Assembly: GCA_937983635.1 (NCBI GenBank)
Contig: CALJZR010000001.1
Coordinates: forward strand, 1 to 45,689
DNA length: 45,689 nt
DNA from: an uncultured bacterium
GTDB lineage: Bacteria; Patescibacteriota; Patescibacteriia; Patescibacteriales; UBA12465
Direction of reading: 5' to 3'
Shown here: positions 1 through 45,689 of the stretch, one piece after another
How the letters are laid out: every line of letters begins with the position of its first letter
Position numbering within the stretch: position 1 is the first letter of the stretch
Position numbers and translations under genes: made by a program
The notes under the pieces: generated by a model
Databases searched by the model: none
What the model was told of the DNA's origin: nothing
Seen by the model: only the letters and a program-made list of their open reading frames with translations

Positions 1-192
1 AACTTATATAAAGTACTTTCTCGGCGTGAAGCCTTTGCCTTGGCTTTCGGTTTAGCCCAAGCCGATGATTTGGTTTTAATTACCGGCAAAGGCGCGGAAC
101 AATATATTTGCGGGCCTCAGGAAAGTAAAATTCCTTGGGACGACCGTGTTGTTGCCCGGGAGGAATTAAAAAAAGCCGGCTTTAATTTGTGA
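1..192 (+). CDS. murE: Mur ligase C-terminal fragment (MurE-like UDP-N-acetylmuramoyl-tripeptide synthetase), 5'-truncated by the window edge
   Basis: Frame 1 translates to ...SRREAFALAFGLAQADDLVLITGKGAEQYICGPQESKIPWDDRVVAREELKKAGFNL*. This matches the Mur ligase C-terminal pattern (D-x-VL-[IV]-[AT]-GKG-[HA]-E-x-Y ... DDR). Stop TGA at 190-192. Confidence 0.6.
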   Translation, partial: NLYKVLSRREAFALAFGLAQADDLVLITGKGAEQYICGPQESKIPWDDRVVAREELKKAGFNL

Positions 193-229
193 GCAAAGAT
201 CTATTGTTGAGCTGTGGAGAAACTGTGTA

Positions 230-258
230 TTGACAAAAGTTGACTATTGTAATATTAT
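230..258 (+). promoter_or_regulatory. Sigma70-like promoter candidate (TTGACA-17 bp-TATTAT)
   Basis: TTGACA at 230-235, a 17-bp spacer, and TATTAT at 253-258. A second TTGACT lies at 240-245. It sits in a 370-bp spacer that lacks ORFs. Confidence 0.35.
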
Positions 259-297
259 AGAAAATACAATCAGCTATTAGGTAAAAATCCCATTAAA

Positions 298-348
298 AAC
301 GGCCGGTAAGGTGTAAATTTCTTCTCTGCTCACCAATCCGTTTTTTTT
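298..348 (+). terminator. Weak intrinsic-terminator-like hairpin followed by T8
   Basis: AACGG (298-302) pairs with CCGTT (338-342) and GGTG (310-313) pairs with CACC (331-334). The T-run is 341-348. The stem is interrupted, so confidence is low. Confidence 0.3.
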
Positions 349-435
349 GTATTTTTCGCCAAAATTCACTTTATAAATAAGCTTTATTCTAAAGTGATTA
401 TAAACTCTAGGTGCAATTAAATAAGAGATAGGGAA

Positions 436-465
436 CTCAAACCTTTTTAAGTTTGAGATTTTTTT
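436..465 (+). terminator. Intrinsic-terminator-like hairpin plus T-run
   Basis: CTCAAAC (436-442) pairs with GTTTGAG (451-457) around an 8-nt loop. A run of seven T follows at 459-465. Confidence 0.4.
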
Positions 466-562
466 GTTGAAAGCACCCCTCTCATCAAGTCAATAAAATT
501 CAGGCCGGACTATCGCTTTTCTGTTTATCAGATGGCGCTTGGTTTGTTGCCCATAAAGTTCT

Positions 563-3500
563 ATGTCTAATACGACCGTCGTGGACAAAAAAATTTCCGA
601 ACGCAAATTTTTCACCGACTTTAAAGAGGTGATGGCCTTGCCAGACTTGATCGAAATCCAGAAGGATTCATACCGCTGGTTTTTAGAAGAAGGCTTAGCG
701 GAATTATTTGATGAGATTAATCCTGTTACCGATTTTATCGGTCGGGATTTAGAGTTATATTTTGAAGATTATTACTTAGACGAACCTAAGTTTTCCGAAA
801 CCGAGAGCCGCGAAAAGAATATTACTTATGAGGCCCCCTTGCGTGTCAAGACTCGGTTGCTCAACAAGAAGACTAGCCAAGCCTCTAATCAGGAGGTTTA
901 TCTTGGCGACTTCCCAATCATGACCGATAAAGGCACCTTTATCATCAACGGTATCGAGCGTGTCGTTGTTTCTCAGCTCATTCGCTCCGCTGGCGTCATG
1001 TTCACCGCTGAATTTATTAAAGGGAAGAAATGTTACGGCGCCAAGATTATTCCTAATCGCGGTGCTTGGTTAGAAATTGAAACTGATTCTAATAAAGTTA
1101 TCTGGGTGCGTATTGATCGTAAGCGTAAAGTAGCGGTAACCTCGCTTTTGCGCGCTTTTGGTTATGAAACTGATGAAGAATTAAAGAAACTTTTTAGTGA
1201 TGTTGATTTAGTAAAAAATAGCGATGAAGCTACTTATATTGAAGCGACGATTGAGAAGGATACTGCTAAAAATGAAGCCGAAGGTTTACAGGAAGTCTAC
1301 CGCCGCATCCGTCCTGGTGATCTCGCTTCTGTGGAAAATGCCCGTCAGCTCATCCATTCCATGTTTTTTCGTTTTGACCGCTATGATTTTGGCCGGGTTG
1401 GCCGTTATAAGTTAAATCGTCGCTTTAGTTTAGATTTGCCGAATAAAAAAGAAAACCGGGTTTTACGTAAAGAGGATTTGTTGTTAATTGTGAAGGAAGT
1501 TATTCGTTTAAATATTACTAAGGAAGCCGAAGACGATATTGATCATTTGGGCAATCGTCGTATCCGGGCTATTGGCGGTTTAATTCAGAACCGTTTCCGC
1601 GTTGGTTTAGCTCGTATGGAGCGCATCATCAAGGACCGCATGTCCACGACCGATATTGCTACTTTAACTCCGAATAAATTAGTCAATTCTCGTCCAGTTA
1701 TTGGGGTGGTGAAGGAATTTTTCATGTCTTCCCAGCTTTCCCAATTCATGGATCAGACTAATCCGCTAGCGGAATTGGAGCATAAGCGCCGTTTATCGGC
1801 GATGGGTCCTGGTGGTTTAACGAGAGAGCGTGCTGGCTTCGATGTCCGCGATGTGCACGCCACTCACTATGGTCGTATCTGCCCGATCGCCACTCCCGAA
1901 GGTCCGAATATCGGTTTAGTTGGGCATTTAGCTAGTTATGCTCGTTTAAATAGTTATGGCTTTTTAGAAACTCCTTATCGCCGCGTTAAACATGATAAGA
2001 GCGGTAGCTATGTCACTGATGAAATTGTTTATATCGATGCTTTTGAAGAAGAAAAATATATTACTGTCGACTCCACTATCCCTGTCGGTCCGGATGGTCG
2101 TTTTGCCATTGGTCGTTACGAGGTGAGAAAGTATGGACAGCCGGGCATGGAAGAGGTTAATAAGATTGATTTTGTCGGTGTTGCTGCTAATCAGATTATT
2201 TCTATCGCCACCTCCCTTATTCCTTTCATGGAACACAATGATGGTCAGCGCTCTTTAATGGGTACGAACATGCAACGTCAGGCTGTGCCTTTAGTGAAGG
2301 CAGAGGCACCTGTTGTTGGCACTGGAGTAGAGGCTCGAGCCGCCCGTGATAGCGGCCATGTCATTATTTCTAAGGAAGACGGCATTGTCGTACGTTCTGA
2401 TGCGGCCGTTATTGAAGTAGAAAACAAGAAGGGTGTCGTTGCTAAATATCCCTTGAATAAGTTTTTACGTTCCAATTCCTCTACTTGTATCAATCAACAT
2501 CCTTTAGTGATGGTGGGAGATAAAGTGAAGGCCGGCCAGATTATGTCTGATGGCCCTTCTATTGATAACGGGGAATTATCCTTAGGCCGTAATGTTTTGG
2601 TAGCCTTTATGACTTGGGATGGCTATAACTATGAAGATGCCGTCATTATTTCTGAACGTCTGGTTAAAGAAGATATCTATTCTTCTATCCATATTGAGAA
2701 TTACACCATTGATGTCCGCGATACTAAATTAGGTCCGGAGGTGATTACTAATGATATCCCTAACATCAGTGAAGAGAAATTAAAGAATTTGGATGAAGAC
2801 GGGATTATTCATATTGGCGCCGAAGTTTCTTCCGGTGATATTTTGGTCGGTAAGATCACGCCTAAAGGTGAAACTACTTTATCCGCAGAAGAGAAATTAT
2901 TACGCGCTATCTTCGGTGAAAAGGCGAAGGATGTGCGCGATTCTTCCTTATACTTAGAGCACGGTGAACACGGCAAGGTGGTTGATGTTAAAATTTTCTC
3001 CCGCGAAGAAGGCGATAAATTAGCCGCTGGTGTTTTGAAATCAATTCAGGTGTCAGTGGCCAATCTTCGTAAGATTCAAGTGGGTGATAAGATGTCAGGG
3101 CGCCATGGTAATAAGGGCGTTATTTCCCGGGTGGTCCCAGTCGAAGACATGCCTTATATGGCTGACGGTACTCCGATTGATATCATTTTGTCTCCTTTGG
3201 GTATTATTTCCCGTATGAATCTGGGCCAGCTTTTAGAAACGCATTTAGGCTTTGCTGTTAAGAAGTTAGGCTACCGCGTCGCCACTCCGGCTTTAAATGG
3301 TATTACTGAAGACCAGATTCGTGGTGAATTAAAGAAAGCAGGTTTGCCGGAGGATGGTAAAGTGGTTCTCTATGATGGTAAGACCGGCGAAGCTTTTGAT
3401 CATAAGATTACCGTTGGCTATAAATATGTTTTGAAATTGAATCACATGGTGGAAGATAAGATCCACCAGCGTTCCATCGGTCCTTATTCCTTAATTACCC

Positions 3501-3898
3501 AGCAGCCTTTAGGCGGTAAAGCGCAGTTTGGCGGCCAGCGCTTCGGAGAAATGGAAGTATGGGCTTTAGAGGGTTATGGCGCCTCTCATACTCTGCAAGA
3601 AATGTTAACAATTAAGTCCGATGATGTTCCTGGGCGCAGTAAGGCTTACGAGGCCATTATTAAGGGTGAAGAGATTGAGAAGCTTAATGTTCCTGAGTCT
3701 TTCAATGTTTTAATTCGTGAGCTTAAAGGCTTAGGCTTAAGCGTGGAATTACTAGGCGGTAGCGGCGGCCAGCCTGCTTCCGAAGTGGAAACCGAACTGG
3801 ATCTCCAAGAAAAGAGGGATCCGCGCTATGATTATGACAAGCCGGAAATTATTGCCACCGACGATCTCGTGGGCACGCCGGAGCCGACTGAGGAATAA
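563..3898 (+). CDS. rpoB: DNA-directed RNA polymerase beta subunit
   Basis: 1111-aa ORF with hallmark RpoB blocks: GDFPIMTDKGTFIINGIERVVVSQL, NMQRQAVPL, GRHGNKGVISR and QRFGEMEVWALEGYGA. Confidence 0.98.
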   Translation: MSNTTVVDKKISERKFFTDFKEVMALPDLIEIQKDSYRWFLEEGLAELFDEINPVTDFIGRDLELYFEDYYLDEPKFSETESREKNITYEAPLRVKTRLLNKKTSQASNQEVYLGDFPIMTDKGTFIINGIERVVVSQLIRSAGVMFTAEFIKGKKCYGAKIIPNRGAWLEIETDSNKVIWVRIDRKRKVAVTSLLRAFGYETDEELKKLFSDVDLVKNSDEATYIEATIEKDTAKNEAEGLQEVYRRIRPGDLASVENARQLIHSMFFRFDRYDFGRVGRYKLNRRFSLDLPNKKENRVLRKEDLLLIVKEVIRLNITKEAEDDIDHLGNRRIRAIGGLIQNRFRVGLARMERIIKDRMSTTDIATLTPNKLVNSRPVIGVVKEFFMSSQLSQFMDQTNPLAELEHKRRLSAMGPGGLTRERAGFDVRDVHATHYGRICPIATPEGPNIGLVGHLASYARLNSYGFLETPYRRVKHDKSGSYVTDEIVYIDAFEEEKYITVDSTIPVGPDGRFAIGRYEVRKYGQPGMEEVNKIDFVGVAANQIISIATSLIPFMEHNDGQRSLMGTNMQRQAVPLVKAEAPVVGTGVEARAARDSGHVIISKEDGIVVRSDAAVIEVENKKGVVAKYPLNKFLRSNSSTCINQHPLVMVGDKVKAGQIMSDGPSIDNGELSLGRNVLVAFMTWDGYNYEDAVIISERLVKEDIYSSIHIENYTIDVRDTKLGPEVITNDIPNISEEKLKNLDEDGIIHIGAEVSSGDILVGKITPKGETTLSAEEKLLRAIFGEKAKDVRDSSLYLEHGEHGKVVDVKIFSREEGDKLAAGVLKSIQVSVANLRKIQVGDKMSGRHGNKGVISRVVPVEDMPYMADGTPIDIILSPLGIISRMNLGQLLETHLGFAVKKLGYRVATPALNGITEDQIRGELKKAGLPEDGKVVLYDGKTGEAFDHKITVGYKYVLKLNHMVEDKIHQRSIGPYSLITQQPLGGKAQFGGQRFGEMEVWALEGYGASHTLQEMLTIKSDDVPGRSKAYEAIIKGEEIEKLNVPESFNVLIRELKGLGLSVELLGGSGGQPASEVETELDLQEKRDPRYDYDKPEIIATDDLVGTPEPTEE

Positions 3899-3936
3899 TT
3901 TTACGACCGCTTTAATCAATTCATCCCATAATATAT

Positions 3937-6900
3937 ATGTTGAACCCAATTAAAACTAGCGATTTCGACGCTATCCGTCTGAAGCTCGCTTCGCCCGAAG
4001 AGATTCTTTCTTGGTCTCACGGAGAGGTGACGCGGCCGGAAACGATTAATTACCGCACGCAGAAGCCGGAAAAAGATGGCTTATTCTGCGAAAAGATTTT
4101 TGGTCCGACTAAGGACTGGGAGTGTGCCTGCGGCAAGTATAAGAAAATCCGCTATAAAGGAATTGTCTGTGACAAGTGCGGAGTGGAAGTTACGCGCAGT
4201 GTTGTCCGTCGGGAGCGCATGGGTCACATCACCATGCAGATTCCTTGTACTCATATTTGGTTTTTGCGCGGCATTTCTTCAAAGATTGGCTTGCTTTTAA
4301 ATCTTGGTATTCAGTCTTTAGAAAAAGTAATTTATTTTGCTAGTTTTATTGTTACTGATGTCGATGAAGGTTTGAAAGAGGCGGCCTCTGAACAGATTAA
4401 GAGCGAACACAAATCTAAGCGCAAGAGTATTGATAATGAATTTAATCAGCAAGTAAAGAAAGCTCAAGATAGCCGCGCTCATTTGTTGAAAGAGGGTAAG
4501 AAGAAGGAAGATGTTGACGATGAAATCAATGAGTCCATCAAAGTCGCCACCCGGGAGCGTGATGAAAAAATTGAAAGATTGGAAGAAGACTTTACGCAGG
4601 TCATTAAAGAATTAAAGGAATTAAAACCACTTTTAATTTTATCCGAGCATCAATATCAGAATTTGAGCTTGAAATTTGGCCACTTATTTGAAGCTGGAAT
4701 CGGCGCAGAAGCAATTCGCCGTCTTTTAGAGCGGATTGATTTAGAAAAGAGCGTTAATAAAGTCGAAGAAAAACTTAAAGACGCGGTTGACTCCAAACGA
4801 GATAAATTAATTAAGCGCTTGAAGCTTTTAAAGAGTTTCCGCAATAATAACTTGCGTCCGGAGTGGATGATTCTTAATGTTTTGCCGGTAGTTCCGCCTG
4901 ATTTGCGCCCAATGGTCGCTTTAGACGGCGGTCGCTTTGCCGCCTCTGACTTAAATGATCTTTATCGCCGCGTTATCAATCGTAATAATCGCTTAAGACA
5001 ATTAATTGATTTGAATGCTCCGGAAGTTATTTGTCGTAATGAAAAGCGCATGTTGCAGGAAGCAGTTGATGCTTTAATTGATAACTCTGCCCGCCATACT
5101 AAGACTGTGACTGCCTCTACCGGTCAGAAGCGCCAGCTGAAATCTTTAGCCGACGGCTTGAAGGGCAAGCAGGGTCGCTTCCGTCAGAATTTATTAGGCA
5201 AGCGCGTTGACTATTCTGGCCGTAGCGTAATCGTGGTTAACCCGAAATTGAATCTTGATCAGTGCGGTTTGCCTAAGATTATGGCGTTGGAACTTTTTAA
5301 ACCATTTATTATCAGCCAGTTGATTAAGCGGGAAATCGTGCACAACGTGCGCAGCGCTTCTCGCTATATTGAAGCTGGCCACGATGAGGTTTGGGATATT
5401 TTAGAAGAAACGGTTAAAGAAGCTTTTGTGCTTTTAAATCGCGCCCCCACTTTACATCGTTTAGGTATTCAAGCTTTTAAGCCAATCTTAATTGAAGGTA
5501 AGGCTATCCAAATTCATCCTTTAGTTTGTACCGCTTTTAACGCCGACTTTGATGGTGACCAGATGGCTGTGCATGTGCCTTTGACTAAGGAGGCGAAGAA
5601 TGAAGCGGCTAACATCATGCTGTCTTCCCATAATTTGCTGAAACCAGCGACCGGCGACCCGATTGTAGCGCCGGCTCAGGATATTGTTTGGGGAACTTAT
5701 TACATCACTCTTGAAGATCCCACCTTTAAAGATAAGGCGGATAAAGAATTGAAGCATTTTTATGATGATAATGATGCAATTTTAGCTTACGAAAATAACT
5801 TTATCACCCTTAATGAACCGGTTGTCGTTAAAATCAATAACGAACGTATGCGCACGACTGTCGGAAGAATGATTTTTAATCTTATTCTTCCGGAGAAATT
5901 GCGTTATATCAATGAAGTCGTGGGTAAAGGTAAATTAAAAGATTTAATTCGCGAGTGTTTGCGCCTTTATACTGAAGATGAAACTGTTAAATTTATTGAT
6001 AATTTGAAGAATAAGAGTTTTGCTTTCATTACTAAATCTGGCCTATCTTGGGGTTTTGGTGATTTACCTAGTCTATCGGAAAAAGATCGTTTGATTGAAA
6101 ATGCTAATCAACAGGTTGATTTGATTCAGGAGCAGTATGAAGAAGGTCTTTTAACCGAAAGCGAGCGTTATGCTAAAGTGATTGAAGAATGGACTAATAC
6201 TAAAGACAAAATTGCTGATATCTGTAAAAAAGGCTTAGTTAATATTCTCCCAGTGTATTCCATGATTGACTCAGGGGCCCGCGGTTCTTGGGCTCAGCCT
6301 GTTCAGATTTTAGGTATGAAGGGTTTGGTGACTTCGCCTTCCGGCGCTATTATCGAATTGCCAGTGAAGGGAAATTTTAAAGAAGGCTTTGGTGTTTTGG
6401 AATATTTTATTTCCACCCACGGTGTGCGCAAAGGTTTATCCGATACCGCTTTAAGAACGGCTAATGCCGGTTACTTAACTCGTCGTTTAATTGATGTTTC
6501 TCAGGATGTGATTGTTACCGAAGAAGATTGCGGTGATAAGAAAGGCGTGCGCTATACCCATGAAGAAACAGATAAAACTGGTGAAGATTTCTATAAGAAA
6601 ATTATCGGCCGTTATTTGGCCCAGGACTTAGTTGATGCTAAGGGCAAATTAATATATAAGGCGGGGTCTTTAATTAATGAAGATGTTTCTAGAGATCTAA
6701 AAACTAAGGCTGTTAATGAACTCTACCTGCGCTCTGTTCTCAGTTGTCATTTACATAAGGGCGTTTGTGCTAAATGTTACGGTTGGGACTTAGCCTATAA
6801 TAAAGAGGTTAAGCTTGGCTCCGCCGTTGGTATTATTGCCGCTCAGTCTATTGGTGAGCCGGGTACGCAGTTGACGATGAGAACCTTCCACACGGGTGGT

Positions 6901-7929
6901 GTGGCCGGACAGGATGATATTACCCAAGGTTTGCCGAGAGTGGAAGAAATCTTTGAAGCCCGTAGCCCGAAGAAAAAAGCTTTAATTTCCGACGTCGCCG
7001 GTAAAGTTAAGATTGAATTTGCCCAGAAGACTATTAAAGATCAGGATGGCAAGGACATTGTTGTTCCTAATATGCAAGCCAAGATTTTGAGTATTGTTTA
7101 TCGCGGCAAAGAACAGGAAAAGTATTATTTTTCTGAAAAGATTAACGAGATGAAATTAGCTTCTGGCTTAACCGCCAAAGATAAGAAAAAGTTAGCCGTG
7201 GAGGTGATGGTGGCTGACGGCGATAAAGTCGCTAAGGGTGTAGAATTATTCCGTGTCGGCGGCGAAAGTGTGAAAGCTAAGAGCGCCGGTGTCACCGCCG
7301 TTAATGACAAATTTATTGGTATCTCTAAGGAGGTTGATAAGATTAAAGAATTTTCTATTCTTAAAGGCACGATGTTGATGGTAAAGGATGGCGATACCGT
7401 GGAAAAGGGAACGCAATTGACTGAAGGCAGTCTGGATTTGCGCGAACTTTATAAGTTGAAGGGTGAATTAGAAACACAGAAATATATCATCCGGGAAATT
7501 CAGTATGTGTATTCTTCCCAGGGCCAGCCTTTGAATGATAAGCATGTGGAGATTATTGCTCGACAGATGTTCTCCCGCTATCTTATTAAAGATCCGGGTG
7601 ATACGGCCATGCTGCCGGGTGAAACCGTGGAAGCGGAGGTTTTCGAGCACGCCAATCAGGAAGTTAAAGTCCACGCTAAAGCCGACCGCTTATTAATGGG
7701 TATTACTAAAGCCTCTCTAACCACCGATAGCTTTTTATCAGCAGCCTCCTTCCAGGAAACTCCTCGAGTTTTGATTGAAGCAGCGGTTAATGGCAAGATT
7801 GATTATTTAGAAGGCTTGAAAGAGAATGTTATTATCGGTTGTCTTATTCCGGCTGGTACTGGCTATAAAGGCAAGAAAGTGCGCGATGAGTATGAACGCA
7901 TTCAGCCTCAAGCTACTACCGGAAAGTAA
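3937..7929 (+). CDS. rpoC: DNA-directed RNA polymerase beta' subunit
   Basis: 1330-aa ORF with the N-terminal zinc motif [23 protein letters not shown], the catalytic [14 protein letters not shown] and [15 protein letters not shown]. It lies directly downstream of rpoB. Confidence 0.98.
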
Positions 7930-7951
7930 AATATTAATTTTAGAATCAGAT

Positions 7952-7987
7952 AAAATCCCTCTTGGACAAAGAGGGATTTTTGTTTTT
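7952..7987 (+). terminator. Rho-independent terminator after rpoC
   Basis: AAAATCCCTCTT (7952-7963), loop GGAC, AAAGAGGGATTTT (7968-7980), then TGTTTTT. Confidence 0.7.
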
Positions 7988-8043
7988 ATAGCTGTTAATT
8001 TTATGAAAATCTAGTATAATAAAGGTGGGTTAAAAGAACTTAA

Positions 8044-9567
8044 ATGATTAAGAGCTTTTCCTTTTTTATGTTATCACTTCGTTTTAAGATTAGAATATTT
8101 TGGCTAATATTATTGTTTTTAATAGTAATATTTTTTGCTTTCCGTTTTGTTTCTCCGAGCGGTTCTTGGCGTTGCCGTCAGAATTTTACTGGTTCTAATA
8201 TTTTGCTAGATTCTTTATCATTATCGGCATCTGCTTGTATTAGCCAGGCTTCTCCGGCAGAGCGGGTGGTGCGTGCTACCGACGGCCCGCTTTTAGTCTT
8301 AGCGGATCCTATTTATTTTTCTATTTTTAGCCCTCGTCCTTTTAGCCGCGCCGAAGTGGAAATTGTATATCGACCCCATCTGAGTTCTTCCACTCCGATT
8401 TTTGAGGCGGGATTTTTGGCGGATGCTAAATTATGGCGCTACCAATTAAAGCCTGTATATAATCTTTGGTTGGAACAGGGTTTTTCTTCTTGGTTTTCTC
8501 TGCGGGACGGCAATATGCGCCTCTTCCAGAAAGAGAAGCGTTTTTCTTCTGTCTCTGAATTTTTAAGCGCTTGGCGTCAGCAAGGTAGTGATTTATGCAC
8601 TTATAAAAATTGTTTGGCGGTTTATAATCTTGCTCTCAATGATTTTCCCCCGGCTTTAGATTTTAAGAATTTGAAACAGGCTCCTAGTTTTTTTGAATTT
8701 CCTTATGCTTTACGGGGGGCGCATCAGTTTTATTTTTATTTACCACAAGCGGGCTTGGAATTAAACGGTTCTTTTTTCGATTTGAATGATAATAAAGATA
8801 AGGATGAAGCTCAATTTTTAATTTTTTCTGGGCAAAGGCAGGTGGCCAGTGTTAATTTAGCAGACCAGCGTCCGCAGGCTGAAGAGAGCGCTGACCGCGG
8901 TCCTGTTCAGGCTTTTAGTATTTCTCGTTCTGATTTAGCCCCGGGTCTCTATCGTTTGGAGTTTAAGGCTAATGACGACCTGGTTCTTAATTCGCTTCGC
9001 ATTAATTCTTCCTATCTTTCAGCTATTAACAAGATTTGGCCTTTTGATCAGGAAAAAATTTTTCTGCTGACCGATGCCCCGTATCTTCAAGTAAAATCTT
9101 TAGATCCCGGTGCTCTTCAGGATTTTAGTTTTGGTCAGGAACGGCTATCCTTGTCGGAAATTTATCATCAGTACGAATTTAAGAGTCGCCAAGGTGGAGT
9201 GCAGGCTATTAATTTGGAGCGAGGTGGCTTGATTTTAGAAAATAATGGTGTTTTTGCCGCTACCGCCGACTCTTTGCTTAATCCTGACTATCAGAGATTG
9301 GCTCGTTTTTCTACTTTAAGTGAAGAAATGGATTTTGTGCTCGCTGATTATGAATCAGCCCAAGCGGAAGAAGACGGTTGGCTGCGTTCACGCCTAGATT
9401 TTGAAGCTGGTGATTTTTATAGAGAGAATCAGCGGTATAGCTTAATTCTTTCGGTGCCGGGCTTGAAGCTGGATGGCGGTGCTGGCGGTTTGCTGGAAAT
9501 TAAAGAAATCAAAGTGCATTTTTATGGTAAGAGTTTAGGGGAAAAAGTAAGAGATTGGTTACACTAA
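8044..9567 (+). CDS. Hypothetical N-terminally membrane-anchored protein (large extracytoplasmic domain)
   Basis: 507-aa ORF. It has a hydrophobic N-terminus (IRIFWLILLFLIVIFFAFRFV) followed by a soluble domain with no motif I recognise. It is co-directional and tightly packed with the downstream glycosyltransferase genes. Confidence 0.7.
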   Translation: MIKSFSFFMLSLRFKIRIFWLILLFLIVIFFAFRFVSPSGSWRCRQNFTGSNILLDSLSLSASACISQASPAERVVRATDGPLLVLADPIYFSIFSPRPFSRAEVEIVYRPHLSSSTPIFEAGFLADAKLWRYQLKPVYNLWLEQGFSSWFSLRDGNMRLFQKEKRFSSVSEFLSAWRQQGSDLCTYKNCLAVYNLALNDFPPALDFKNLKQAPSFFEFPYALRGAHQFYFYLPQAGLELNGSFFDLNDNKDKDEAQFLIFSGQRQVASVNLADQRPQAEESADRGPVQAFSISRSDLAPGLYRLEFKANDDLVLNSLRINSSYLSAINKIWPFDQEKIFLLTDAPYLQVKSLDPGALQDFSFGQERLSLSEIYHQYEFKSRQGGVQAINLERGGLILENNGVFAATADSLLNPDYQRLARFSTLSEEMDFVLADYESAQAEEDGWLRSRLDFEAGDFYRENQRYSLILSVPGLKLDGGAGGLLEIKEIKVHFYGKSLGEKVRDWLH

Positions 9568-9587
9568 GTAGAGTTGATTTTACTAAT

Positions 9588-9800
9588 ATGTTTAAGTCTA
9601 AATCAAATATTTTATTTTTTAAAAAAAATTTCCCCCTGATTGCAGAAGAGTTTTTTTATTTTATCACTTCTTTACTGATCGTTGGTGCTGGTTTAGAATT
9701 TATCTTGCCTGGATTTTTTACTTTGTATTTTAACATTGCCACTTTAGTCTTGGTTTGGCTGATAACTTTATTATTTTTATTATTTTATGTACGCCGATAA
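9588..9800 (+). CDS. Small two-TM membrane protein (70 aa)
   Basis: The ATG at 9588 (MFKSKSN...) is preferred over the TTG at 9555 given in the ORF track. There are two hydrophobic helices (FYFITSLLIVGAGLEFILPGFF and IATLVLVWLITLLFLLF). It overlaps the GT2 start by 14 nt. Confidence 0.5.
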   Translation: MFKSKSNILFFKKNFPLIAEEFFYFITSLLIVGAGLEFILPGFFTLYFNIATLVLVWLITLLFLLFYVRR

Positions 9801-10500
9801 AAAAATCATTGTTGTTTTACCCGCTTATAATGCGGCGGCTACTTTAGCCAAAACAGTGGCTGATTTGCCGGCGATTGTTGATGAAATTATTCTAGTTGAT
9901 GATGGCAGCCAGGACGATACTGTCAGGATTGCCGAAGAATTAGGTTTATTTGTCTTTAAACATGAGCAAAATCGTGGTTATGGCGGTAATCAAAAATCTT
10001 GCTATCGCTTAGCTTTAGAAAGAGGCGCAGATATTGTGGTAATGGTGCATCCTGATTATCAATATGATCCTCGTTTAGTGTCTTATTTTGCTGCTTTTAT
10101 TGCCGATGATTATTTTGATTTAGTTTTAGGTTCTCGGATTCGTAGCCGTCGGGAAACCCTAGATGGGGGGATGCCAGTTTATAAATATTATGCCAATCGT
10201 TTTTTGACTTTAGTAGAAAATCTCGTTACCGGACAGAATTTATCGGAATGGCACACGGGGATGCGTGCTTATTCTCGCCAAGTTTTATTGAGCTTAGATT
10301 TTAAGAAGACTAGCGATGATTTTGTTTTTGATTCACAAATTCTTTTTCAGGCGGTAGCTCGTAAATGGCGCATTGGTGAAATTCCCGTGCCGGTCCGTTA
10401 TTTTCAAGAAGCTTCTTCGATTAATTGGCGGCGGAGCTTGCGCTACGGTTTTAGTACTCTTTTGATAGCCATCGCTTATCTTTTTGGCCGTCGGCCCTAG
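9787..10500 (+). CDS. Family 2 glycosyltransferase (polyprenyl-phosphate sugar synthase / DPM1-GtrB-like)
   Basis: IIVVLPAYNAA...IILVDDGSQDDT...NRGYGGNQK...VMVHPDYQYDP is a typical GT-A/GT2 layout. A hydrophobic C-terminal tail follows (FSTLLIAIAYLF). Confidence 0.85.
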   Translation: MYADKKIIVVLPAYNAAATLAKTVADLPAIVDEIILVDDGSQDDTVRIAEELGLFVFKHEQNRGYGGNQKSCYRLALERGADIVVMVHPDYQYDPRLVSYFAAFIADDYFDLVLGSRIRSRRETLDGGMPVYKYYANRFLTLVENLVTGQNLSEWHTGMRAYSRQVLLSLDFKKTSDDFVFDSQILFQAVARKWRIGEIPVPVRYFQEASSINWRRSLRYGFSTLLIAIAYLFGRRP

Positions 10501-10503
10501 TCT

Positions 10504-12081
10504 ATGTCTTCTTTTTCTTGGCAAAAAATTAAATCAGCTTATCGGTGGCACCCTTGGCACGCCTATCTTTTATTAGCGTTAGCGGCGATTATTGTTTATA
10601 GTCAGACTCTTTTTTTCGACTATAGTTATTTTGACGACCAACATTTAATTCTCGAGCAGTCGGATATTTTAGAGCGGGCCAACCCGGGAGAAATATTTTT
10701 TAACGATGTTTTTTTTAGTAGCTCTAAAGTTTATTATCGCCCCCTCCTGATTGTTTCTTTGGCTTGGGATTGGTATTGGGGGCAGGGAACGGTTTTTGCT
10801 TTTCATTTTAGCAATTTTCTCCTACACATTATCGCCGCTTTTTTATTATTTTATCTTTTGCGTTTAATTAGGACTAAAGAGCAAACTGCTTTTTTTCTCA
10901 GTTTATTTTTTACGGTTCATCCGGCCTTAGCTCAGGCGGTCGCCTGGATCCCTGGACGCAATGATTCTTTGGTGGCGATTTTTATTTTCAGTATTTTGAT
11001 TTTTCTCTCGCGCTGGTTTCGGCAGGAAAGATTGTTTGATTTAATTTGTTTGTGGCTTTTATTTTTATTAGCTTTATTTACTAAGGAGACGGCGGCTTTA
11101 TTACCCTTGCTCGCTTTGGGTTGGGTTTTAGTTTTTGAAAGACCTTTTTTTACGTGGTTTAAATTGGGTTTGGCAACAGTCGGGGCAGTAGTGGCTGGTT
11201 TTATTTGGTATTTGACCCGGACAGCTGCCTTGGGGACTGCTGGGGGATTTTTGTGGGAATCGTTGCTCAATAATCTTTTGTCGCCTCTAATTTTCTTAGG
11301 TAAAGTATTTTTGCCTTTTAATTTATCGGTTTATCCCGTACCCGCTGATACTCCTTGGCTTTATGGGGTGGTGGTTTTACTGGCCTTAATCGCCCTATTA
11401 ATTTATTCGCGCCCTTTTTCTTGGCCCCGGGCTCTTTTTGGTTTTATTTGGTTTTGGTCATTTTTGGTATTAGGCTCCCTTCGTCCGGATAGTGAGTTAT
11501 TTCGTAATTTTTTAGAGCATCGTTTGTATGTTTCTTTTTTGGGAATTTTGATTATTTTGAGAGAAACCGAAAAATCTTGGCAGCGCTTGTCGCCTTTATG
11601 GCGTCGCCGGGCTTTAATTTTTATCTTTTCTCTGTTAATAGTATTGAATTGGCGGCATACTTGGAATTTTCAAGATCGTTTTCATTTTTGGAAGCAGGCG
11701 GTTGCCAGTTCACCGCACGCTCCTTTGGCGCATCGGAATTTAGGGGCGATGTATTATTTAGAGGGCGATTTAAACCAAGCAGAAGTTTTATTTCGCCGGG
11801 CTCTTACTCTTAACCCTCAGGAGCCGATGGCTCATAATAACTTGGCGGCAATTTATATTGATCGGCGAGATTTTTGGCGCGCGGAAAGTGAATTAAAAAA
11901 AGAATTAGAAATTAATCCTTTTTATGACTTAGCCTTTTTTAATCTCGGTCTGGTTTATTATGAGCGCGGCCTTTATCAGGAGGCTGGTGCTTTATGGCAG
12001 CAGACACTAAAAATTAATCCCCGCCATCAGGAAGCGGCGCGGATGCTAGAATTTTTAAATCAGAATTTAAAGGCACAATAG
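10504..12081 (+). CDS. Polytopic GT-C-like (PMT/TMTC-like) glycosyltransferase with C-terminal TPR repeats
   Basis: It has about 10 or more predicted TM helices and an acidic YFDDQH loop right after TM1, as in GT-C/TMTC enzymes. The C-terminus carries at least 3 TPR-like repeats (NLGAMYYLEGDLNQAEVLFRRALTLNP..., HNNLAAIY..., FNLGLVYYERGLYQEA...). Confidence 0.75.
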   Translation: MSSFSWQKIKSAYRWHPWHAYLLLALAAIIVYSQTLFFDYSYFDDQHLILEQSDILERANPGEIFFNDVFFSSSKVYYRPLLIVSLAWDWYWGQGTVFAFHFSNFLLHIIAAFLLFYLLRLIRTKEQTAFFLSLFFTVHPALAQAVAWIPGRNDSLVAIFIFSILIFLSRWFRQERLFDLICLWLLFLLALFTKETAALLPLLALGWVLVFERPFFTWFKLGLATVGAVVAGFIWYLTRTAALGTAGGFLWESLLNNLLSPLIFLGKVFLPFNLSVYPVPADTPWLYGVVVLLALIALLIYSRPFSWPRALFGFIWFWSFLVLGSLRPDSELFRNFLEHRLYVSFLGILIILRETEKSWQRLSPLWRRRALIFIFSLLIVLNWRHTWNFQDRFHFWKQAVASSPHAPLAHRNLGAMYYLEGDLNQAEVLFRRALTLNPQEPMAHNNLAAIYIDRRDFWRAESELKKELEINPFYDLAFFNLGLVYYERGLYQEAGALWQQTLKINPRHQEAARMLEFLNQNLKAQ

Positions 12082-12096
12082 CAATTATTTAAATTT

Positions 12097-13728
12097 ATGT
12101 TTTCTCTAAAAAAATTAATCAATGGACCTACTACTAGTATTACCGCTGCTGCCGCTTTGGTTGCCTTATTCTCGGTAGCTTCTCGTTTTTTAGGAGTGGT
12201 TAGAGATCATATTTTGGCCGGCCGCTTCGGCGCCGGTGCTGACTTGGATATTTACTTTGCCGCTTTTCGTGTGCCTGATTTTATTTATAATTTAGTGGTT
12301 TTAGGAGCGCTTTCGGCCGGATTTATTCCAGTTTTTTCTGAAATGATTAAAAAGAATCAGGCTTTGCCAAGCGAAAAAGAAAAACTTATTCGTCTCGCTA
12401 GCAATGTTTTTAACGCCTTACTATTATTATTGTGTTTTTTATCAATTTTAGGAATAATTTTCGCTGGGCCCTTAACTGCTTGGGTGGCCCCTGGTTTTAG
12501 CGCTGCCGATCAAGCACGGACCGCCGCTTTAACGAGAATTATGTTCTTATCGCCTTTATTTCTAGGGATGTCAGGAGTACTGGGGGGAATTTTGCAGAGT
12601 TATAAGCGTTTTTTTGTTTACTCCTTGTCACCCATTTTTTACAATCTCGGTATTATTTTTGGAGCAGTTGTCCTTTTTCGATTTTTTGGTTTAGAGGCTT
12701 TAGCTTGGGGGGTGGTGGTGGGGGCGGCCCTTCATTTTGCCGTTCAATTACCCTCGGTTTGGCGGCTGGGTTTTCGTTACCGTTTTTATTTAAATTTACG
12801 TGATCGGGGTTTACGTCAAATTGCCGGAATGATGGGGCCGCGGACTTTATCATTAGCGATATCCCAGGTTAATTTAGTGGCAATGACGTCATTAGCCTCG
12901 TCTTTGGACAGTGGTTCTTTAGCTATATTTAATCTGGCTAATAATTTGCAGTCTTTTCCTCTGGGTGTTTTCGGGATTTCTTTTGCTGTTGCCGCTTTTC
13001 CTTTTTTATCCGAACACGCCTATCACCCGGAAGAATTAAAGGCACGTTTTTCTTCAACCATCCGTCAGATTTTTTTCTTTGTGATTCCGGCTTCCGTGCT
13101 CTTAATTACCCTGAGAGCCCAGATTATCCGCGTAGTTTTAGGCAGCGGCGCTTTTAATTGGCGGGATACCATTTTAACTATGGATACTTTAGGATTCTTC
13201 GCGCTTAGCTTATTTGCGCAAGCAACCATTCCTTTATTGGTGCGAGTATTTTATGCCCGCCGGGATTCTTGGACGCCTTTTTATCTTGGACTTTTTTCGG
13301 TGGTTTTAAATATTGTATTAGCCACTTATTTACGCTCTCAGCTGGGAGTGGCCGGTCTCGCGCTCGCCTTTTCCATCGCTAGTATTGTTAATTTTTTCTC
13401 TCTTTGGATTTTTCTCTATTTTCAAGTTGGCTCTCTAGATTTGGATAAGATCTTTTTATCGGTATTGCGCTTTTCCGCTGCCGCCATTGGTGCGGGGGCG
13501 GTAGTGCAGGTTTTAAAAGTAGCCATTTGGCCTTTTATTGATATGAGTACTTTTGCCGGTGTTTTCGTTCAATTAATAGTGGCTGCCGGTGGCGGCTTGG
13601 TCGCCTACGCCCTTTTTTGTTACTTATTTAAGAGTGAGGAGCTTTTAGCCGCTGTCGCTATTTTTAAACAGAAGCTTCCTTGGAAGAAGGCAAAATTAGC
13701 CGATCAGGGCGAGGCTAGAGGTCTCTAA
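12097..13728 (+). CDS. murJ: Lipid II flippase MurJ (MviN family)
   Basis: The 543-aa polytopic protein opens with the MurJ signature SRFLGVVRDHILAGRFGAGADLDIYFAAFRVPDFIYNLVVLGALSAGFIPVF. Confidence 0.9.
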   Translation: MFSLKKLINGPTTSITAAAALVALFSVASRFLGVVRDHILAGRFGAGADLDIYFAAFRVPDFIYNLVVLGALSAGFIPVFSEMIKKNQALPSEKEKLIRLASNVFNALLLLLCFLSILGIIFAGPLTAWVAPGFSAADQARTAALTRIMFLSPLFLGMSGVLGGILQSYKRFFVYSLSPIFYNLGIIFGAVVLFRFFGLEALAWGVVVGAALHFAVQLPSVWRLGFRYRFYLNLRDRGLRQIAGMMGPRTLSLAISQVNLVAMTSLASSLDSGSLAIFNLANNLQSFPLGVFGISFAVAAFPFLSEHAYHPEELKARFSSTIRQIFFFVIPASVLLITLRAQIIRVVLGSGAFNWRDTILTMDTLGFFALSLFAQATIPLLVRVFYARRDSWTPFYLGLFSVVLNIVLATYLRSQLGVAGLALAFSIASIVNFFSLWIFLYFQVGSLDLDKIFLSVLRFSAAAIGAGAVVQVLKVAIWPFIDMSTFAGVFVQLIVAAGGGLVAYALFCYLFKSEELLAAVAIFKQKLPWKKAKLADQGEARGL

Positions 13729-13824
13729 AAACCTCTCTTGCCCGCCTCTAAGATTAATGTTATTGTGTTTTGGCAAGCCTTTATTTTTATAATTTTACCA
13801 AAAAATCTTTAATTATTAGCAATC

Positions 13825-15630
13825 ATGATTGAAACTATCAGCAAAATTAGAAATTTCGCTATTCTTGCCCATATTGACCACGGTAAGTCGACTTTGGCTG
13901 ACCGTATGCTGGAAATTACTGATACCGTGGATAAGCGCCGGATGAAGAATCAGATTTTAGACGGCATGGATATTGAAAGAGAGCGGGGTATTACCATTAA
14001 GCTTCAGCCTGTAACCATGGAATATCAAGGTTATCAGCTTAATCTTATTGACACTCCTGGCCACGTTGATTTTTCCTACGAAGTTTCCCGCTCCTTAGCA
14101 GCAGTGGAGACGGCCGTCTTGTTGGTCGACGCCACTCAAGGCATCCAAGCTCAAACCTTGGCCAACCTCTATTTAGCCTTAGAGCAAGATTTAACCATTA
14201 TTCCGGTGGTTAATAAAATTGATTTACCGGCTGCGAATGTCCCGAAGACGAAAGCAGAAATTTCCCGTTTACTTGGTTGCAGAGAAGACGAAATCCTTTG
14301 TGCCTCGGGTAAAACCGGGGAAGGGGTGAAAGAAATTTTACAGGCGGTGATTGAACGTGGCTTACCCCCGCGGCCCGCGGCTGGTGATAGTGCGCGCGCT
14401 TTAATTTTTGACTCTAAATACGATGAGTATAAGGGGGTGGTGGCCTTCATCCGCGTTTTTGATGGAGAAATTAAGAAGGGTGACCCGATTAATTTACTGG
14501 CAACTAAGGCTAGGAGCGAAACTTTAGATATTGGCGTCTTTAAACCTGAATATCACTCCACTGGCTCTCTGAAGGCCGGTGGTATCGGTTATATCGTTAC
14601 TGGTTTTAAACAAGTTGGTGATTGTCGGGTTGGCGATACTTTAGTGGCGGGTGCTGGTCGGGATTCCGCTGCCGCCTTGGAAGGCTACAAGGAAGTGAAA
14701 CCTATGGTTTTTGCTGGCATCTTCCCTCGGGGGGGGAATGATTTAGAAGATTTGCGGGAAGCGATGGAGAAATTAAAGTTGAACGACGCCGCTCTATCAT
14801 ATGAGCCGGAAAGGTCAGACGCTCTTGGCTTCGGTTTTCGCTGTGGTTTTTTAGGTTTATTACATTTAGAGATATTTCAAGAAAGATTACGCCGAGAATA
14901 CAATTTAGATTTGATTGTCACTGTTCCCAGTGTGGCTTATCGGGTAAAAAAGAAAAGTGGGGAAGAAGTAATTGTCCGGACGCCGCAACGTTTACCTGAT
15001 CCGAGTGAGATTGATTCCGTGGAAGAGCCTTGGGTAACTTTGGATATTATCACTCCGCAAATATATATCGGTAATATTATGAGCTTATCTCAAGATAAGC
15101 GGGGGATTTATAAAAATACCGAATATATTTCGGCGGGTAGCGATGAAGCCCGGGCGATTTTGCATTATGATATGCCTTTATCCGCTATTTTGACCGATTT
15201 TTATGATAAGATTAAGAGTGTTTCCGCCGGCTATGCTTCCATTAATTATGATTATCTAGATTATCGCTCAGCTGACGTGGTAAAACTTGATATTATGGTA
15301 GCGGAAGAGCCGATAGAAGCTTTAGCCACGATCGTTTATCGTGATGATGCTTTCCGTGAAGGCAAGGAAATTGTAGAAATTCTTAAAGATACTTTACCGC
15401 GCCAGATGTTTGTCTTGAAAATTCAGGCGGCGATTGGGGGTAAGGTTGTCGCGGCAGAAAGATTGTCGGCGATGCGCAAGGATGTGACTGCTAAACTCTA
15501 TGGCGGCGATGTCAGTCGTAAACGGAAGTTGTTGGAAAAACAAAAGAAAGGAAAGAAGAAAATGATGGCCGCTGGCAAAGGCAGCGTGGAAATTCCTTCC
15601 GATACTTTTGTGAAGATTTTAAAGAGATAA
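13825..15630 (+). CDS. lepA: Translation elongation factor 4 (LepA)
   Basis: IRNFAILAHIDHGKSTLADRML, DTPGHVDF and NKIDL GTPase motifs, plus the LepA-specific C-terminal domain (...KLYGGDVSRKRKLLEKQKKGKKKM). Confidence 0.97.
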   Translation: MIETISKIRNFAILAHIDHGKSTLADRMLEITDTVDKRRMKNQILDGMDIERERGITIKLQPVTMEYQGYQLNLIDTPGHVDFSYEVSRSLAAVETAVLLVDATQGIQAQTLANLYLALEQDLTIIPVVNKIDLPAANVPKTKAEISRLLGCREDEILCASGKTGEGVKEILQAVIERGLPPRPAAGDSARALIFDSKYDEYKGVVAFIRVFDGEIKKGDPINLLATKARSETLDIGVFKPEYHSTGSLKAGGIGYIVTGFKQVGDCRVGDTLVAGAGRDSAAALEGYKEVKPMVFAGIFPRGGNDLEDLREAMEKLKLNDAALSYEPERSDALGFGFRCGFLGLLHLEIFQERLRREYNLDLIVTVPSVAYRVKKKSGEEVIVRTPQRLPDPSEIDSVEEPWVTLDIITPQIYIGNIMSLSQDKRGIYKNTEYISAGSDEARAILHYDMPLSAILTDFYDKIKSVSAGYASINYDYLDYRSADVVKLDIMVAEEPIEALATIVYRDDAFREGKEIVEILKDTLPRQMFVLKIQAAIGGKVVAAERLSAMRKDVTAKLYGGDVSRKRKLLEKQKKGKKKMMAAGKGSVEIPSDTFVKILKR

Positions 15631-15670
15631 TAATTAAAAGGTTTAATTTCTTAAATCTCCCTATATTAAT

Positions 15671-15769
15671 ATGAAACGTCGTAAAATTGTGAAAATTGCG
15701 TGGACAGTAATGTCGATTATTATTATGATTTCTATGTTGGCCTGGACTTTTGGGGCGATGTTTTTCTAA
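15671..15769 (+). CDS. Candidate 32-aa small membrane protein (below the ORF-track cutoff)
   Basis: ATG at 15671. It translates to MKRRKIVKIAWTVMSIIIMISMLAWTFGAMFF*, a basic N-terminus plus one hydrophobic helix. It fills the otherwise empty lepA-recJ spacer on the same strand. Confidence 0.4.
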   Translation: MKRRKIVKIAWTVMSIIIMISMLAWTFGAMFF

Positions 15770-15775
15770 ATTTGT

Positions 15776-17602
15776 ATGAAAAAACAGTGGCAAATAGCTG
15801 AGGCTCCGCCTTCTGATTTTTTTTCGTCTTTAGCCGAGATTAATCCGATTTTAGCGGGAATTTTGTGGAATCGGGGTCTTCATAACACTGAAGCCGCTCG
15901 GGCTTTTTTAAGTGACGATATTGACCCTGCTCTTGTTTTAGATTTTGCCGGTGATGATTCTTTACGCTTTTATAATCCTTTTCTGTTTCGAGACATGCAG
16001 GCGGCGGTTGATTTAATTATCAGTCATTTGAAAGCAGGCAATAAAATTGTAGTGTATGGAGATTATGATGCCGATGGCGTTACTTCCTCAGCTGTCTTAG
16101 CGCAAGCCCTCAAAACTCTTCATGCTCAAGTAGAGGTGTATCTGCCCGATCGTGTCAGTGAGGGTTATGGTTTAAATAAGACCGCTTTAGAACAAATTAA
16201 AGAGCAGGGTTTTTCCTTAGTTATCACCGTTGATAATGGTATTCGTAATAAAGAAGAAGTGGATTATGCCCGCAACCTAGGCTTGGATGTCATTATTACT
16301 GATCATCACGTTTTGCCCGAGGGTAAAGAAAATCTGCCCAATTGTCCGGTAATCGATCCGGCTGATGCCAGCGATCATTACCCCTGGCCATTTTTAGCAG
16401 GAGTTGGCGTTGCCTTTAAATTAGTTTGTGCTCTTTTGCATCAGTCTAAATTAGAAATATCACAGAAACGTTTAATTGCCGAGCGGGCTTTAGATTTAGT
16501 AGCGGTTGGTACTATCGCCGATATGGTCAGCTTGCTGGGAGAAAATCGTTGGCTCGTAAAACGAGGTTTGGTGATTTTAAATCAGGCTCGCCGTCCTGGT
16601 TTAAATGCTTTATTTAAGACCGCTAAAATTGCGCTGGACCGACCCTTGGAGGCTTGGAATGTCGGTTGGCAGTTAGGTCCACGTTTAAATGCAGCGAGCC
16701 GCGTTGGCCATGCCAATAGCGCCTTTGCTTTAATTAGTGCGGAGTCAGAAGATGAGGCGCGCGATTTGGCGCAAGAACTTAATCAGCGCAATTTAAATCG
16801 TCAGCAGATTACCGAAGAAATTATTAAACAAGTAGAGGCACAAATTGATCCCGAAAATCTTCCTGCTTTGATTGTTGGTGTTGCCGGCGAAGATCAATTT
16901 TGGAACGAAGGAGTTGTTGGTTTAGTTTCTGGAAAGATTTGTGAAAAGTATCACCGCCCTACGCTGGTAATCGCTCGCATTGTTGAAGAGGCGGGGGCAG
17001 ATTTAGAGTCTGGAAAGATGCAGGCGACTAAGTTGAGCTTTAAAGGCTCCGGACGTTCAATCGAAGGCTTTAACCTTATCGCGGCAGTGGAAGAATGTTC
17101 TGAATTTTTAGATAAATATGGAGGACATCCGATGGCTTGCGGTTTTTCTATTGATGATGAAGAAAAATTGTCTGCATTTCGGGAAAGACTTCTGGCTTTA
17201 GCAACTGAGCGCCTTACCCCTGAGGTTCTAGCTCCTAAATTACACCTTGACGCTATTTTGCCTTTTTCTCAGATCAGTCTTTCTTTGGCTGAAGAAATTA
17301 ATGATCTAGCTCCTTTTGGCCAAAATAATCCTCAACCACGTTTTGCCAGTTTTGCTTTAAGGGTTGATGATATTGTCTTAATGGGCAGCGACCGTCAGCA
17401 TATTAAGTTGCGCTTGTCTGCCGCTAAAGAGCCGGCTGCCGCTTCTTTTTGGGCTTTAGCCTTTAGCACAGCAACGGCCTATAAAAATGTACAAATTGGC
17501 GATTTAATTGATCTTGCTTATTATCTTGATATTAATGAATTTAATGGTCGTCGGGAAGCGCAGTTAAAGATTATTGATTGGCGCCAACACGAGGAGCTTT
17601 AA
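15776..17602 (+). CDS. recJ: Single-stranded-DNA-specific exonuclease RecJ
   Basis: DHH-family motifs VVYGDYDADGVTS, ITVDNGI and IITDHH, plus the DHHA1 motif GGHPMACG. Confidence 0.93.
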   Translation: MKKQWQIAEAPPSDFFSSLAEINPILAGILWNRGLHNTEAARAFLSDDIDPALVLDFAGDDSLRFYNPFLFRDMQAAVDLIISHLKAGNKIVVYGDYDADGVTSSAVLAQALKTLHAQVEVYLPDRVSEGYGLNKTALEQIKEQGFSLVITVDNGIRNKEEVDYARNLGLDVIITDHHVLPEGKENLPNCPVIDPADASDHYPWPFLAGVGVAFKLVCALLHQSKLEISQKRLIAERALDLVAVGTIADMVSLLGENRWLVKRGLVILNQARRPGLNALFKTAKIALDRPLEAWNVGWQLGPRLNAASRVGHANSAFALISAESEDEARDLAQELNQRNLNRQQITEEIIKQVEAQIDPENLPALIVGVAGEDQFWNEGVVGLVSGKICEKYHRPTLVIARIVEEAGADLESGKMQATKLSFKGSGRSIEGFNLIAAVEECSEFLDKYGGHPMACGFSIDDEEKLSAFRERLLALATERLTPEVLAPKLHLDAILPFSQISLSLAEEINDLAPFGQNNPQPRFASFALRVDDIVLMGSDRQHIKLRLSAAKEPAAASFWALAFSTATAYKNVQIGDLIDLAYYLDINEFNGRREAQLKIIDWRQHEEL

Positions 17603-17620
17603 TTATTCTTATTAATATTT

Positions 17621-18022
17621 ATGAAGTTAATTATTCATTCTGACGGCGGCGCTCGCGGCAACCCCGGGCCAGCGGGTATCGGGGCAATTATTAACAGGGA
17701 AGACGGGCAAGTCGTTGCCGAGATTTCTCAATTTCTTGGCCACGCTACTAATAATCAAGCGGAGTATCAGGCTTTATTAGCCGGCTTAGAAAAGGCGGTA
17801 ATCTTAGGGGCAGACACGCTTGATTGTTTCTTAGATAGCGAGTTGGTAGTGAAGCAGATTAATCGGGAGTATAAGGTAAAGAATAAGGAGCTAGCGCCTT
17901 TATTTTTGAAAGTTTATAATCTCACTACTAAATTTAAGAATATCCGCTTTATTCACATTCCGCGGGAGCAGAATAAAGAGGCGGACCGATTGGCTAATGA
18001 GGCGATGGATCGAGGAGTGTAA
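17621..18022 (+). CDS. rnhA: Ribonuclease HI-like protein
   Basis: 133 aa with SDGGARGNPGPAGIG, NNQAEYQALL, DSELVVKQ and NKEADRLAN, carrying the RNase H type 1 catalytic D/E/D/D arrangement. Confidence 0.85.
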   Translation: MKLIIHSDGGARGNPGPAGIGAIINREDGQVVAEISQFLGHATNNQAEYQALLAGLEKAVILGADTLDCFLDSELVVKQINREYKVKNKELAPLFLKVYNLTTKFKNIRFIHIPREQNKEADRLANEAMDRGV

Positions 18023-18036
18023 ATTTGTTGATAATC

Positions 18037-18066
18037 AAAAAACTATCTTTATGAAGATAGTTTTTT
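18037..18066. terminator. Bidirectional intrinsic terminator between convergent rnhA and the por/pilin-like operon
   Basis: AAAAAACTATCTT (18037-18049), loop TATGA, AGATAGTTTTTT (18055-18066). The A-tract upstream and T-tract downstream let it work on both strands. Confidence 0.6.
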
Positions 18067-18092
18067 ATTTTTTCATTTCTTTCTTTATACCT

Positions 18093-19397
18093 TTAGCGAC
18101 CACTAGGCGACCAGTGCCAAGGTTCGTTGGGGCTTGAGTTGAGATTGGCGTATAGACCCTGGGCATTCATACAGGCAGTTAAGCCTGAAGAATTATTATG
18201 GTCCCAAGTCATTTTTTTGCCATCTAGGCGGTAAAGGTCTAAGGCTACTCCTTTGCCATGATTGGAGCAACAAGGGGTAGCTGCTTGGGTGCCTTTTTCT
18301 GCTTTTATGGATATTTGTCGGGCCGGGGAGCGCCAAGCCGCACTTACTCCAAAGATATTTTTGCCCCCATTTTTTTCGCGGACGCAAGCCATCGCGGTAT
18401 TATATTTTTCTACAATTTCACTTTTTGCTTTAAGATTAGTACCAGCAATATTGGTCATTTTTCCTGGTTCCTGTTCGCCGTAGCCACGACAAATAGATAA
18501 ATCTCCATTTCTCGCAGCGGTGCAGCCTTCTTGATAAGGATTTTCTGCTTGGTCATTGGGCGTTGAAACTTCGGCGTCAGAGAAGTTTGTAGTTTCCAGC
18601 ATTTTTAGAGAGATAGATTTTAAGTTATTTAAGTCAGGGTTAATCTGGTCAAGAATCAGGTAGGTGCCCATGAGAATGATGATTCCGGTGACACTGCCTA
18701 AAATTAAATCTTTAGCCTGGCTTATTTTTGAAGCATCGCCGGCCGAGACTAGCCAGAGCAGGCCTCCGGCCATTAAGACAATCGCCGCGAGGATGCCGCC
18801 AACACCTAGGCCATATTTATAGACTCCTTGGATGTATTGGGCAATCCAGGGGATTTTACATGTTCCTGAATGGTCTTCTTGATTGGTGCAATAGGCGTCA
18901 GTGAGTTCGACGGTGTTAATAGGGATGGACATGATAGGAATTTGGAACTTAGCTTTAGTTATCCCAGATTCTTCTTCTCCCCCCGGGCAACAACAGATTG
19001 GTGGCATGTTTTGGCCGTTTACCATTTGATTGTCGGGTTTATTATCGGGGTCACATTTAGCATCCTCATCTTTTGTTTCTGTTTTTTTACATTCAGGGCT
19101 ATGGTGAGACCAGTCGTTGGGATAACCTAGTTCGATTCCAGTTAATGATTTTTGCCACCGGCAGTCGTAAGTAGTAGATATTTTGCAACAACACACCTGA
19201 TTTTCGGCTGGTATTCCGTTGCCGCAATTAAGGTGATAAGCTTCCATTCGTCCACCAGAAAGGAAGCAGGCTCCAGATGAAGTTTGACCAGTGGGTATTG
19301 TTTCTAGGCTGCAATTTTCCATTTTTGTTTCTGCCGTTGCTGAAAGTAATGGTAAAAATAGAGATATGATGGTAAAAATAAAAATTTTCTTTTTCAT
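18093..19397 (-). CDS. Exported Cys-rich protein: signal peptide, Cys-rich region, VirB2/TrbC-like 'T4SS pilin' two-TM core, C-terminal VanY/M15-type peptidase domain
   Basis: Signal peptide: MKKKIFIFTIISLFLPLLSATA. The N-terminal region (aa 29-180) has 15 Cys, including CCC triplets. The core is YGLGVGGILAAIVLMAGGLLWLVSAGDASKISQAKDLILGSVTGIIILMGTYLILDQINP. The C-terminus has WRSPARQ, S-N-H-G-K-G-V-A-L-D (SxHxxGxAxD) and E-P-W-H (ExxH), the zinc D,D-/L,D-peptidase M15 motifs. The start overlaps the porB stop (ATGA). Confidence 0.8.
   Translation of the reverse strand: MKKKIFIFTIISLFLPLLSATAETKMENCSLETIPTGQTSSGACFLSGGRMEAYHLNCGNGIPAENQVCCCKISTTYDCRWQKSLTGIELGYPNDWSHHSPECKKTETKDEDAKCDPDNKPDNQMVNGQNMPPICCCPGGEEESGITKAKFQIPIMSIPINTVELTDAYCTNQEDHSGTCKIPWIAQYIQGVYKYGLGVGGILAAIVLMAGGLLWLVSAGDASKISQAKDLILGSVTGIIILMGTYLILDQINPDLNNLKSISLKMLETTNFSDAEVSTPNDQAENPYQEGCTAARNGDLSICRGYGEQEPGKMTNIAGTNLKAKSEIVEKYNTAMACVREKNGGKNIFGVSAAWRSPARQISIKAEKGTQAATPCCSNHGKGVALDLYRLDGKKMTWDHNNSSGLTACMNAQGLYANLNSSPNEPWHWSPSGR
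18096..18440 (-). other. VanY/peptidase M15-like domain within the 434-aa protein
   Basis: aa ~320-434 carry RS-x3-Q, SxHxxGxAxD and ExxH in the canonical order and spacing. Confidence 0.65.
18603..18845 (-). other. T4SS-pilin-like (VirB2/TrbC-like) two-helix core, copy A
   Basis: aa ~185-265. It is near-identical in pattern to copy B at 20847-21098, sharing GGILAAIVLMAGG, SAG, SQAK, TG and INPDL. Confidence 0.6.
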
Positions 19398-20260
19398 ATT
19401 TTATAAATTGAAATATTCTTGTCGGCATTTTTTTGAATATGGGCAATATCTTCTGTTTTTAAGTGGCGGAAGCGACCTTGCATTTTTAAATATTCATCAA
19501 CCGGCTTAGCCTGAAAATTTTGATTGATGCTAGAGCTGCTTAATTGGCTGTTACTGTATTCAAGTAGGGGATATAATCCCGTCTGGACAGCTAGACGGGC
19601 GGCCGCAATCGCTTCATCTGTTTTAATTTTCCAGCCGGGTACACAGGGGGAGAGAATTTGTATATATGTCGGCCCCGATGTTGCCAGAGCCTTCTTCACT
19701 TTATTAGTGATATCATCAGGAAAAGCAGCGGTGCTTTGGGCAATGTAATTTAGTCCGTGGGCAAGAGCGATGCCAATCATATCTTTTTTTACTTGCTGTG
19801 CTCCGATGCTTTTTTTGTCAGCGGGGGTGGTGACCGTGTTAGCACCCCAAGGAGTGGAACCAGAAGCCTGGACGCCGGTATTGGAGTAAGATTCGGTGTC
19901 GTAGCAAATATAGAGAATTTCTTCGCCTCTTTCCCAGAGGCCGCTAATTAAGCCGATGCCGATATCATAAGTGCCGCCGTCTCCCGCTTGAATTACTACT
20001 TTAGTGCCTTTCTTTTTTTTTCGCAGAGAAGCTTTGACACCACTCGCGATCGCCGCCGAATTTTCGAATAAAGAATGAATCCAAGGCAATTGCCAGGCGC
20101 TTTGGGGGTGGGCGGTAGTAGTTACTTCTAAGCAGCCGGTAGCATTTACTAAAATCGTATCCGCGCTTAAAGCCCGCATCACTGCCTGTACTGCGCTTAA
20201 TTGGCCACAGCCGGCACAGGCATTATGGCCAGGGGTGAGAAAATTTTTTTTATATTCCAT
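19394..20260 (-). CDS. porB: Pyruvate/2-oxoacid:ferredoxin oxidoreductase beta subunit (TPP-binding)
   Basis: GHNACAGCGQ at the N-terminus, the GDGGTYDIG TPP-binding motif, and a length of 288 aa. Confidence 0.9.
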   Translation of the reverse strand: MEYKKNFLTPGHNACAGCGQLSAVQAVMRALSADTILVNATGCLEVTTTAHPQSAWQLPWIHSLFENSAAIASGVKASLRKKKKGTKVVIQAGDGGTYDIGIGLISGLWERGEEILYICYDTESYSNTGVQASGSTPWGANTVTTPADKKSIGAQQVKKDMIGIALAHGLNYIAQSTAAFPDDITNKVKKALATSGPTYIQILSPCVPGWKIKTDEAIAAARLAVQTGLYPLLEYSNSQLSSSSINQNFQAKPVDEYLKMQGRFRHLKTEDIAHIQKNADKNISIYKI

Positions 20261-20267
20261 ATCTTAA

Positions 20268-21275
20268 TTATTCAAAGTCTTTGTAGCAGCAGTATAAACC
20301 GCTGAAACATTCGCGACCATCCCCATTATCGGCGTAATATTTTTCTCCTGTTTGGCCGAGCTGACTGCATCTTGTTTCGGAACAGAAGGCTCCGGGTTCA
20401 GAGCCGCAAGATTCTGAGGCGTCAGCATTACCAAGATAGCACATGGAGAAATAGCAATAACCATTTAATTCTTCGCCAGTACCTGTTTCTTCACATCGCT
20501 CTCCGTCTTTAATTCCCAGGCAATTTGCGACTTTACCGGAACATTCTGGCCATTGGCTGCAACGATTATTTTTTAGTTCATACATTATTCTCAAATCTTG
20601 AACAAAGTAATTTCCGCAGTTTTCTTTAGTGGTAATTTTTTTGTCAGCATCAAAGCACCATACTACTTTGCCGTCGCAGTCTTTTTTAATATTACAGCCC
20701 ACGGTTATCATTTGGCAGCGACCACCGGAAGCTAAATAAATACCCGCTTCGCTGTGCTGATATGGAGTTCCATTTTTTTCTTTACAAGTTTTACTGTCCA
20801 TAGTTTCCGCCTTGCCATCGTATTCGCAACAGACAATACTAACTTTTTCAATTAATTTTATGGTGGCAAGACGGAAGTTGAGCAGGTCTGGATTAATGGT
20901 GTTTAACATTATCCAAGCGCCAAAAAGAAGGATGAGACCAGTAATACTACCCATAATTAAGCCTTTAGCTTGGCTAACCTTATCACTGCTGCCGGCTGAA
21001 GTCAGCCAGATAACGCCGCCGGCCATTAAAACGATAGCGGCCAAGATACCGCCGATACGGAGGCCGTAGTTATAAAAAGCTTGAATCATTCTAGCAATAT
21101 AGCTGACGTCATTTTCTTCCATGACAACGTTACTTTCAAATCCAGGTAAGCCTACCTGAGGCTGGAAAGTTAAAGGATCTTCAACAGCGGCTATTACCGG
21201 GAAGATGCTTAAAAAAAGTAGACCGGTAATGGCGAAAAATAGAATTAGTTTAATTTTTTGTTGCCGCTTGGACAT
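20268..21275 (-). CDS. Exported protein: signal/anchor, T4SS-pilin-like two-TM core, C-terminal Cys-rich domain (24 Cys)
   Basis: The ATG at 21275 (MSKRQQKIKLILFFAITGLLFLSIFPVIAA) is preferred over the track start at 21302, which would overlap porA. The core is YGLRIGGILAAIVLMAGGVIWLTSAGSSDKVSQAKGLIMGSITGLILLFGAWIMLNTINP. The C-terminal 190 aa is full of Cys (CC, C-x-C). The gene lies between porA and porB with gaps of 4 and 7 nt. Confidence 0.8.
   Translation of the reverse strand: MSKRQQKIKLILFFAITGLLFLSIFPVIAAVEDPLTFQPQVGLPGFESNVVMEENDVSYIARMIQAFYNYGLRIGGILAAIVLMAGGVIWLTSAGSSDKVSQAKGLIMGSITGLILLFGAWIMLNTINPDLLNFRLATIKLIEKVSIVCCEYDGKAETMDSKTCKEKNGTPYQHSEAGIYLASGGRCQMITVGCNIKKDCDGKVVWCFDADKKITTKENCGNYFVQDLRIMYELKNNRCSQWPECSGKVANCLGIKDGERCEETGTGEELNGYCYFSMCYLGNADASESCGSEPGAFCSETRCSQLGQTGEKYYADNGDGRECFSGLYCCYKDFE
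20847..21098 (-). other. T4SS-pilin-like two-helix core, copy B
   Basis: aa ~60-143 of the 335-aa protein, paralogous to copy A. Confidence 0.6.
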
Positions 21276-21279
21276 ATAA

Positions 21280-22437
21280 TTACCAAAATTTAAGACCCTC
21301 ATGTTGAGAGGATTTAATTATACTATTAATTGTTTCTAGGCTGATGTCGCGGCCGCCTAAGCCGACGATGTGATTGCTAAATATGCCTTTAACCGTTGGG
21401 CAAGCAGCTATTACATCCGCGTATAAGGGGCCGGTGGCGCCGCTTGATATAGCTTTTTCAATAATGGCGATTTGGTGGCTACGGCTGGCGATTCTTTTAA
21501 TATCTTCAGCGGGGAAGGGGCGGTAGCTGCGGATTTTTAGTAGCCCCACTTTATTTTGTTTTTTTAAAGCTTCTTTAATGGTGCCGCTGACCGAGCCCAT
21601 GGCGATTAAAAGAGTTTCCGCTTTTTGAGGCCCATAGTATTCCACTAAGCCATTATCAAAAATAGTTTTAATTGCTAGGGGTGAAGGTAATATTTTTTTC
21701 CAGCTGTGATAAGCGCTGGTAATTTTTGCAGTGGCTGCTTTTAGATCTTGATCTAAACGGGCTTTTTCTTGCCAGTAATATTCCGGGCTGAAAAAACCGC
21801 CGATCGTAATTGGCTGTTTAGGGTTAAGATAGGTGCCAAGCTTCGGCTTGTAGCTCGGAAGGTATTTTTTTATTTGTAATTTACTGGGAATAATTACATT
21901 TTCATGGGAGTGAGTAAGAATGAAGCCGTCGACATTTACCGTCACGGGAATATTTAAGCTTTCCGCTAATTTATAGGAGATAACATGCAGGTCAACCGCT
22001 TCTTGATGATTTTCCGCAAAGAGCATTATCCAACCAGCATCCCGCATGGCCATGGCATCGCTATGGTCATTCCAAATATTAATAGGAGCACCTACTGCCC
22101 GGTTGGCCACAGTCATAACTAGCGGCAAGCGTAAGCCGGAGGCGTTATATAAAACTTCAATCATTAGTAATAATCCTTGGGAGCTGGTGGCGCTATAGAC
22201 GCGGCTACCGGCTGCGCTCGCGCCCACTACAATTGAAGCGGCCGCAAACTCGCTTTCCGCTCTAAGGTATTCATAATTAGCTTTTCCCGAGGCTTTAAAC
22301 GAGGCTAAATCTTCAACAATATGAGTTTGGGGAGTAATGGGGTAGGCGGAAACAACCTCTGGCTGGATATTAGCCACAGTTAAAGAAATAGCTCGAGAGC
22401 CTTCCAGGAAGCTAGTTTTGGTGATATTTTTTTTCAT
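21280..22437 (-). CDS. porA: Pyruvate/2-oxoacid:ferredoxin oxidoreductase alpha subunit
   Basis: The ATG at 22437 (MKKNITKTSFLEGSRAI...) begins right after the porD stop. The track's longer start at 22521 would overlap porD by about 80 nt. It contains VSAYPITPQT and typical alpha-subunit length. Confidence 0.9.
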   Translation of the reverse strand: MKKNITKTSFLEGSRAISLTVANIQPEVVSAYPITPQTHIVEDLASFKASGKANYEYLRAESEFAAASIVVGASAAGSRVYSATSSQGLLLMIEVLYNASGLRLPLVMTVANRAVGAPINIWNDHSDAMAMRDAGWIMLFAENHQEAVDLHVISYKLAESLNIPVTVNVDGFILTHSHENVIIPSKLQIKKYLPSYKPKLGTYLNPKQPITIGGFFSPEYYWQEKARLDQDLKAATAKITSAYHSWKKILPSPLAIKTIFDNGLVEYYGPQKAETLLIAMGSVSGTIKEALKKQNKVGLLKIRSYRPFPAEDIKRIASRSHQIAIIEKAISSGATGPLYADVIAACPTVKGIFSNHIVGLGGRDISLETINSIIKSSQHEGLKFW

Positions 22438-22438
22438 T

Positions 22439-22720
22439 TTAGTAATCTTTAGCCATAATAATGGCTTTGACTGGACATTCAGCGGCACAAATGCCGCAGC
22501 CTTTGCAGTAGTCATAGTCAACTTCGGCCTTCATTTTACCGTTTTTATCCATTTTCATGAGAATACAGGCGTCGGGACAGAGCTTGGCGCAACGTGAACA
22601 ACCCACACAAACAGCGGCGTCAATTTGGGGTTTTTGGGTTCGCCAAGATCCAGTTTTATTGGCTAAGGCTGTTCCGGGCGGGGTGGCTGGCGATAAAGCT
22701 TTGTTATTTTTTTTGTCCAT
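22439..22720 (-). CDS. porD: Pyruvate:ferredoxin oxidoreductase delta subunit (2x[4Fe-4S] ferredoxin-like)
   Basis: Two cluster motifs, CVGCSRCAKLCP and CKGCGICAAECP, in 93 aa. Confidence 0.9.
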   Translation of the reverse strand: MDKKNNKALSPATPPGTALANKTGSWRTQKPQIDAAVCVGCSRCAKLCPDACILMKMDKNGKMKAEVDYDYCKGCGICAAECPVKAIIMAKDY

Positions 22721-23270
22721 ATCGATAAGCTTCTTTAACGGCCGTTTGATTTTTATTAATTATGTCCCTGCCTTTGCTTTGAAATTTTTCTGCCACGGCG
22801 CTAAGAAGCGATTTGAGAGTTATAAAGTTGGTAATTTGAGCAAAGGCGCCTAAAATAACGGTGTTAACAATATTTTTGCCTAGAAGGCGCAAGGCGATAG
22901 CGGTAGCGGGACTGCTGATAATTCTTTCAATTTTTATTTTATTGCCGCTTAAGCACTGTAATTCTTCGGGACTTTTATTGCTGTTGACAATTAAATAAGT
23001 CTGGGAGCTAATTCCGTTTAGAATTTCTTTATTCTCCAGGAGGCTTTCGTCTTGAATAATTAAAACATCCGGCTGATATATTTGTTCACGGGTAATAATT
23101 ATTTCTTTAGAAATGCGGGCAAAAGCCTGGATGGGGGCGCCACTTCTCTCTACGCCAAAAGAAGGGAAGGCCTGGGCATATAGGCCGTCTTTAAAAGCAG
23201 CGAGGGCAATTAGTTCCGCTGCTGTTACTACTCCTTGACCACCGCGGCCGTGAATTCTAATCTGAAGCAT
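22704..23270 (-). CDS. porG: Pyruvate/2-oxoacid:ferredoxin oxidoreductase gamma subunit
   Basis: The ATG at 23270 (MLQIRIHGRGGQGVVTAAELIA...) is the canonical gamma-subunit N-terminus and has an AAGGA upstream. The gene overlaps porD by 17 nt. Confidence 0.88.
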   Translation of the reverse strand: MLQIRIHGRGGQGVVTAAELIALAAFKDGLYAQAFPSFGVERSGAPIQAFARISKEIIITREQIYQPDVLIIQDESLLENKEILNGISSQTYLIVNSNKSPEELQCLSGNKIKIERIISSPATAIALRLLGKNIVNTVILGAFAQITNFITLKSLLSAVAEKFQSKGRDIINKNQTAVKEAYRYGQKK

Positions 23271-23283
23271 ATTTTCCTTGTGG

Positions 23284-24036
23284 TTATTGTGCCAGCAAAC
23301 CGTCAATCATGCTGGTAAAATTTTCTTCAGGGTAGAAGCCGGTAATTTTATAGCGATTAACAAACCAGCTAGGCGTTCCGGAGAGACCTAAGAGTTCGGC
23401 GTCGGCAAAATCGTCATTTAAACGATATAGATAGGTTTTGTTATCTAAACAACTATTGAATTTTTCCGTTTCTAACTTTATTTCGGCGGCTACTTCTTTT
23501 AGCTTGGCATTCAAAGCGGCGCTTTGGAGGCTGCTGATTTCCGTTTGTCGTTCAAACAATAAGTCGTGCATTTCCCAGAATTTACCTTGGGCTCCAGCGC
23601 AGTTGCCGGCAAGGGCGAGGTCTACCGAATTATCATGTAAGGGGTAGTCGCGAAAGGTGATGCGTATCTGATTGCCGTATTTTTTAGCTAAATTTCTGAC
23701 CACGGGAGCGGCTTGCTGGCAGTAAGGGCAGGCATAGTCAGAAAAAATTACAATTTTTACCTTGGCATCTTGCGGGCCAAGACTATAATTTTCCCCCCGT
23801 CCATCAATGGCGGCAGTAATTTTTTTTATTTCTTCTTCTTGGGCGGCGATACTTCCGCTCTCTCTGATATTTTTAACTTGATTAACTATATAGCTAGCCG
23901 CCGTAATGGCTCCAGCAATTATTAGAAAGATAAAAATTATGAGCATGATACCCCACCATTTTTTATACCAAGGGCGGAGTTTAACTTTGTGTCTTTCTTT
24001 CATTTCCAAATATTGGATACGCTCATTAAGGCTCAT
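23284..24036 (-). CDS. Membrane-anchored DsbA-family thiol:disulfide oxidoreductase
   Basis: N-terminal TM (WWGIMLIIFIFLIIAGAITAASYIV) and a thioredoxin-fold CPYC active site (FSDYACPYCQQAAP), with DsbA-like length and layout. It is the first gene of the minus-strand cluster. Confidence 0.85.
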   Translation of the reverse strand: MSLNERIQYLEMKERHKVKLRPWYKKWWGIMLIIFIFLIIAGAITAASYIVNQVKNIRESGSIAAQEEEIKKITAAIDGRGENYSLGPQDAKVKIVIFSDYACPYCQQAAPVVRNLAKKYGNQIRITFRDYPLHDNSVDLALAGNCAGAQGKFWEMHDLLFERQTEISSLQSAALNAKLKEVAAEIKLETEKFNSCLDNKTYLYRLNDDFADAELLGLSGTPSWFVNRYKITGFYPEENFTSMIDGLLAQ

Positions 24037-24096
24037 ATGTTTGATTGAAAAAAGCTAAGTTTTTCTTTATACTTAATAAGTATTTATTTTGATTTT

Positions 24097-24125
24097 ATTA
24101 TATCACAAGTGCTATTTTGTGGCTA
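24097..24125 (-). promoter_or_regulatory. Candidate extended -10 promoter for the dsbA-por cluster
   Basis: On the minus strand it reads TAGCCA-17 bp-TATAAT, with TGA immediately upstream of the -10 (TGnTATAAT). It lies about 55 nt upstream of the dsbA-like ATG. Confidence 0.4.
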
Positions 24126-24154
24126 TTTGACTAAGTGCTTTAAAGCTGATTTTT

Positions 24155-24916
24155 ATGAAAATAATTTCTTGGAATATTAACGGTATTCGCGCCGCCCTTA
24201 ATAAGGGCTTATTGCAATTTGTTGAGCAGGAGAAGCCTGACATTATTTGTTTCCAGGAGATAAAAATCGGAACTGAAGCTTTGGCGAAGACGGAGATTAA
24301 TTTTCCTGGTTATCAGATTTTTTGGAATAGTGCTCGGCGCCCTGGTTACAGCGGCACGGCCACCTTGCTTAAAGAGGGTTTGTCGGGGATTGAAATTACC
24401 AATGGTTTGGGCAAAGCGGAATATGATGATGAGGGCCGGGTGCAAGTGATAAAGACTAAAGATTTTTATCTGCTCAATATTTATTTTCCTAATGCCAACC
24501 CCGAATTAGGAAGGTTGGCCTATAAATCTGCTTTTAACCAGGAATTCTTAGGCTTTATTCAGAAATTAGAGCAAGATAAACCCGTGGTTATTACCGGTGA
24601 TTTTAATGTTGCTCATCAGGAAATTGATTTAGCTCGCCCTAAAGAAAATGTAGGCTCAGCTGGCTTTACCGCTGAAGAACGGGAGTGGTTTCAATCTTTG
24701 TTAGCCGCCGGTTATATTGACGCTTTTCGTCTTTTTAATCCTGAAAAAGTGCAGTATTCTTGGTGGAGTTTTCGGGCCGGGGCCAGAAGTCGGAACGTTG
24801 GTTGGCGGATTGACTATTTTGTAATTTCCGCTAAACTTAGAAAAAAGATAAAAAGAGCTTTTATTCTTGACCAGGTGCTCGGCTCTGATCATGCTCCTGT
24901 CGGCATGGAGATTTAA
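24155..24916 (+). CDS. xth: Exodeoxyribonuclease III (AP endonuclease)
   Basis: MKIISWNINGIRA, ICFQEIK, GDFNVAH and GSDHAPV are the EEP-family Xth signature. Confidence 0.93.
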   Translation: MKIISWNINGIRAALNKGLLQFVEQEKPDIICFQEIKIGTEALAKTEINFPGYQIFWNSARRPGYSGTATLLKEGLSGIEITNGLGKAEYDDEGRVQVIKTKDFYLLNIYFPNANPELGRLAYKSAFNQEFLGFIQKLEQDKPVVITGDFNVAHQEIDLARPKENVGSAGFTAEEREWFQSLLAAGYIDAFRLFNPEKVQYSWWSFRAGARSRNVGWRIDYFVISAKLRKKIKRAFILDQVLGSDHAPVGMEI

Positions 24917-24947
24917 AAGCATTTTAAAGGATTGTAATTTATTTTAT

Positions 24948-27380
24948 ATGTACGACCATCGAGTAATTGAAAAAAAATGGCAAGAGCAGTGGCGGGCAGA
25001 TGATCTCTACCGGACGCGCGAAGATCATTCTCGACCAAAATATTATGTCTTAGACATGTTTCCTTATCCTTCGGGCGAAGGTTTGCACGTGGGACACCCT
25101 AAGGGCTATATTGCCACTGATATTGTCGCGCGTATGCGTTTATTGCAGGGCTATAGTGTTCTTCACCCTATGGGCTGGGACGCCTTTGGTTTGCCGGCAG
25201 AAAACTACGCTCTGAAAAATAAGGTGCATCCTCGAATCGCTACCGAGAAAAATGTGGCAAACTTTAAAAGACAGTTGGAATTATTAGGCTTTTCTTATGA
25301 TTGGAACCGGGAAGTTAATACAACTGATCCTGGATATTATCGTTGGACACAGTGGATTTTTTTACAGATGTGGCGTCAAGGTTTAGCCTATGAATCACAC
25401 GCCCCCATTAATTGGTGTCCTTCTTGCCAGACCGGCTTGGCCAATGAAGATTTGGAAGATGGCCATTGCGAACGTTGCGGCAGCCTGGTTGAACAGAAGC
25501 CTATTCGTCAATGGGTATTAAAAATTACTGCTTATGCCGAACGCTTGCTTCAAGATTTAGATAAATTAACCCAGTGGGAAGAGCCGATTAAAGAAATGCA
25601 GCGTAATTGGATCGGCCGGAGCGAGGGGGCGGAGGTAAATTTTAAAATTGAAGGAACAGAAGAAGAAATTGCTGTTTTTACTACCAGGGTTGATACTATT
25701 TTTGGTTGCACCTATTTAGTTTTAGCGCCGGAGCACCCTTTAGTTTTGCTTTGGCGAGATAAAATCGAGAATTGGTCGGAAGTCGAGGCTTGTCTAGAAG
25801 CGACCAAGAATAAAACGGAATTACAAAGAACGGATTTAAATAAAGAAAAAAGCGGAGTGGTTTTGCGGGGAATTAAAGCGATTAACCCTTTTAATAAGGA
25901 GGCGGTGCCAGTGTGTGTGGCTGACTATGTGCTTCATGCTTATGGCACCGGAGCGGTAATGGCAGTGCCCGCGCACGACGAGAGAGATTGGGAGTTTGCT
26001 CAAAAATATGCTCTCCCGATTCGGCCGGTGGTACAACCTTTGGCTGGCGATACTGAAGATACTTCCCGCGCCTATACGGCCGACGGCTTGTTAGATGCTT
26101 CTGGTGAATTTTCCGGCTTAGCCTCTGCCGAAGCTAGGGCTGCTATGTTTGCTTGGTTAGAAAAAAGTGGCCATGGTCGCAAGCAAGTAAATTATAAAAT
26201 TAAAGATTGGGTCTATTCCCGTCAGCGTTATTGGGGCGAGCCGATTCCTTTGATCCATTGTGAACACTGCGGCGTGGTCGCCGTGCCGGAAGAACAGCTA
26301 CCGGTTAAGCTGCCTGAAGTAGATAGCTATGCGCCCACGGGAACCGGGGAGTCGCCTCTGGCCGCCATTACTGATTGGGTTAATGTGAAATGTCCGCAAT
26401 GCGGCGGGCCGGCTAAGAGAGAGACGAACACCATGCCGCAATGGGGCGGTTCTTGTTGGTATTATTTGCGCTATTTGGATCCGAAAAATAATTCCGCCTT
26501 AGTTTCTCCAGAGCAAGAAAAATATTGGTCGCCGGTTGATTTATATGTTGGCGGAGCGGAACATGCCACTAGGCATTTAATCTATGCACGTTTTTGGCAT
26601 AAATTTTTATTCGATTTAGGCTTAGTTTCTCATGATGAGCCTTTTACCCGCCTGCAACACGTCGGCCTGATTATGGGCGAAGATAGTCGGAAGATGAGCA
26701 AGCGCTGGGGTAATGTTATTAACCCTGATGAGATGGCTGATCGTTTTGGGGCGGATGCTTTGCGAGTTTATGAGATGTTTATGGGGCCCTTTGACCAGGC
26801 CGCCGCTTGGAATACTAATGGTCTTTCCGGCGCTCGCAAGTTTTTGGATAAAGTGGAACAGTTGGTCGCCCTTAATCCTGAAGGGAAAGTGGTAGCTGAT
26901 AAAAGATTATTATCTCTACTGCATAAAACAATTAAGAAGACGGGGGAAGATATTGAAAATTTTCATTTTAACACGGCTGTTTCCGCCTTTATGATTTTAG
27001 CTAATGAGTTGACTGCTTATCAGCAAGTTCATCAGGCTTGGCCTTTTTCTCGTGAAGACTTTGCCTCTTTTTTAAAGATAATTTCCCCATTTGCCCCGCA
27101 TTTAAGCGAGGAATTATGGTCACGTCTTTCTTTTTCTGGAAGTATTTTTCGGTCTTCTTGGCCTTCGTTTGATAGTGATTTGATTAAAGACGAAGTTATT
27201 TCTTATATTGTTCAGGTAAATGGTCGCTTGCGCGGACAGGTGGTCCTGCCGGCGGCCGCGACCGAGGGAGAAGTTCTAGCGGCCGTTCACGCCGAAGGCG
27301 CTATTACCAAATGGCTGGAGGGGCAGGAGATTAAGAAAAGAATTTTTGTTCCCGGTAAACTGATTAATTTTGTTATCTGA
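24948..27380 (+). CDS. leuS: Leucyl-tRNA synthetase
   Basis: The ATG at 24948 (MYDHRVIEKKWQEQW...) is preferred; the track start at 24867 overlaps xth. It has the HIGH-type motif PYPSGEGLHVGH, KMSKRWGN (KMSKS), and a CP1 editing insertion. Confidence 0.97.
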   Translation: MYDHRVIEKKWQEQWRADDLYRTREDHSRPKYYVLDMFPYPSGEGLHVGHPKGYIATDIVARMRLLQGYSVLHPMGWDAFGLPAENYALKNKVHPRIATEKNVANFKRQLELLGFSYDWNREVNTTDPGYYRWTQWIFLQMWRQGLAYESHAPINWCPSCQTGLANEDLEDGHCERCGSLVEQKPIRQWVLKITAYAERLLQDLDKLTQWEEPIKEMQRNWIGRSEGAEVNFKIEGTEEEIAVFTTRVDTIFGCTYLVLAPEHPLVLLWRDKIENWSEVEACLEATKNKTELQRTDLNKEKSGVVLRGIKAINPFNKEAVPVCVADYVLHAYGTGAVMAVPAHDERDWEFAQKYALPIRPVVQPLAGDTEDTSRAYTADGLLDASGEFSGLASAEARAAMFAWLEKSGHGRKQVNYKIKDWVYSRQRYWGEPIPLIHCEHCGVVAVPEEQLPVKLPEVDSYAPTGTGESPLAAITDWVNVKCPQCGGPAKRETNTMPQWGGSCWYYLRYLDPKNNSALVSPEQEKYWSPVDLYVGGAEHATRHLIYARFWHKFLFDLGLVSHDEPFTRLQHVGLIMGEDSRKMSKRWGNVINPDEMADRFGADALRVYEMFMGPFDQAAAWNTNGLSGARKFLDKVEQLVALNPEGKVVADKRLLSLLHKTIKKTGEDIENFHFNTAVSAFMILANELTAYQQVHQAWPFSREDFASFLKIISPFAPHLSEELWSRLSFSGSIFRSSWPSFDSDLIKDEVISYIVQVNGRLRGQVVLPAAATEGEVLAAVHAEGAITKWLEGQEIKKRIFVPGKLINFVI

Positions 27381-27383
27381 TTT

Positions 27384-28238
27384 ATGGAAAATATTGCCGC
27401 TCGGACCAGGGAATTATGCCAGATTTATGAAATTAAGCCTGCTCGCAGCAAAGGCCAGAATTTTTTAATTAACGATGGCATCTATCAAGCAATCATTAAT
27501 GCTGCTGCTTTGCGCACCTCCGATACCGTTCTCGAAGTCGGTCCTGGTTTAGGTTTTCTGACGGCCGAGCTTTCAAAAAAAGTGGAAAGGGTGATCGCTG
27601 TCGAGCTAGACGATAAATTAGCCTCTTTATTACAGGTGGCAATTGACGCCCAGGCGGTAGAAAATGTGGAAATTATTAATCAGGATATTTTGCGTTTCAA
27701 TCTTGAAGAATATTTGGATGCCGCTACTGAATATAAAGTGGTGGCCAATTTGCCTTATAACATTACTTCTATTTTTTTACGCACCTTCTTGTCGTCAGCC
27801 CGTCCTCCGCGCTCTTTGGTGCTAATGCTGCAGAAAGAAGTGGCGGAAAGAATTGTGGCCACTGCTCCGGATATGTCTTTATTATCGCTGTCAGTTCGTT
27901 ATTATGGCACTCCTGAAATTATCCGCATTGTGCCTGCTTCTGACTTTTGGCCGGCACCGGCGGTCGATAGCGCGATTTTACGCTTTACTTATGACCGTCC
28001 TCGCCCGACCCCCGATTCTTTGGCGGTGGATAAGAACTTTTTTCGTATCGCCCGGGTGGCTTTCAGCGCTAAGCGCAAAATGTTAAAAAATAATTTATTA
28101 GCAGGCTTTAAAATTAAGCCTGAGGACCTAGAGAAAGCTTTTCAAACAGCAGGCATTGACGCTAAGGCGAGAGCCGAGAGTTTAAGCTTAGAGCAATGGC
28201 AACTTTTAGTTGCGGCTCTCGGCAATTTTGTGTTATAA
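27384..28238 (+). CDS. rsmA: 16S rRNA (adenine1518/1519-N6)-dimethyltransferase
   Basis: SKGQNFLIND, the SAM motif VLEVGPGLGFLT, and ANLPYNITS. Confidence 0.93.
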   Translation: MENIAARTRELCQIYEIKPARSKGQNFLINDGIYQAIINAAALRTSDTVLEVGPGLGFLTAELSKKVERVIAVELDDKLASLLQVAIDAQAVENVEIINQDILRFNLEEYLDAATEYKVVANLPYNITSIFLRTFLSSARPPRSLVLMLQKEVAERIVATAPDMSLLSLSVRYYGTPEIIRIVPASDFWPAPAVDSAILRFTYDRPRPTPDSLAVDKNFFRIARVAFSAKRKMLKNNLLAGFKIKPEDLEKAFQTAGIDAKARAESLSLEQWQLLVAALGNFVL

Positions 28239-28288
28239 TTTGAGTAATCTTGTTTTGTCCAAAGTTTTTAAAATTGGCCAGATTACTT

Positions 28289-28933
28289 ATGTCTGATCAC
28301 CTTGAAGATCAACCAAAAAATGAGACTCATTCCTCATTTTTTAAAAGTTTGCCCAAACCGCAGCGAGCCGCTTTTTTATTTTTATCGGCCCTGAGTTTGG
28401 GCGTTCTTGTTTTATGGCTCTGGCAGTTCAACGCTCGCCTTTCTCGGCCTTTTCGCGTACCTGATACTGGCCAAAAAGAAGTGGCGGTTGACACTAGCGA
28501 TTTTGAAGCGGCTTTAATTAGTTTAGATTCTGATGGCGACGGTTTGACTGATATAGAAGAACGGAGCTTATACGCTTCTTCCCCTTATTTAGAAGATTCC
28601 GATAGTGACGGTATTGATGACCGCACTGAAGTAGAAAGCGGCAGCGATCCCAATTGTGCCGCTGGCCAAGATTGCGGTGCCGCTACCGCCCCGGCAATCA
28701 CTCCAATTATTGCCAGCTCCACCACCATTGATGTTGAACCTGAAGTTGGCGCCGATAGTGGCGATGAAACTGATCTACAGGCGATGATGGCGGGGCAAGC
28801 CAGCGCCGCCCAACTCCGCGCCATGCTTTTAGATAGCGGCGCTAACGCTGACATGATTAACCAGCTTAGCGATGAAGAATTACTCAAGACCTATCAAGAA
28901 ATGTTAGCCGAGCAGGGGACTGCGGCCCAATAA
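28289..28933 (+). CDS. Membrane-anchored protein with thrombospondin type-3-like calcium-binding repeats
   Basis: The ATG at 28289 (MSDHLED...) is preferred over the TTG at 28250. It has one TM (AAFLFLSALSLGVLVLWLW) and two acidic loops, DSDGDGLTDIEE and DSDSDGIDDRTE (28526-28630). It ends 22 nt before the giant gene. Confidence 0.7.
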   Translation: MSDHLEDQPKNETHSSFFKSLPKPQRAAFLFLSALSLGVLVLWLWQFNARLSRPFRVPDTGQKEVAVDTSDFEAALISLDSDGDGLTDIEERSLYASSPYLEDSDSDGIDDRTEVESGSDPNCAAGQDCGAATAPAITPIIASSTTIDVEPEVGADSGDETDLQAMMAGQASAAQLRAMLLDSGANADMINQLSDEELLKTYQEMLAEQGTAAQ

Positions 28934-28955
28934 AATATTTATTATTTTGTAGATA

Positions 28956-31900
28956 ATGTCTGTGAAAATTATGAATAAGCGATTTAATTTTTTAGCCAAT
29001 CGGCAAAAATTAGGGGCAGTGGCGATTTTAGCCGTCATCATTGGCTCTTTATTTTTAATCTCACCGCAGTCAGCGCAAGCGCAGATGGTGACAGCCGACA
29101 CTCAGACTGTTTCTCAGACTTTTATGCAAAAAGTTTGGGATTTTTTAAAGAAAGCTTATGAAAAAGGCGGCGCCTCGGCTTTTCAAAAAACAGTCAGAAC
29201 GGCTTTGAATAAAATTGCTTACGATACCGCTACGGCTCTTGGTTCTGGCGGCGAAGGTCAGCAGCCTTTATTTGTTACTAAAGACTGGGGAGAGTATCTT
29301 ACTCAAATTGGCGATGAAGCGGCCGGTTCTTTTATTGAAGACGCGGTTAATAATTGGAATGATGCCGATTGGGATAGTACGGGTAAGGGGAGCGCGAAAA
29401 ATGAAGAATGTACAGCCTCTTATGAAACCTGTGCTCGTGGCACCTTTAATACGGTAACTCGAGAATGGGAGGGCGGCTGTGATATTATCCAAAATTCCCA
29501 AGAGGCGGCTGAGTGTGAAAAAAAGTGCCAATCGGCGCTTTTGCAATGCGGGGGAGTAGTTACCGGCGCCGATGGGGTCACCGCCCCTAAAAGCAGCCGA
29601 ACTATCGCCGTTTGCCAACCCTCTTCCATTTCTGCCAAATTAACCATCGCCATGGGCTTGGTTGATTATAATCGCCCCGCAGCCCCTAATTGTACCGCCT
29701 CTGCTTTAGTGGAAAATTGGGATAGCTATGTTGATCGCATGACTGCTTTTAAAGAAGATGACTTTTTGGATAAGTTTGCCGGTATCTTCAATCCTGTTTC
29801 CAATGATCTCGGTATTTACATGGCCTTGCGGACAGATATGACCCAGAAGATGGCTACTTCTGTTGATACTTCCAAATTAAAATTAAATGCGGATAAGGGT
29901 TGGCTGGATATCCGCGATATTGCCGGCAATCCCAAAGGCATGCCTGGTGATGCTGCTACTCAGGCAGAGATGTCTAAGCAGGGCTATGTTAATAACATGG
30001 CCTCATTTTCCGGCGACGCTTTAATTGATGCCGCTAACGTCTTTTTAAATCAATTAGCTTTAACTGCCTTTAATCGTTACATGAGCAAACTGGGAGAAAA
30101 GACTCCTGATTCGGTTAGTATTAACAATCCCACTTCTGATCCGAAAATTGGTTATAGTGAGGTGGCGGTCAGGGAGAGTGCTGCTCAGATAATAGAACCC
30201 GACTTTACCGTCCGGGCTGACTACGACATTTTGTCTTCTCTCAGTATGTGCCGCGATCGCAACAATCCTGGCCCGGCCGAATGCGTCATTGATGATAAAC
30301 TGATGCAGGGAATTGTGGAGAAAAAAACAGTCGCGGAAGCGGCTAAAGAAGGCTATCTTCATAAGGAGTGGCTCTTTACTGCTGATTTTCGTGAGGGTTC
30401 TTATAGTCTGAGAAATTTGCAAATCATGCGCAAGTACCGCATTGTTCCTTTGGGCTGGGAAGTGGCGGCCAGTGCTAATAAAACAGCAACTCTAGTAGAT
30501 TTAATGTCCTGTTTCAGTAATTCCGATTCTTATAATGAATATACTTCTAACTTTGATATTAGAAATCAAGCTTGGTGTCGCGGTTTGGTTGATCCTAATT
30601 GGGTTTTGAAGGCGCCTCTAAATTATTGTGCTAAACAAGGTTACAGTGCTCAGATTCTTAATACTTCGGTTATTCCCAGTGTTGACGGTAATGGCAATGC
30701 GGCGGACACAATCCAAATCACCCGCGCTGAAGATTATTGCGCCGATGATAAAACTTGTATTAAAGAGAAGGCCGATGGTAGTTGCGAAGCTTATGGTTAT
30801 TGTCAGTCTGAGCGGCGCACTTGGAATTTTGATTCTAAATCTTGCCAACCGATTAATAATACCTGTAGCTCTTTGATTAATGTCAGCTCTAACCAGAAAG
30901 TGGCTTATTTGGAAAATACCTTAGATTATGCCAATTGTAATGCAGATACGGTTGGTTGCAAACGTTATTCTTTAATTGGCTCTTATGCTACTTCCACCGG
31001 TCAAGTCTCTTGGTCTCCTAATCCTACTGTTAATGCTTATTTTAATAATAAATTAGGTTCCTGTTCTTCGGCTGACGAGGGTTGTAAAGAAGTGATGCGG
31101 GTAAAACCGGGCTGGGGCTCAAACTTAATTATGGGCGCCGATTTTGCTAATGATAAGGTCGGCGATTCCTTGGCTAATAGCTTGATTAATAATTATTGGC
31201 CGGTCTGGTCTACTGGTAATCGCGCCGCCAGCATTATTGACGCTTCGACTCTTGGAAGCGGTTCAGTGGGTAAGGCGATCTTATTAGAATCTACGGGTAA
31301 TGTCGCTAGCACCACCATCGGACTTTATTCCGATAATGCTGTTTCTCTAATTCCTGATAATCTTAATATTCTTTCTGGAGAAACCTATACTCTGAGTGCC
31401 GATGTTTATTTAATTGAAGGCGACAAAGTTCATGTGGTCTTGGGTAATGATTATTTAGCAGCAGCTGAGACGATTGATAAAAATGCTTGGCGCCATGTGT
31501 CTGTTACTCGGAGTTTAAAGGAAAAGCCTTTGTCAGAAATGTCTTTCTCGGTGGTGGGTTATAGCACTGGTTCTCAAGTGCGTTTTGCTGTTCGCAATCT
31601 TAAGTTAGAGATGACTTCTTGGGATTCCGGCTTCTCGATTTACGGGGCTTATAAGGTTTATGAAAAGATTATTCCTCCTTATTTAGCTGAAGCCTGTTAT
31701 ATCAACACCAATCCCAGTAGTCCTGATTATCGTTTGCGTCCAGACGCTCCGGCTGTTTGTAATAATTTTGCTCGTCAGTGTAACCGTGATGAAGCTGGTT
31801 GCGAAAGCTATAAAGAGAATAGCACCGGTTTTACTGTAGCCGCTCAAGCGGTTTCCTCAGATTATTGCGATGCTTCTTGCGATGGTTATGATTTATATGT

Positions 31901-34900
31901 TTCCCGGGCTAATTATTTCTACTCTCCTTTTGCCGAAAAGATTATCCCGAAAAATAGCCGCTCCTGCAGTGCTGATGCGGTTGGTTGCAGTGAGTTTACT
32001 AATTTAGATGAAGTAGCGGCTGGTGGCGAAAAGAGAGAATACTATACTCAGTTGAAGCAATGTATTAAGCCCGGACCAAGCTGTGCCGATTTTTATACTT
32101 GGGAAGGGACGGAAGAAAGCGGTTATCAGCTTAAATCTTTGGTCTTAAAAAAAGATGATGCTGGCGACCCGGCCGTTACCGCTGATGATTCTCAGCTTTG
32201 TAGCGAAGCCATTTTCAACTTGCCGCCGAGCGACCCGGGCTTTAATCCTGATTGTAAACAATTTTATAATAAAGCGGGGGCGATTTCTTATCACTTAAGC
32301 GCCACCACTATCACCTGTTCGGATAATTGTCATAATTATCGCCTCTCCGAAAATAACGTTGATACTTCTATTACTCAAGCCCAGTGCAGTGGCATTGATC
32401 GTTTTTGGAGTGCTGCCTCTTCTGCTTGTTTCGTGTGTAAAAATGGTGGCGTTTGGAATGCTGAATATAATGCTTGTATTTATCAAGCAATTCCTAACGA
32501 AGGCATTAAATGTTCGGCCGCTCAAAACGGTTGCCGGGAGTATAACGGCAGTCTGGGCAATAACGTGAAGATGGTTGAAGCTTATAGTTTTGAGAATGGT
32601 ACCGATGGCTGGAAAGGCCAGTGTGGTGATGATGCCCGCAGTTCCGCTGTCGCTAATGTCAATAACGGTAAGTCGTTATTATATGATCGCGGCTCCAATT
32701 ACGGCAACGTTAATGTTCAAACAGAGTGTATCCAAAATAATAATGTAAGCTTTTTTGATAAATTTTTTGGCAGTGCTAACGCCGCTCCGGCTTCCTATAT
32801 CAAGCAAGTCGTTGGTCGTAACGTTTCTCAGGGCAATTCTTATAGCCTGAAGTTTACCGCCAGCGCTCCCTTGGATGCCAACGTCAGTTTTGCTTTCTTA
32901 AGCAGTCAGGATGAAATCGTCTATTTTAACGCCAGCGAAGGCGATATTACCGGTAAAATTACTATTTCTGGAAATAGCGAATGGCGAACGTATGAATTGA
33001 GCCTGCCTGAACTTAATCATAAAGTTGATGGTGATGAGTCTTTGATTATTATTTCTGATCGTGATTTCTTCTTGGATAACATTGTTTTAACGGAAATTCG
33101 CGATCGTTATTATTTAATAAAAAATACGAGCGAAGTGCCGGATGTTTGTTACTATGATATGCTGGATAATTATCAGGGAGCTGACTATAATCTCGGTTGC
33201 TCTTTGTATAATGACCGATCCGGCAATAATCATTATTTGCGCCAATTTAGCCGCCTTTGTCAGGAATCAGCTGTTGGTTGTGAGTTGATGGTGGATACCG
33301 CTAATTATGATGATTATAAGCCTGCGGTCTGGCACGATGATAATAATAATGGTGTTTGCGACTCCAACGAGACGGAATGCGTATCTGTGGCTGGGGACCG
33401 TTTCTTTTATGCAATTTATGACGAAAGCCGTCGTTGCAATAAAGCTGATTTAGGTTGCTCCCGTTTAGGAGAATCATCCTCATCTGGCTCCAACTTAGAT
33501 TGGAGCGATGTCTTTAAGCGCAATAACCCTAATAACTATAGTCAGTCATTATGCGCTGCTGCTGATGCCGGTTGCGAAGCTTGGCAATATACTGATGGCA
33601 GCGGACTTACTTATTTCAAAAATCCTGGCAATAACGCCTGTGTTTATCGGACTAGCACTAATCCCGATAAGCCGGGTAAGGCTTGGTATAAAGTGCCGGT
33701 TACTCGGTGTGATTTGAATAGTAATGGTAGCATTGATGGTACGGAAAAAAGCTTGGATATTTGTAAAACTGCCGATGATTGTGCTGGCGGTCGCCCTTGT
33801 TTAGTGGATAATAATGATTATGATTGTTCCGTTTCCTATTTTAAGACTGTCGGTTTTGGCGGCGGTGGCAATCAAGTTCCTGTGCCTTCCTTGGCAGCTG
33901 GTTTGTGTGAATCAGCTAGTTCTGGCTGTACGGAATATATTGATCCGGTAAGCACTTTCTCTTCCAACGTGGTTTATAATCCCCTTACGGAGATGAGCGC
34001 TAATGGTCAGTATTTAGGCTGGGAAATGGTTAATGGTTCCCGCCAACAAGATTTAACGCTTGAGCCGAACAAGCTTTATATTTTTTCGGTAGGCTATAAT
34101 GTTGCCAGCACCACTATTAATAATGATGTAATTATTAATTTTCCTTCCGGAGTATCACTTCTTCAAGAAGATAATAATTTCAGCACCGTAGCGAGTACAA
34201 GTTTGCGCATCCCCAGTACTCAGCCGAACAAACGCTTTATTTTCCATTCTCGTGGCAATATTGAAGCGACCGTTATTGGTGGCTGGCTTGGGCATGAAGT
34301 TATTTTAAGGGAGGCAATTATTGATTATCAGTTCCGTCAGAATGTTGATAAGACCACCTGTAATGGCATTGTAAATTTTGATAATGGTTGCGTTTTGTTT
34401 AATGAGCGCTCGGTTAATGGTGGAGCCGGACTACTTTCTTTGAGCGGCGGTTGGAACGCGGCTGCCAGCGTTGACGGACAGTCGCCTGCTAGTTGTTCTG
34501 CCGGTAATTGTAGCGCTAATAGGTTGGTAAAAGTTCGACCTAATCGCGTGTGCGCTTCTTGGCTGGACTGTTTAACTTATGCGGTGGATCCGGAAACTAA
34601 TCAGCGCACCTGTTATGCTTTAGGCGAGTGCAATAGTTTAAATGATAATAATGAATGCGCTAATTTTGTTAGATCATCTAATCAAATCTTAGCTTCTTCT
34701 AGTTTTGATATTACTAAGCGTGATGGTTATTCGGTCCTAAATAAATTGAATCTTTCGGGCATGAGAGAGGTTGGTCTTAATACTGAGGCTCATTATGACT
34801 TTGAAGATGCTAGCCCAAATATAACTTGCAAGTTGGTCTCTAATAGTACTTCCACTTGTGCTTTTGATAATGGGATTGTCGCTGATAGCATTATTGACAG

Positions 34901-37199
34901 TCCGACTAAGGCACCTACGGATTATCCAGCAGAAGGCAAAGCTTATTTGCGCGTAATGGGCGGTCAAATGATTTCACCTCACTCTTCTAATGCGCCTATT
35001 TCTATACAAAAAGGTCAAGATTATTATTTGAATTTTTTGGTTAATACTAAGGGCTCTGGGGTTGATGCCAAGGTTTGGTTATATAATGCCATTAATGGTA
35101 ATTTAATTACTTCTGCGACTTTTAGTTCTGTTAATGGTTGGGAGCGTCGAGTATTGAGGATTCCTGGCGCTAGTCTCAGCGCTGTTGATTCTATTAGAAT
35201 TTATTTTGGTGCTAATACGAACGCTAGGGATGAACGCTATGTTTATTTTGATGATATCAATATTGAGCCTGTGCTCCAGGTAGCTGGTGATAATGGCGTT
35301 AATAGTTATATTGCTAAAGAGTGTCGTCTCTATCCAACTCAAGATGCCACCTCTTGTACTAGTAAAAATAGCCAGGTTGTTAGTGATGGCTTAGTTGGTT
35401 ATTGCTTGCAGCATGACTTAGCCAATAAGAATGTCTGCTTGCTGTGGTATCCGATTGATCAAATTAGTGCGGCCTCGAAGTCAGCTCGTTCTAATCTTGG
35501 TTATCAAGGCGCCTATCCTCTTAATTATTGTACGGAAGCTAATGGTAATTTTAATCTGGTTAAAAAGGTTGTATTAAAAGTAATATACAAAAGAGGGGAT
35601 CATAGTAATGACGGCAACGGTGGTTATATAAATAGTAATAGCGATGGTTATACTGAAATTAATGCGGCTATTTGTGGAGACGCAATTAATTATCGAGCAA
35701 TAGTCACAAATAGAAAAGAAAACTGGAATTATGAAACTATATATTGCGTCCCTAGAGCTGGCACTAATGTTGTGATTTCCGGACCATCAACCAATATTGA
35801 ATTTTATGGCAACGTTTTGTCTTGGACTTGGGTAAAATATAATAGAATAGTTTCTGTGCCTGTTATCAATTGTACTTGTGGTTCAGACAATGATGCTTGT
35901 CCAGATGATTGCAGTCCTATTGATGAGATAAAAAATGCCGAGCCGCCCATTAGAGTTTTTGACTATGATCACCCCACGGTTGATGAATATCAATTAAAAC
36001 TTATTTCCTCTATTGATGAAGAAGAGGTTTATTATCCAACCTGTAACCGTTTTACTCAGGTTGTAGATGCGGCGGGAAATAATAAAGCTTGGGCCGGAAG
36101 AACTAGTAAGTCTAGCATTTATCCTTATGAGACTCCTGCTTTTTTCCGTGACGCCTCTAATTATTACGGACCAGCTTGTTACATTCCAGGGGAATGTATT
36201 GAAACTTGTGAATGTGGCACTCATTGCGATTGTGACTATGGGGCAGAATATTGTTCCGCTCCTTGTGGTATACCTGGTGATTGTTATGAATATGCTCCTG
36301 ATCAAGTTGTCCCTTGTGGTACCCCCGGTTCTTTACAGGATTCTAGCGCCTTTAATTTTACAAAATATGGGCGTCTACGTGATTTAGTTCCTTTTGGCGC
36401 CGCTACTTTCCCCGATGATTTTAATATTTTTGCGGCCGATGAGCCTATCATGTTCCGTAGTCAGAATTCCAGCAAATTAGACCAAAAGGTTTTTGCTGGT
36501 CGTCCTTATAGCTGTCAAGGCCTTGGCTGTGCTAATATTGGCTATTGTAGCTTAAACCCCCAGGTAATCTGTTTATTGGACAATACTGTTAGCTCTAGTA
36601 CCTCCTTAGTTAATCAGAGGTCTTGCGGTAGCGCTAATGGCACCTGCCTACCTTTATGGAACGCCTCTAAATTCACCTATACCTTCTATCCGGAGAATAT
36701 TTTAAAGAATGTTTTCTTAAAATCTTTTGCTGGATATAAATACAGTTCTAGTACTAACGCTTATATTATTGATGCCGCTCCCGGCTATAGCCAGCCTGCT
36801 GCTGTCGGTGGCTCTTACAATCCGGGCTTGTGTACGTCTGACAGTGCTCATTATTCCTCCAACGATTCCAGTTATTCGACTTATTGGTGCGGTGTAAAGC
36901 CGAAAATTAGCAATGTGAGATTAAACGGAATCCTCTCTACCAGCACGGGCATGTTTGATGTTTCTAAGCCAGGAATTTATACCCTCACATTCAATACGGC
37001 CGTTGACGTTGAACAACAACCTTTGCGGGAGTTAATTGTTGATTGGGGTGATAACTCTATGCAGAGCCTGGTAAATCAAGACCATCGTCCCGATGTTAAT
37101 AATCCTTATAAACTTTATCATTATTACCAGGGCGGTGCTGGTGTGTTGAAGATTGGCATCAAAGTTACCGATAATTGGGGATTTTATGCGAATTATTAG
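28956..37199 (+). CDS. Giant (2747 aa) secreted/anchored cysteine-rich surface protein (putative adhesin)
   Basis: This is an uninterrupted 8.2-kb ORF. It has an N-terminal signal/anchor (LGAVAILAVIIGSLFLISPQSAQA), many Cys, nine C-x5-G-C motifs, three jelly-roll/CBM-like modules and a C-terminal PKD-like module. Confidence 0.9.
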   Translation: MSVKIMNKRFNFLANRQKLGAVAILAVIIGSLFLISPQSAQAQMVTADTQTVSQTFMQKVWDFLKKAYEKGGASAFQKTVRTALNKIAYDTATALGSGGEGQQPLFVTKDWGEYLTQIGDEAAGSFIEDAVNNWNDADWDSTGKGSAKNEECTASYETCARGTFNTVTREWEGGCDIIQNSQEAAECEKKCQSALLQCGGVVTGADGVTAPKSSRTIAVCQPSSISAKLTIAMGLVDYNRPAAPNCTASALVENWDSYVDRMTAFKEDDFLDKFAGIFNPVSNDLGIYMALRTDMTQKMATSVDTSKLKLNADKGWLDIRDIAGNPKGMPGDAATQAEMSKQGYVNNMASFSGDALIDAANVFLNQLALTAFNRYMSKLGEKTPDSVSINNPTSDPKIGYSEVAVRESAAQIIEPDFTVRADYDILSSLSMCRDRNNPGPAECVIDDKLMQGIVEKKTVAEAAKEGYLHKEWLFTADFREGSYSLRNLQIMRKYRIVPLGWEVAASANKTATLVDLMSCFSNSDSYNEYTSNFDIRNQAWCRGLVDPNWVLKAPLNYCAKQGYSAQILNTSVIPSVDGNGNAADTIQITRAEDYCADDKTCIKEKADGSCEAYGYCQSERRTWNFDSKSCQPINNTCSSLINVSSNQKVAYLENTLDYANCNADTVGCKRYSLIGSYATSTGQVSWSPNPTVNAYFNNKLGSCSSADEGCKEVMRVKPGWGSNLIMGADFANDKVGDSLANSLINNYWPVWSTGNRAASIIDASTLGSGSVGKAILLESTGNVASTTIGLYSDNAVSLIPDNLNILSGETYTLSADVYLIEGDKVHVVLGNDYLAAAETIDKNAWRHVSVTRSLKEKPLSEMSFSVVGYSTGSQVRFAVRNLKLEMTSWDSGFSIYGAYKVYEKIIPPYLAEACYINTNPSSPDYRLRPDAPAVCNNFARQCNRDEAGCESYKENSTGFTVAAQAVSSDYCDASCDGYDLYVSRANYFYSPFAEKIIPKNSRSCSADAVGCSEFTNLDEVAAGGEKREYYTQLKQCIKPGPSCADFYTWEGTEESGYQLKSLVLKKDDAGDPAVTADDSQLCSEAIFNLPPSDPGFNPDCKQFYNKAGAISYHLSATTITCSDNCHNYRLSENNVDTSITQAQCSGIDRFWSAASSACFVCKNGGVWNAEYNACIYQAIPNEGIKCSAAQNGCREYNGSLGNNVKMVEAYSFENGTDGWKGQCGDDARSSAVANVNNGKSLLYDRGSNYGNVNVQTECIQNNNVSFFDKFFGSANAAPASYIKQVVGRNVSQGNSYSLKFTASAPLDANVSFAFLSSQDEIVYFNASEGDITGKITISGNSEWRTYELSLPELNHKVDGDESLIIISDRDFFLDNIVLTEIRDRYYLIKNTSEVPDVCYYDMLDNYQGADYNLGCSLYNDRSGNNHYLRQFSRLCQESAVGCELMVDTANYDDYKPAVWHDDNNNGVCDSNETECVSVAGDRFFYAIYDESRRCNKADLGCSRLGESSSSGSNLDWSDVFKRNNPNNYSQSLCAAADAGCEAWQYTDGSGLTYFKNPGNNACVYRTSTNPDKPGKAWYKVPVTRCDLNSNGSIDGTEKSLDICKTADDCAGGRPCLVDNNDYDCSVSYFKTVGFGGGGNQVPVPSLAAGLCESASSGCTEYIDPVSTFSSNVVYNPLTEMSANGQYLGWEMVNGSRQQDLTLEPNKLYIFSVGYNVASTTINNDVIINFPSGVSLLQEDNNFSTVASTSLRIPSTQPNKRFIFHSRGNIEATVIGGWLGHEVILREAIIDYQFRQNVDKTTCNGIVNFDNGCVLFNERSVNGGAGLLSLSGGWNAAASVDGQSPASCSAGNCSANRLVKVRPNRVCASWLDCLTYAVDPETNQRTCYALGECNSLNDNNECANFVRSSNQILASSSFDITKRDGYSVLNKLNLSGMREVGLNTEAHYDFEDASPNITCKLVSNSTSTCAFDNGIVADSIIDSPTKAPTDYPAEGKAYLRVMGGQMISPHSSNAPISIQKGQDYYLNFLVNTKGSGVDAKVWLYNAINGNLITSATFSSVNGWERRVLRIPGASLSAVDSIRIYFGANTNARDERYVYFDDINIEPVLQVAGDNGVNSYIAKECRLYPTQDATSCTSKNSQVVSDGLVGYCLQHDLANKNVCLLWYPIDQISAASKSARSNLGYQGAYPLNYCTEANGNFNLVKKVVLKVIYKRGDHSNDGNGGYINSNSDGYTEINAAICGDAINYRAIVTNRKENWNYETIYCVPRAGTNVVISGPSTNIEFYGNVLSWTWVKYNRIVSVPVINCTCGSDNDACPDDCSPIDEIKNAEPPIRVFDYDHPTVDEYQLKLISSIDEEEVYYPTCNRFTQVVDAAGNNKAWAGRTSKSSIYPYETPAFFRDASNYYGPACYIPGECIETCECGTHCDCDYGAEYCSAPCGIPGDCYEYAPDQVVPCGTPGSLQDSSAFNFTKYGRLRDLVPFGAATFPDDFNIFAADEPIMFRSQNSSKLDQKVFAGRPYSCQGLGCANIGYCSLNPQVICLLDNTVSSSTSLVNQRSCGSANGTCLPLWNASKFTYTFYPENILKNVFLKSFAGYKYSSSTNAYIIDAAPGYSQPAAVGGSYNPGLCTSDSAHYSSNDSSYSTYWCGVKPKISNVRLNGILSTSTGMFDVSKPGIYTLTFNTAVDVEQQPLRELIVDWGDNSMQSLVNQDHRPDVNNPYKLYHYYQGGAGVLKIGIKVTDNWGFYANY
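31131..31610 (+). other. Jelly-roll / carbohydrate-binding-module-like segment 1 of the giant protein
   Basis: The pattern ...GKAILLESTGN...YTLSADVYLIEGDKVHVVLGN...WRHVSVT...VRFAVRNLKLE resembles CBM_4_9/laminin-G-like modules. This is pattern recognition only. Confidence 0.4.
32583..33098 (+). other. Jelly-roll / CBM-like segment 2
   Basis: YSFENGTDGWKG...GKSLLYDRG...SYSLKFTASAP...EWRTYELSL...FFLDNIVLTEI is the classic F-E-x-G-x-x-GW start and F-x-D-[DN]-I-x-L end of CBM-type sandwiches. Confidence 0.5.
34791..35273 (+). other. Jelly-roll / CBM-like segment 3
   Basis: HYDFEDASP...GKAYLRVMGG...GQDYYLNFLVNTKG...NGWERRVLRIPG...IRIYFGAN...YVYFDDINIEPV. Confidence 0.5.
36897..37196 (+). other. 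PKD-like Ig-fold module at the C-terminus of the giant protein
   Basis: ...PGIYTLTFNTAVD...LIVDWGDNS...YKLYHYY...LKIGIKVTDNWGF matches the PKD pattern (WDFGDG-like, HxY, VTD-x-G). Confidence 0.5.
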
Positions 37200-37226
37200 T
37201 ATTTATTTTTTCTCAGACTTTAACTA

Positions 37227-37255
37227 TTGACAATTCTTGGTTATTGTATTAAAAT
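37227..37255 (+). promoter_or_regulatory. Sigma70-like promoter candidate for the lipoprotein gene (TTGACA-17 bp-TAAAAT)
   Basis: TTGACA at 37227-37232, a 17-bp spacer, and TAAAAT at 37250-37255, about 50 nt upstream of the ATG at 37305. Confidence 0.45.
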
Positions 37256-37304
37256 AATTTAACTAGTTGTTTTAAAATTAATATCCACCTAAATACAGTG
37301 CGCC

Positions 37305-37724
37305 ATGAAAAATTTAATGTTTTTGTTGTTGGCAACAATGTTTATCTTTGTTGCTTGTAAAAAGGATCCAGACCCCGATCCAATTCCCGACCCACCGCCA
37401 GTGTCATATGATAATGTGACAGTAAAGGTAAAATTTACCGCTGCCCCCCAGGGGATGGTGGTTACGGTGACCAATTTTGGTTTATCTGACCAAGACAAGG
37501 TTGCTCTTACCTCCAATCTTTACCCGGTAGTACCAAGTCCGGTTGCTGATTTTACCTGGCAGGTTCCCGAGGACATTGCTTTTCAGCAGTGGAATAAAAC
37601 CGTCTACATATATGTAGGCGCTTGCCGCAGCGACGGCTACGCATGCTACGGCCAGGAAGAATGGCTTAAAATTGACAAGTTGGGCAAAACCAACGAAGTC
37701 ACATTTGTCGTTAAACCTTTCTAG
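37305..37724 (+). CDS. Small putative lipoprotein with Pro/Asp-rich linker
   Basis: Signal peptide MKNLMFLLLATMFIFVAC with a lipobox-like FVAC, then the KKDPDPDPIPDPPP linker and a beta-rich domain of about 100 aa. Its codon usage is visibly C-ending (GAC, GGC, TAC, TGC), unlike its neighbours. Confidence 0.7.
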   Translation: MKNLMFLLLATMFIFVACKKDPDPDPIPDPPPVSYDNVTVKVKFTAAPQGMVVTVTNFGLSDQDKVALTSNLYPVVPSPVADFTWQVPEDIAFQQWNKTVYIYVGACRSDGYACYGQEEWLKIDKLGKTNEVTFVVKPF

Positions 37725-37750
37725 GCCTGAGTTTGTACCGTTTAATTTTT

Positions 37751-37785
37751 CCGCTTCCTTTCTTTTTAAGGGAGCGGATTTTTTA
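37751..37785 (+). terminator. Intrinsic terminator after the lipoprotein gene
   Basis: CCGCTTCC ... GGGAGCGG hairpin followed by ATTTTTTA. Confidence 0.55.
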
Positions 37786-37787
37786 TA

Positions 37788-37819
37788 CAAAAACCGGCCC
37801 CTTAGGAGCCGGTTTTTTG
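37788..37819. terminator. Bidirectional intrinsic terminator (lipoprotein gene / gltX, convergent)
   Basis: AAAAACCGGCCCC-TTAG-GAGCCGGTTTTTT: a GC-rich stem flanked by an A-tract and a T-tract. Confidence 0.65.
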
Positions 37820-37835
37820 ATATTTTGTTTATTGT

Positions 37836-39497
37836 TTAGAACGTCTTTAATCTTTTAGTAATTCTCTCTAGTCCCATCACTTGCATAATAAGGCAGAGAT
37901 TGGGAGTTTGGGTGCGTCCGGTTAGGAGGACGCGCAGTAGTTTGGCAATTGTTCCCACTTGGCCGCGGTATTTTTCCGGATTGGCTTTATAGTCTTGATT
38001 ATTACCGGTAAAACCGTGTTTTTCTCCCACCTCTTTGAGTTTTTCAAACCATTGTTCGGGATTATCTTTAGGATTGTAGCTATAGAGAAAATCAGAGATA
38101 ATATCGTTCGCTTCTACTCCGTTTAATTCAGTTAAAGTAGCGGTTATTAAATCGGGAGAGACGGAGAAGGTGGTATCAAAGAAATAGGCAATTTCTGTTT
38201 TTATTTCCGACCAGCGTCCTAAATCTTTTCGGGGTTTAAGAGCGCCGACTCTTTCAATCGCAAAGATTTTTTTAAGGTATTCCGGATCAGCATTTAATAG
38301 TTCTTTTGTTTCTGGGTCATATTTTCCCGCCCAAGTTAAGGCGCGTTGGTAGAGTTCGTCAGGACTAAAACGGGCGACTATTTCTTTACTGATGTCATTT
38401 AACTTATTCAAATCAAATAAAGGTCCGTTAGAATTAGCTAGCCTTTTCAAACTAAAGGGGAATTTTTGGTTATTTAGGTCGGGATTGGCCTTACGCCAGT
38501 CTTCAAAGTTAGAGTTGGCTAAATTAAGTAAATATTCAATTACCGCCTCTTCAGGATAGCCGGCTTCTTGGTAGTATTCTAGATTGGCTTCCTGGTCTTT
38601 GCGTTTGCTTAACTTTCTTTTTTTACCTTCATCCAACTTTTGGATAGGGGCGAGGTGGGCGTAGGCAGGGGCTGTCCAGCCAAGAGCGGTAAATAGTTGC
38701 TGGTGGAGAGGCAGAGACGGAAACCATTCGTTGCCGCGGATGACATGAGTTGTGCCCATGAGGTGGTCATCAACGGCATGGGCAAAGTGATAGGTGGGTA
38801 GGCCGTCACTTTTCATAATCACAATATCTTGGTCATTTTCCGGCATTTCCCGGCGGCCAAGGAGAAGGTCATTGATAATGATTTTATTTTGAAAATTGCC
38901 AGGAGATTTGAAGCGGATAACTGGTTTTAGCCCTTGATCTAAGGCCATAAACACCTCCTCTAGGCTTTTATCGCGCCAAGTGGCAAAGTGACCCCAATAG
39001 CCGCTACGTTCACCCATAGCTTCTTGGCGAACACGCAATTCTTCCAATTCTTCGGGCGCAGCAAAGCAGGGATAGGCTTTTCCTTGGCGAATTAGCTCCT
39101 TGATGTAGCTTTTATAGATATCGGCCCTTTCGCTTTGTTTGTAGGGGCCGTAATTTCCTTTTTCTAGGCCATTTTCATCCGGTCCTTCATCATATTGGAT
39201 GCCGTATTGGTGGATGGCGCTGGCAAAAAGATCGGCCGTGCCCGCTATTTCCCGTTTTTTATCAGTATCTTCAATTCTTAAATAAAAAATCCCTTGGCTT
39301 TGGTGCGCCAATCTTTCCGAAATCAAGGAAGCATAGAGGCCGCCAAAATGAACAAAGCCGGTGGGGCTAGGGGCCACGCGGGTAACGAAAGCGCTGACTG
39401 GTACTTGACGGGAGGGGTATTTTTTTACCAATTCTTCCGGAGTCGGCAGTTTTTCGGGGAAAAGGCGATTAATTAATAATTCTAGATTATTTTCCAT
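37836..39497 (-). CDS. gltX: Glutamyl-tRNA synthetase
   Basis: RVAPSPTGFVHFGG (HIGH-type) and KLSKRK (KMSKS-type), with a class I GluRS layout and a long C-terminal anticodon-binding extension (553 aa). Confidence 0.93.
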   Translation of the reverse strand: MENNLELLINRLFPEKLPTPEELVKKYPSRQVPVSAFVTRVAPSPTGFVHFGGLYASLISERLAHQSQGIFYLRIEDTDKKREIAGTADLFASAIHQYGIQYDEGPDENGLEKGNYGPYKQSERADIYKSYIKELIRQGKAYPCFAAPEELEELRVRQEAMGERSGYWGHFATWRDKSLEEVFMALDQGLKPVIRFKSPGNFQNKIIINDLLLGRREMPENDQDIVIMKSDGLPTYHFAHAVDDHLMGTTHVIRGNEWFPSLPLHQQLFTALGWTAPAYAHLAPIQKLDEGKKRKLSKRKDQEANLEYYQEAGYPEEAVIEYLLNLANSNFEDWRKANPDLNNQKFPFSLKRLANSNGPLFDLNKLNDISKEIVARFSPDELYQRALTWAGKYDPETKELLNADPEYLKKIFAIERVGALKPRKDLGRWSEIKTEIAYFFDTTFSVSPDLITATLTELNGVEANDIISDFLYSYNPKDNPEQWFEKLKEVGEKHGFTGNNQDYKANPEKYRGQVGTIAKLLRVLLTGRTQTPNLCLIMQVMGLERITKRLKTF

Positions 39498-39696
39498 AAT
39501 AATTTGAGACTTAGTATCTGTCTTTAAATTACCTTATCAGGCTTGAAAAGTAAAGTTTTGGGCTGTCAGAAAGAGCTTTTTATCGCTTTTCTTTTTCGGG
39601 TTTTTATTGTAAAATAATAATAAGAATGACAGTGTAAAAAAATACCAGTTTGCGGTATAATAAGCTTAAGTAAGCGTTAATTATTTTTCTGAGATT

Positions 39697-40284
39697 ATGT
39701 CCGTTGATGACCGGCTCTTATCTGCCCAAACTGAAAAAAATCCTAACAATCAAGCTGAATCCAGCTCCGATCGAGCGGGCGCTTTGCGGGAATCTCAACG
39801 AGCCGAAGAAAATAATGAAAATGAACCGGAACAAGAAGATTTGCGCAGCCAGGTGATGAGCAAGAGAAAGGAGATGGCCCTAAAGATGAAGGGGAAACTT
39901 AGTAAAGCAGAATTGGCTTTTAGTGCTGGCACCAGCAAGCTTCTTCAAGGGGCTTGGCGCAATATCGTCATGTCATTTGGTTTTTCTTTTCTCTATGTTT
40001 ACGTCCATTTATTTTTAAAAGGAATCTTTGGTAAAAGATTTTTTGCCGATTTGGGCTCAGAGTGGCGCGATCGTCCCGGTTTGACTATTGAAGAGAGGGA
40101 AAGAATGGGGGTTAGTTTGAAGATAATTGAATCTTTTGGTGTTGGCGCAATCAGTATTCTTATTTTTATCATTTTAATTTTTTCTTTTTCTATTCCCGCT
40201 TTAATTATTGAGGTTATGTCCAATCCTCTTCGTGCCGGCATTGCTTTGCTCCAGACTTTTTGGAGCTGGATTTCCGGTACTTAG
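39697..40284 (+). CDS. Hypothetical membrane protein (acidic disordered N-terminus plus hydrophobic helices)
   Basis: 195 aa. The first ~70 aa are Glu/Asn/Ser-rich. TM-like segments follow (IVMSFGFSFLYVYVHLFL and GVGAISILIFIILIFSFSIPALII). It ends 9 nt before the next gene. Confidence 0.65.
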   Translation: MSVDDRLLSAQTEKNPNNQAESSSDRAGALRESQRAEENNENEPEQEDLRSQVMSKRKEMALKMKGKLSKAELAFSAGTSKLLQGAWRNIVMSFGFSFLYVYVHLFLKGIFGKRFFADLGSEWRDRPGLTIEERERMGVSLKIIESFGVGAISILIFIILIFSFSIPALIIEVMSNPLRAGIALLQTFWSWISGT

Positions 40285-40293
40285 AATATTTAT

Positions 40294-42969
40294 ATGCATT
40301 TTAAAATGCCCAATTTTTTGAAAAATAGAAAACTATGGTTGGCAACACTCCTGATTTTTGCCGCCAGTTTTTTAGCCGCCCCTAACGTTTTTGCTAGTGC
40401 GGGCGACTGGGCGGGGGAAGTAGTTGGTAGCATTATCTATGTCTTTATCTGGGCCCTCGGACTAGTTTTAATTCTAGTGATGAAGGCCCTTATTTTAATT
40501 GCCTCTTATCAGAATTTTATTAGCTCTGGTGCAGTGCAGGAAGGCTGGACGGTGGTGCGCGATTTGTCCAACATGTTTTTCGTAGTGATTCTTTTAGTGA
40601 TTGCTTTTTCCACCATTTTGCATTTGGAAAATTATAGTTATAAGAAGTGGTTGCCGAAATTAATTTTAATGGCGGTGCTGATTAATTTTTCCAAAACAAT
40701 CTGCGGTCTGTTGATTGATGTCGCTCAGATTATCATGCTTACTTTCGTTAATGCTTTTAAAGATGTCGCTGGCGGTAACTTGATTGAGATGTTAGGAATT
40801 AGGGAAATTGTCACTTTAGCAGAAGGGAGCGATTCGGTGGGTTTTTGGCAAATTGTTGGCGCTTATGTCCTCGGTTTGATTTACATGATTATTGCTCTCG
40901 TGGTTATTACCACCATGATGATGATGCTGGTGATGCGCCTAGTCATGATTTGGATTTATGTGGTTTTATCGCCCCTAGCTTATCTACTAGCCGCTTTTCC
41001 GGGGGGCGCTCAGTATGCTTCGCAGTGGTGGAGTGAGTTTATTAAGAATTTGATAGTCGGTCCTGTTATTGCTTTTTTTATCTGGTTGTCTTTTGCTGCT
41101 TTGCAAACCGGTAATTATAACGATGTTGGTAGTGTTGGCACCGCCAACATTAGTGCGGAACAAGAAGCTTTTTCCGGTTCAATAGCTAAAGTTGACGGCG
41201 CCTCCACTCCGAGCATGGGGACGCAGGCCTCCACTCCTGGGGTTTTGATTAAATTTGTGATTGGCATCGGCATGCTTATCGGCGGCCTTAAAGTTGCTCA
41301 ACAGATTGGCGGCGCCGCTGGTTCGGTGGCGGGCAAGGGCATGGGCAAATTGGCGGCCATGGGTGCGGCTACTGCCGCCTTCGGCAAGAAGTGGGGCGGA
41401 AAGGTTGCCACTGGTGATAATTATCTAGCTCGCAAAACCATGAAGGCTGCGAAATTTGATTTTCGTCCCATGGCATTATCTAATGCCATTAAAACAAGTT
41501 TTGAAAATGCTAAGAAAAAAGACGAATTTGATATTAGAGATCAAGGTGAAAGAAACTTAACAAAGGGTGGAGTCGTGAGTGTGTTGGGAGGAATAGGGGC
41601 AGGACAAGGGTATGGAGATGCTTATTTGAGTTGGCGTGGAGCAGCGAGAGCTGTTGGAGAGGTGACAGGATTTAACAGCACGCGTCGACAACGTTATCAG
41701 GATGATTTAAGTTTAGCGGAAGAAAATTTAAAACAGAAAGAAAAAGAATTTTCTCCGCTTATGTCTCATGACATGGAAGCTAATATTCAAGTAAAAATAA
41801 ATCAAGGAATTGCTGATGTTGCTGCTTATAATCAAAAAATGAGTGACAACCAGAATGCTATTAGCGCTATTGATATTATAATAAATAAGCTTCAGGGAAA
41901 GGTCGATAATAATAAGGCTTCATCTGATGAAATAAAAAAATTAAGAGAATATAAAGCGGATCGTAAAAACTTAGAAAATGATAATTCGACGCTGTTAGAT
42001 AAGAAGAATGTTGTTCAAGATGATATTAACAAAAATCAGAATATACTTAATGACGCTAGGGCTAATAATCGCATCGTTTCTAATAGTGACTATCAAAGCA
42101 AAAAAGATGATATAACAAAAGCTAAATCAGAGGTTAGTAATGCTAAGATTTTGTTGGCAAGAGCTTTACCTCCTCGTGACTTGGAGGGTCGAGCTAATTA
42201 TCGCTCTGAAATTTCTCAAGCAAAAAAGAAATTTGATGAAATTTCTGAGCCGTCCGAAAAACTTACTCTATTTGAAGACGCTGTTAAGAGAAAAGATCGT
42301 ACAGATATGGTTGCTTTAATGGAGAGCTTGATGAGTGATGTAAATTTTAATGAATTATTGCTTTCTCGAGGTTACAATCAAGACGGCCGTGGCATGATTC
42401 AATTTTTGCATAATGAAGAAAATGAGTATGGAAAAAGAAATGGCCTAGATATTAAAGGTTTGGACGAGCAATCGCTTTTAAAGATTCAGAACGATCTGTC
42501 AGTCATAGCAGAGAGCACTGGCCAATGGACTTTTGCTAAGACTGTAGGCGTGGACGCCGGTGGTTCCAGATATAGCACAGTTAAGCGAGATTCTAATGGT
42601 AATTGGGATGACTCCGAACAAGTAATATCTGCTTTGACCGATTTATTAAAGAACGATCCTCAAAAATTAATGACTAGTTTACCTAGATTTGCTTTTGGTG
42701 GGAATGATGTTAATGGTAATTTTAAGTTAGCTAATTTAGGAAAGGCTTTGGCCTTGGCTCTTGATAGGTCTCAAGCTTTCCAGAAGCAAGGAAATCGTAT
42801 GCGTCCGAATTTAGCAATGAATCTGTCTTTTGTTATAGATGATTTAGAGGCAGCAGGCGTTTCTCCGGAGGGTTTAAATGTTATTAAGACTTACGGCGGT
42901 AATGCTAGCGGCGGTATTGGGGCAGATTCTTTGGTGGAAGAACTAATTTCAAAAAATAAATTTAACTAA
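40294..42969 (+). CDS. Large polytopic membrane protein, tentatively VirB6/TrbL-like N-terminal domain plus Gly/Ala-rich segment, coiled-coil and C-terminal globular region
   Basis: 891 aa with signal peptide LATLLIFAASFLAAPNVFASA. About 6-7 TM helices span aa 40-270, including VLSPLAYLLAAFPGGAQYASQWWSEFIKNLIVGPVIAFFIWLSF, which is reminiscent of TrbL/VirB6. A G/A-rich stretch is IGGAAGSVAGKGMGKLAAMGAATAAFG. A Lys/Asn/Asp-rich heptad-like region spans aa ~470-640. Confidence 0.8.
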   Translation: MHFKMPNFLKNRKLWLATLLIFAASFLAAPNVFASAGDWAGEVVGSIIYVFIWALGLVLILVMKALILIASYQNFISSGAVQEGWTVVRDLSNMFFVVILLVIAFSTILHLENYSYKKWLPKLILMAVLINFSKTICGLLIDVAQIIMLTFVNAFKDVAGGNLIEMLGIREIVTLAEGSDSVGFWQIVGAYVLGLIYMIIALVVITTMMMMLVMRLVMIWIYVVLSPLAYLLAAFPGGAQYASQWWSEFIKNLIVGPVIAFFIWLSFAALQTGNYNDVGSVGTANISAEQEAFSGSIAKVDGASTPSMGTQASTPGVLIKFVIGIGMLIGGLKVAQQIGGAAGSVAGKGMGKLAAMGAATAAFGKKWGGKVATGDNYLARKTMKAAKFDFRPMALSNAIKTSFENAKKKDEFDIRDQGERNLTKGGVVSVLGGIGAGQGYGDAYLSWRGAARAVGEVTGFNSTRRQRYQDDLSLAEENLKQKEKEFSPLMSHDMEANIQVKINQGIADVAAYNQKMSDNQNAISAIDIIINKLQGKVDNNKASSDEIKKLREYKADRKNLENDNSTLLDKKNVVQDDINKNQNILNDARANNRIVSNSDYQSKKDDITKAKSEVSNAKILLARALPPRDLEGRANYRSEISQAKKKFDEISEPSEKLTLFEDAVKRKDRTDMVALMESLMSDVNFNELLLSRGYNQDGRGMIQFLHNEENEYGKRNGLDIKGLDEQSLLKIQNDLSVIAESTGQWTFAKTVGVDAGGSRYSTVKRDSNGNWDDSEQVISALTDLLKNDPQKLMTSLPRFAFGGNDVNGNFKLANLGKALALALDRSQAFQKQGNRMRPNLAMNLSFVIDDLEAAGVSPEGLNVIKTYGGNASGGIGADSLVEELISKNKFN

Positions 42970-42975
42970 TTTTTT

Positions 42976-43938
42976 ATGTTAATTCTTGAAGGCTTAATCG
43001 ATGAGAATTTTCAAAATAAATTATCTCATTTTATTGATGATGCCTTAATTTATAATGACATTCAGAGTGCTAGGAGATTATTAATTGCTATTAAAAAAAT
43101 ATTAAAGAGCAATAATGACCCTAAAATAAAAAATAAGTTGATTGATTATTATAAAGCTAATATAGATAAACTAAAATTCATTTGTTTTTTTGATTTAGAT
43201 GAAAATGATATTTCTGATTTAATGAAAAACAGCATACAGATGGTTTTAGGTGTTGATGGATTTAACTTGGTCGATAAATTAAATGATCGTCTTAAATTTG
43301 TTGAAATTTTAGAAAATAGAGATCTTTTAAAGCAACAAATAAGCAATTGTTTATTATTGAATAAAAATAAAGTAACTACTAAAAAAATTAGAATTGGATC
43401 TATTCTCCACGAACCAACCGTGTCAAATTGGTTAAAAGATTACTTGTCTAATATTAATCTTAGTGTAGATCCCGGACTTAGAATTAATAATTATTTGAAT
43501 AATAGTCAAAATATCCAGTTAATTGATTCTAATGAAAAGAAAAAGATTAAAGATTTGATAGTATTTTTTGAACATACTAAAAAATCTTCTTTAGTTGCAG
43601 GTAATTTAGAGGAAAGTTTTATTTTTACAGATCAGGACGGCCGAAAAATTGTTATTGATCATGGTCTTCCTATTAAGTCTGATGTAAATATTGAGAAAAT
43701 TATAAAAGACATTTATTCAAAAGAAAATTTGTTGGATATTGGCAAAGATAGTTTTATAAATTCAAAAAAACGAGATTTTTATAGATTTAACAAAAAAATA
43801 GAAGATTTAGATTCTTTTCCGCCAAATCCTTTATTAATCCTGTCTAATTCATTAAATAATTACTCTCCCTCGTCTTTAGAATATAAAGCCATTAAGCAGG
43901 AAATAGAAAGACTGCGTAAAAATCAAAAAAATGTCTAG
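42976..43938 (+). CDS. Hypothetical soluble protein (very AT-rich gene)
   Basis: 320-aa Asn/Lys/Ile-rich ORF with no TM and no motif I recognise. GC is strikingly lower than its neighbours. Its end overlaps the kinase start by 8 nt. Confidence 0.6.
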   Translation: MLILEGLIDENFQNKLSHFIDDALIYNDIQSARRLLIAIKKILKSNNDPKIKNKLIDYYKANIDKLKFICFFDLDENDISDLMKNSIQMVLGVDGFNLVDKLNDRLKFVEILENRDLLKQQISNCLLLNKNKVTTKKIRIGSILHEPTVSNWLKDYLSNINLSVDPGLRINNYLNNSQNIQLIDSNEKKKIKDLIVFFEHTKKSSLVAGNLEESFIFTDQDGRKIVIDHGLPIKSDVNIEKIIKDIYSKENLLDIGKDSFINSKKRDFYRFNKKIEDLDSFPPNPLLILSNSLNNYSPSSLEYKAIKQEIERLRKNQKNV

Positions 43939-44890
43939 CTACAAAAGAAGACCCTTGATTGCCGTTGCCGGTTCTTTAGCTTTTGACCGCGTGATGAATT
44001 TCCCCGGCCGTTTCTCCACCCACATTCTTCCTGGAAAAATTCATGACTTAAGTCTCAGCTTCTTGTTGGATCAGTTAATTATCGGTTTCGGCGGCACTGC
44101 TGGCAATATCGCTTATAATCTGGCGCTCCTCAAGGAGCGCCCTTCTGTCTTAACGGCCGTTGGGGCGGATTTTGCTCCTTATCGCCGTCATTTGCGTTCT
44201 CAAGGAGTTGATTTGCGTGCTTTAGTCAGCGATAAGAAAAAAAATTGTGCCTCAGCTTTTATTATTACCGATGCTGATGATAATCAGATCGCCGGTTTCT
44301 ATCCTGGCCCCTCCGCTTTACCCTCTTTTTCTCGTTTACTCAATAGCGCTTGCGATTATGTTATTATTTCTCCCGACGACAAGGCGCGGATGCTGGCTGT
44401 TCAAGTTTGGGCGCGTAAAAGAAAATTATCTTATATCTTTGACCCCGGACAACAAGTAACAAATTTTACCGGCTTGGAGCTAGCCGCTTTTATCAAAGAT
44501 GCTTTCTTAGTGATTGGTAATGATTATGAGATTGAAATTATCCGGCGGTCTTTAAAGGCAAAAACAGTGGCTAGTATTTGTCCTACTAAAGCTTTAATTA
44601 TTACTAAAGGAGCGCAGGGTTCAGAAATAGTGATTGGTAATAAGAGAGTCTTGATTCCGGCAGTGCTAGCTCGTGAAAGTTTAGACCCTACTGGGGCGGG
44701 CGATGCCTATCGGGCTGGCCTCTTAAAGGGTTTGTCTCTAGGCTTTAGCCTGGAAGACTGCGCTCGCCTGGCGGCCACGGTTGCTGTTTACGCGGTTGAG
44801 AAAAAGGGTACTCAAAATCATTATTTTACTATTAAAAATTTAGAAAAACGCTATCGCCAGAGCTTTGGACAAGTCATTAAATTAACTTGA
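43931..44890 (+). CDS. PfkB-family carbohydrate/nucleoside kinase (adenosine-kinase-like)
   Basis: GGTAGNIAYNLALL (N-terminal Gly-Gly region) and DPTGAGDAYRAGLL (the PfkB signature 2 / catalytic GAGD). Confidence 0.88.
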   Translation: MSSYKRRPLIAVAGSLAFDRVMNFPGRFSTHILPGKIHDLSLSFLLDQLIIGFGGTAGNIAYNLALLKERPSVLTAVGADFAPYRRHLRSQGVDLRALVSDKKKNCASAFIITDADDNQIAGFYPGPSALPSFSRLLNSACDYVIISPDDKARMLAVQVWARKRKLSYIFDPGQQVTNFTGLELAAFIKDAFLVIGNDYEIEIIRRSLKAKTVASICPTKALIITKGAQGSEIVIGNKRVLIPAVLARESLDPTGAGDAYRAGLLKGLSLGFSLEDCARLAATVAVYAVEKKGTQNHYFTIKNLEKRYRQSFGQVIKLT

Positions 44891-44912
44891 CGGAGAACGG
44901 TATTGCCTCTAA

Positions 44913-45689
<777 letters not shown>

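Follow-up and report, generated by a model that had tools for sequence, protein, structure and literature searches.

We find that a whole clade of tiny Patescibacteria interleaves the four genes of an enzyme central to fermentation, a 2-oxoacid:ferredoxin oxidoreductase (Por), with three genes for envelope proteins that are predicted to be exported and disulfide-rich. The arrangement probably represents one inherited transcript that brings together a cytoplasmic oxidoreductase and an envelope module served by a DsbA-type protein, with no mechanistic link between the two. Our search found no published description of such interleaving of por and envelope genes.

The locus occupies positions 18093-24036 of the window (the whole stretch of DNA that was analysed, 45,689 nucleotides) and consists of seven densely packed ORFs on the minus strand, each lying where the preliminary description had placed it. 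They read dsbA-like, porG, porD, porA, pilX, porB, pilH and form one compact directon with strand switches at both ends. The tight junctions described earlier are all reproduced, though only when the conserved start codons are used: a 13-nt gap between dsbA and porG, a 17-nt overlap of porG and porD, and gaps of 1 nt between porD and porA, 4 nt between porA and pilX, and 7 nt between pilX and porB. At the last junction pilH starts on the porB stop codon; this ATGA overlap is kept in all gene-called relatives, in line with the proposed translational coupling of pilH to porB. Between the divergently oriented xth and dsbA lies a candidate promoter of the sigma-70 type whose -10 element is extended (24097-24125, minus strand; TAGCCA, 17 nt, TG-n-TATAAT; 10 of 12 consensus positions). 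In five relatives whose proteins are only ~50-90% identical, TGATATAAT is invariant in all five and AAATAGCCA is kept in four, a pattern consistent with promoter function. At the other end, a bidirectional hairpin resembling an intrinsic terminator (18037-18066; 14-bp stem, -12.6 kcal/mol; z = -4.16, with 0 of 200 shuffles folding equally well) lies where pilH and the RNase H gene converge, with runs of A and of U at its flanks; a consensus terminator scan missed it because its stem is AT-rich. No stable hairpins were found at the internal junctions of the cluster, and its internal promoter-like matches (19 versus 13.9 +/- 3.8 in shuffles) and terminator-like matches (8 versus 9.5 +/- 3.2) do not rise above background, an outcome that speaks neither for nor against internal promoters. 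The compact directon, the conserved promoter-like site and the terminator argue for the earlier suggestion that the seven genes are transcribed as one unit.

Four of the genes encode the oxidoreductase subunits. PorG (gamma; 22704-23270, 188 aa) matches PF01558 POR with 133 bits and TIGR02175 PorC_KorC with 193 bits (cut-off 81), and its closest relatives beyond Patescibacteria are archaeal. PorD (delta; 22439-22720, 93 aa) matches TIGR02179 PorD_KorD with 93 bits (cut-off 60) and carries two [4Fe-4S] motifs of the form CxxCxxCxxxCP, CVGCSRCAKLCP and CKGCGICAAECP. PorA (alpha; 21280-22437, 385 aa; POR_N 229 bits, PFOR_II 79 bits) is 54-73% identical to Falkowbacteria-type PorA. The TPP-binding PorB (beta; 19394-20260, 288 aa) matches TPP_enzyme_C with 69 bits; among NCBIfam models PorB fits it best, though the 343 bits fall short of the equivalog cut-off.

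The cluster is headed by the dsbA-like gene (23284-24036), whose product of 250 aa matches Thioredoxin_4 (85 bits) and DSBA (62 bits). It has a CPYC active site at residues 103-106 and a single hydrophobic segment (residues 23-54) after a Lys/Arg-rich N-terminus; the thioredoxin domain is predicted to lie outside the cell on a membrane or signal anchor. Among proteins of solved structure its nearest relatives are actinobacterial DsbA and B. subtilis BdbD, and a weak match to TrbB (8e-7) was obtained. Among 70 DsbA homologues seven carry a CxxS or CxxT site and therefore cannot work as classical oxidases. Within the 45.7-kb window there is no gene for a DsbB or VKOR partner.

PilX (20268-21275, 335 aa), encoded between porA and porB, matches T4SS_pilin (PF18895) with 29.2 bits (cut-off 26.6). 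It comprises a signal peptide, a VirB2-like helical hairpin at about residues 57-135 and a beta-rich ectodomain (residues 149-330) that holds all of its 20 cysteines, rather than the 24 counted earlier; PilH likewise has 20. In an alignment of 56 family members the 20 Cys columns are invariant or nearly so. In the AlphaFold2 model of PilX (pLDDT 82.5) the hairpin is similar to the conjugative pilins 8dfu and 8exh; searches of PDB and BFVD with the modelled C-domain gave no matches, and this domain occurs in only 15 representative clusters of 1.84 billion. An identification of the "pilin-like" proteins as type IV pilins was rejected, as the hairpin is of the VirB2/T4SS type. No T4SS ATPase, channel gene or virB4 was recognised near the pilin genes.

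PilH (18093-19397, 434 aa), first described as pilin-like-M15, combines a T4SS_pilin match (19.5 bits) with an M15 domain. A signal peptide is followed by an N-terminal ectodomain with 14 Cys, a VirB2-like hairpin (residues 182-271) and the C-terminal domain. The two proteins had been called paralogues; this holds for the 90-residue hairpin, to which their similarity is confined (54% identity, E = 1e-31), and not for the remainder. Judged from motifs and family profile, the PilH C-terminus is a LAS/M15 (VanY/LdcB-like) peptidoglycan peptidase domain. The single-sequence match stays under the Pfam threshold (VanY, E = 0.02); the motifs SxHxxGxAxD and ExxH are present, R356, H380, D387, E425 and H428 do not vary across the family alignment, and the family profile finds the structures of YodJ, LdcB and VanXY (E = 1.7e-8). 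Among relatives the catalytic domain of the last gene is VanY/M15, NlpC/P60 or 3D, all of them folds of cell-wall hydrolases, and this points to a muralytic role that has been conserved.

The split of porGDAB between alpha and beta, noted before at this locus, is found in its relatives as well. In Falkowbacteria-type Patescibacteria, one closed genome (CP066698.1) included, 72 loci show a complete porA-pilin-porB order, 17 are truncated and consistent with it, one has porA and porB adjacent and seven lack por. In 66 of 66 loci the leading dsbA lies immediately 5' of porG. Of the 18 closest PorA-ascertained Patescibacteria loci (L001-L018), all that are informative have porA followed by a pilin gene; L008 and L017 break off within porA or shortly past it. 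With the pilin as query the same order was seen in all informative loci recovered. The porA-porB spacing is 844-2780 nt in the clade versus 5-377 nt in 60 loci outside Patescibacteria. In the window, and in 21 loci that add up to ~300 kb, pilin-domain ORFs are confined to the two positions held here by pilX and pilH. Conservation in ~90 independent assemblies excludes chance. That the order comes from many samples and a closed chromosome also speaks against a chimeric contig, one of the refutations considered at the outset, and GC is even along the cluster (0.42-0.44). Pseudogenes or mis-called ORFs fare no better: compared with an 85%-identical relative all seven frames are intact with dN/dS of 0.03-0.14 (0.03 for dsbA), and Cys and catalytic columns are conserved. 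The inserted genes pilX and pilH, with dN/dS of 0.04 and 0.14, are under purifying selection. Nothing was found in favour of artefact or decay, a vanishingly improbable explanation.

Does this conservation reflect a benefit of keeping the genes together? Selection may tie the expression of a module for the surface, for wall remodelling or for host interaction to fermentative energy metabolism, the porB-pilH coupling setting the ratio. Such adaptive co-regulation, which we consider unlikely, would fit the conserved ATGA overlap and the behaviour of the pilin genes, which turn over in place (one or two genes, with differing C-domains) and keep their position. It would also fit L018, where porA-pilin-porB-pilin is still united after an inversion, and the association of dsbA with porG-porD in both L018 and L008. 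However, the 20-kb neighbourhood is wholly collinear in the clade, flanking housekeeping genes equally so, and order conservation alone is therefore no proof of selection for coupling. Furthermore, the gene after porB is missing in 10 of 54 loci, and a search for a coupling-specific regulatory element found none.

The two gene sets also occur apart. The seven por-less loci, from at least two lineages, keep dsbA-pilX(-pilH) at this site; there dsbA-pilX-pilH stands between Xth and RNase H, with gaps of 1-13 nt, and in DsbA and RecJ trees these loci are nested among por-bearing relatives (bootstraps 100, 78, 71 and 57). Their genomes may carry por at another site. A Buchananbacteria-type sister clade carries dsbA-porGDAB and no pilins. 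Variants that lack either set show the two to be neighbours by inheritance, with no obligatory partnership. At the por junctions some sister-clade loci hold HExxH genes, an RmlA-like gene or a gene for an exported cyclophilin. The insertions in both clades have mostly envelope or secretory-folding functions, and their recurrence may be a sign of adaptive co-expression. Nonetheless, with the trio found without por, por without pilins and unrelated genes at the junctions, the data do not require the functional coupling of por to a surface structure that had been proposed.

In the sister clade dsbA-por is flanked by SecG and RNase J, an acyltransferase, or LeuRS. There too dsbA directly precedes porG (9 of 9 loci) despite the other flanking genes, so that it heads por in two clades and three distinct upstream contexts, and it never lies beside por in the 60 loci outside Patescibacteria. 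These facts would suit a direct link between DsbA and the oxidoreductase, for example by handling the redox state of a thiol cofactor that is imported or by getting rid of reducing equivalents, with the pilins as later additions. We regard this link as improbable: the thioredoxin domain is predicted outside and the oxidoreductase inside the cell, neither cluster nor window encodes a DsbD, CcdA, DsbB or VKOR-type membrane conduit for electrons or thiols, and dsbA stays with the pilins once por is lost. Even without a functional link, a leader gene that bears the promoter should stay with its operon. Operon inertia explains, without proving, the position of dsbA in both clades. The joining of dsbA to the pilin-like genes where por is absent lends real support to the original idea that DsbA serves the Cys-rich proteins.

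According to the explanation that we favour, inheritance of two mechanistically separate modules, a promoter 5' of dsbA would give rise to a ~6 kb transcript ending at the 18037-18066 hairpin. PorG, PorD, PorA and PorB form a complete cytoplasmic four-subunit pyruvate/2-oxoacid:ferredoxin oxidoreductase, and the signal-anchored DsbA-type CPYC oxidoreductase, PilX and PilH an envelope trio. PilX, its signal peptide cleaved, would span the membrane by its VirB2-like hairpin and expose the 20-Cys domain outside; PilH, with the same hairpin, would place both its Cys-rich N-domain and its peptidase outside. DsbA would put in the disulfides of both ectodomains. Together in the membrane, or as a short VirB2-like polymer, PilX and PilH may then present a cell-wall hydrolase on the surface, directed at the cell's own wall or that of a host cell. 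The interleaving itself would be historical, an order that became fixed in the clade's ancestor and implies no cooperation of the oxidoreductase with the surface proteins; it would persist because the downstream genes all need the common promoter and the junctions, which are tight or overlap.

The order porG(C)-porD-porA-porB is that of four-subunit oxidoreductase operons in archaea, Thermotoga and Helicobacter. The four subunits here keep this canonical gamma-delta-alpha-beta order, with the thiamine-diphosphate domain and both delta-subunit cluster motifs intact. Unlike the known operons, this one has a dsbA-like leader, a ~1 kb exported-protein gene between alpha and beta and a second such gene translationally coupled to beta, whereas in the 60 non-Patescibacteria loci no dsbA homologue lies upstream and porA and porB are too close together to admit another gene. 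Disulfide oxidoreductases acting on pilus or pseudopilus proteins include B. subtilis BdbD, which ComGC requires, TrbB of the F plasmid and actinobacterial DsbA/MdbA. As in these systems, an exported CxxC thioredoxin-fold protein is co-encoded here with putative disulfide-containing pilin-like substrates; unlike in them, no BdbC, DsbB or VKOR partner is adjacent, the dsbA-like gene also heads a metabolic operon, and some orthologues are monothiol (CxxS or CxxT). VirB2-like pilin genes and pilin arrays of the PF18895 family have been described in Patescibacteria (Microb Genom 2025, PMC12102498), in a paper that mentions neither ferredoxin nor thioredoxin. The PilX and PilH hairpins belong to the same Pfam family, but pilX and pilH have no virB4 or other recognisable T4SS gene nearby, lie inside a metabolic operon and encode large Cys-rich ectodomains and, in PilH, a cell-wall hydrolase. 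Conjugation in monoderms employs VirB1-like cell-wall hydrolases such as PrgK, TcpG and TrsG (reviewed in PMC12102498). Here too a putative membrane-anchored peptidoglycan hydrolase module accompanies a T4SS-type component, and PilH relatives use NlpC/P60, a CHAP-related fold; in contrast to the VirB1-like enzymes, the hydrolase of PilH is fused to the VirB2-like hairpin itself, and M15/VanY, NlpC/P60 and 3D domains alternate at one orthologous position.

Positions 18093-24036 of the window hold seven consecutive minus-strand genes, delimited by ORF listing and profile searches, in the order dsbA, porG, porD, porA, pilX, porB and pilH. Because the genes on either side, xth upstream and an RNase H gene downstream, lie on the other strand, the seven constitute a directon. 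A Shine-Dalgarno-like AGGA is recognisable upstream of porG only and is lacking at the other six starts, and for this reason the start codons were set from homologue alignments; the junctions obtained in this way are exactly those of the preliminary description. The xth-dsbA spacer contains TAGCCA-17-TATAAT with an upstream TG, and TGATATAAT in this spacer is unchanged in five relatives with protein divergence down to ~50% identity. Downstream of the cluster, a 14-bp hairpin with an A run on one side and a U run on the other (-12.6 kcal/mol, z = -4.2) fits a bidirectional terminator. Consensus scans inside the cluster return promoter-like and terminator-like matches no more commonly than in shuffled sequence, and none of four folded internal candidate sites or junctions forms a stable terminator (z -2.1 to +1.7, without a U tract); such scans and foldings are uninformative and do not disprove internal signals. 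Transcription of the cluster as several separate units has a lower probability than as one.

The four por genes specify a four-subunit 2-oxoacid:ferredoxin oxidoreductase of the POR/VOR type. The alpha subunit PorA carries POR_N (228.6 bits) and PFOR_II (78.7 bits), the beta subunit PorB a thiamine-diphosphate-binding TPP_enzyme_C domain (69 bits), the gamma subunit PorG a POR domain (133 bits), and the delta subunit PorD matches TIGR02179 (93 bits, cut-off 60) and has two CxxCxxCxxxCP ([4Fe-4S]) motifs. The best NCBIfam models of the subunits are PorA, PorB and PorC, all scoring under their equivalog cut-offs (PorB 343 vs 405). The enzyme would oxidize pyruvate or another 2-oxoacid in the cytoplasm.

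The DsbA-like protein matches Thioredoxin_4 (PF13462, 85 bits) and DSBA (PF01323, 62 bits), has the active site CPYC, and its relatives in the PDB are DsbA and BdbD. Its single hydrophobic segment (residues 23-54) follows an N-terminus with 8 Lys/Arg and, judged from hydrophobicity and charge by the positive-inside rule, is predicted to be a membrane anchor that places the catalytic domain outside the cytoplasm. No DsbB, BdbC or VKOR partner is found among the ORFs of the 45.7-kb window, with E up to 1 for unassigned ORFs. Among 70 distinct DsbA-like proteins, seven have monothiol CxxS/CxxT sites such as CPYS, CPHT and CLHS (L084, L122, L127, L133, L142, L172, L173), which would not support classical oxidase chemistry.

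PilX (20268-21275, 335 aa) is encoded between porA and porB, and PilH (18093-19397, 434 aa) after porB. Each has a predicted Sec-type signal peptide and two hydrophobic helices; T4SS_pilin (PF18895, cut-off 26.6) scores 29.2 bits in PilX and, under the cut-off, 19.5 bits in PilH. The paralogy of the two proteins is confined to this hairpin (54% identity over 90 residues, E = 1e-31). The protein between the alpha and beta subunits had been credited with 24 cysteines, a number that does not hold: PilX and PilH have 20 each, those of PilX all within the C-terminal domain (149-330), those of PilH divided between the N-terminal (14) and C-terminal (6) domains. In the AlphaFold2 model of PilX (pLDDT 82.5) a long helical hairpin, helices 58-92 and 97-127, is joined to a beta-rich disulfide domain, and the modelled hairpin appears to resemble the solved conjugative pilins 8dfu (Foldseek TM-score 0.73 on target, probability 0.93) and 8exh (0.52), with E-values >1. 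The Cys-rich domain has no significant fold match in PDB or BFVD, and, because its sequence family is tiny, with only 15 representative clusters out of 1.84 billion, it has no assignable function. No other ORF of the window matches a family of T4SS genes (VirB4, VirB6 etc.; 45.7 kb, unassigned ORFs to E 1), so that within the window PilX and PilH are not accompanied by an encoded T4SS, and the flanking genes are housekeeping genes in all relatives.

The AlphaFold2 model of PilH (pLDDT 49) was too poor and was left out of the analysis. The C-terminal domain of PilH contains SxHxxGxAxD (SNHGKGVALD) and ExxH (EPWH) motifs, and R356, H380, D387, E425 and H428 (H-x6-D, E-x2-H and Arg) are invariant across A2, the alignment of the PilH family. 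The A2 profile matches the structures of YodJ (1.7e-8), VanXY (5.6e-7) and LdcB (1.9e-4), and the domain also aligns with pilin-VanY fusion proteins. From the motifs and the profile matches, we therefore assign the C-terminal domain to the LAS/M15 (VanY, LdcB) peptidoglycan peptidases, despite the single sequence lying under the Pfam threshold (VanY, E = 0.02). Among relatives the catalytic domain at the PilH position varies between M15/VanY, NlpC/P60 and 3D, a variation suggesting that what is conserved is a muralytic function at the surface.

Is the insertion of such genes into a por operon a peculiarity of one assembly? Scanned with PorA, a set of genomes limited to one per species yielded 20 Patescibacteria loci, 18 of them of Falkowbacteria type (L001-L018), including the closed chromosome CP066698.1, with PorA 54-73% identical to that of the window. 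All informative loci among the 18 read dsbA-porG-porD-porA-pilin-porB, usually with a second pilin gene next, whereas 60 loci of other phyla have no dsbA homologue and a porA-porB distance of 5-377 nt vs 844-2780 nt in the clade. Queries with PilX and PilH homologues down to 30% identity recovered the same locus each time. In a tally of 109 Patescibacteria loci, in which metagenomic loci may include redundant populations, porA-pilin-porB is complete in 72 (a single pilin gene in 69, a pair in 3) and cut off yet consistent in 17; porA and porB are adjacent in one, por is absent from seven, and 12 are too short for classification. dsbA adjoins porG in 66/66 loci, and a hairpin profile run on the window and 21 loci places pilin ORFs at the two cluster positions only. 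dN/dS, computed against an 85%-identical relative, ranges over the seven genes from 0.03 to 0.14. An assembly chimera or pseudogenes are ruled out by this recurrence, CP066698.1 included, and by the dN/dS values. The seven-gene order, with a pilin between porA and porB as originally proposed, is genuine and ancient, and purifying selection acts on it. One whole locus (L157, 5546 nt) reads porA-pilin-porB-pilin-porB-pilin, which suggests tandem duplication of a porB-pilin unit.

Adaptive co-expression of the por and envelope genes might be read from so durable an order. The entire neighbourhood is collinear across the clade, from the TSP3-repeat protein, KsgA, LeuRS and Xth through the cluster to RNase H, RecJ, LepA and MurJ; therefore, conserved order by itself is no evidence of coupling, and we assign that reading the lower probability. 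In L008 and L018 the Xth-dsbA-porG-porD segment (~5500-8000) is inverted, so that porG and porD point away from porA-pilin-porB and por is split between porD and porA into two transcription units.

At 28250-37199 of the window, a 2747-aa ORF without a Pfam match comes after a TSP3-repeat protein; the pair is syntenic in relatives, and the L081 counterpart has 2737 aa and a faint CBM_4_9 match. Three plus-strand ORFs in a row at 39697-43938 are without a Pfam match even with E up to 1: one of 195 aa with C-terminal hydrophobic segments, one of 891 aa, a polytopic membrane protein whose C-terminal region is long and charged, and one of 320 aa within a kilobase of 25.7% GC vs ~42% for the window. 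This stretch may be foreign or fast-evolving DNA.

In the seven metagenomic loci that lack por, the order is Xth / dsbA-pilX-pilH / RNase H and the gaps measure just 1-13 nt; one of them (L104) retains dsbA and pilX alone; in an eighth, truncated locus (L103) pilX is followed directly by pilH, without porB. In single-protein neighbour-joining trees of DsbA and RecJ, the por-less loci are nested in two or three places amid por-containing relatives (bootstrap 100, 78, 71, 57), which suggests that por has been lost repeatedly and the trio of DsbA, PilX and PilH kept. These natural deletion variants argue against a mechanistic form of the coupling of energy metabolism with a surface structure that the preliminary description suggested. 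PilX and PilH would be the likely substrates of DsbA, a link whose strongest support is that dsbA remains joined to the pilin genes once por is gone. We also considered, and rejected, that the Cys-rich ectodomains and DsbA together serve reduced ferredoxin as an external electron sink: a conduit protein is absent, the trio exists without por, and the cysteines of PilX and PilH all lie outside the predicted hairpin helices.

The reciprocal case is seen in a Buchananbacteria-related sister clade, sampled via PorG, where 9/9 loci have dsbA-porGDAB, the flanking genes are different, and pilins never occur; neither pilins nor por need the other. In three of these loci a cyclophilin-type prolyl isomerase gene lies between porD and porA (L173:2382-3116; L174:5834-6508; L176:5814-6470), its product carrying a lipoprotein signal (LSGC) or an N-terminal membrane anchor and hence predicted to be exported. 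The porA/porB junction holds an RmlA-like nucleotidyltransferase gene in one locus (L174:7687-8499) and a gene for a 62-aa protein with CxxC...CxxC in another (L173:4361-4549). From these variants, it follows that internal junctions of the por operon took up different foreign genes in different lineages. The cyclophilin is a second extracytoplasmic folding catalyst within a dsbA-led por operon. Another locus of this type (L172:4241-9768) reads dsbA-porG-[three tandem HExxH paralogues]-porA and is missing porD; the paralogues (314, 337 and 343 aa) have no signal peptide, and the DsbA active site there is CPHT, not CxxC.

A real link between DsbA and the oxidoreductase is favored by the invariant dsbA leader; with dsbA retained beside the pilin genes in por-less loci, we give it the lower probability. 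More broadly, the dsbA-led por operon of the Falkowbacteria and Buchananbacteria types might be a selected expression platform that repeatedly recruits exported, envelope or host-contact genes, such as those for VirB2-hairpin proteins with different cell-wall hydrolase domains or an exported cyclophilin, the role of its invariant DsbA leader being tied to the oxidoreductase. We consider this unlikely; if true, surface remodelling would be made in fixed proportion to fermentative catabolism. For the coupling of the envelope genes to por we favor operon inertia: a cytoplasmic oxidoreductase and the envelope trio would be two modules on one inherited transcript, the downstream genes relying on the promoter of dsbA and on junctions that overlap, including the conserved porB-pilH ATGA.

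Patescibacteria account for much of bacterial diversity. Most resist cultivation, their presumed way of life is attachment to host cells, and little is understood of their surface machinery. The locus offers a compact, clade-wide envelope module comprising DsbA, a hairpin-anchored 20-Cys protein and a hairpin-anchored hydrolase with a variable catalytic domain, a concrete candidate for wall remodelling or attack on the host wall. These organisms are also thought to be without quinones, and the locus raises the question of how disulfides are formed in them. It would be, in addition, a clear natural case of unrelated genes housed over a long span of evolution within a core metabolic operon. Given that the natural deletion variants show the modules to be separable, membership of an operon in a streamlined genome should be used with caution as a guide to function.

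The architecture is striking and widespread, and we found no published description of the por/pilin/dsbA arrangement in the full-text literature. VirB2-like pilin genes and arrays have already been described in Patescibacteria (PMC12102498); that account of the patescibacterial T4SS is silent on por, ferredoxin and thioredoxin, and large Cys-rich or hydrolase ectodomains, a DsbA partner and a position in a por operon, which distinguish the present proteins, are not reported there. The predicted hydrolase role of PilH would be analogous to that of the VirB1-type hydrolases of monoderm conjugation systems. The locus thus combines elements of already known kinds, namely a por operon, CPR VirB2-like proteins and a DsbA-pilin pairing.

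Follow-up and report, generated by a model that had tools for sequence, protein, structure and literature searches.

The gene analyzed here, called the hairpin-peptidase gene below, occupies positions 18093..19397 on the minus strand of a 45.7-kb stretch of DNA from an ultra-small Patescibacteria (Falkowbacteria-like) bacterium, the whole of which was analyzed and is referred to as the window. Its open reading frame starts with ATG and encodes 434 residues, and we confirm it as a real gene that encodes a membrane-hairpin protein. The protein has the four-part order proposed in a preliminary description of this DNA: a signal peptide, a Cys-rich head, a membrane hairpin, and a peptidase domain. 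The signal peptide (aa 1-22; 19332..19397, on the minus strand like all coding features below) consists of MKKK, a hydrophobic core, and SATA|E, and its cleavage site reads as a signal peptidase I type without a lipobox. The Cys-rich head that follows (aa 23-182; 18852..19331) is mostly β strand in the structural model and carries two CCC triplets, at aa 69-71 and 135-137; it contains 14 cysteines rather than the 15 first counted, the other six of the 20 in the whole protein lying in the C-terminal domain. Next comes a scaffold (aa 183-252; 18642..18851) in which an IPWI..YI segment precedes helix 1 (aa ≈192-222), the loop SAGDASKISQAKD, and helix 2 (aa ≈230-250); together they form a T4SS_pilin-like hairpin, and the string originally given for it lies at aa 200-249. 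Hydropathy analysis (Kyte-Doolittle, 19-residue windows, ≥1.6) places hydrophobic stretches at aa 3-24, 192-222, and 230-250, which correspond to the signal peptide and the two helices.

A post-membrane segment of the form INPDL..K.I...I and a variable linker (aa 253-282; 18552..18641) lead into the C-terminal domain (aa 283-434; 18096..18551), a predicted zinc peptidase of the LAS/M15B-like type with six invariant cysteines. Its three motifs are WRSPARQ (aa 355-361; 18315..18335), in which R356 is invariant and Q361 is conserved in at least 90% of sequences; SNHGKGVALD (aa 378-387; 18237..18266), with H380 and D387 invariant; and EPWH (aa 425-428; 18114..18125), with E425 and H428 invariant. 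They follow one another as first described, beginning with RSPARQ at aa 356-361, and each is the sole match within the domain.

A conserved slot at the end of a por gene cluster

The gene cluster opens with a DsbA-like thioredoxin-fold oxidoreductase (23284..24036) and continues with porG (22704..23306), the porD ferredoxin (22439..22720), porA (21280..22521), a paralogue of the hairpin-peptidase gene (20268..21302), and, directly upstream of our gene, a porB-like gene for the TPP-binding subunit of a 2-oxoacid:ferredoxin oxidoreductase (19394..20260). The hairpin-peptidase gene and porB overlap in a 4-nt ATGA that joins the start codon of the former to the stop codon of the latter, an arrangement suggestive of translational coupling. 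The paralogue encodes a signal peptide, the same hairpin, and a C-terminal Cys-rich domain that carries no enzyme signature, and it is hypervariable between strains. The best promoter-like site, identified by consensus match only as TAGCCA-17-TATAAT with an extended TG, lies upstream of the DsbA-like gene (24097..24125, minus strand). At the other end of the cluster, before a convergent RNase H gene, we read from the sequence an AT-rich, bidirectional terminator-like hairpin, AAAAAACTATCTT-CATA-AAGATAGTTTTTT (18037..18066, assigned to neither strand). A consensus scan overlooked this hairpin because its stem is short of G-C pairs.

The preliminary description regarded the fusion as an unusual architecture, a view that does not survive comparison with related genomes. 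With E ≤ 0.001 as the threshold, a search for homologues in the database gave 216 clusters, and the fusion is the rule at one conserved locus. All ten contigs that were looked up share the slot order DsbA-porG-porD-porA-paralogue-porB-hairpin-peptidase gene, facing RNase H. When 79 species loci were compared for synteny with the window genes only, BLAST showed por and housekeeping genes as neighbors, with the arrangement of porB, hairpin gene(s), and RNase H in at least 59, and two further species loci keep the DsbA, hairpin, and RNase H genes together without por genes. The architecture is therefore normal for this Patescibacteria (Falkowbacteria-like) lineage and not unique to the window. 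Labels of Gammaproteobacteria, Clostridia, Bacillota, and Planctomycetota on some of the contigs were set aside, as the Falkowbacteria-type synteny is common to them. We found no literature describing the fusion or its locus, within a literature coverage that is incomplete and so no proof of absence.

The wider neighbors are rpoB/C, MurJ, LepA, RecJ, RNase H, the por genes, and LeuRS, with MurJ ≈4.4 kb from the hairpin-peptidase gene. An origin in a phage or mobile element was considered and rejected on the strength of these housekeeping neighbors and of the synteny kept across species. The overlap with porB and the housekeeping region fit a core physiological role, and together with the single conserved slot and the nearby MurJ they favor a reading in which the protein is a housekeeping autolysin or carboxypeptidase: the hairpin would be a mere anchor, the M15B domain would trim or cleave the cell's own peptidoglycan, and the head would bind the wall or regulate the enzyme. 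In that case the lineage would have in this protein its core membrane-tethered wall hydrolase, whose embedding in the por operon and dependence on DsbA would be of interest in themselves.

The C-terminal domain has the features of an M15B peptidase

Because single-sequence searches of this protein are weak, its assignment needed alignment profiles and structure prediction. Pfam VanY scores 12.6 bits on the 434-aa protein alone, below the curated cut-off of 25; NCBIfam gives no usable match, vanY_BG scoring 12.3 bits against a cut-off of 400; and phmmer of the single sequence against the PDB returns Ply500 alone, at E 0.068. The VanY match predicted at the outset stays below the cut-off for the protein alone and emerges at the level of the family profile and of structure. 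The family profile retrieves VanXYc from the PDB sequences at E 4.3e-8, followed by LdcB, YodJ, VanY, and Ply500, and a profile restricted to the subclass described below still retrieves VanXYc (2.2e-3) and Ply500 (5.3e-3). Among 121 homologues, 35 reach E ≤ 1e-3 with Pfam VanY.

The AlphaFold model of the domain (pLDDT 95.2, pTM 0.88) points the same way. Its best 26 PDB matches in Foldseek are all M15 enzymes (best E 4.3e-6, TM 0.58-0.61), with the M15B structures matched across E 4e-6 to 9e-4; VanXYc (4e-6), BaLdcB (1.8e-5), and VanY (9e-5) align at TM 0.55-0.61, and the phage M15B endolysins at TM 0.5-0.6. This comparison with VanY and phage peptidases bears out the M15 assignment first made from the motifs. 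SNHGKGVALD aligns to SEHQIGLAID of VanXYc and EPWH to its EPWH, while WRSPARQ aligns with YRTEKEQ of VanXYc and YRSTAEQ of Ply500. Across 78 aligned homologues from its own subclass, R356, H380, D387, E425, H428, and the six cysteines of the domain are invariant, and the five catalytic residues remain so after the addition of 12 Pfam-recognizable VanY-type relatives (90 homologues). Profiles and model together support an M15/LAS fold of M15B type with a full catalytic set. H380, D387, and H428 would bind the zinc ion, with E425 serving as catalytic base and R356 holding the carboxylate of the substrate, as in a zinc-dependent LAS-fold peptidase of the VanY/VanXY/LdcB type that cuts peptidoglycan stem peptides.

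The domain shares its LAS fold and the motif order Arg...Q, SxHxxGxAxD, ExxH with the M15B enzymes (VanY PF02557, VanXYc/VanXYg, LdcB/DacB), and VanY is also membrane-tethered and extracytoplasmic, as we predict for the hairpin-fused domain. It differs from them in several respects. Identity to the solved M15B structures is just 15-19%, and scores stay under the Pfam and NCBIfam cut-offs; the domain has six invariant cysteines, including a CC pair immediately N-terminal to the catalytic SNH; and it is joined C-terminally to a two-helix hairpin instead of following a single N-terminal anchor. The subclass with this CC pair, termed CCSNH, is almost confined to the hairpin-fused architecture, and a search of 1.84 billion yielded just 31 representatives of it at E ≤ 1e-10.

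A LAS fold could also be kept as a noncatalytic, Hedgehog-like binding module that acts as a ligand or adhesin. Hedgehog N-domains, which have this fold, follow the M15 enzymes among the structural matches, and one sister class that occupies this slot shows a weak alignment (E 0.04) to Sonic hedgehog. We regard such a role as highly improbable here, given that the Arg, His, Asp, Glu, His set is invariant across 78-90 homologues and that the top structural matches are active enzymes.

The hairpin is a constant scaffold with pilin kinship at family level

The hairpin is the best-conserved part of the protein, with 54-60% mean pairwise identity across aa 196-250 as against 28-30% in the head; M209 and G212 are invariant, as are N253 and P254 in the post-membrane segment, and the scaffold also takes in the last ≈30 residues of the head (C170, C180, IPWI), which are likewise conserved. 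The modeled helices span aa 183-217 and 222-252 (pLDDT 84-94). The resemblance to T4SS pilins noted in the preliminary description holds for the family and falls short for the protein itself: T4SS_pilin (PF18895) scores 19.5 bits, below the gathering cut-off of 26.6, whereas the paralogue scores 29.2 bits and passes, and 111 of the 121 homologues match at E ≤ 1e-3. Profile evidence thus supports membership of the hairpin in the Patescibacterial T4SS_pilin family at family level. Patescibacterial VirB2-like pilins of this family have a common plan of signal peptide, two hydrophobic helices, and short loop. Our protein departs from it with its 434 residues, a head of ≈160 aa, and an enzyme domain of ≈150 aa (≈180 aa with the linker), and its gene lies inside a por operon, outside any T4SS cluster.

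Kinship with VirB2 itself, which the preliminary description had also implied, found no support. Family profiles retrieved no PDB chain of a solved VirB2, TraA, or TrbC pilin at E ≤ 1, in a search where short hairpins carry little signal, and the two ≈150-aa domains are absent from classic VirB2-type pilins, which are small proteins without such extra domains. The full-length model, searched with Foldseek, matched generic helical hairpins such as ATP synthase subunit c (best E 0.14). That search was uninformative, its long helices having drawn unrelated coiled proteins; the domain-only model gave the M15 matches.

These data also bear on the possibility that the protein is a true T4SS pilus subunit, combining VirB2-like polymerization with VirB1-like wall opening for the cell's own type IV secretion machine. 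Besides the family-level placement in T4SS_pilin, this idea draws on a weak NCBIfam match of the paralogue, at E 0.0027 and under the cut-off, to a pilin-like conjugal transfer protein of a Mycoplasma ICE and on several published observations. VirB2-like pilins are widespread in Patescibacteria and VirB1 homologues are few (PMC12102498); the T4SS cluster of Southlakia epibionticum includes essential predicted pilin subunits (PMC10633639, PMC12102498, PMC12857230); and Falkowbacteria genomes (class ABY1) are listed in this literature as VirB4-positive, with the gene elsewhere in the genome. The protein's own T4SS_pilin score and the failure to match a solved pilin weigh against it, and published pilus structures suggest that a VirB2-type filament could hardly accommodate subunits that each bear two globular domains of 150-170 aa. 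The genomic context weighs against it as well: no T4SS family occurs among the Pfam-scanned ORFs of the window, and at the ten looked-up loci the Pfam-annotated genes up to 7-10 kb away from the hairpin-peptidase gene include no VirB4, VirB6, VirB3, or coupling protein. The combined VirB1/VirB2 role put forward in the preliminary description finds no partner genes there, and we consider it distinctly unlikely. The same absence favors the housekeeping wall enzyme described above.

The known VirB1-like hydrolases of Gram-positive conjugation, PrgK of pCF10, TraG of pIP501, and CwlT of ICEBs1 (PMC12102498), resemble the hairpin-peptidase protein in being membrane-tethered, extracytoplasmic peptidoglycan hydrolases with modular catalytic domains. 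They combine SLT/lysozyme with CHAP or NlpC/P60 domains inside T4SS operons, whereas our protein carries an M15B domain on a pilin-type hairpin and has no T4SS neighbors. Some species do have NlpC/P60 or SLT at the hairpin-peptidase slot, unlike the M15B domain of the 434-aa protein.

Head and catalytic domain are interchangeable cassettes

Across species, the head and the catalytic domain behave as interchangeable cassettes on the hairpin, which is the constant scaffold. The C-terminal domains found on the hairpin proteins of this slot are M15-CCSNH, classic VanY, M15_4, NlpC/P60, SLT, SLT_3, 3D, C39_2-like, and Hedgehog-like LAS, and the post-membrane and linker segment (aa 253-282) is the junction where they swap. 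One homologue (P0008) is 68% identical to our protein in the head and 72% in the hairpin region but carries a classic VanY domain (21%); another (P0015) is 60% identical in the head but carries an NlpC/P60 domain.

Comparison with strain L089 shows exchange of the head as well. The head forms a hypervariable cassette with sharp boundaries, which is swapped between near-identical strains: codons ≈8-134, signal peptide included (18996..19376), have no blastn match in L089, and the flanks are 96-98.5% identical by blastn or 98-100% in 150-nt windows. In such windows, identity to L089 is 99-100% across the DsbA-porGDA genes, 72-86% in the paralogue, 45-53% in the head cassette, and mostly 95-100% from the hairpin onward. 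No silent donor cassette of the head was seen elsewhere in the window with tblastn and blastn. A relationship between the head and the paralogue's Cys-rich tail was rejected (BLASTP E 0.31).

Both the conservation of the hairpin and these exchanges count against a housekeeping enzyme acting on the cell's own wall. A plain anchor would not be expected to be the best-conserved part of the protein, nor to recur in a second, nonenzymatic protein of the same cluster. It is odd for a housekeeping enzyme to have its entire head replaced between strains with 99-100% identity elsewhere, and likewise to have glycosidase-type domains (SLT, SLT_3, 3D) take the place of the peptidase at one slot. On the other side, the space-making endopeptidases of Escherichia coli are drawn from the NlpC/P60, M23, and M15 families, unrelated hydrolases that share one job, and the nearest solved structures (VanXYc, LdcB, VanY) are in keeping with LdcB/VanY-like trimming or a space-making or cell-separation hydrolase. 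Moreover, any exposed protein could become hypervariable under pressure from phages or predators, regardless of what it does. All told, we hold the own-wall role to be a possible but fairly unlikely explanation.

A proposed surface module

The reading that we judge, on balance and with modest confidence, to be probable is that the protein is a disulfide-stabilized, surface-displayed module predicted to cleave peptidoglycan, anchored or scaffolded by its hairpin and under diversifying pressure. The protein would be exported by Sec, and cleavage of the signal peptide would leave the helices at aa ≈192-222 and ≈230-250 embedded as a membrane hairpin whose short loop faces the cytoplasm, so that the Cys-rich head and the C-terminal domain both remain outside the cell. 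Extracytoplasmic flanking domains, as the preliminary description proposed, are what the signal peptide, the two transmembrane helices, the invariant cysteines on both sides, and the DsbA-like gene lead us to expect. The DsbA-like enzyme from the same cluster would oxidize the cysteines of the head and the C-terminal domain. The constant scaffold, taken as the hairpin and its immediate flanks (≈100 aa), recurs in the gene two positions upstream, and the two hairpin proteins most probably form one surface module in which the variable Cys-rich parts recognize a target and the enzyme cleaves peptidoglycan. The diversifying pressure would be that expected of contact with a host or neighboring cell in an epibiont.

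The host cell wall may be the target of the peptidase, and the swapping of modules lends indirect support to the earlier idea of an attack on it. Two considerations temper a lytic role. Among solved structures, the nearest ones (VanY, VanXY, LdcB) belong to carboxypeptidases, which shorten stem peptides without opening walls, so that the lytic reading rests on the slot's other domains and on the similar phage endolysins. In addition, the hairpin and ≈30-aa linker would reach the cell's own wall only, unless the protein is extracted, polymerized, or released. A bolder version would have the hairpin act as a display scaffold that polymerizes or docks on a T4SS: both hairpin proteins would be drawn out of the membrane to form a short surface filament or patch with a strain-specific Cys-rich recognition head and a swappable lytic enzyme directed against the host wall, a "lytic pilus" whose swaps set the host range of Falkowbacteria-like epibionts. 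We offer this as speculation that is unlikely to be right in full.

These findings bear on the ways in which Patescibacteria make physical contact with their hosts and break into them. The sole genetic study showed that a T4SS including predicted pilin subunits is essential, though not what it does (PMC10633639). The hairpin-peptidase family offers a pilin-type module covalently joined to predicted cell-wall hydrolases, and its exposed parts resemble arms-race cassettes in their domain swaps between species and bounded head replacement between near-identical strains. Polymorphic toxins (Rhs, CDI, and T6SS/T7SS effectors) similarly pair a constant scaffold or delivery part with exchangeable enzymatic C-termini; unlike them, the hairpin-peptidase gene is followed by no immunity gene, and the convergent RNase H gene stands there in the window and at all looked-up loci. 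The locus also differs from phage and toxin systems in its fixed chromosomal position and in having neither phage nor mobile-element genes around it. Phage endolysins and receptor-binding proteins provide the remaining parallel: their recognition parts are replaced by recombination with sharp breakpoints, and M15B endolysins are structural neighbors of the C-terminal domain.

Architecture of the hairpin protein and its pilin-type module

A genuine ORF occupies 18093..19397 on the minus strand and encodes 434 aa from an ATG start, and every string quoted in the preliminary description was found in it: RSPARQ (aa 356–361), SNHGKGVALD (aa 378–387), EPWH (aa 425–428), two CCC triplets in the head (aa 69–71 and 135–137), and the hairpin string (aa 200–249). 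The head contains 14 cysteines rather than the 15 originally counted, and the C-terminal domain holds six more. Hydropathic segments (19-residue windows ≥ 1.6) span aa 3–24, 192–222, and 230–250, the first of which is a signal peptide with a site between SATA and E. The protein has a Sec-type signal peptide and two membrane helices, with Cys-rich domains flanking the hairpin on both sides; both flanking domains would lie outside the membrane and be disulfide-bonded.

The proposed Pfam assignments fail when this protein is scanned alone, with T4SS_pilin scoring 19.5 bits (cut-off 26.6) and VanY 12.6 bits (cut-off 25). An NCBIfam scan gave no usable match, and phmmer against PDB sequences returned only the Listeria phage endolysin Ply500 (E 0.068). 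T4SS_pilin is matched by 111 of the 121 homologues, as well as by a paralogue two genes upstream (20268..21302, minus strand; 29.2 bits, above the cut-off). Judged by sequence, the hairpin is a member of T4SS_pilin at the family level, and exactly two ORFs in the window contain the module. No solved VirB2, TraA, or TrbC pilin was matched at E ≤ 1 by family profiles searched against the PDB, and Foldseek with the full-length model returned generic helical hairpins only. VirB2-like pilins of the PF18895 type are widespread in Patescibacteria (PMC12102498), and Southlakia epibionticum has an essential T4SS that includes predicted pilin subunits (PMC10633639, PMC12857230). The hairpin is the best conserved region of the protein, with a mean pairwise identity of 54% in the subclass and 60% when all classes are taken together, compared with 28–30% for the head and 24% for the linker; Met209, Gly212, Asn253, and Pro254 are invariant in all 121 sequences. 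The hairpin probably does more than anchor, since no other part is as constrained and two proteins have it in common.

The C-terminal domain is an M15-type peptidase

A homologue search yielded 216 clusters at E ≤ 0.001, and the motif set WRSxxxQ/CCSNHGxGxAxD/EPWHWS is common to 77 of 120 among the matches listed. In the alignment of motif-sharing homologues, Arg356, His380, Asp387, Glu425, and His428 are invariant, as are six cysteines (292, 303, 338, 376, 377, and 409), and the five catalytic positions remain so after the addition of 12 relatives with a Pfam-recognizable VanY/Peptidase_M15 domain. Against the PDB, the combined profile matched VanXYc best (E 4.3e-8), followed by YodJ/LdcB, BaLdcB, Ply500, DacB, and VanY, and VanXYc (2.2e-3) and Ply500 (5.3e-3) rank top with the profile of the protein's own subclass. 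In the profile alignments with VanXYc, His380 and Asp387 fall on SEHQIGLAID and Glu425 and His428 on EPWH. The AlphaFold2 model of aa 275–434 (pLDDT 95.2, pTM 0.88) gave M15 enzymes for all of the best 26 Foldseek matches in the PDB (TM ≤ 0.61), including VanXYc (4.3e-6), BaLdcB (1.8e-5), VanY (8.9e-5), LysB4, LysECD7, and ChiX. After the M15 enzymes come the N-domains of Hedgehog proteins, which make up the third LAS-fold branch, and the neighbors among viral models are actinophage endolysins and M15B/VanY proteins. Profile and structural matches to M15 were therefore both found, and the peptidase assignment stands: the domain is M15B-like, with a complete and conserved catalytic set. The enzyme would cleave peptidoglycan stem peptides. 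Its subclass, with CC directly before the catalytic SNH, is tiny (31 proteins at E ≤ 1e-10 among 1.84 billion representatives); almost all members are 320–550 aa long with the domain at the C terminus, and the subclass is bound to the hairpin-protein architecture.

A fixed chromosomal slot

The window is a housekeeping region with rpoB, rpoC, glycosyltransferase, MurJ, LepA, RecJ, RNase H, LeuRS, KsgA, and GlnS/GltX-type genes. On the minus strand, a DsbA-like gene (23284..24036) is followed by porG, porD, porA, the paralogue, porB, and the target gene, whose start codon and the stop codon of porB overlap (ATGA). Between the target gene and the convergent RNase H gene lies a terminator-like hairpin that is AT-rich and bidirectional. 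This order is kept in 10 of 10 contigs looked up through homologues, whichever C-terminal domain is present. When each species was represented by a single genome (79 loci), porB, hairpin gene(s), and RNase H followed one another in 59. In two more, which lack por genes, DsbA and RNase H stay with the hairpin genes; contig ends interrupt most of the others. The chromosomal slot of the hairpin genes is fixed, and the DsbA-like gene is kept with them. Two hairpin genes are interleaved with four 2-oxoacid:ferredoxin oxidoreductase subunit genes (18093..24036, minus strand), which places genes for membrane and surface proteins within an operon of central metabolism.

A Pfam scan of the ORFs found no T4SS components in the window, and the combined VirB1/VirB2 role in a T4SS itself, which the preliminary description had raised, lacks contextual support here and appears quite improbable. 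Related loci are deposited as Candidatus Falkowbacteria, Patescibacteria group, or Parcubacteria. Falkowbacteria (GTDB class ABY1) are listed as VirB4-positive (PMC12102498), so a T4SS probably exists elsewhere in genomes carrying the slot.

Exchange of the outer modules

Both outer modules, head and C-terminal domain, are exchanged at the slot. In the species loci, 28 hairpin ORFs (one cluster) carry M15 domains of the CCSNH type or classic VanY/Peptidase_M15, and nine carry NlpC/P60. A mixed cluster of 30 comprises a 'WRVTEA...CHYNGxCVD...GGHLHV' class, 3D/DPBB domains, and a second H...D...HLH class; Peptidase_M15_4, SLT, SLT_3, C39_2-like, and glucosaminidase-like domains are single or rare. 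Part by part, kinship between homologues is discordant. P0008 is 68% identical to the target in the head and 72% in the hairpin region, with a classic VanY domain at 21%, and P0015 is 60% identical in the head but has an NlpC/P60 domain.

The head also varies at strain level. Homologues P0003, P0004, and P0005 are 93–100% identical to the target in the hairpin region and 92–99% in the M15 domain, but only 33–34% in the head. Compared with the window in 150-nt windows, the locus of the strain carrying P0003 is 99–100% identical across DsbA-porGDA, 98–99% over most of porB, and mostly 95–100% over the hairpin, the M15 domain, and the downstream genes; for the segment 18996..19376 (codons ~8–134, including the signal peptide), blastn gave no match there. 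The paralogue gene shows 72–86% DNA identity in the same comparison. In a more distant locus (~85% background), the head segment and the paralogue fall to 35–59%, the paralogue itself to 35–51%. For the head, no silent donor copy was found elsewhere in the window, and the head has no sequence kinship with the Cys-rich tail of the paralogue. Such replacement between strains suggests that the head presents an exposed surface for recognition and is subject to diversifying pressure.

In sum, peptidases, glycosidase-type domains, and amidase-like domains are all accepted at the slot, and the selected function therefore looks like cutting peptidoglycan in general rather than a specific trimming step. 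The main alternative, a hydrolase that is tethered in the membrane and acts on the wall of its own cell, would agree with the carboxypeptidases that are the nearest neighbors of the C-terminal domain, with the overlap of the gene with porB, and with the short linker; we consider it rather unlikely. General wall cutting together with head replacement leads us to favor, with moderate confidence, a module on the cell surface that acts against the wall of another cell, the choice of host over self being the weakest step.

Public databases already contain the protein family, annotated as 'hypothetical' or 'D-alanyl-D-alanine carboxypeptidase family protein', and the protein itself is therefore not novel. 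In the searchable literature, we found no mention of pilin-hydrolase fusions, and no description of a pilin-type hairpin serving as the constant scaffold on which wall hydrolases and Cys-rich heads can be exchanged, of hairpin genes at a fixed place in a por operon whose first gene is DsbA-like, or of sharply bounded hypervariable cassettes of hairpin proteins.

Additional observations

The 'WRVTEAYPP...CHYNGxCVD...GGHLHV' class forms the C-terminal ~125 aa of slot proteins at L008, L009, L030, and other related loci, has no Pfam match, and often adjoins 3D/DPBB domains. Its alignment with the Sonic hedgehog N-domain is weak (E 0.04), and it may represent a Hedgehog-like subclass of bacterial LAS peptidases. 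In L030, L039, L046, L061, L074, and L075, the slot holds at least two hairpin-hydrolase genes in tandem, and adjacent copies differ in catalytic class (in L039, for example, NlpC/P60 adjoins another class), which fits local duplication and cassette exchange. The paralogue, itself a divergence hot spot, combines the hairpin with a ~200-aa Cys-rich C-terminal domain that bears no enzyme signature.

TraF is a thioredoxin-like F-plasmid transfer protein. The DsbA-like protein passes the Pfam TraF cut-off (24.8 bits vs 23), with a match limited to the thioredoxin motif region that may be generic. The porA ORF (21280..22521, minus strand) was called mechanically from a TTG and overlaps porD by 83 nt; porA of relatives is 376–400 aa long, so an internal ATG ~27 codons downstream (MKKNITK...) is probably the true start.

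After the gene for a TSP3_bac-repeat protein lies a 2747-aa ORF without a Pfam family (28250..37199, plus strand), which may encode a giant surface protein; relatives keep the pair next to the locus, with a giant ORF of 2500–2800 aa that has a faint CBM_4_9 match. Five plus-strand ORFs of 139–891 aa lack a Pfam match (8044..9567, 37305..37724, 39697..40284, 40294..42969, and 42976..43938), and G+C drops to 31% at 42001..44000 vs ~42% elsewhere in the window. Among L010–L088, many contigs whose synteny is clearly of the Falkowbacteria type bear the title 'uncultured Gammaproteobacteria bacterium' and a few are deposited as Saccharimonadales or Planctomycetota, and Clostridia or Bacillota appear in the names of some homologue clusters; mislabelling of MAG records is the probable cause.

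Follow-up and report, generated by a model that had tools for sequence, protein, structure and literature searches.

The 45,689 nucleotides analyzed here (the window) belong to a small-genome member of the Patescibacteria (Falkowbacteria type). One open reading frame (ORF) takes up 18.0% of their length, which raises the question of what so large a protein does and with what it acts. The original prediction had recognized this single uninterrupted ORF of 2,747 aa and its share of about 18%, both of which we confirm, and had proposed that the product serves in attachment to, or recognition of, a partner.

An intact core gene under strong purifying selection

The ORF is a real, intact gene under strong purifying selection. 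At the base composition of the window, the chance expectation for 2,747 open codons is about 1e-74. Intact ORFs of at least 2,500 aa are present in 63 of 83 independent loci, and each of the shorter ones stops at a contig edge or an N-gap. Relatives with 91% and 87% identity span 100% of the query, and comparison with the closest relative gives an overall dN/dS of 0.08, with values of 0.01 to 0.05 in the N-terminal two-thirds. An assembly artifact or pseudogene comes to mind only because the ORF fills so much of the window; we found no support for it. The 63 independent assemblies with full-length co-linear ORFs, the completely covered relatives, and the low dN/dS all speak against it, as does the gene's lack of repeats able to produce misjoins (tandem, long direct, and internal repeats were searched for in its DNA, and none was found), leaving this explanation a negligible probability. 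Frameshifts or stops, named in the original prediction as the signs of such an artifact, are likewise at odds with the intact ORFs and the selection on them.

Sequence comparisons place the protein in a very large uncharacterized family of Patescibacteria. At least 596 species-representative genomes encode co-linear full-length homologs, and a profile of the N-terminal domain retrieves 1,365 clusters at 50% identity; in the best 150 of these 1,365 matches, the domain is always N terminal and the proteins are mostly 2,400 to 3,000 aa long. The gene is core, syntenic, and of fixed architecture across hundreds of species, and the sampled metagenome-assembled genomes (MAGs) carry a single giant locus each, except for one with a second, fragmentary contig. 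A fast-evolving, strain-specific adhesin was rejected on these grounds: the gene is core, is found at one locus per genome, and evolves at the dN/dS given above. Conservation is highest at the N terminus and lowest in the C-terminal third.

A predicted secreted protein with a conserved N-terminal domain

The mature protein has a computed mass of about 295 kDa and a pI of 4.75 (features are collected in Table 1). Its signal peptide has a basic n-region, a Pro at -6, and the cleavage site A40-Q-A42↓Q43, and residues 19 to 37 are the sole hydrophobic segment of the protein. The AxA↓Q site is conserved in the family, with A-x-A present in 77 of 113 members. Export is predicted from this signal. 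A second transmembrane (TM) segment, an LPxTG motif, and a lipobox were found neither in the giant nor in 113 relatives, and the last 80 aa of the 113 family members contain no LPxTG (0/113) and no hydrophobic tail. What had been called a signal/anchor is accordingly a cleavable Sec signal, and there is no further anchor of the membrane, sortase, or lipid type; lacking an anchor of its own, the protein would need a partner.

TABLE 1 Features of the giant gene and of its neighbors in the window
Feature	Position	Strand	Residues (aa)	Description
DsbA-like thiol oxidase	23284..24036	-		N-terminal TM; Pfam Thioredoxin_4 and DSBA
TSP3-like protein	28250..28933	+		Single-pass membrane protein; Pfam TSP3_bac, E = 7.5e-6
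Giant gene	28956..37199	+	1-2747	ATG at 28956 to stop at 37199; 2747 aa
Sec signal peptide	28956..29081	+	1-42	Predicted SPase I cleavage, A-Q-A↓Q
Conserved N-terminal domain	29082..30635	+	43-560	Matches no known family
Cys-rich spacer 1	30636..31112	+	561-719	Invariant Cys pairs, two C-x5-G-C
Beta-sandwich 1	31113..31655	+	720-900	CBM4/9/22-like jelly-roll
Cys-rich spacer 2	31656..32567	+	901-1204	Disulfide-stapled beta-hairpin series (predicted), every Cys invariant
Beta-sandwich 2	32568..33110	+	1205-1385	CBM_4_9-like by sequence motifs
Cys-rich spacer 3	33111..33992	+	1386-1679	Holds two canonical 12-residue Ca2+ loops (predicted)
Ca2+ loop 1 (predicted)	33336-33371	+	1461-1472	DDNNNGVCDSNE
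Ca2+ loop 2 (predicted)	33711-33746	+	1586-1597	DLNSNGSIDGTE
Small beta-sandwich 3	33993..34340	+	1680-1795	All-beta, AF2 pLDDT 70-84
Cys-rich spacer 4	34341..34772	+	1796-1939	
Beta-sandwich 4	34773..35285	+	1940-2110	CBM4/22-like
Cys-rich spacer 5	35286..35552	+	2111-2199	
Most variable region	35553..36155	+	2200-2400	Beta-rich domain
Cys-dense insert	36156..36317	+	2401-2454	CECGTHCDCDY...
Cys-containing region	36318..36890	+	2455-2645	Low-confidence model, one variable sub-segment
C-terminal beta-sandwich	36891..37196	+	2646-2747	PKD/Ig-like by motif only
u195	39697..40284	+		Small protein, C-terminal hydrophobic hairpin; conserved module member
u891	40294..42969	+		Signal peptide, ~7-8 TM helices, long hydrophilic coiled-coil tail
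u320	42976..43938	+		AT-rich gene; Lys/Asn-rich soluble protein; conserved module member

The N-terminal domain evolves at a dN/dS of 0.013 to 0.07. AF2 models it mostly as long helices with pLDDT below 50; within it, aa 440 to 550 form a small alpha/beta subdomain modeled with confidence, and aa 150 to 200 are a variable insert of the Cys helical-hairpin kind. Pfam searches with 32 members gave 0 matches beyond the sub-threshold ones described below. Searches of the giant against Pfam, NCBIfam, PHROG, and PDB sequence models returned zero matches, and Pfam, queried with the whole protein and with tiles, gave 0 at an E value of ≤1.

No part of the protein is more constrained than the N-terminal domain, whose invariant residues include the acidic D90, D120, E502, D546, D597, and E604. 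This could be taken to mean that the domain is catalytic and that the giant is a glycan- or cell wall-degrading enzyme, a "can-opener" for the host envelope with carbohydrate-binding modules (CBMs; see below) that target its substrate. Modules of the CBM4/9/22 type are the usual companions of glycoside hydrolases, and arabinanases, xylanases, and agarases are among the Foldseek matches of the giant. A connection with wall degradation has also been drawn for giant genes in other bacteria of ultrasmall size or predatory habit (bioRxiv 10.1101/2023.11.21.568195). Nevertheless, no hydrolase, lyase, or peptidase family was detected in the giant or its 32 relatives at an E value of ≤1, the family profile finds no PDB enzyme, and the low-confidence long helices of the AF2 model form no recognizable catalytic fold. 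We consider such an enzyme very unlikely.

Lectin-like modules alternating with disulfide-rich spacers

Three jelly-roll modules had been proposed for this protein, and the proposal stands: three such modules open with conserved F-E-x-G-x-x-G-W-type motifs and close with [YF]-x-D-[DN]-[IFL]-x-[LI], and two of them, beta-sandwiches 1 and 4, are modeled with pLDDT values of 80 to 94 and 80 to 91, respectively, and match solved CBMs with a Foldseek probability of 1.00 and target-normalized TM scores of 0.5 to 0.66. Beta-sandwich 1 retrieves CBM4-2, CBM61, CBM29, and the CelK CBM4 (target-normalized TM, 0.55 to 0.66), and Pfam CBM_4_9 is matched over its tile in 10 of 32 relatives (E ≤ 1). Beta-sandwich 2 has the conserved F-E-x-G-x-x-G-W start and Y/F-x-D-N/D-x-x-L end, and Pfam CBM_4_9 is found at the equivalent position of the relative P0074. 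For beta-sandwich 4, Foldseek retrieves CBM22, CBM4, and CBM16, the family profile matches the PDB CBMs 4d0q and 1gui, and the relative P0009 has Pfam CBM_4_9 at this position. The window protein itself lies below the threshold of CBM_4_9 (PF02018), with 0 matches at an E value of ≤1 whether searched whole or tiled; about half of its homolog matches have a precomputed PF02018 assignment, with 45.7, 33.9, and 30.9 bits in P0120, P0074, and P0009 (cutoff, 25.9). The fold-search matches also include phage tail fiber and host specificity proteins. The original list of modules lacked small beta-sandwich 3 (aa ~1680 to 1795).

The original prediction also described a long Cys-rich region with a repeated C-x5-G-C motif. 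This description is borne out: nine copies of the motif are present, whereas shuffled sequences contain 0.28 ± 0.53. The protein has 104 Cys (3.8%), 76 of which fall in alignment columns that are at least 90% conserved among 57 relatives, and the conserved framework amounts to about 38 Cys pairs. AF2 models spacer 2 with short hairpin strands at pLDDT 70 to 86.

Both predicted Ca2+ loops fit the canonical 12-residue pattern (ligand residues in positions 1, 3, 5, and 12, a Gly in position 6, and a hydrophobic side chain in position 8; chance expectation, ~0.00), and positions 1, 3, 5, 6, 8, and 12 are conserved in 37 to 53 of 57 members. AF2 places loop 2 between a strand and a short helix within a Cys-rich module, and the giant has no EF-hand match in Pfam. 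Lacking also a helix-loop-helix context, they are best described as Ca2+ loops that stand alone, comparable to those of TSP3 or dockerin, rather than EF-hand domains; of the EF-hand-like loops predicted originally, the two canonical loops survive and the paired EF-hand context does not. Taken together, the sequence motifs and structural models make it the most reasonable reading that the giant is an extracellular, lectin-like protein with at least three CBM4/9/22-type jelly-rolls and putative glycan binding. The CBM folds predicted by AF2 and Foldseek also answer the concern, raised in the original prediction, that no extracellular-type fold might be found.

A variable C-terminal third

The region of aa 2200 to 2400 retains 7 to 33% identity in relatives that are 45 to 55% identical overall, has the highest dN/dS of the giant (0.16 to 0.22), and is modeled with pLDDT values of 66 to 84, and we regard it as a candidate specificity determinant. 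The further Cys-dense segment of the original prediction exists; being a gap in ~76% of relatives, it is a lineage-specific insert, and its Cys are conserved in only ~18%. The terminal module had been described as PKD-like. A confident beta-sandwich is indeed predicted there (pLDDT, 73 to 89), with the conserved motifs W-G-D-G, H-x-Y (H-x-Y-H-Y-Y), and D-N-W; the PKD models PF00801 and PF18911 matched none of 28 members at an E value of ≤1, nor the whole giant, and the family profile found no PKD chain in PDB. A PKD domain is an Ig-like beta-sandwich of about 90 aa with W-x-F-G-D-G and H-x-Y motifs; CBM matches fill the fold-search lists and mask any PKD superposition.

This variability bears on whether the giant might be a housekeeping envelope protein, either an S-layer-like or wall scaffold or a device for capturing glycans as nutrients, with lectin modules that bind the cell's own wall polymers. 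The one locus per sampled genome, the fixed architecture, the nearly universal presence in the clade, the very low dN/dS, and the embedding of the gene among housekeeping genes would all suit such a role. Yet the Pfam and NCBIfam scans of the giant and its relatives detected no SLH, S-layer, or wall-binding family, and a high Cys content such as its 104 residues is atypical of S-layer proteins. The C-terminal third, moreover, is variable: it includes a hypervariable domain as well as clade-specific inserts, a pattern more in keeping with the recognition of some external partner than with self-binding. An envelope role of this kind appears improbable to us.

Gene neighborhood and linkage to type IV secretion genes

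The TSP3-like gene lies directly upstream of the giant gene, separated from it by 22 nt, and is adjacent in 75 of 83 loci. Its probable true start is the ATG at 28290, and its product combines one TM segment (37 to 61) and a helical tail with two Ca2+-binding repeats of the TSP3 type and a pair of Cys. Together with the giant, u195, u891, and u320, it makes up a conserved module, into which an inserted lipoprotein gene and gltX (minus strand) have come between the giant and u195 in the subclade of the window. The predicted DsbA-like oxidase is indeed encoded in the window, and its gene accompanies the giant in synteny at 58 of the 83 loci. The "glycosylation cassette" mentioned alongside it corresponds to GT2, TPR, and MurJ genes more than 15 kb from the giant, to which no comparison ties them; MurJ is a lipid II flippase. 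Two proteins with the PF18895 T4SS_pilin domain are encoded 8 to 10 kb upstream of the giant.

Among 46 homologs of u891, Pfam TrbL is the top recurrent match (3 homologs; best E value, 4e-5), and the homolog from locus L091 has a weak precomputed TrbL_3 match; the family profile found no VirB6 in PDB. The architecture of u891 is that described as "extended VirB6" (PMC12857230), and these similarities weakly suggest u891 as a candidate "extended VirB6/TrbL-like" channel protein.

In the clade of the window, the cluster is interrupted after u320, and the window contains no PrgI, TraC-like, or VirB4 gene. In several divergent lineages, the module is contiguous with genes for PrgI (VirB3), a TraC-like protein, and VirB4 of a type IV secretion system (T4SS). 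Loci L084, L089, and P0114 show the order giant, u891 homolog, u320 homolog, a gene for 512 to 589 aa, PrgI, and TraC-like, followed in L084 and L089 by a VirB4-type gene; the P0114 locus was covered up to a point before any VirB4 call. Homology of the L084 genes to those of the window is supported by E values of 2e-21 (TSP3), 6e-57 (u891), and 9e-7 (u320). In a metagenome sample of 80 loci anchored on the u891 family, the giant is directly upstream of the u891-family gene in 26 of 39 loci, and the g550-PrgI-TraC-like-VirB4 series lies downstream in 23 of 33, in some only up to the contig end. Giant and series are both present in 8 of 23 u891 loci informative on both sides, whereas 7 of 23 T4SS loci, likewise informative in both directions, have no detectable giant.

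The giant might be a stand-alone surface lectin or adhesin fiber that binds host or environmental glycans, its proximity to T4SS genes being inherited synteny. The evidence for an extracellular location serves this reading equally well, and the housekeeping genes leuS and ksgA equal the T4SS-like genes in the tightness of their synteny with the giant, so that adjacency alone may only mirror general synteny. The cluster is split in the window clade, the downstream module has been lost at giant loci such as L087 and L090, and essential lectin-domain adhesins of Saccharibacteria are encoded outside the T4SS locus (PMC10633639). Against this, giant, u195, u891, and u320 remain adjacent down to 28 to 35% identity, while their other neighbors differ; a protein without its own anchor would need a partner; and the N-terminal domain, not the binding modules, is the most conserved part. 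We regard a stand-alone lectin as a less probable but serious alternative.

A candidate contact arm of the T4SS

Because its gene travels with T4SS genes, the giant is a candidate for an outward-facing contact arm of the secretion system, and we give about even credence to the reading that it is the extracellular glycan-binding and partner-binding arm of the patescibacterial T4SS-like apparatus. Of the attachment or recognition role proposed originally, extracellular binding remains most reasonable in view of the signal, the CBM-like folds, and the Ca2+ loops; what that proposal missed is the context most telling on function, namely, the module with a VirB6-like gene and its contiguity with T4SS genes. 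The patescibacterial T4SS lacks a relaxase and is probably nonconjugative, and no adhesin has been found for it (PMC12102498). In Saccharibacteria, the T4SS is essential, as are surface proteins with lectin domains, and the T4SS has no known role (PMC10633639, PMC11665869).

A mechanism can be conceived in which the giant is cleaved and then oxidatively folded, and its conserved helical N-terminal domain docks noncovalently on the VirB6-like protein, the TSP3-like protein, or both. The rigid, Ca2+-stabilized alternation of Cys spacers and lectin modules would project through the wall. The lectin modules, together with the variable region at the C terminus, would bind glycans or proteins of the host or partner, and this binding would hold the T4SS channel, and possibly also VirB2-like pilins, against the target cell. 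The reading as a contact arm is weakened by the fact that purifying selection of this strength is unusual for a host recognition adhesin.

A bolder and rather unlikely variant would make the giant the extracellular conduit or tip that is missing from the essential nonconjugative patescibacterial T4SS, with a VirB5-like N-terminal domain seated on a VirB6-like pentamer. This domain would be fused to a 250-kDa lectin rod, rigidified by Ca2+ and disulfides and reaching the host surface, the variable C-terminal domain would choose the host, and the rod would position or partly form the channel for uptake of host molecules by the epibiont. If true, this would add a structural class not seen before among T4SS surface components, and host specificity in the ABY1/Falkowbacteria lineages would gain its first molecular handle.

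Comparison with known systems

We judge it about an even call that the giant is, by position, an analogue of PrgB and VirB5; it has no detectable homology to either. Like PrgB (aggregation substance) of pCF10 (prgA-prgB-prgC ... prgH, prgI, prgJ) and the other surface adhesins of conjugative T4SSs in Gram-positive bacteria, the giant is a Sec-exported surface protein of large size whose gene lies upstream of VirB6-, VirB3-, and VirB4-like genes (prgH, prgI, and prgJ, respectively, in pCF10) of a monoderm-type (MPF-FATA-like) T4SS, and holding the target cell is the role presumed for it by this analogy. Of 23 metagenome loci informative on both sides, 8 show the order giant ... u891 (VirB6-like) ... 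PrgI, TraC-like, VirB4, as do L084, L089, and, up to the TraC-like gene, P0114; the window has only the VirB6-like part. Pfam, NCBIfam, and PDB searches revealed no sequence or domain homology to PrgB, and a PrgB-type adhesin defined by homology or by LPxTG was rejected on both counts. The giant differs further from PrgB in lacking an LPxTG sortase anchor, in being about twice its size, Cys rich, and equipped with CBM-type lectin modules, and in being encoded by a chromosomal core gene rather than a plasmid.

With the VirB5/TrbJ minor pilins, which form a stalk or pilus tip adhesin sitting on VirB6, the giant shares a Sec signal, a predicted helical N-terminal region, and a gene just upstream of a VirB6-like gene. 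The mature N termini of many family members ("AQ↓MVV[ST]DP" and "A↓IPVEDIP") resemble what we take to be the typical start of VirB5/TrbJ. Sub-threshold matches to DUF4141 (4 of 33 members; best, 8e-5; 23.7 bits in P0074 versus a cutoff of 30) and to TrbC/VirB2 (5 of 33 members; best, 0.0018) largely cover the leader, plus the mature N terminus, and no VirB5 or TrbJ model scores above threshold in the family. VirB5 is a helical bundle of ~220 aa (200 to 250 aa) in contrast to the 2,747 aa of the giant, and u195 sits between the giant and the VirB6-like gene.

The jelly-roll fold and the start and end motifs are common to the giant, CBM4, CBM9, CBM22, and CBM16, and the phage "CBM-cenC" receptor-binding proteins; unlike the CBM families, the giant has no attached catalytic domain, and long Cys-rich spacers take the place of linkers. 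With its alternation of CBM-like jelly-rolls and small disulfide-stapled modules, the giant also recalls reelin repeats and the stalks of eukaryotic receptors or extracellular matrix that consist of disulfide-rich modules (EGF, TNFR, or furin-like repeats). Reelin fragments are among the Foldseek matches of the giant, which has predicted Ca2+ loops; this likeness is an architectural analogy only, the giant being bacterial and devoid of EGF or other known Cys module signatures in Pfam.

Membership among RTX/Bap/LapA-type giant repeat adhesins, defined by long tandem Ig-like or RTX arrays and a C-terminal T1SS signal, was rejected in view of the N-terminal Sec signal and the absence of DNA repeats and Pfam repeat families. 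S-layer membership was rejected as well, since the Pfam and NCBIfam scans revealed no SLH or wall-anchoring domain.

The giant, Cys rich and predicted to bind Ca2+, also resembles giant surface proteins of other small-genome symbionts in the very large part of a small genome that goes into one extracellular protein. Large Cys-rich, Ca2+-binding proteins have been proposed for the DPANN archaeon Huberiarchaeum (PMC6792436), and giants are further known as the surface proteins Giant1 to Giant5 of Apilactobacillus (PMC12863079) and from the giant genes of Omnitrophota (bioRxiv 10.1101/2023.11.21.568195). The window protein differs from these giants in being nonrepetitive, with no tandem Ig or RTX arrays, and in its fixed length, strong purifying selection, and T4SS-type neighborhood.

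Integrity, composition, and conservation of the giant protein

The giant Cys-rich protein is encoded by a single ATG-to-stop ORF, and a run of 2747 open codons would be expected by chance, at the base composition of the window, with a probability of only ~1e-74. Its single hydrophobic segment, at residues 19 to 37, has a basic n-region before it and P-x-x-A-Q-A|Q after it, the latter predicted to be a textbook signal peptidase I site; the A-x-A|Q arrangement is common to its relatives. These features bear out the original prediction of one uninterrupted ORF with an N-terminal signal. Neither the giant nor 113 relatives possess a second TM segment, an LPxTG motif, or a lipobox. The mature protein has a mass of ~295 kDa and a pI of 4.75. 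Of the 104 Cys residues in the giant, 76 fall in columns at least 90% conserved in an alignment of 57 sequences. The repeated C-x5-G-C motif noticed earlier was confirmed, with nine occurrences versus 0.28 expected from shuffles, all nine sharing the wider pattern C-x2-[AS]-[DAE]-x-G-C-x-x-[YFW]; C-x6-C occurs 18 times versus 3.9 expected. The calcium loops, first described as EF-hand-like, proved to be two family-conserved 12-residue loops, DDNNNGVCDSNE and DLNSNGSIDGTE, that fit the canonical Ca2+-loop pattern and have a chance expectation of ~0.00.

A word-indexed search with the giant recovered 122 relatives, nearly all of 2600 to 2800 aa and co-linear with it over ~100% of the query, at identities from 91% down to 28%. 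The named ones are all called "hypothetical protein" and come from Patescibacteria or Candidatus Falkowbacteria. When GTDB species were each scanned through a single genome, relatives were present in at least 596 genomes. An exhaustive search with a profile of the N-terminal domain (aa 40 to 600), counted as representatives at 50% identity, yielded 1365 matches at E<=1e-3 and 760 at E<=1e-30; among the best 150 of the 1365, the domain is N terminal in all, and the proteins are almost all of 2400 to 3000 aa. Stand-alone versions of this domain were rejected, the few short matches being annotated as partial or lying on short contigs. Many MAGs with the locus bear the deposited name "uncultured Gammaproteobacteria bacterium" (TPA_asm), the locus itself being clearly patescibacterial, and single family members are labeled Candidatus Omnitrophota and Bacillota; all three labels are likely to reflect mislabeling or misbinning.

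In 63 of the 83 loci fetched, the ORF is intact and at least 2500 aa long; all of the shorter ones stop at a contig edge or N-gap. In comparison with L004, the closest relative with DNA (87% amino acid identity), dN/dS is 0.08 overall and 0.01 to 0.07 across the first 1650 residues, reaches 0.12 to 0.22 in windows 1651 to 1800 and 1951 to 2400, and is lower between these and toward the C terminus. The gene contains no tandem or long direct repeats. On these three counts, the giant is intact, and we exclude its reading as an assembly artifact or pseudogene, a concern that the original prediction had raised and whose probability we consider negligible. DGR activity, recent duplication, and misassembly were rejected as well, as the gene is free of direct and tandem repeats and has no adjoining reverse transcriptase. 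A gene of ~8 kb is kept intact under strong constraint in many genomes of ~1 Mb. That the conserved product is a housekeeping envelope scaffold or a glycan-capture protein is, in our assessment, distinctly unlikely.

Domain architecture

AlphaFold2 models were obtained for two tiles, aa 40 to 1205 (32 sequences) and aa 1548 to 2747 (28 sequences), with mean pLDDT values of 58 and 60. The fold of the N-terminal domain is not assignable because the pLDDT of the N-terminal 390 residues, like that of several spacers, is below 50. Where confidently modeled (pLDDT 70 to 86), the Cys-rich spacers consist of short β-hairpins in series. Even the most divergent giants keep the order of the parts, with sandwich cassettes gained or lost.

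Two of the three CBM-like jelly-roll modules recognized earlier (β-sandwiches 1 and 4) are upheld by structure prediction, as the predicted sandwiches superpose on solved CBM4-2, CBM22, CBM16, CBM61, and CBM29 domains (TM of 0.5 to 0.66 normalized to the target), and the family profile retrieves two CBMs, and nothing else, from the PDB at the sequence level. Matches in the fold search also include phage tail fiber, tailspike, and host specificity proteins and reelin repeats. Pfam CBM_4_9 is significant in many relatives, yet not in the window giant, which, searched whole and tiled, has no match among Pfam, NCBIfam, PHROGs, and PDB sequences. About 80% of the giant (the N-terminal domain, all spacers, and the C-terminal third) is without a match to any described family, with the proviso that CBM-type matches filled all three fold search lists and so masked the α/β subdomain, the Cys spacers, and the C-terminal sandwich. 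No account of the family emerged from a literature search on Falkowbacteria, giant proteins, and Cys-rich proteins. The modules could in principle target an enzyme whose novel catalytic domain is the N-terminal one, a reading that we regard as very improbable.

Two other proposed elements held in part. The Cys-dense "CECGTHC..." segment is present in the window giant but is not a family-wide feature. The C terminus, thought to be PKD-like, has W-G-D-G, H-x-Y, and D-N-W motifs and a predicted β-sandwich, but none of the 28 members scanned matches a PKD model at E<=1.

Features of the giant protein, the window, and divergent loci
Feature	Location	Strand	Remarks
Giant ORF	28956-37199	+	2747 aa; 18.0% of window
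Signal peptide	aa 1-42		Predicted
N-terminal domain	aa 43-560		Most constrained part; long helices, pLDDT below 50
Variable Cys helical insert	aa 150-200		Within N-terminal domain
Small α/β subdomain	aa 440-550		Within N-terminal domain; confident model
Cys-rich spacer 1	aa 561-719
β-Sandwich 1, CBM-like	aa 720-900		AlphaFold2, fold search, Pfam in relatives
Cys-rich spacer 2	aa 901-1204
β-Sandwich 2, putatively CBM-like	aa 1205-1385		From sequence
Cys-rich spacer 3	aa 1386-1679		Holds both Ca2+ loops
β-Sandwich 3, smaller	aa 1680-1795		AlphaFold2
Cys-rich spacer 4	aa 1796-1939
β-Sandwich 4, CBM-like	aa 1940-2110		AlphaFold2, fold search, family profile vs PDB
Cys-rich spacer 5	aa 2111-2199
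β-Rich domain, most variable	aa 2200-2400		7-33% identity in relatives 45-55% identical overall
"CECGTHC..." Cys-dense segment	aa 2401-2454		Gap in ~76% of family
Low-confidence region	aa 2455-2645		Conserved Cys
C-terminal β-sandwich	aa 2646-2747		Confident model
507-aa ORF	8044-9567	+	Between rpoC and GT2-TPR-MurJ genes
Two Cys-rich secreted or membrane proteins	18093-19397, 20268-21302	-	PF18895 T4SS_pilin (VirB2-like) TM-hairpin domain
Exo_endo_phos gene	24155-24916
LeuRS ORF as listed	24867-27380		TTG start
Lipoprotein-like ORF, 139 aa	37305-37724	+	Pro/Asp-rich after Cys at residue 18
Terminator of lipoprotein-like ORF	37750-37778		Strong
gltX	37836-39497	-	Inserted together with lipoprotein-like ORF
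u320	42976-43938
512-589-aa gene (g550)	L084 25813-27351; L089 15734-17503; P0114 locus		No family match; between u320 homolog and PrgI
Small 23S_rRNA_IVP/bAvd-like four-helix-bundle gene	L088 21816-22208; L089 15239-15610; L091 22190-22579		Directly after u320 homolog
Upstream ORF of L166	L166 1-3858		At least 1286 aa, 71 Cys

Genomic neighborhood

The chromosome segment in the window is of Patescibacteria type, with rpoB/rpoC, GT2, MurJ, LepA, RecJ, a PFOR operon, DsbA, LeuRS, KsgA, GltX, and PfkB. Across 83 loci, the gene order is near-invariant, with DsbA on the minus strand, then Exo_endo_phos, LeuRS, KsgA, a TSP3-like membrane protein, the giant, three genes termed u195, u891, and u320, and PfkB. 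Only the subclade of the window has gltX and a lipoprotein-like ORF inserted between the giant and u195 (gltX in 10 and the lipoprotein in 2 of the 83 loci). Two genes with a T4SS_pilin domain lie 8 to 10 kb upstream of the giant.

Several further observations concern these neighbors. The lipoprotein-like ORF has its own promoter-like site and terminator. The u320 gene is a composition outlier (GC of ~0.31 versus ~0.42 for the window) with a Lys/Asn/Ile-rich, soluble product lacking a family match, yet its place in the module is conserved. The T4SS_pilin genes are interleaved with those for PFOR subunits (TPP_enzyme_C, POR_N, and POR), an arrangement kept in >50 loci; their common hairpin-encoding stretch is 96 nt long and 72% identical, and the 434-aa protein has a VanY/Peptidase_M15-like C-terminal domain, as seen in its L001 homolog. 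The 507-aa ORF has no Pfam match at E<=1. The listed LeuRS ORF shares its first 50 nt with the end of the Exo_endo_phos gene, and since LeuRS calls in homologous loci are ~30 aa shorter (806 to 812 aa), its true start is probably further downstream.

Linkage to T4SS genes

The u891 product combines a signal peptide, ~7 to 8 TM helices, and a long hydrophilic tail, the layout described as the "extended VirB6" architecture (PMC12857230). TrbL/VirB6 is the top recurrent Pfam match of its homologs (3 of 46, best E=4e-5), and the homolog in L091 has a weak precomputed TrbL_3 match. Against the PDB, the u891 family profile returned low-complexity coiled-coil matches and no VirB6, and u891 and u320 as single sequences returned none. 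In three divergent loci (L084, 28% identity; the P0114 locus, 33%; L089, 34%), homologs of u891 and u320 come after the giant, then g550, PrgI (VirB3-like), and a TraC-like gene; a VirB4-type ATPase comes next in L084 and L089, while the P0114 listing stops before any VirB4 call. Homology between L084 and the window extends to the TSP3-like gene (2e-21), u891 (6e-57), and u320 (9e-7).

We analyzed 80 loci from a metagenome scan that took the u891 family as its anchor and a divergent sequence as its lead. The giant is directly upstream of the u891 match in 26 of the 39 loci with at least 2.5 kb of upstream sequence. On the other side, 23 of the 33 loci with at least 4.5 kb downstream run into g550-PrgI-TraC-like-VirB4 (some only to the contig limit), and 8 reach PfkB only. 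Among the 23 loci informative on both sides, 8 have the giant and the T4SS core, 5 are of the window type (giant and PfkB), 2 have the giant and neither, 1 has PfkB only, and 7 have the core and no detectable giant, the last count being a possible overestimate because an ORF in L166 probably represents a branch of the giant family that has diverged further. This ORF, which lies upstream of a gene of the u891 family and is cut off at the start of the contig, was not detected by the window giant at E<=1e-4. The loci with a core and no detectable giant speak for a stand-alone lectin adhesin whose T4SS neighborhood is inherited synteny, as does the synteny of leuS and ksgA with the giant, which is no looser than that of the T4SS-like genes. 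We consider this reading rather unlikely.

The window has no PrgI, TraC-like, or VirB4 gene and no counterpart of g550 (tblastn E>0.8); the ancestral cluster split after u320 in its clade. The giant adjoins VirB6-like genes and, in several divergent lineages, the VirB3/VirB4 core too, and it is a member of a gene module within or adjoining a patescibacterial T4SS cluster.

The bAvd-like gene of three distant loci marks the position where, in loci of the window type, the T4SS cluster is interrupted. Its family includes diversity-generating-retroelement accessory proteins; the window has no bAvd-like gene, reverse transcriptase, or template/variable repeat pair.

Proposed function and relationship to known systems

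Patescibacteria account for a large share of bacterial diversity, and the cultivated ones live attached to other cells. Their T4SS is indispensable to the single species that is genetically tractable, and its role has been described as "completely unknown" (PMC11665869). A survey of these systems lists VirB2-, VirB3-, VirB4-, VirB6-, and TrsD-like components and explicitly no adhesins (PMC12102498), and essential components of Southlakia epibionticum include the T4SS and several surface proteins with lectin domains (PMC10633639). Surveys of T4SS neighborhoods restricted to known profiles overlooked the largest gene of the locus.

We propose, at about even chances of being right, that the giant is the extracellular arm that holds the patescibacterial T4SS against the host cell. 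The proposal draws on the Sec signal and lack of an intrinsic anchor, the conserved disulfide framework and syntenic DsbA, the lectin-type modules, the Ca2+ loops, the N-to-C gradient of constraint, and the T4SS-linked module. The conserved N-terminal domain would dock noncovalently on the VirB6-like and/or TSP3-like membrane proteins, and the Cys-stapled, Ca2+-stabilized spacers would form a rigid rod displaying the lectin modules. Partner specificity might come partly from the variable C-terminal part, and the whole would keep the T4SS against the host cell. If so, the giant would be a concrete candidate for host recognition and holding by Patescibacteria cells, with the most variable domain as a defined region for correlation with host range and with soluble lectin modules amenable, without cultivation, to expression and glycan array testing.

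A fusion of a VirB5-like base with a lectin rod, serving an essential uptake T4SS as its extracellular arm or conduit, appears unlikely to us. The mature N termini "AQ|MVV[ST]DP" and "A|IPVEDIP" of many family members presumably resemble the start of VirB5, and DUF4141 and TrbC matches recur below threshold; we treat both as leads only.

In its proposed mechanism, the extracellular arm would work like PrgB of Gram-positive conjugation or like VirB5 on its VirB6 stalk, but it has no detectable homology to either, lacks the LPxTG motif, and is ~10 times as large as VirB5. Both giant surface lectins and adhesins associated with a T4SS have precedents, and we regard the giant as a nonhomologous variant of these, largely novel at the domain level and very widespread.

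What the first reader, a model, noticed from the sequence alone, without database searches (positions are those of the whole stretch)
39697..43938. Three-gene membrane cluster with a VirB6/TrbL-like 891-aa protein: orphan piece of a T4SS-like or novel surface apparatus?
Three co-directional genes sit here, separated by gaps of 9 and 6 nt:
- a 195-aa protein with an acidic disordered N-terminus and TM helices
- an 891-aa protein
- a 320-aa soluble Asn/Lys-rich protein

The 891-aa protein has a signal peptide and an N-terminal 6-7-TM domain whose VLSPLAYLLAAFPGG...W motif region recalls TrbL/VirB6 channel proteins. It also has a Gly/Ala-rich amphipathic stretch, a coiled coil of about 170 aa and a globular C-terminal region.

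Elsewhere the window encodes two VirB2-like pilin-core proteins and a wall peptidase (18.1-21.3 kb). I see no VirB4/VirD4-type ATPase, relaxase or integrase. Either the parts belong to a dispersed or degenerate conjugative apparatus, or they form an ATPase-independent or differently powered surface structure that has not been described.
Basis: inference. Interest (0 to 1): 0.65.

Follow-up and report, generated by a model that had tools for sequence, protein, structure and literature searches.

The report
VirB6 module of a split Patescibacteria T4SS
The three genes are the membrane-platform (VirB6-type) half of the chromosomal type IV secretion system already described in Patescibacteria; they are not an orphan or ATPase-free machine, because the same contig carries the matching VirB3/TrsD/VirB4 half 7.5 kb downstream, just past the window's end.

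Summary
In detail: three co-directional ORFs of 195, 891 and 320 aa, separated by 9 and 6 nt.

The VirB6 call is supported by four lines of evidence.
- An AlphaFold model of aa 1-410 has R388 TrwI/VirB6 as its top four PDB matches (probability 0.80-0.97, but E 0.13-0.30 and TM below 0.5).
- TrbL is the most recurrent weak Pfam hit among homologues.
- In 44 of 51 informative Falkowbacteria (class ABY1) loci, the trio sits directly upstream of a 500-aa gene, PrgI/VirB3, TrsD and a VirB4 ATPase.
- An ENA contig 100% identical to the window's last 11.8 kb carries that second half 7.5 kb downstream, after seven metabolic genes.

The "orphan / ATPase-independent apparatus" reading is therefore refuted. 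This is the Patescibacteria T4SS described in 2025. It is chromosomal and no relaxase was seen.

Four things are not in that description.
- This roughly 900-aa "extended VirB6" family is not listed for the one genome I could check in the published survey.
- The operon is split in one subclade.
- The 195-aa and 320-aa proteins are near-universal partners.
- A 2.4-kb AT-rich cassette, covering the VirB6 C-terminal extension and the 320-aa gene, is about 38% identical to the nearest relative while its flanks are about 92%.

Interest is modest.

The parts
39697..40284 (+). 195-aa small membrane protein: a conserved accessory subunit encoded directly upstream of the VirB6-like gene. It has a charged, disordered N-terminus, two hydrophobic segments and a conserved C-terminal tail.
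   Evidence: ORF; hydropathy. A homologue is found upstream in 66 of 74 testable GTDB loci. In the sister clade the same sequence is split into a 147-aa and a 78-aa gene: BLASTP aa 1-129 vs s147 gives E 4e-21, and aa 168-195 vs s78 gives E 2e-4. No Pfam, NCBIfam or PHROG family. It is 93% identical to the nearest relative.
40294..41422 (+). N-terminal VirB6-like polytopic domain of the 891-aa protein (aa 1 to about 376): a signal-peptide-like segment, 6-7 long hydrophobic helices and a Gly/Ala/Lys-rich amphipathic helix. It is the conserved core of the family.
   Evidence: About 50 invariant columns across 53-86 homologues. AlphaFold2 pLDDT 78. The top four Foldseek PDB hits are R388 TrwI/VirB6 (7o3v_G/F, 8rtd_L, 8rt9_F; also 7o3v_J at rank 9): probability 0.80-0.97, TM(target) 0.38-0.49, E 0.13-0.64. 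7o3v_F was verified as TrwI, which also occurs in 8rt9 and 8rtd. Pfam TrbL: window E 1.9 at profile positions 34-190; homologues down to E 0.004; it is the commonest weak hit, 6 of 53 members. A profile search finds 22,367 clusters at E<=1e-3. It is 92% identical to the nearest relative. A gene call on L093 starts 12 nt later, giving 887 aa.
41423..42969 (+). C-terminal extension of the 891-aa protein (about aa 377-891): Lys-rich linker, a bundle of about 165 aa of long antiparallel helices, and an alpha/beta globular domain. It is hypervariable between close relatives.
   Evidence: AlphaFold2 model of aa 401-891: pLDDT 93.5, pTM 0.80. No PDB match beyond generic coiled coils (best E 0.19). 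It is 37% identical to the nearest relative, against 92% for the N-terminal domain. Sister strains P0002-P0007 are 84-99% alike among themselves but 41-43% to the window. No nucleotide similarity to the nearest relative from 41423 onwards.
42976..43938 (+). 320-aa soluble protein: a near-universal downstream partner of the VirB6-like gene. Its family shares an N-terminal domain with the 500-aa protein that opens the second half of the operon. This copy is unusually AT-rich.
   Evidence: A homologue lies directly downstream in 69 of 69 testable loci. BLASTP to the sister-clade 354-aa and 331-aa proteins gives E 4e-12 and 5e-10. hhalign of the 320-like family vs the 500-like family gives probability 97.9% and E 3.7e-13 over 93 N-terminal columns. 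GC is 0.246 against 0.41 for the locus, the most extreme of 70 orthologues. It is 38% identical to the nearest relative. Its divergence tracks the VirB6 C-terminus, not the N-terminus (partial rank correlation 0.47 vs 0.21).
41423..43855 (+). Divergent 2.4-kb cassette (VirB6 C-terminal extension plus nearly the whole 320-aa gene) between conserved flanks.
   Evidence: blastn against the nearest relative (L001) aligns 35950-41422 at 82% and 43856-45688 at 87%, and finds nothing in between. GC falls to 0.23-0.34 in parts of it.
43931..45689 (+). Start of the 7.5-kb block of metabolic genes that separates the two halves of the T4SS operon in this lineage: PfkB-family kinase at 43931-44890 and AdoHcyase from 44925, cut by the window end.
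   Evidence: Pfam PfkB, E 1e-38. Sequence. The full block is visible on L093 and L094. The same block, 3.8-5.6 kb long, occurs in 7 GTDB loci, and in 18 more PfkB follows the 320-like gene. It is about 16 kb long in GCA_964616855.1.
28250..37724 (+). Conserved upstream neighbours, possibly part of the same surface system: a TSP3-repeat membrane protein (28250-28933), a 2747-aa Cys-rich secreted giant protein (28956-37199) and a 139-aa lipoprotein (37305-37724).
   Evidence: TSP3_bac, E 7.5e-6. The giant has one N-terminal hydrophobic segment, 3.8% Cys and no Pfam hit. A giant homologue lies upstream on the same strand in 47 of 59 loci with more than 4 kb of upstream sequence. The same order is seen in both clades. 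That these genes belong to the T4SS is inference only.
20268..21302 (-). 344-aa protein with a VirB2-like T4SS_pilin core (aa 69-136) and a Cys-rich C-terminal domain.
   Evidence: PF18895, 29.2 bits (cut-off 26.6), E 1e-6. NCBIfam Mbov_0395 pilin-like, E 0.003. Sequence and hydropathy.
18093..19397 (-). 434-aa protein with a weaker VirB2-like pilin core (aa 184-243) and a C-terminal VanY/M15-like peptidase motif (SNHGKGVALD). It is a candidate wall-hydrolase (VirB1-type) function.
   Evidence: PF18895, E 0.001, 19.5 bits, below the cut-off. VanY-B/G, E 0.08. Sequence. The motif reading is by eye.

Best explanation
The three genes are the first half of the chromosomal type IV secretion system of a Falkowbacteria-like (class ABY1) Patescibacterium.

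The 891-aa protein is the system's VirB6-type subunit. By analogy with R388 TrwI/VirB6, its conserved N-terminal bundle of long hydrophobic helices would oligomerise in the cytoplasmic membrane. There it would form the base on which VirB2-like pilin subunits, or the translocation channel, are assembled.

The energy comes from a VirB4 ATPase. Here that ATPase is split into a TrsD-like N-terminal protein and a CD1110-type core. It would be anchored by a PrgI/VirB3-like protein, with a bitopic NTF2-like (VirB8-like?) protein alongside.

Those genes lie in the same orientation on the same contig, 7.5 kb downstream. They were separated from the VirB6 half by an insertion of SAM-cycle and PEP-utilising metabolic genes. 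In most related species the two halves form one uninterrupted operon.

The protein is an "extended VirB6". Its large C-terminal coiled-coil plus alpha/beta domain is probably cytoplasmic by the positive-inside rule. That domain and the soluble 320-aa protein evolve together and fast, so they probably bind each other. The 195-aa membrane protein is a third, conserved lineage-specific subunit.

The system is not a conjugation machine. It most likely builds a pilus or secretion conduit used in contact with host cells, as in Saccharibacteria.

What is shown: the gene content, the synteny, the split, the presence of VirB4, and the pattern of conservation. What is inferred: the oligomeric platform role, the topology, the C-terminus/320-aa interaction and the biological role.
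For: Identity of the 891-aa protein:
- The top four Foldseek PDB matches of the N-terminal model are TrwI/VirB6 chains (probability 0.80-0.97). All other proteins in the top ten score 0.23 or less.
- TrwI is described as seven long helices, five of them hydrophobic (PMC9259494). This matches the model's 6-7 long helices.
- TrbL is the commonest weak Pfam hit (6 of 53 members, best E 0.004), in the same register as the window's own hit.

Context in relatives:
- In L005, L006 and L007 the gene order is giant, small genes, VirB6-like, 331/354 aa, 468/497 aa, PrgI, TraC-like, VirB4, 207 aa, RadA.
- Of 80 GTDB loci, 44 have that order uninterrupted. Seven are split by 3.8-5.6 kb, and 18 have PfkB after the 320-like gene.
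- A 320-like gene lies directly downstream in 69 of 69 testable loci and a 195-like gene upstream in 66 of 74.

The window's own contig: L093 is 100% identical over 11,759 bp. It carries the 500-aa gene, PrgI, TraC-like/TrsD and VirB4 at window-equivalent positions 51464, 52968, 53408 and 54101.

Other components:
- VirB4 matches NCBIfam conju_CD1110 at 361 bits (cut-off 325), covering profile positions 178-733.
- The adjacent 226-aa protein matches TrsD and the N-terminal part of VirB4 models.
- PrgI scores 37.9 bits, cut-off 27.
- The 204-aa protein has a weak NTF2-like hit, E 2e-4.
- A VirB2-like pilin domain is present in the window.

Known system: Patescibacteria T4SS with VirB4, TrsD, VirB3, VirB6 and VirB2 and no relaxase, with radA and recG as neighbours in ABY1 (PMC12102498). 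It is essential for epibiotic growth in Saccharibacteria (PMC12857230).

Co-evolution of the C-terminus and the 320-aa protein.

Topology: 16 K+R in aa 336-420, directly after the last hydrophobic helix.
Against: - No sequence search reaches significance for VirB6. The Pfam TrbL hits are below the gathering score (8.7 bits for the window, at most about 16 bits for homologues).
- An HMM profile of the family against PDB sequences finds only coiled-coil noise.
- hhalign against the single TrwI sequence gives nothing.
- The Foldseek E-values are 0.13-0.64 and the TM-scores are below 0.5.
- All-helical membrane bundles can match by chance.
- Whether the two halves are co-expressed after the split is untested. 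Promoter- and terminator-like sites are no more frequent than in shuffled sequence.
- The location of the C-terminal extension is uncertain. Some relatives carry an extra Gly/Ala-rich hydrophobic stretch inside it (by eye).
- No functional data exist for any ABY1 organism.
Confidence: 0.85

Rival explanations
1. The T4SS-like machine of this lineage is mainly a DNA-uptake or DNA-exchange device (like the H. pylori ComB or archaeal Ced systems), not a pilus or effector system. The VirB6-like protein would then be its membrane DNA channel.
For: The VirB4 half is always followed by RadA, with RecG a few genes on. The published survey notes comF, recG and radA next to T4SS genes specifically in ABY1 (PMC12102498). 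VirB4 gives weak hits to the CedB and CedD DNA-import ATPases (E 5e-12 and 2e-4, far below their cut-offs). No relaxase was seen.
Against: In the only tested Patescibacterium, competence depends on type IV pili and ComEC. The T4SS is essential even though a comEC deletion is viable (Wang 2023 as summarised in PMC12857230). Adjacency to radA and recG may be mere synteny. VirB2-like pilins point to a pilus.
Confidence: 0.15
2. The 891-aa protein is an unrelated polytopic membrane protein (a transporter, or an anchor of the neighbouring giant surface protein) that merely travels with T4SS genes. The true VirB6 function is missing or is supplied by another protein.
For: No significant sequence match to any VirB6/TrbL model. 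Foldseek E is 0.13 and TM is below 0.5. The gene keeps its position next to the giant protein even when separated from VirB4.
Against: VirB6 is the top structural match and TrbL the commonest weak profile hit. The gene is immediately upstream of the VirB3/VirB4 genes in 44 of 51 informative loci. No other polytopic candidate is present in the operon.
Confidence: 0.08
3. The cluster is a decaying remnant of an integrated conjugative element.
For: The T4SS genes are dispersed in the window: the pilin-like genes lie 20 kb from the VirB6-like gene, and the operon is interrupted. The 320-aa gene is strongly AT-rich.
Against: All ORFs are intact. Synteny with housekeeping genes is conserved across at least 570 species. 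VirB4 is 78-100% identical across them. No integrase, relaxase or repeats were noted. The published phylogeny places Patescibacteria VirB4 in one vertically coherent clade (PMC12102498).
Confidence: 0.03
4. The cluster is an ATPase-independent or differently powered, undescribed surface apparatus.
For: No ATPase is encoded inside the 45.7-kb window.
Against: The identical contig carries TrsD and VirB4 7.5 kb downstream. In most relatives the ATPase is in the same operon.
Confidence: 0.01

Closest known systems
Patescibacteria (CPR) chromosomal T4SS, VirB4 clade related to MPF_FATA (Quinonero-Coronel et al. 2025, PMC12102498; Wang et al. 2023 for Southlakia epibionticum)
   Same: The component set is the same: a CD1110-type VirB4, a separate TrsD, PrgI/VirB3, a VirB6-type protein, VirB2-like PF18895 pilins, and no relaxase nearby. 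The location is chromosomal, and radA and recG are neighbours as reported for class ABY1.
   Different: The VirB6 of this lineage is not listed in the published component table for the one shared genome I could check. That genome is GCA_000999715.1, which carries homologue P0041; its table rows show only T4CP, Tfc7, VirB4, TrsD and VirB2. Other differences are the operon split by 3.8-16 kb of metabolic genes in one subclade, two conserved unannotated partners (195 aa and 320 aa), and a hypervariable C-terminus/partner cassette.
TrwI/VirB6 of plasmid R388 (PDB 7O3V, 8RT9, 8RTD)
   Same: It is the best structural match to the N-terminal domain. Both are bundles of about seven long, mostly hydrophobic helices, encoded with VirB3 and VirB4.
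   Different: There is no detectable sequence similarity. TrwI is 342 aa and works with VirB5, VirB8 and an outer-membrane core complex in a diderm. The 891-aa protein has a 500-aa C-terminal extension, no VirB5 partner is evident, and the host is a monoderm.
Extended VirB6 proteins (F/SXT TraG, Rickettsiales VirB6 paralogues)
   Same: Both combine five or more hydrophobic helices with a large C-proximal hydrophilic domain of unknown role (review PMC12857230). From my own knowledge, not tested here: in SXT/R391 a short polymorphic region of TraG pairs with the exclusion protein Eex to set specificity. That is a precedent for a variable VirB6 extension with a co-varying partner.
   Different: The extensions show no sequence or structural similarity that I could detect. 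The 320-aa partner has no membrane segment, unlike Eex and TraS. Conjugation is not involved here.
Gram-positive MPF_FATA conjugation systems (pCF10 PrgH/PrgI/PrgJ, pGO1 TrsC/TrsD/TrsE, CTn2 CD1110)
   Same: PrgI, TrsD and the CD1110-type VirB4 match their profiles. The architecture is that of a monoderm, without VirB7, VirB9 or VirB10.
   Different: Those systems sit on mobile elements with a relaxase and a coupling protein, and they lack VirB2 pilins. This one is a conserved chromosomal locus with pilin-like genes.

Membership tests
VirB6/TrbL family (T4SS inner-membrane platform) | Significant match to a VirB6/TrbL sequence profile (Pfam PF04610, gathering score 25.9 bits) | tested here: inconclusive
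   The window's aa 126-281 match profile positions 34-190 at 8.7 bits, E 1.9. Homologue P0030 gives E 0.011 in the same register. TrbL is the commonest weak hit among 53 members (6 of 53, best E 0.004), but none reaches the cut-off. The PDB profile search and hhalign against TrwI were both negative. Five homologues carry a precomputed PF19590 hit. I could not reproduce it or name the family with the tools.
VirB6/TrbL family (T4SS inner-membrane platform) | Fold: a bundle of about seven long, mostly hydrophobic helices like the solved VirB6 (TrwI) | tested here: met
   The AF2 model (pLDDT 78) has long helices at 38-71, 79-108, 116-166, 184-232, 238-271, 315-339 and 341-372. The top four of 350,542 PDB chains are TrwI (probability 0.80-0.97, about 300 aligned columns). 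The next proteins score 0.23 or less. Caveat: E is 0.13-0.30 and TM(target) 0.38-0.43 for the top four (0.49 for 7o3v_J at rank 9), so this is supportive, not proof.
VirB6/TrbL family (T4SS inner-membrane platform) | Encoded with VirB3 and VirB4 as the only polytopic protein of the locus | tested here: met
   The operon is contiguous in 44 of 51 informative GTDB loci. In the window's own contig VirB3, TrsD and VirB4 lie 7.5 kb downstream. No other polytopic gene is present in the operon.
Extended VirB6 | Five or more hydrophobic helices plus a large central or C-proximal hydrophilic domain | tested here: met
   aa 1-335 are hydrophobic helices. aa 377-891 form a hydrophilic coiled coil plus an alpha/beta domain. 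The definition is taken from PMC12857230.
Patescibacteria T4SS (PMC12102498) | VirB4 of the Patescibacteria / MPF_FATA-related type in the same genome | tested here: met
   The first 263 aa of VirB4 on L093 are 97.7% identical to P0229. The family matches NCBIfam conju_CD1110 at 361 bits, cut-off 325. Sources name the proteins 'VirB4-like conjugal transfer ATPase, CD1110 family'.
Patescibacteria T4SS (PMC12102498) | TrsD and a VirB3/PrgI homologue next to virB4 | tested here: met
   L093 has PrgI (144 aa) and TraC-like (227 aa) directly upstream of VirB4. PrgI scores 37.9 bits, cut-off 27. The 226-aa protein hits TrsD at E 1.8e-9 and VirB4 N-terminal regions.
Patescibacteria T4SS (PMC12102498) | VirB2-like pilin genes (PF18895) in the genome | tested here: met
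   20268-21302 scores 29.2 bits, cut-off 26.6. 18093-19397 is sub-threshold.
Patescibacteria T4SS (PMC12102498) | Chromosomal, with no relaxase in the cluster | tested here: met
   The window and all flanks carry housekeeping genes (rpoB/C, LepA, RecJ, LeuRS, GluRS, RadA, RecG). No relaxase or integrase family was listed. Only the window plus about 10 kb of flanks was examined, not the whole genome.
Conjugative element (ICE or plasmid T4SS) | Relaxase, coupling protein (VirD4) and integration or replication functions linked to the T4SS | tested here: not met
   None is present in the window or in the fetched loci. The published survey lists T4CP-like hits elsewhere in a related genome, not near virB4.
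VirB8-like scaffold (for the 204-207-aa protein after VirB4, outside the window) | Bitopic protein with an NTF2-like extracytoplasmic domain | tested here: inconclusive
   It has an N-terminal hydrophobic segment. There is a weak NTF2_YvbJ hit (E 2e-4, 22.6 bits, cut-off 25) for L010 only. The PDB profile search was negative.

The most novel reading that the evidence does not exclude
The C-terminal extension of the VirB6-like protein and the 320-aa protein may form a co-evolving, hypervariable "specificity module" bolted onto an otherwise highly conserved T4SS. It would be replaced or diversified as a cassette between conserved flanks.

Its role could be to select substrates, to discriminate partners or self, or to match a particular host. 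The precedent is the polymorphic TraG-Eex pairs of SXT/R391 elements.

A further untested extension concerns the giant Cys-rich surface protein, the TSP3 protein and the lipoprotein that stay linked to the VirB6 half. They could be the missing adhesin set of the Patescibacteria T4SS.
Probability: 0.25. Interest if true: 0.6.

Novelty: new member of a known kind. Interest (0 to 1): 0.35.

Why it matters
The Patescibacteria T4SS is the first T4SS shown to be essential for the growth of the bacterium that carries it, and its function is unknown.

The published survey found VirB6 in only a minority of genomes and attributed the gaps to extreme divergence. Recognising this very large family as the VirB6 subunit of ABY1/Falkowbacteria closes part of that gap. 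The family comprises 22,367 clusters at E<=1e-3.

The finding also shows that neighbourhood-based detection (within 20 genes of virB4) can be defeated by operon splitting. It adds two conserved partner proteins to the parts list.

The sharply bounded, fast-evolving C-terminus/partner cassette is a concrete place to look for what gives the machine its specificity. For genome scanning, the case is a reminder that "no ATPase in the window" may be only an edge effect.

Tried and rejected
- Direct family searches of the three proteins (Pfam, NCBIfam, PHROGs, PDB sequences) gave nothing usable.
- The family profile (A1) against PDB sequences returned only low-complexity coiled-coil hits.
- hhalign of A1 against the single TrwI sequence gave probability 0.8%, so nothing. 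A proper VirB6 alignment was not available.
- The representative-library search with the N-terminal profile shows a huge family but lists only the best 150, all close. The hoped-for bridge to canonical TrbL proteins could not be seen.
- Foldseek of the C-terminal model against the PDB returned only generic coiled coils such as EmrA, SMC, PcsB and EnvC.
- A homology search with the C-terminal half alone returned no hit at all, not even itself, presumably because Lys/Asn-rich words swamped the candidate list. It is uninformative.
- An exact-match scan of JGI metagenome contigs with a 38-mer from the window's end found no match. The extension was found instead through the PfkB protein look-up.
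- Promoter and terminator scans gave counts no higher than in shuffled sequence, and there is no clear terminator after the 320-aa gene.
- The profile of the 204-207-aa protein against the PDB gave nothing.
- A literature search for PF19590 gave nothing.
- R388 under accession BR000038 was not held. NC_028464 worked.
It was repeated on 53 members.
- Rejected reading, paralogue of a second VirB6: no second copy was found in the operon or among the top hits on the same contigs.

Full report
**1. The observation**

All are on the + strand, with 9-nt and 6-nt spacers.

The described features of the 891-aa protein are present:
- an N-terminal signal-like segment and a series of hydrophobic helices up to aa 335;
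- the VLSPLAYLLAAFPGG...W block, which lies among about 50 invariant columns of the family;
- an Ala/Gly/Lys-rich stretch at aa 330-400;
- about 165 aa of long antiparallel helices and a C-terminal alpha/beta domain, modelled with pLDDT 93.5.

The 195-aa protein has a charged, disordered N-terminus and two hydrophobic segments. The 320-aa protein has none and is Lys/Asn/Ile-rich.

Two proteins with the VirB2-like T4SS_pilin domain lie at 18.1-21.3 kb. One of them has a weak VanY-like C-terminus.

The rest of the window is ordinary Patescibacteria chromosome: rpoB, rpoC, MurJ, LepA, RecJ, pyruvate:ferredoxin oxidoreductase subunits, LeuRS, KsgA and GluRS. It encodes no VirB4, VirD4 or relaxase.

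**2. What the 891-aa protein is**

Direct searches find no family. The protein has more than 1,000 close homologues, all from Patescibacteria. A profile of its N-terminal domain finds 22,367 clusters at E<=1e-3 in the 1.8-billion-protein representative library.

Three independent lines point to VirB6.

- **Structure.** The AlphaFold2 model of aa 1-410 (pLDDT 78) consists of 6-7 long helices.
  - Its top four matches among 350,542 PDB chains are TrwI/VirB6 of plasmid R388 (7o3v_G, 8rtd_L, 7o3v_F, 8rt9_F), with probability 0.80-0.97 and about 300 aligned columns. 7o3v_J follows at rank 9.
  - All other proteins in the top ten have probability 0.23 or less.
  - I confirmed that 7o3v_F is TrwI by searching with the R388 gene.
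  - TrwI is described as seven long helices, five of them hydrophobic (PMC9259494).
  - The E-values (0.13-0.64) and TM-scores (0.38-0.49) are weak, so this alone would not be enough.
- **Profile hits.** Pfam TrbL is the most frequent sub-threshold hit when 53 family members are scanned one by one (6 members, best E 0.004). It falls in the same register as the window's own E 1.9 hit.
- **Gene context.** This is decisive and is described next.

**3. Gene context**

In a sister clade whose N-terminal domain is 60-70% identical, the gene order is:
- TSP3 protein, 2,750-aa giant protein, small proteins;
- 147 aa, 78 aa, VirB6-like (about 900 aa), 331/354 aa;
- 468/497 aa, PrgI, TraC-like, VirB4 (632 aa), 207 aa, RadA.

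The VirB4 matches NCBIfam conju_CD1110 above its cut-off (361 vs 325 bits), but only over profile positions 178-733. The missing N-terminal part is supplied by the adjacent 226-aa protein, which hits TrsD and the N-terminal region of VirB4 models. PrgI (VirB3-like) passes its Pfam cut-off. The 204-aa protein after VirB4 has a weak NTF2-like hit, which would fit a VirB8-like role.

The window's 195-aa protein is a fusion, or the unsplit form, of the 147-aa and 78-aa genes. The 320-aa protein is the homologue of the 331/354-aa protein.

**4. The "missing" ATPase**

VirB4 is so conserved (86-94% identity among the listed hits) that the top 120 hits included proteins from the window's own clade. 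I recognised them by matching contig lengths.

In GCA_964616855.1, the VirB6-like gene is at 89.7 kb and VirB4 at 112.1 kb of the same contig. VirB4 is preceded by a 500-aa gene, PrgI and TraC-like, and followed by a 204-aa gene, RadA and RecG. About 16 kb of metabolic genes lie in between.

Looking up the window's own PfkB protein then returned ENA contig ERZ724079 NODE_960 (L093). L093 is 100% identical to window 33931-45689 over 11,759 bp and runs 9.2 kb further. After the 320-aa gene come PfkB, AdoHcyase, MetK, a CTP-transferase-like gene, His_Phos, one PEP-utilizer gene and PPDK_N. They are followed by:

| Gene | Window-equivalent start |
|---|---|
| 500-aa gene | 51464 |
| PrgI | 52968 |
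| TraC-like/TrsD | 53408 |
| VirB4 | 54101 |

The window simply ends 5.8 kb too early.

Across 80 GTDB species loci (at least 570 species carry a relative, mostly named Ca. Falkowbacteria), the counts are:
- 320-like gene directly downstream: 69 of 69 testable loci;
- 195-like gene upstream: 66 of 74;
- uninterrupted operon: 44;
- split by 3.8-5.6 kb: 7;
- PfkB after the 320-like gene, with the second half beyond the fetched flank: 18.

The ancestral state is therefore one operon. One subclade, including the window, acquired an insertion of SAM-cycle and PEP-utilising genes between the 320-aa and 500-aa genes. The stop of the 320-aa gene overlaps the PfkB start by 8 nt, and no convincing terminator follows. 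The string may still be read through, but that is untested.

**5. Comparison with what is known**

This is the Patescibacteria T4SS described by Quinonero-Coronel et al. 2025 (PMC12102498). That description comprises:
- a VirB4 clade related to the monoderm MPF_FATA class;
- TrsD, PrgI/VirB3, VirB6, a few VirB8 and VirB2-like pilins;
- almost no relaxases, and a chromosomal location;
- in class ABY1, neighbours such as comF, recG and radA.

Falkowbacteria are ABY1 in that paper's genome table.

In Saccharibacteria the T4SS and its pilin array are essential for epibiotic growth, independently of ComEC-mediated competence (Wang et al. 2023, as summarised in PMC12857230). The same review defines "extended VirB6" proteins, which have five or more hydrophobic helices plus a large hydrophilic domain of unknown role. 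The 891-aa protein fits that definition.

The published survey detected only 480 VirB6 homologues for 2,474 virB4 genes. For the one genome I could check that carries a member of this family, its component table lists T4CP x2, Tfc7, VirB4, TrsD and VirB2, but no VirB6 or VirB3. That genome is GCA_000999715.1, Falkowbacteria GWF2_43_32, and the family member is homologue P0041 at locus L019. The held copy of the table is truncated, so I could not check others. The family is therefore a divergent, apparently overlooked member of a known component class in a known system.

**6. Mechanism (inferred)**

By analogy with TrwI, the conserved N-terminal domain would oligomerise in the membrane as the base of the channel or pilus and recruit VirB2-like subunits. 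It would be powered by the split VirB4 and anchored by PrgI.

The segment after the last hydrophobic helix carries 16 Lys+Arg in 85 residues. That suggests a cytoplasmic C-terminal extension, as for the C-terminus of A. tumefaciens VirB6 (my knowledge, not tested). There it could meet the soluble 320-aa and 500-aa proteins. Those two proteins share a 93-residue N-terminal domain (hhalign probability 97.9%, E 3.7e-13).

The biological role is unknown. Host contact or secretion is the leading idea. DNA uptake is a live rival because of the invariable RadA/RecG neighbourhood.

**7. An unexpected feature**

Identity between the window and its nearest relative:

| Protein or region | Identity |
|---|---|
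| GluRS | 90% |
| 195-aa protein | 93% |
| VirB6 N-terminal domain | 92% |
| PfkB | 92% |
| Giant protein | 86% |
| VirB6 C-terminal half | 37% |
| 320-aa protein | 38% |

At DNA level, similarity of 82-87% stops at 41422 and resumes at 43856.

Six sister strains have C-termini 84-99% alike among themselves but only 41-43% identical to the window's, while their N-termini are 92-98% identical to it. The window's C-terminus is marginally closer to those of more distant lineages: P0014 at 42% and P0008 at 41%.

The 320-aa gene has 24.6% GC in a 41% GC locus, the most extreme of 70 orthologues.

Other species pairs show the same decoupling. Over 1,653 pairs, divergence of the 320-like protein tracks the VirB6 C-terminus and not the N-terminus: Spearman 0.49, partial correlation 0.47, against 0.21 for the N-terminus. 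The pairs are not independent, so this is indicative only.

The high-confidence fold prediction argues that the region is functional, not decaying. I read it as a co-evolving, fast-diversifying module. Whether it diversifies by cassette exchange or by accelerated substitution is open.

**8. Verdict**

- Novelty: a new member of a known kind.
- Interest is modest (0.35). It comes from the apparently overlooked VirB6 family, the split operon, and the variable C-terminus/partner cassette.

Noticed in passing
window 41423-43855: This 2.4-kb stretch covers the VirB6-like C-terminal half and the 320-aa gene. It has no nucleotide similarity to the nearest relative, although the flanks are 82-87% identical. 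The proteins are 37-38% identical against about 92% for their neighbours. The 320-aa gene has only 24.6% GC.
   Followed up: partly
window 28250-37724: A TSP3-repeat membrane protein, a 2747-aa Cys-rich (3.8%) secreted protein with no Pfam domain, and a 139-aa lipoprotein stay upstream of the VirB6 module in both clades (giant homologue in 47 of 59 loci). They could be a T4SS-linked surface or adhesin set. The published survey found no PrgB-like adhesin in Patescibacteria.
   Followed up: partly
window 18093-23306 (- strand): The two VirB2-like pilin-domain genes are interleaved with the pyruvate:ferredoxin oxidoreductase subunit genes (TPP_enzyme_C at 19394-20260, POR_N at 21280-22521, POR at 22704-23306). 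This is an odd place for pilin genes. The 434-aa protein ends in a VanY/M15-like SNHGKGVALD motif, so it may be a pilin-peptidase fusion.
   Followed up: no
L006 15603-18186; L093 19478-20960 (outside the window): VirB4 is split. The 632-aa ATPase covers only positions 178-733 of the CD1110 model, and the adjacent 226-aa TraC-like/TrsD protein matches the N-terminal part. VirB4 is far more conserved (median 86% identity across species) than the VirB6-like protein (N-terminus 59% and C-terminus 27% mean pairwise identity).
   Followed up: partly
L001 18433-22625 and L010 1-7189, compared with L093 14847-17360: The number of tandem PEP-utilizers-domain genes in the metabolic insert varies widely between close relatives. 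There are at least six in GCA_964616855.1 and one in the window's strain. This changes the gap between the T4SS halves from about 16 kb to 7.5 kb.
   Followed up: no
window 39697-40284 vs L006 9308-9992: The 195-aa gene corresponds to two separate genes (147 aa and 78 aa) in the sister clade. The break falls in the loop between the two hydrophobic segments. Most of the ORFs recovered for this family across the GTDB loci are about 190-230 aa, i.e. unsplit.
   Followed up: partly
window 40294 vs 40306: The start codon is ambiguous. The longest ORF gives 891 aa (MHFKMPNF...), whereas the gene call on the identical ENA contig starts 12 nt later and gives 887 aa (MPNF...).
   Followed up: no
window 8044-9567: This 507-aa ORF between rpoC and a GT2 glycosyltransferase has no Pfam or NCBIfam match.
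   Followed up: no
loci L012, L023-L025 and others (record titles): Many of the Patescibacteria MAG records that carry this locus are titled 'uncultured Gammaproteobacteria bacterium' (TPA_asm), and one is titled 'Planctomycetota'. Judging by gene content, these taxonomic labels are evidently wrong.
   Followed up: no
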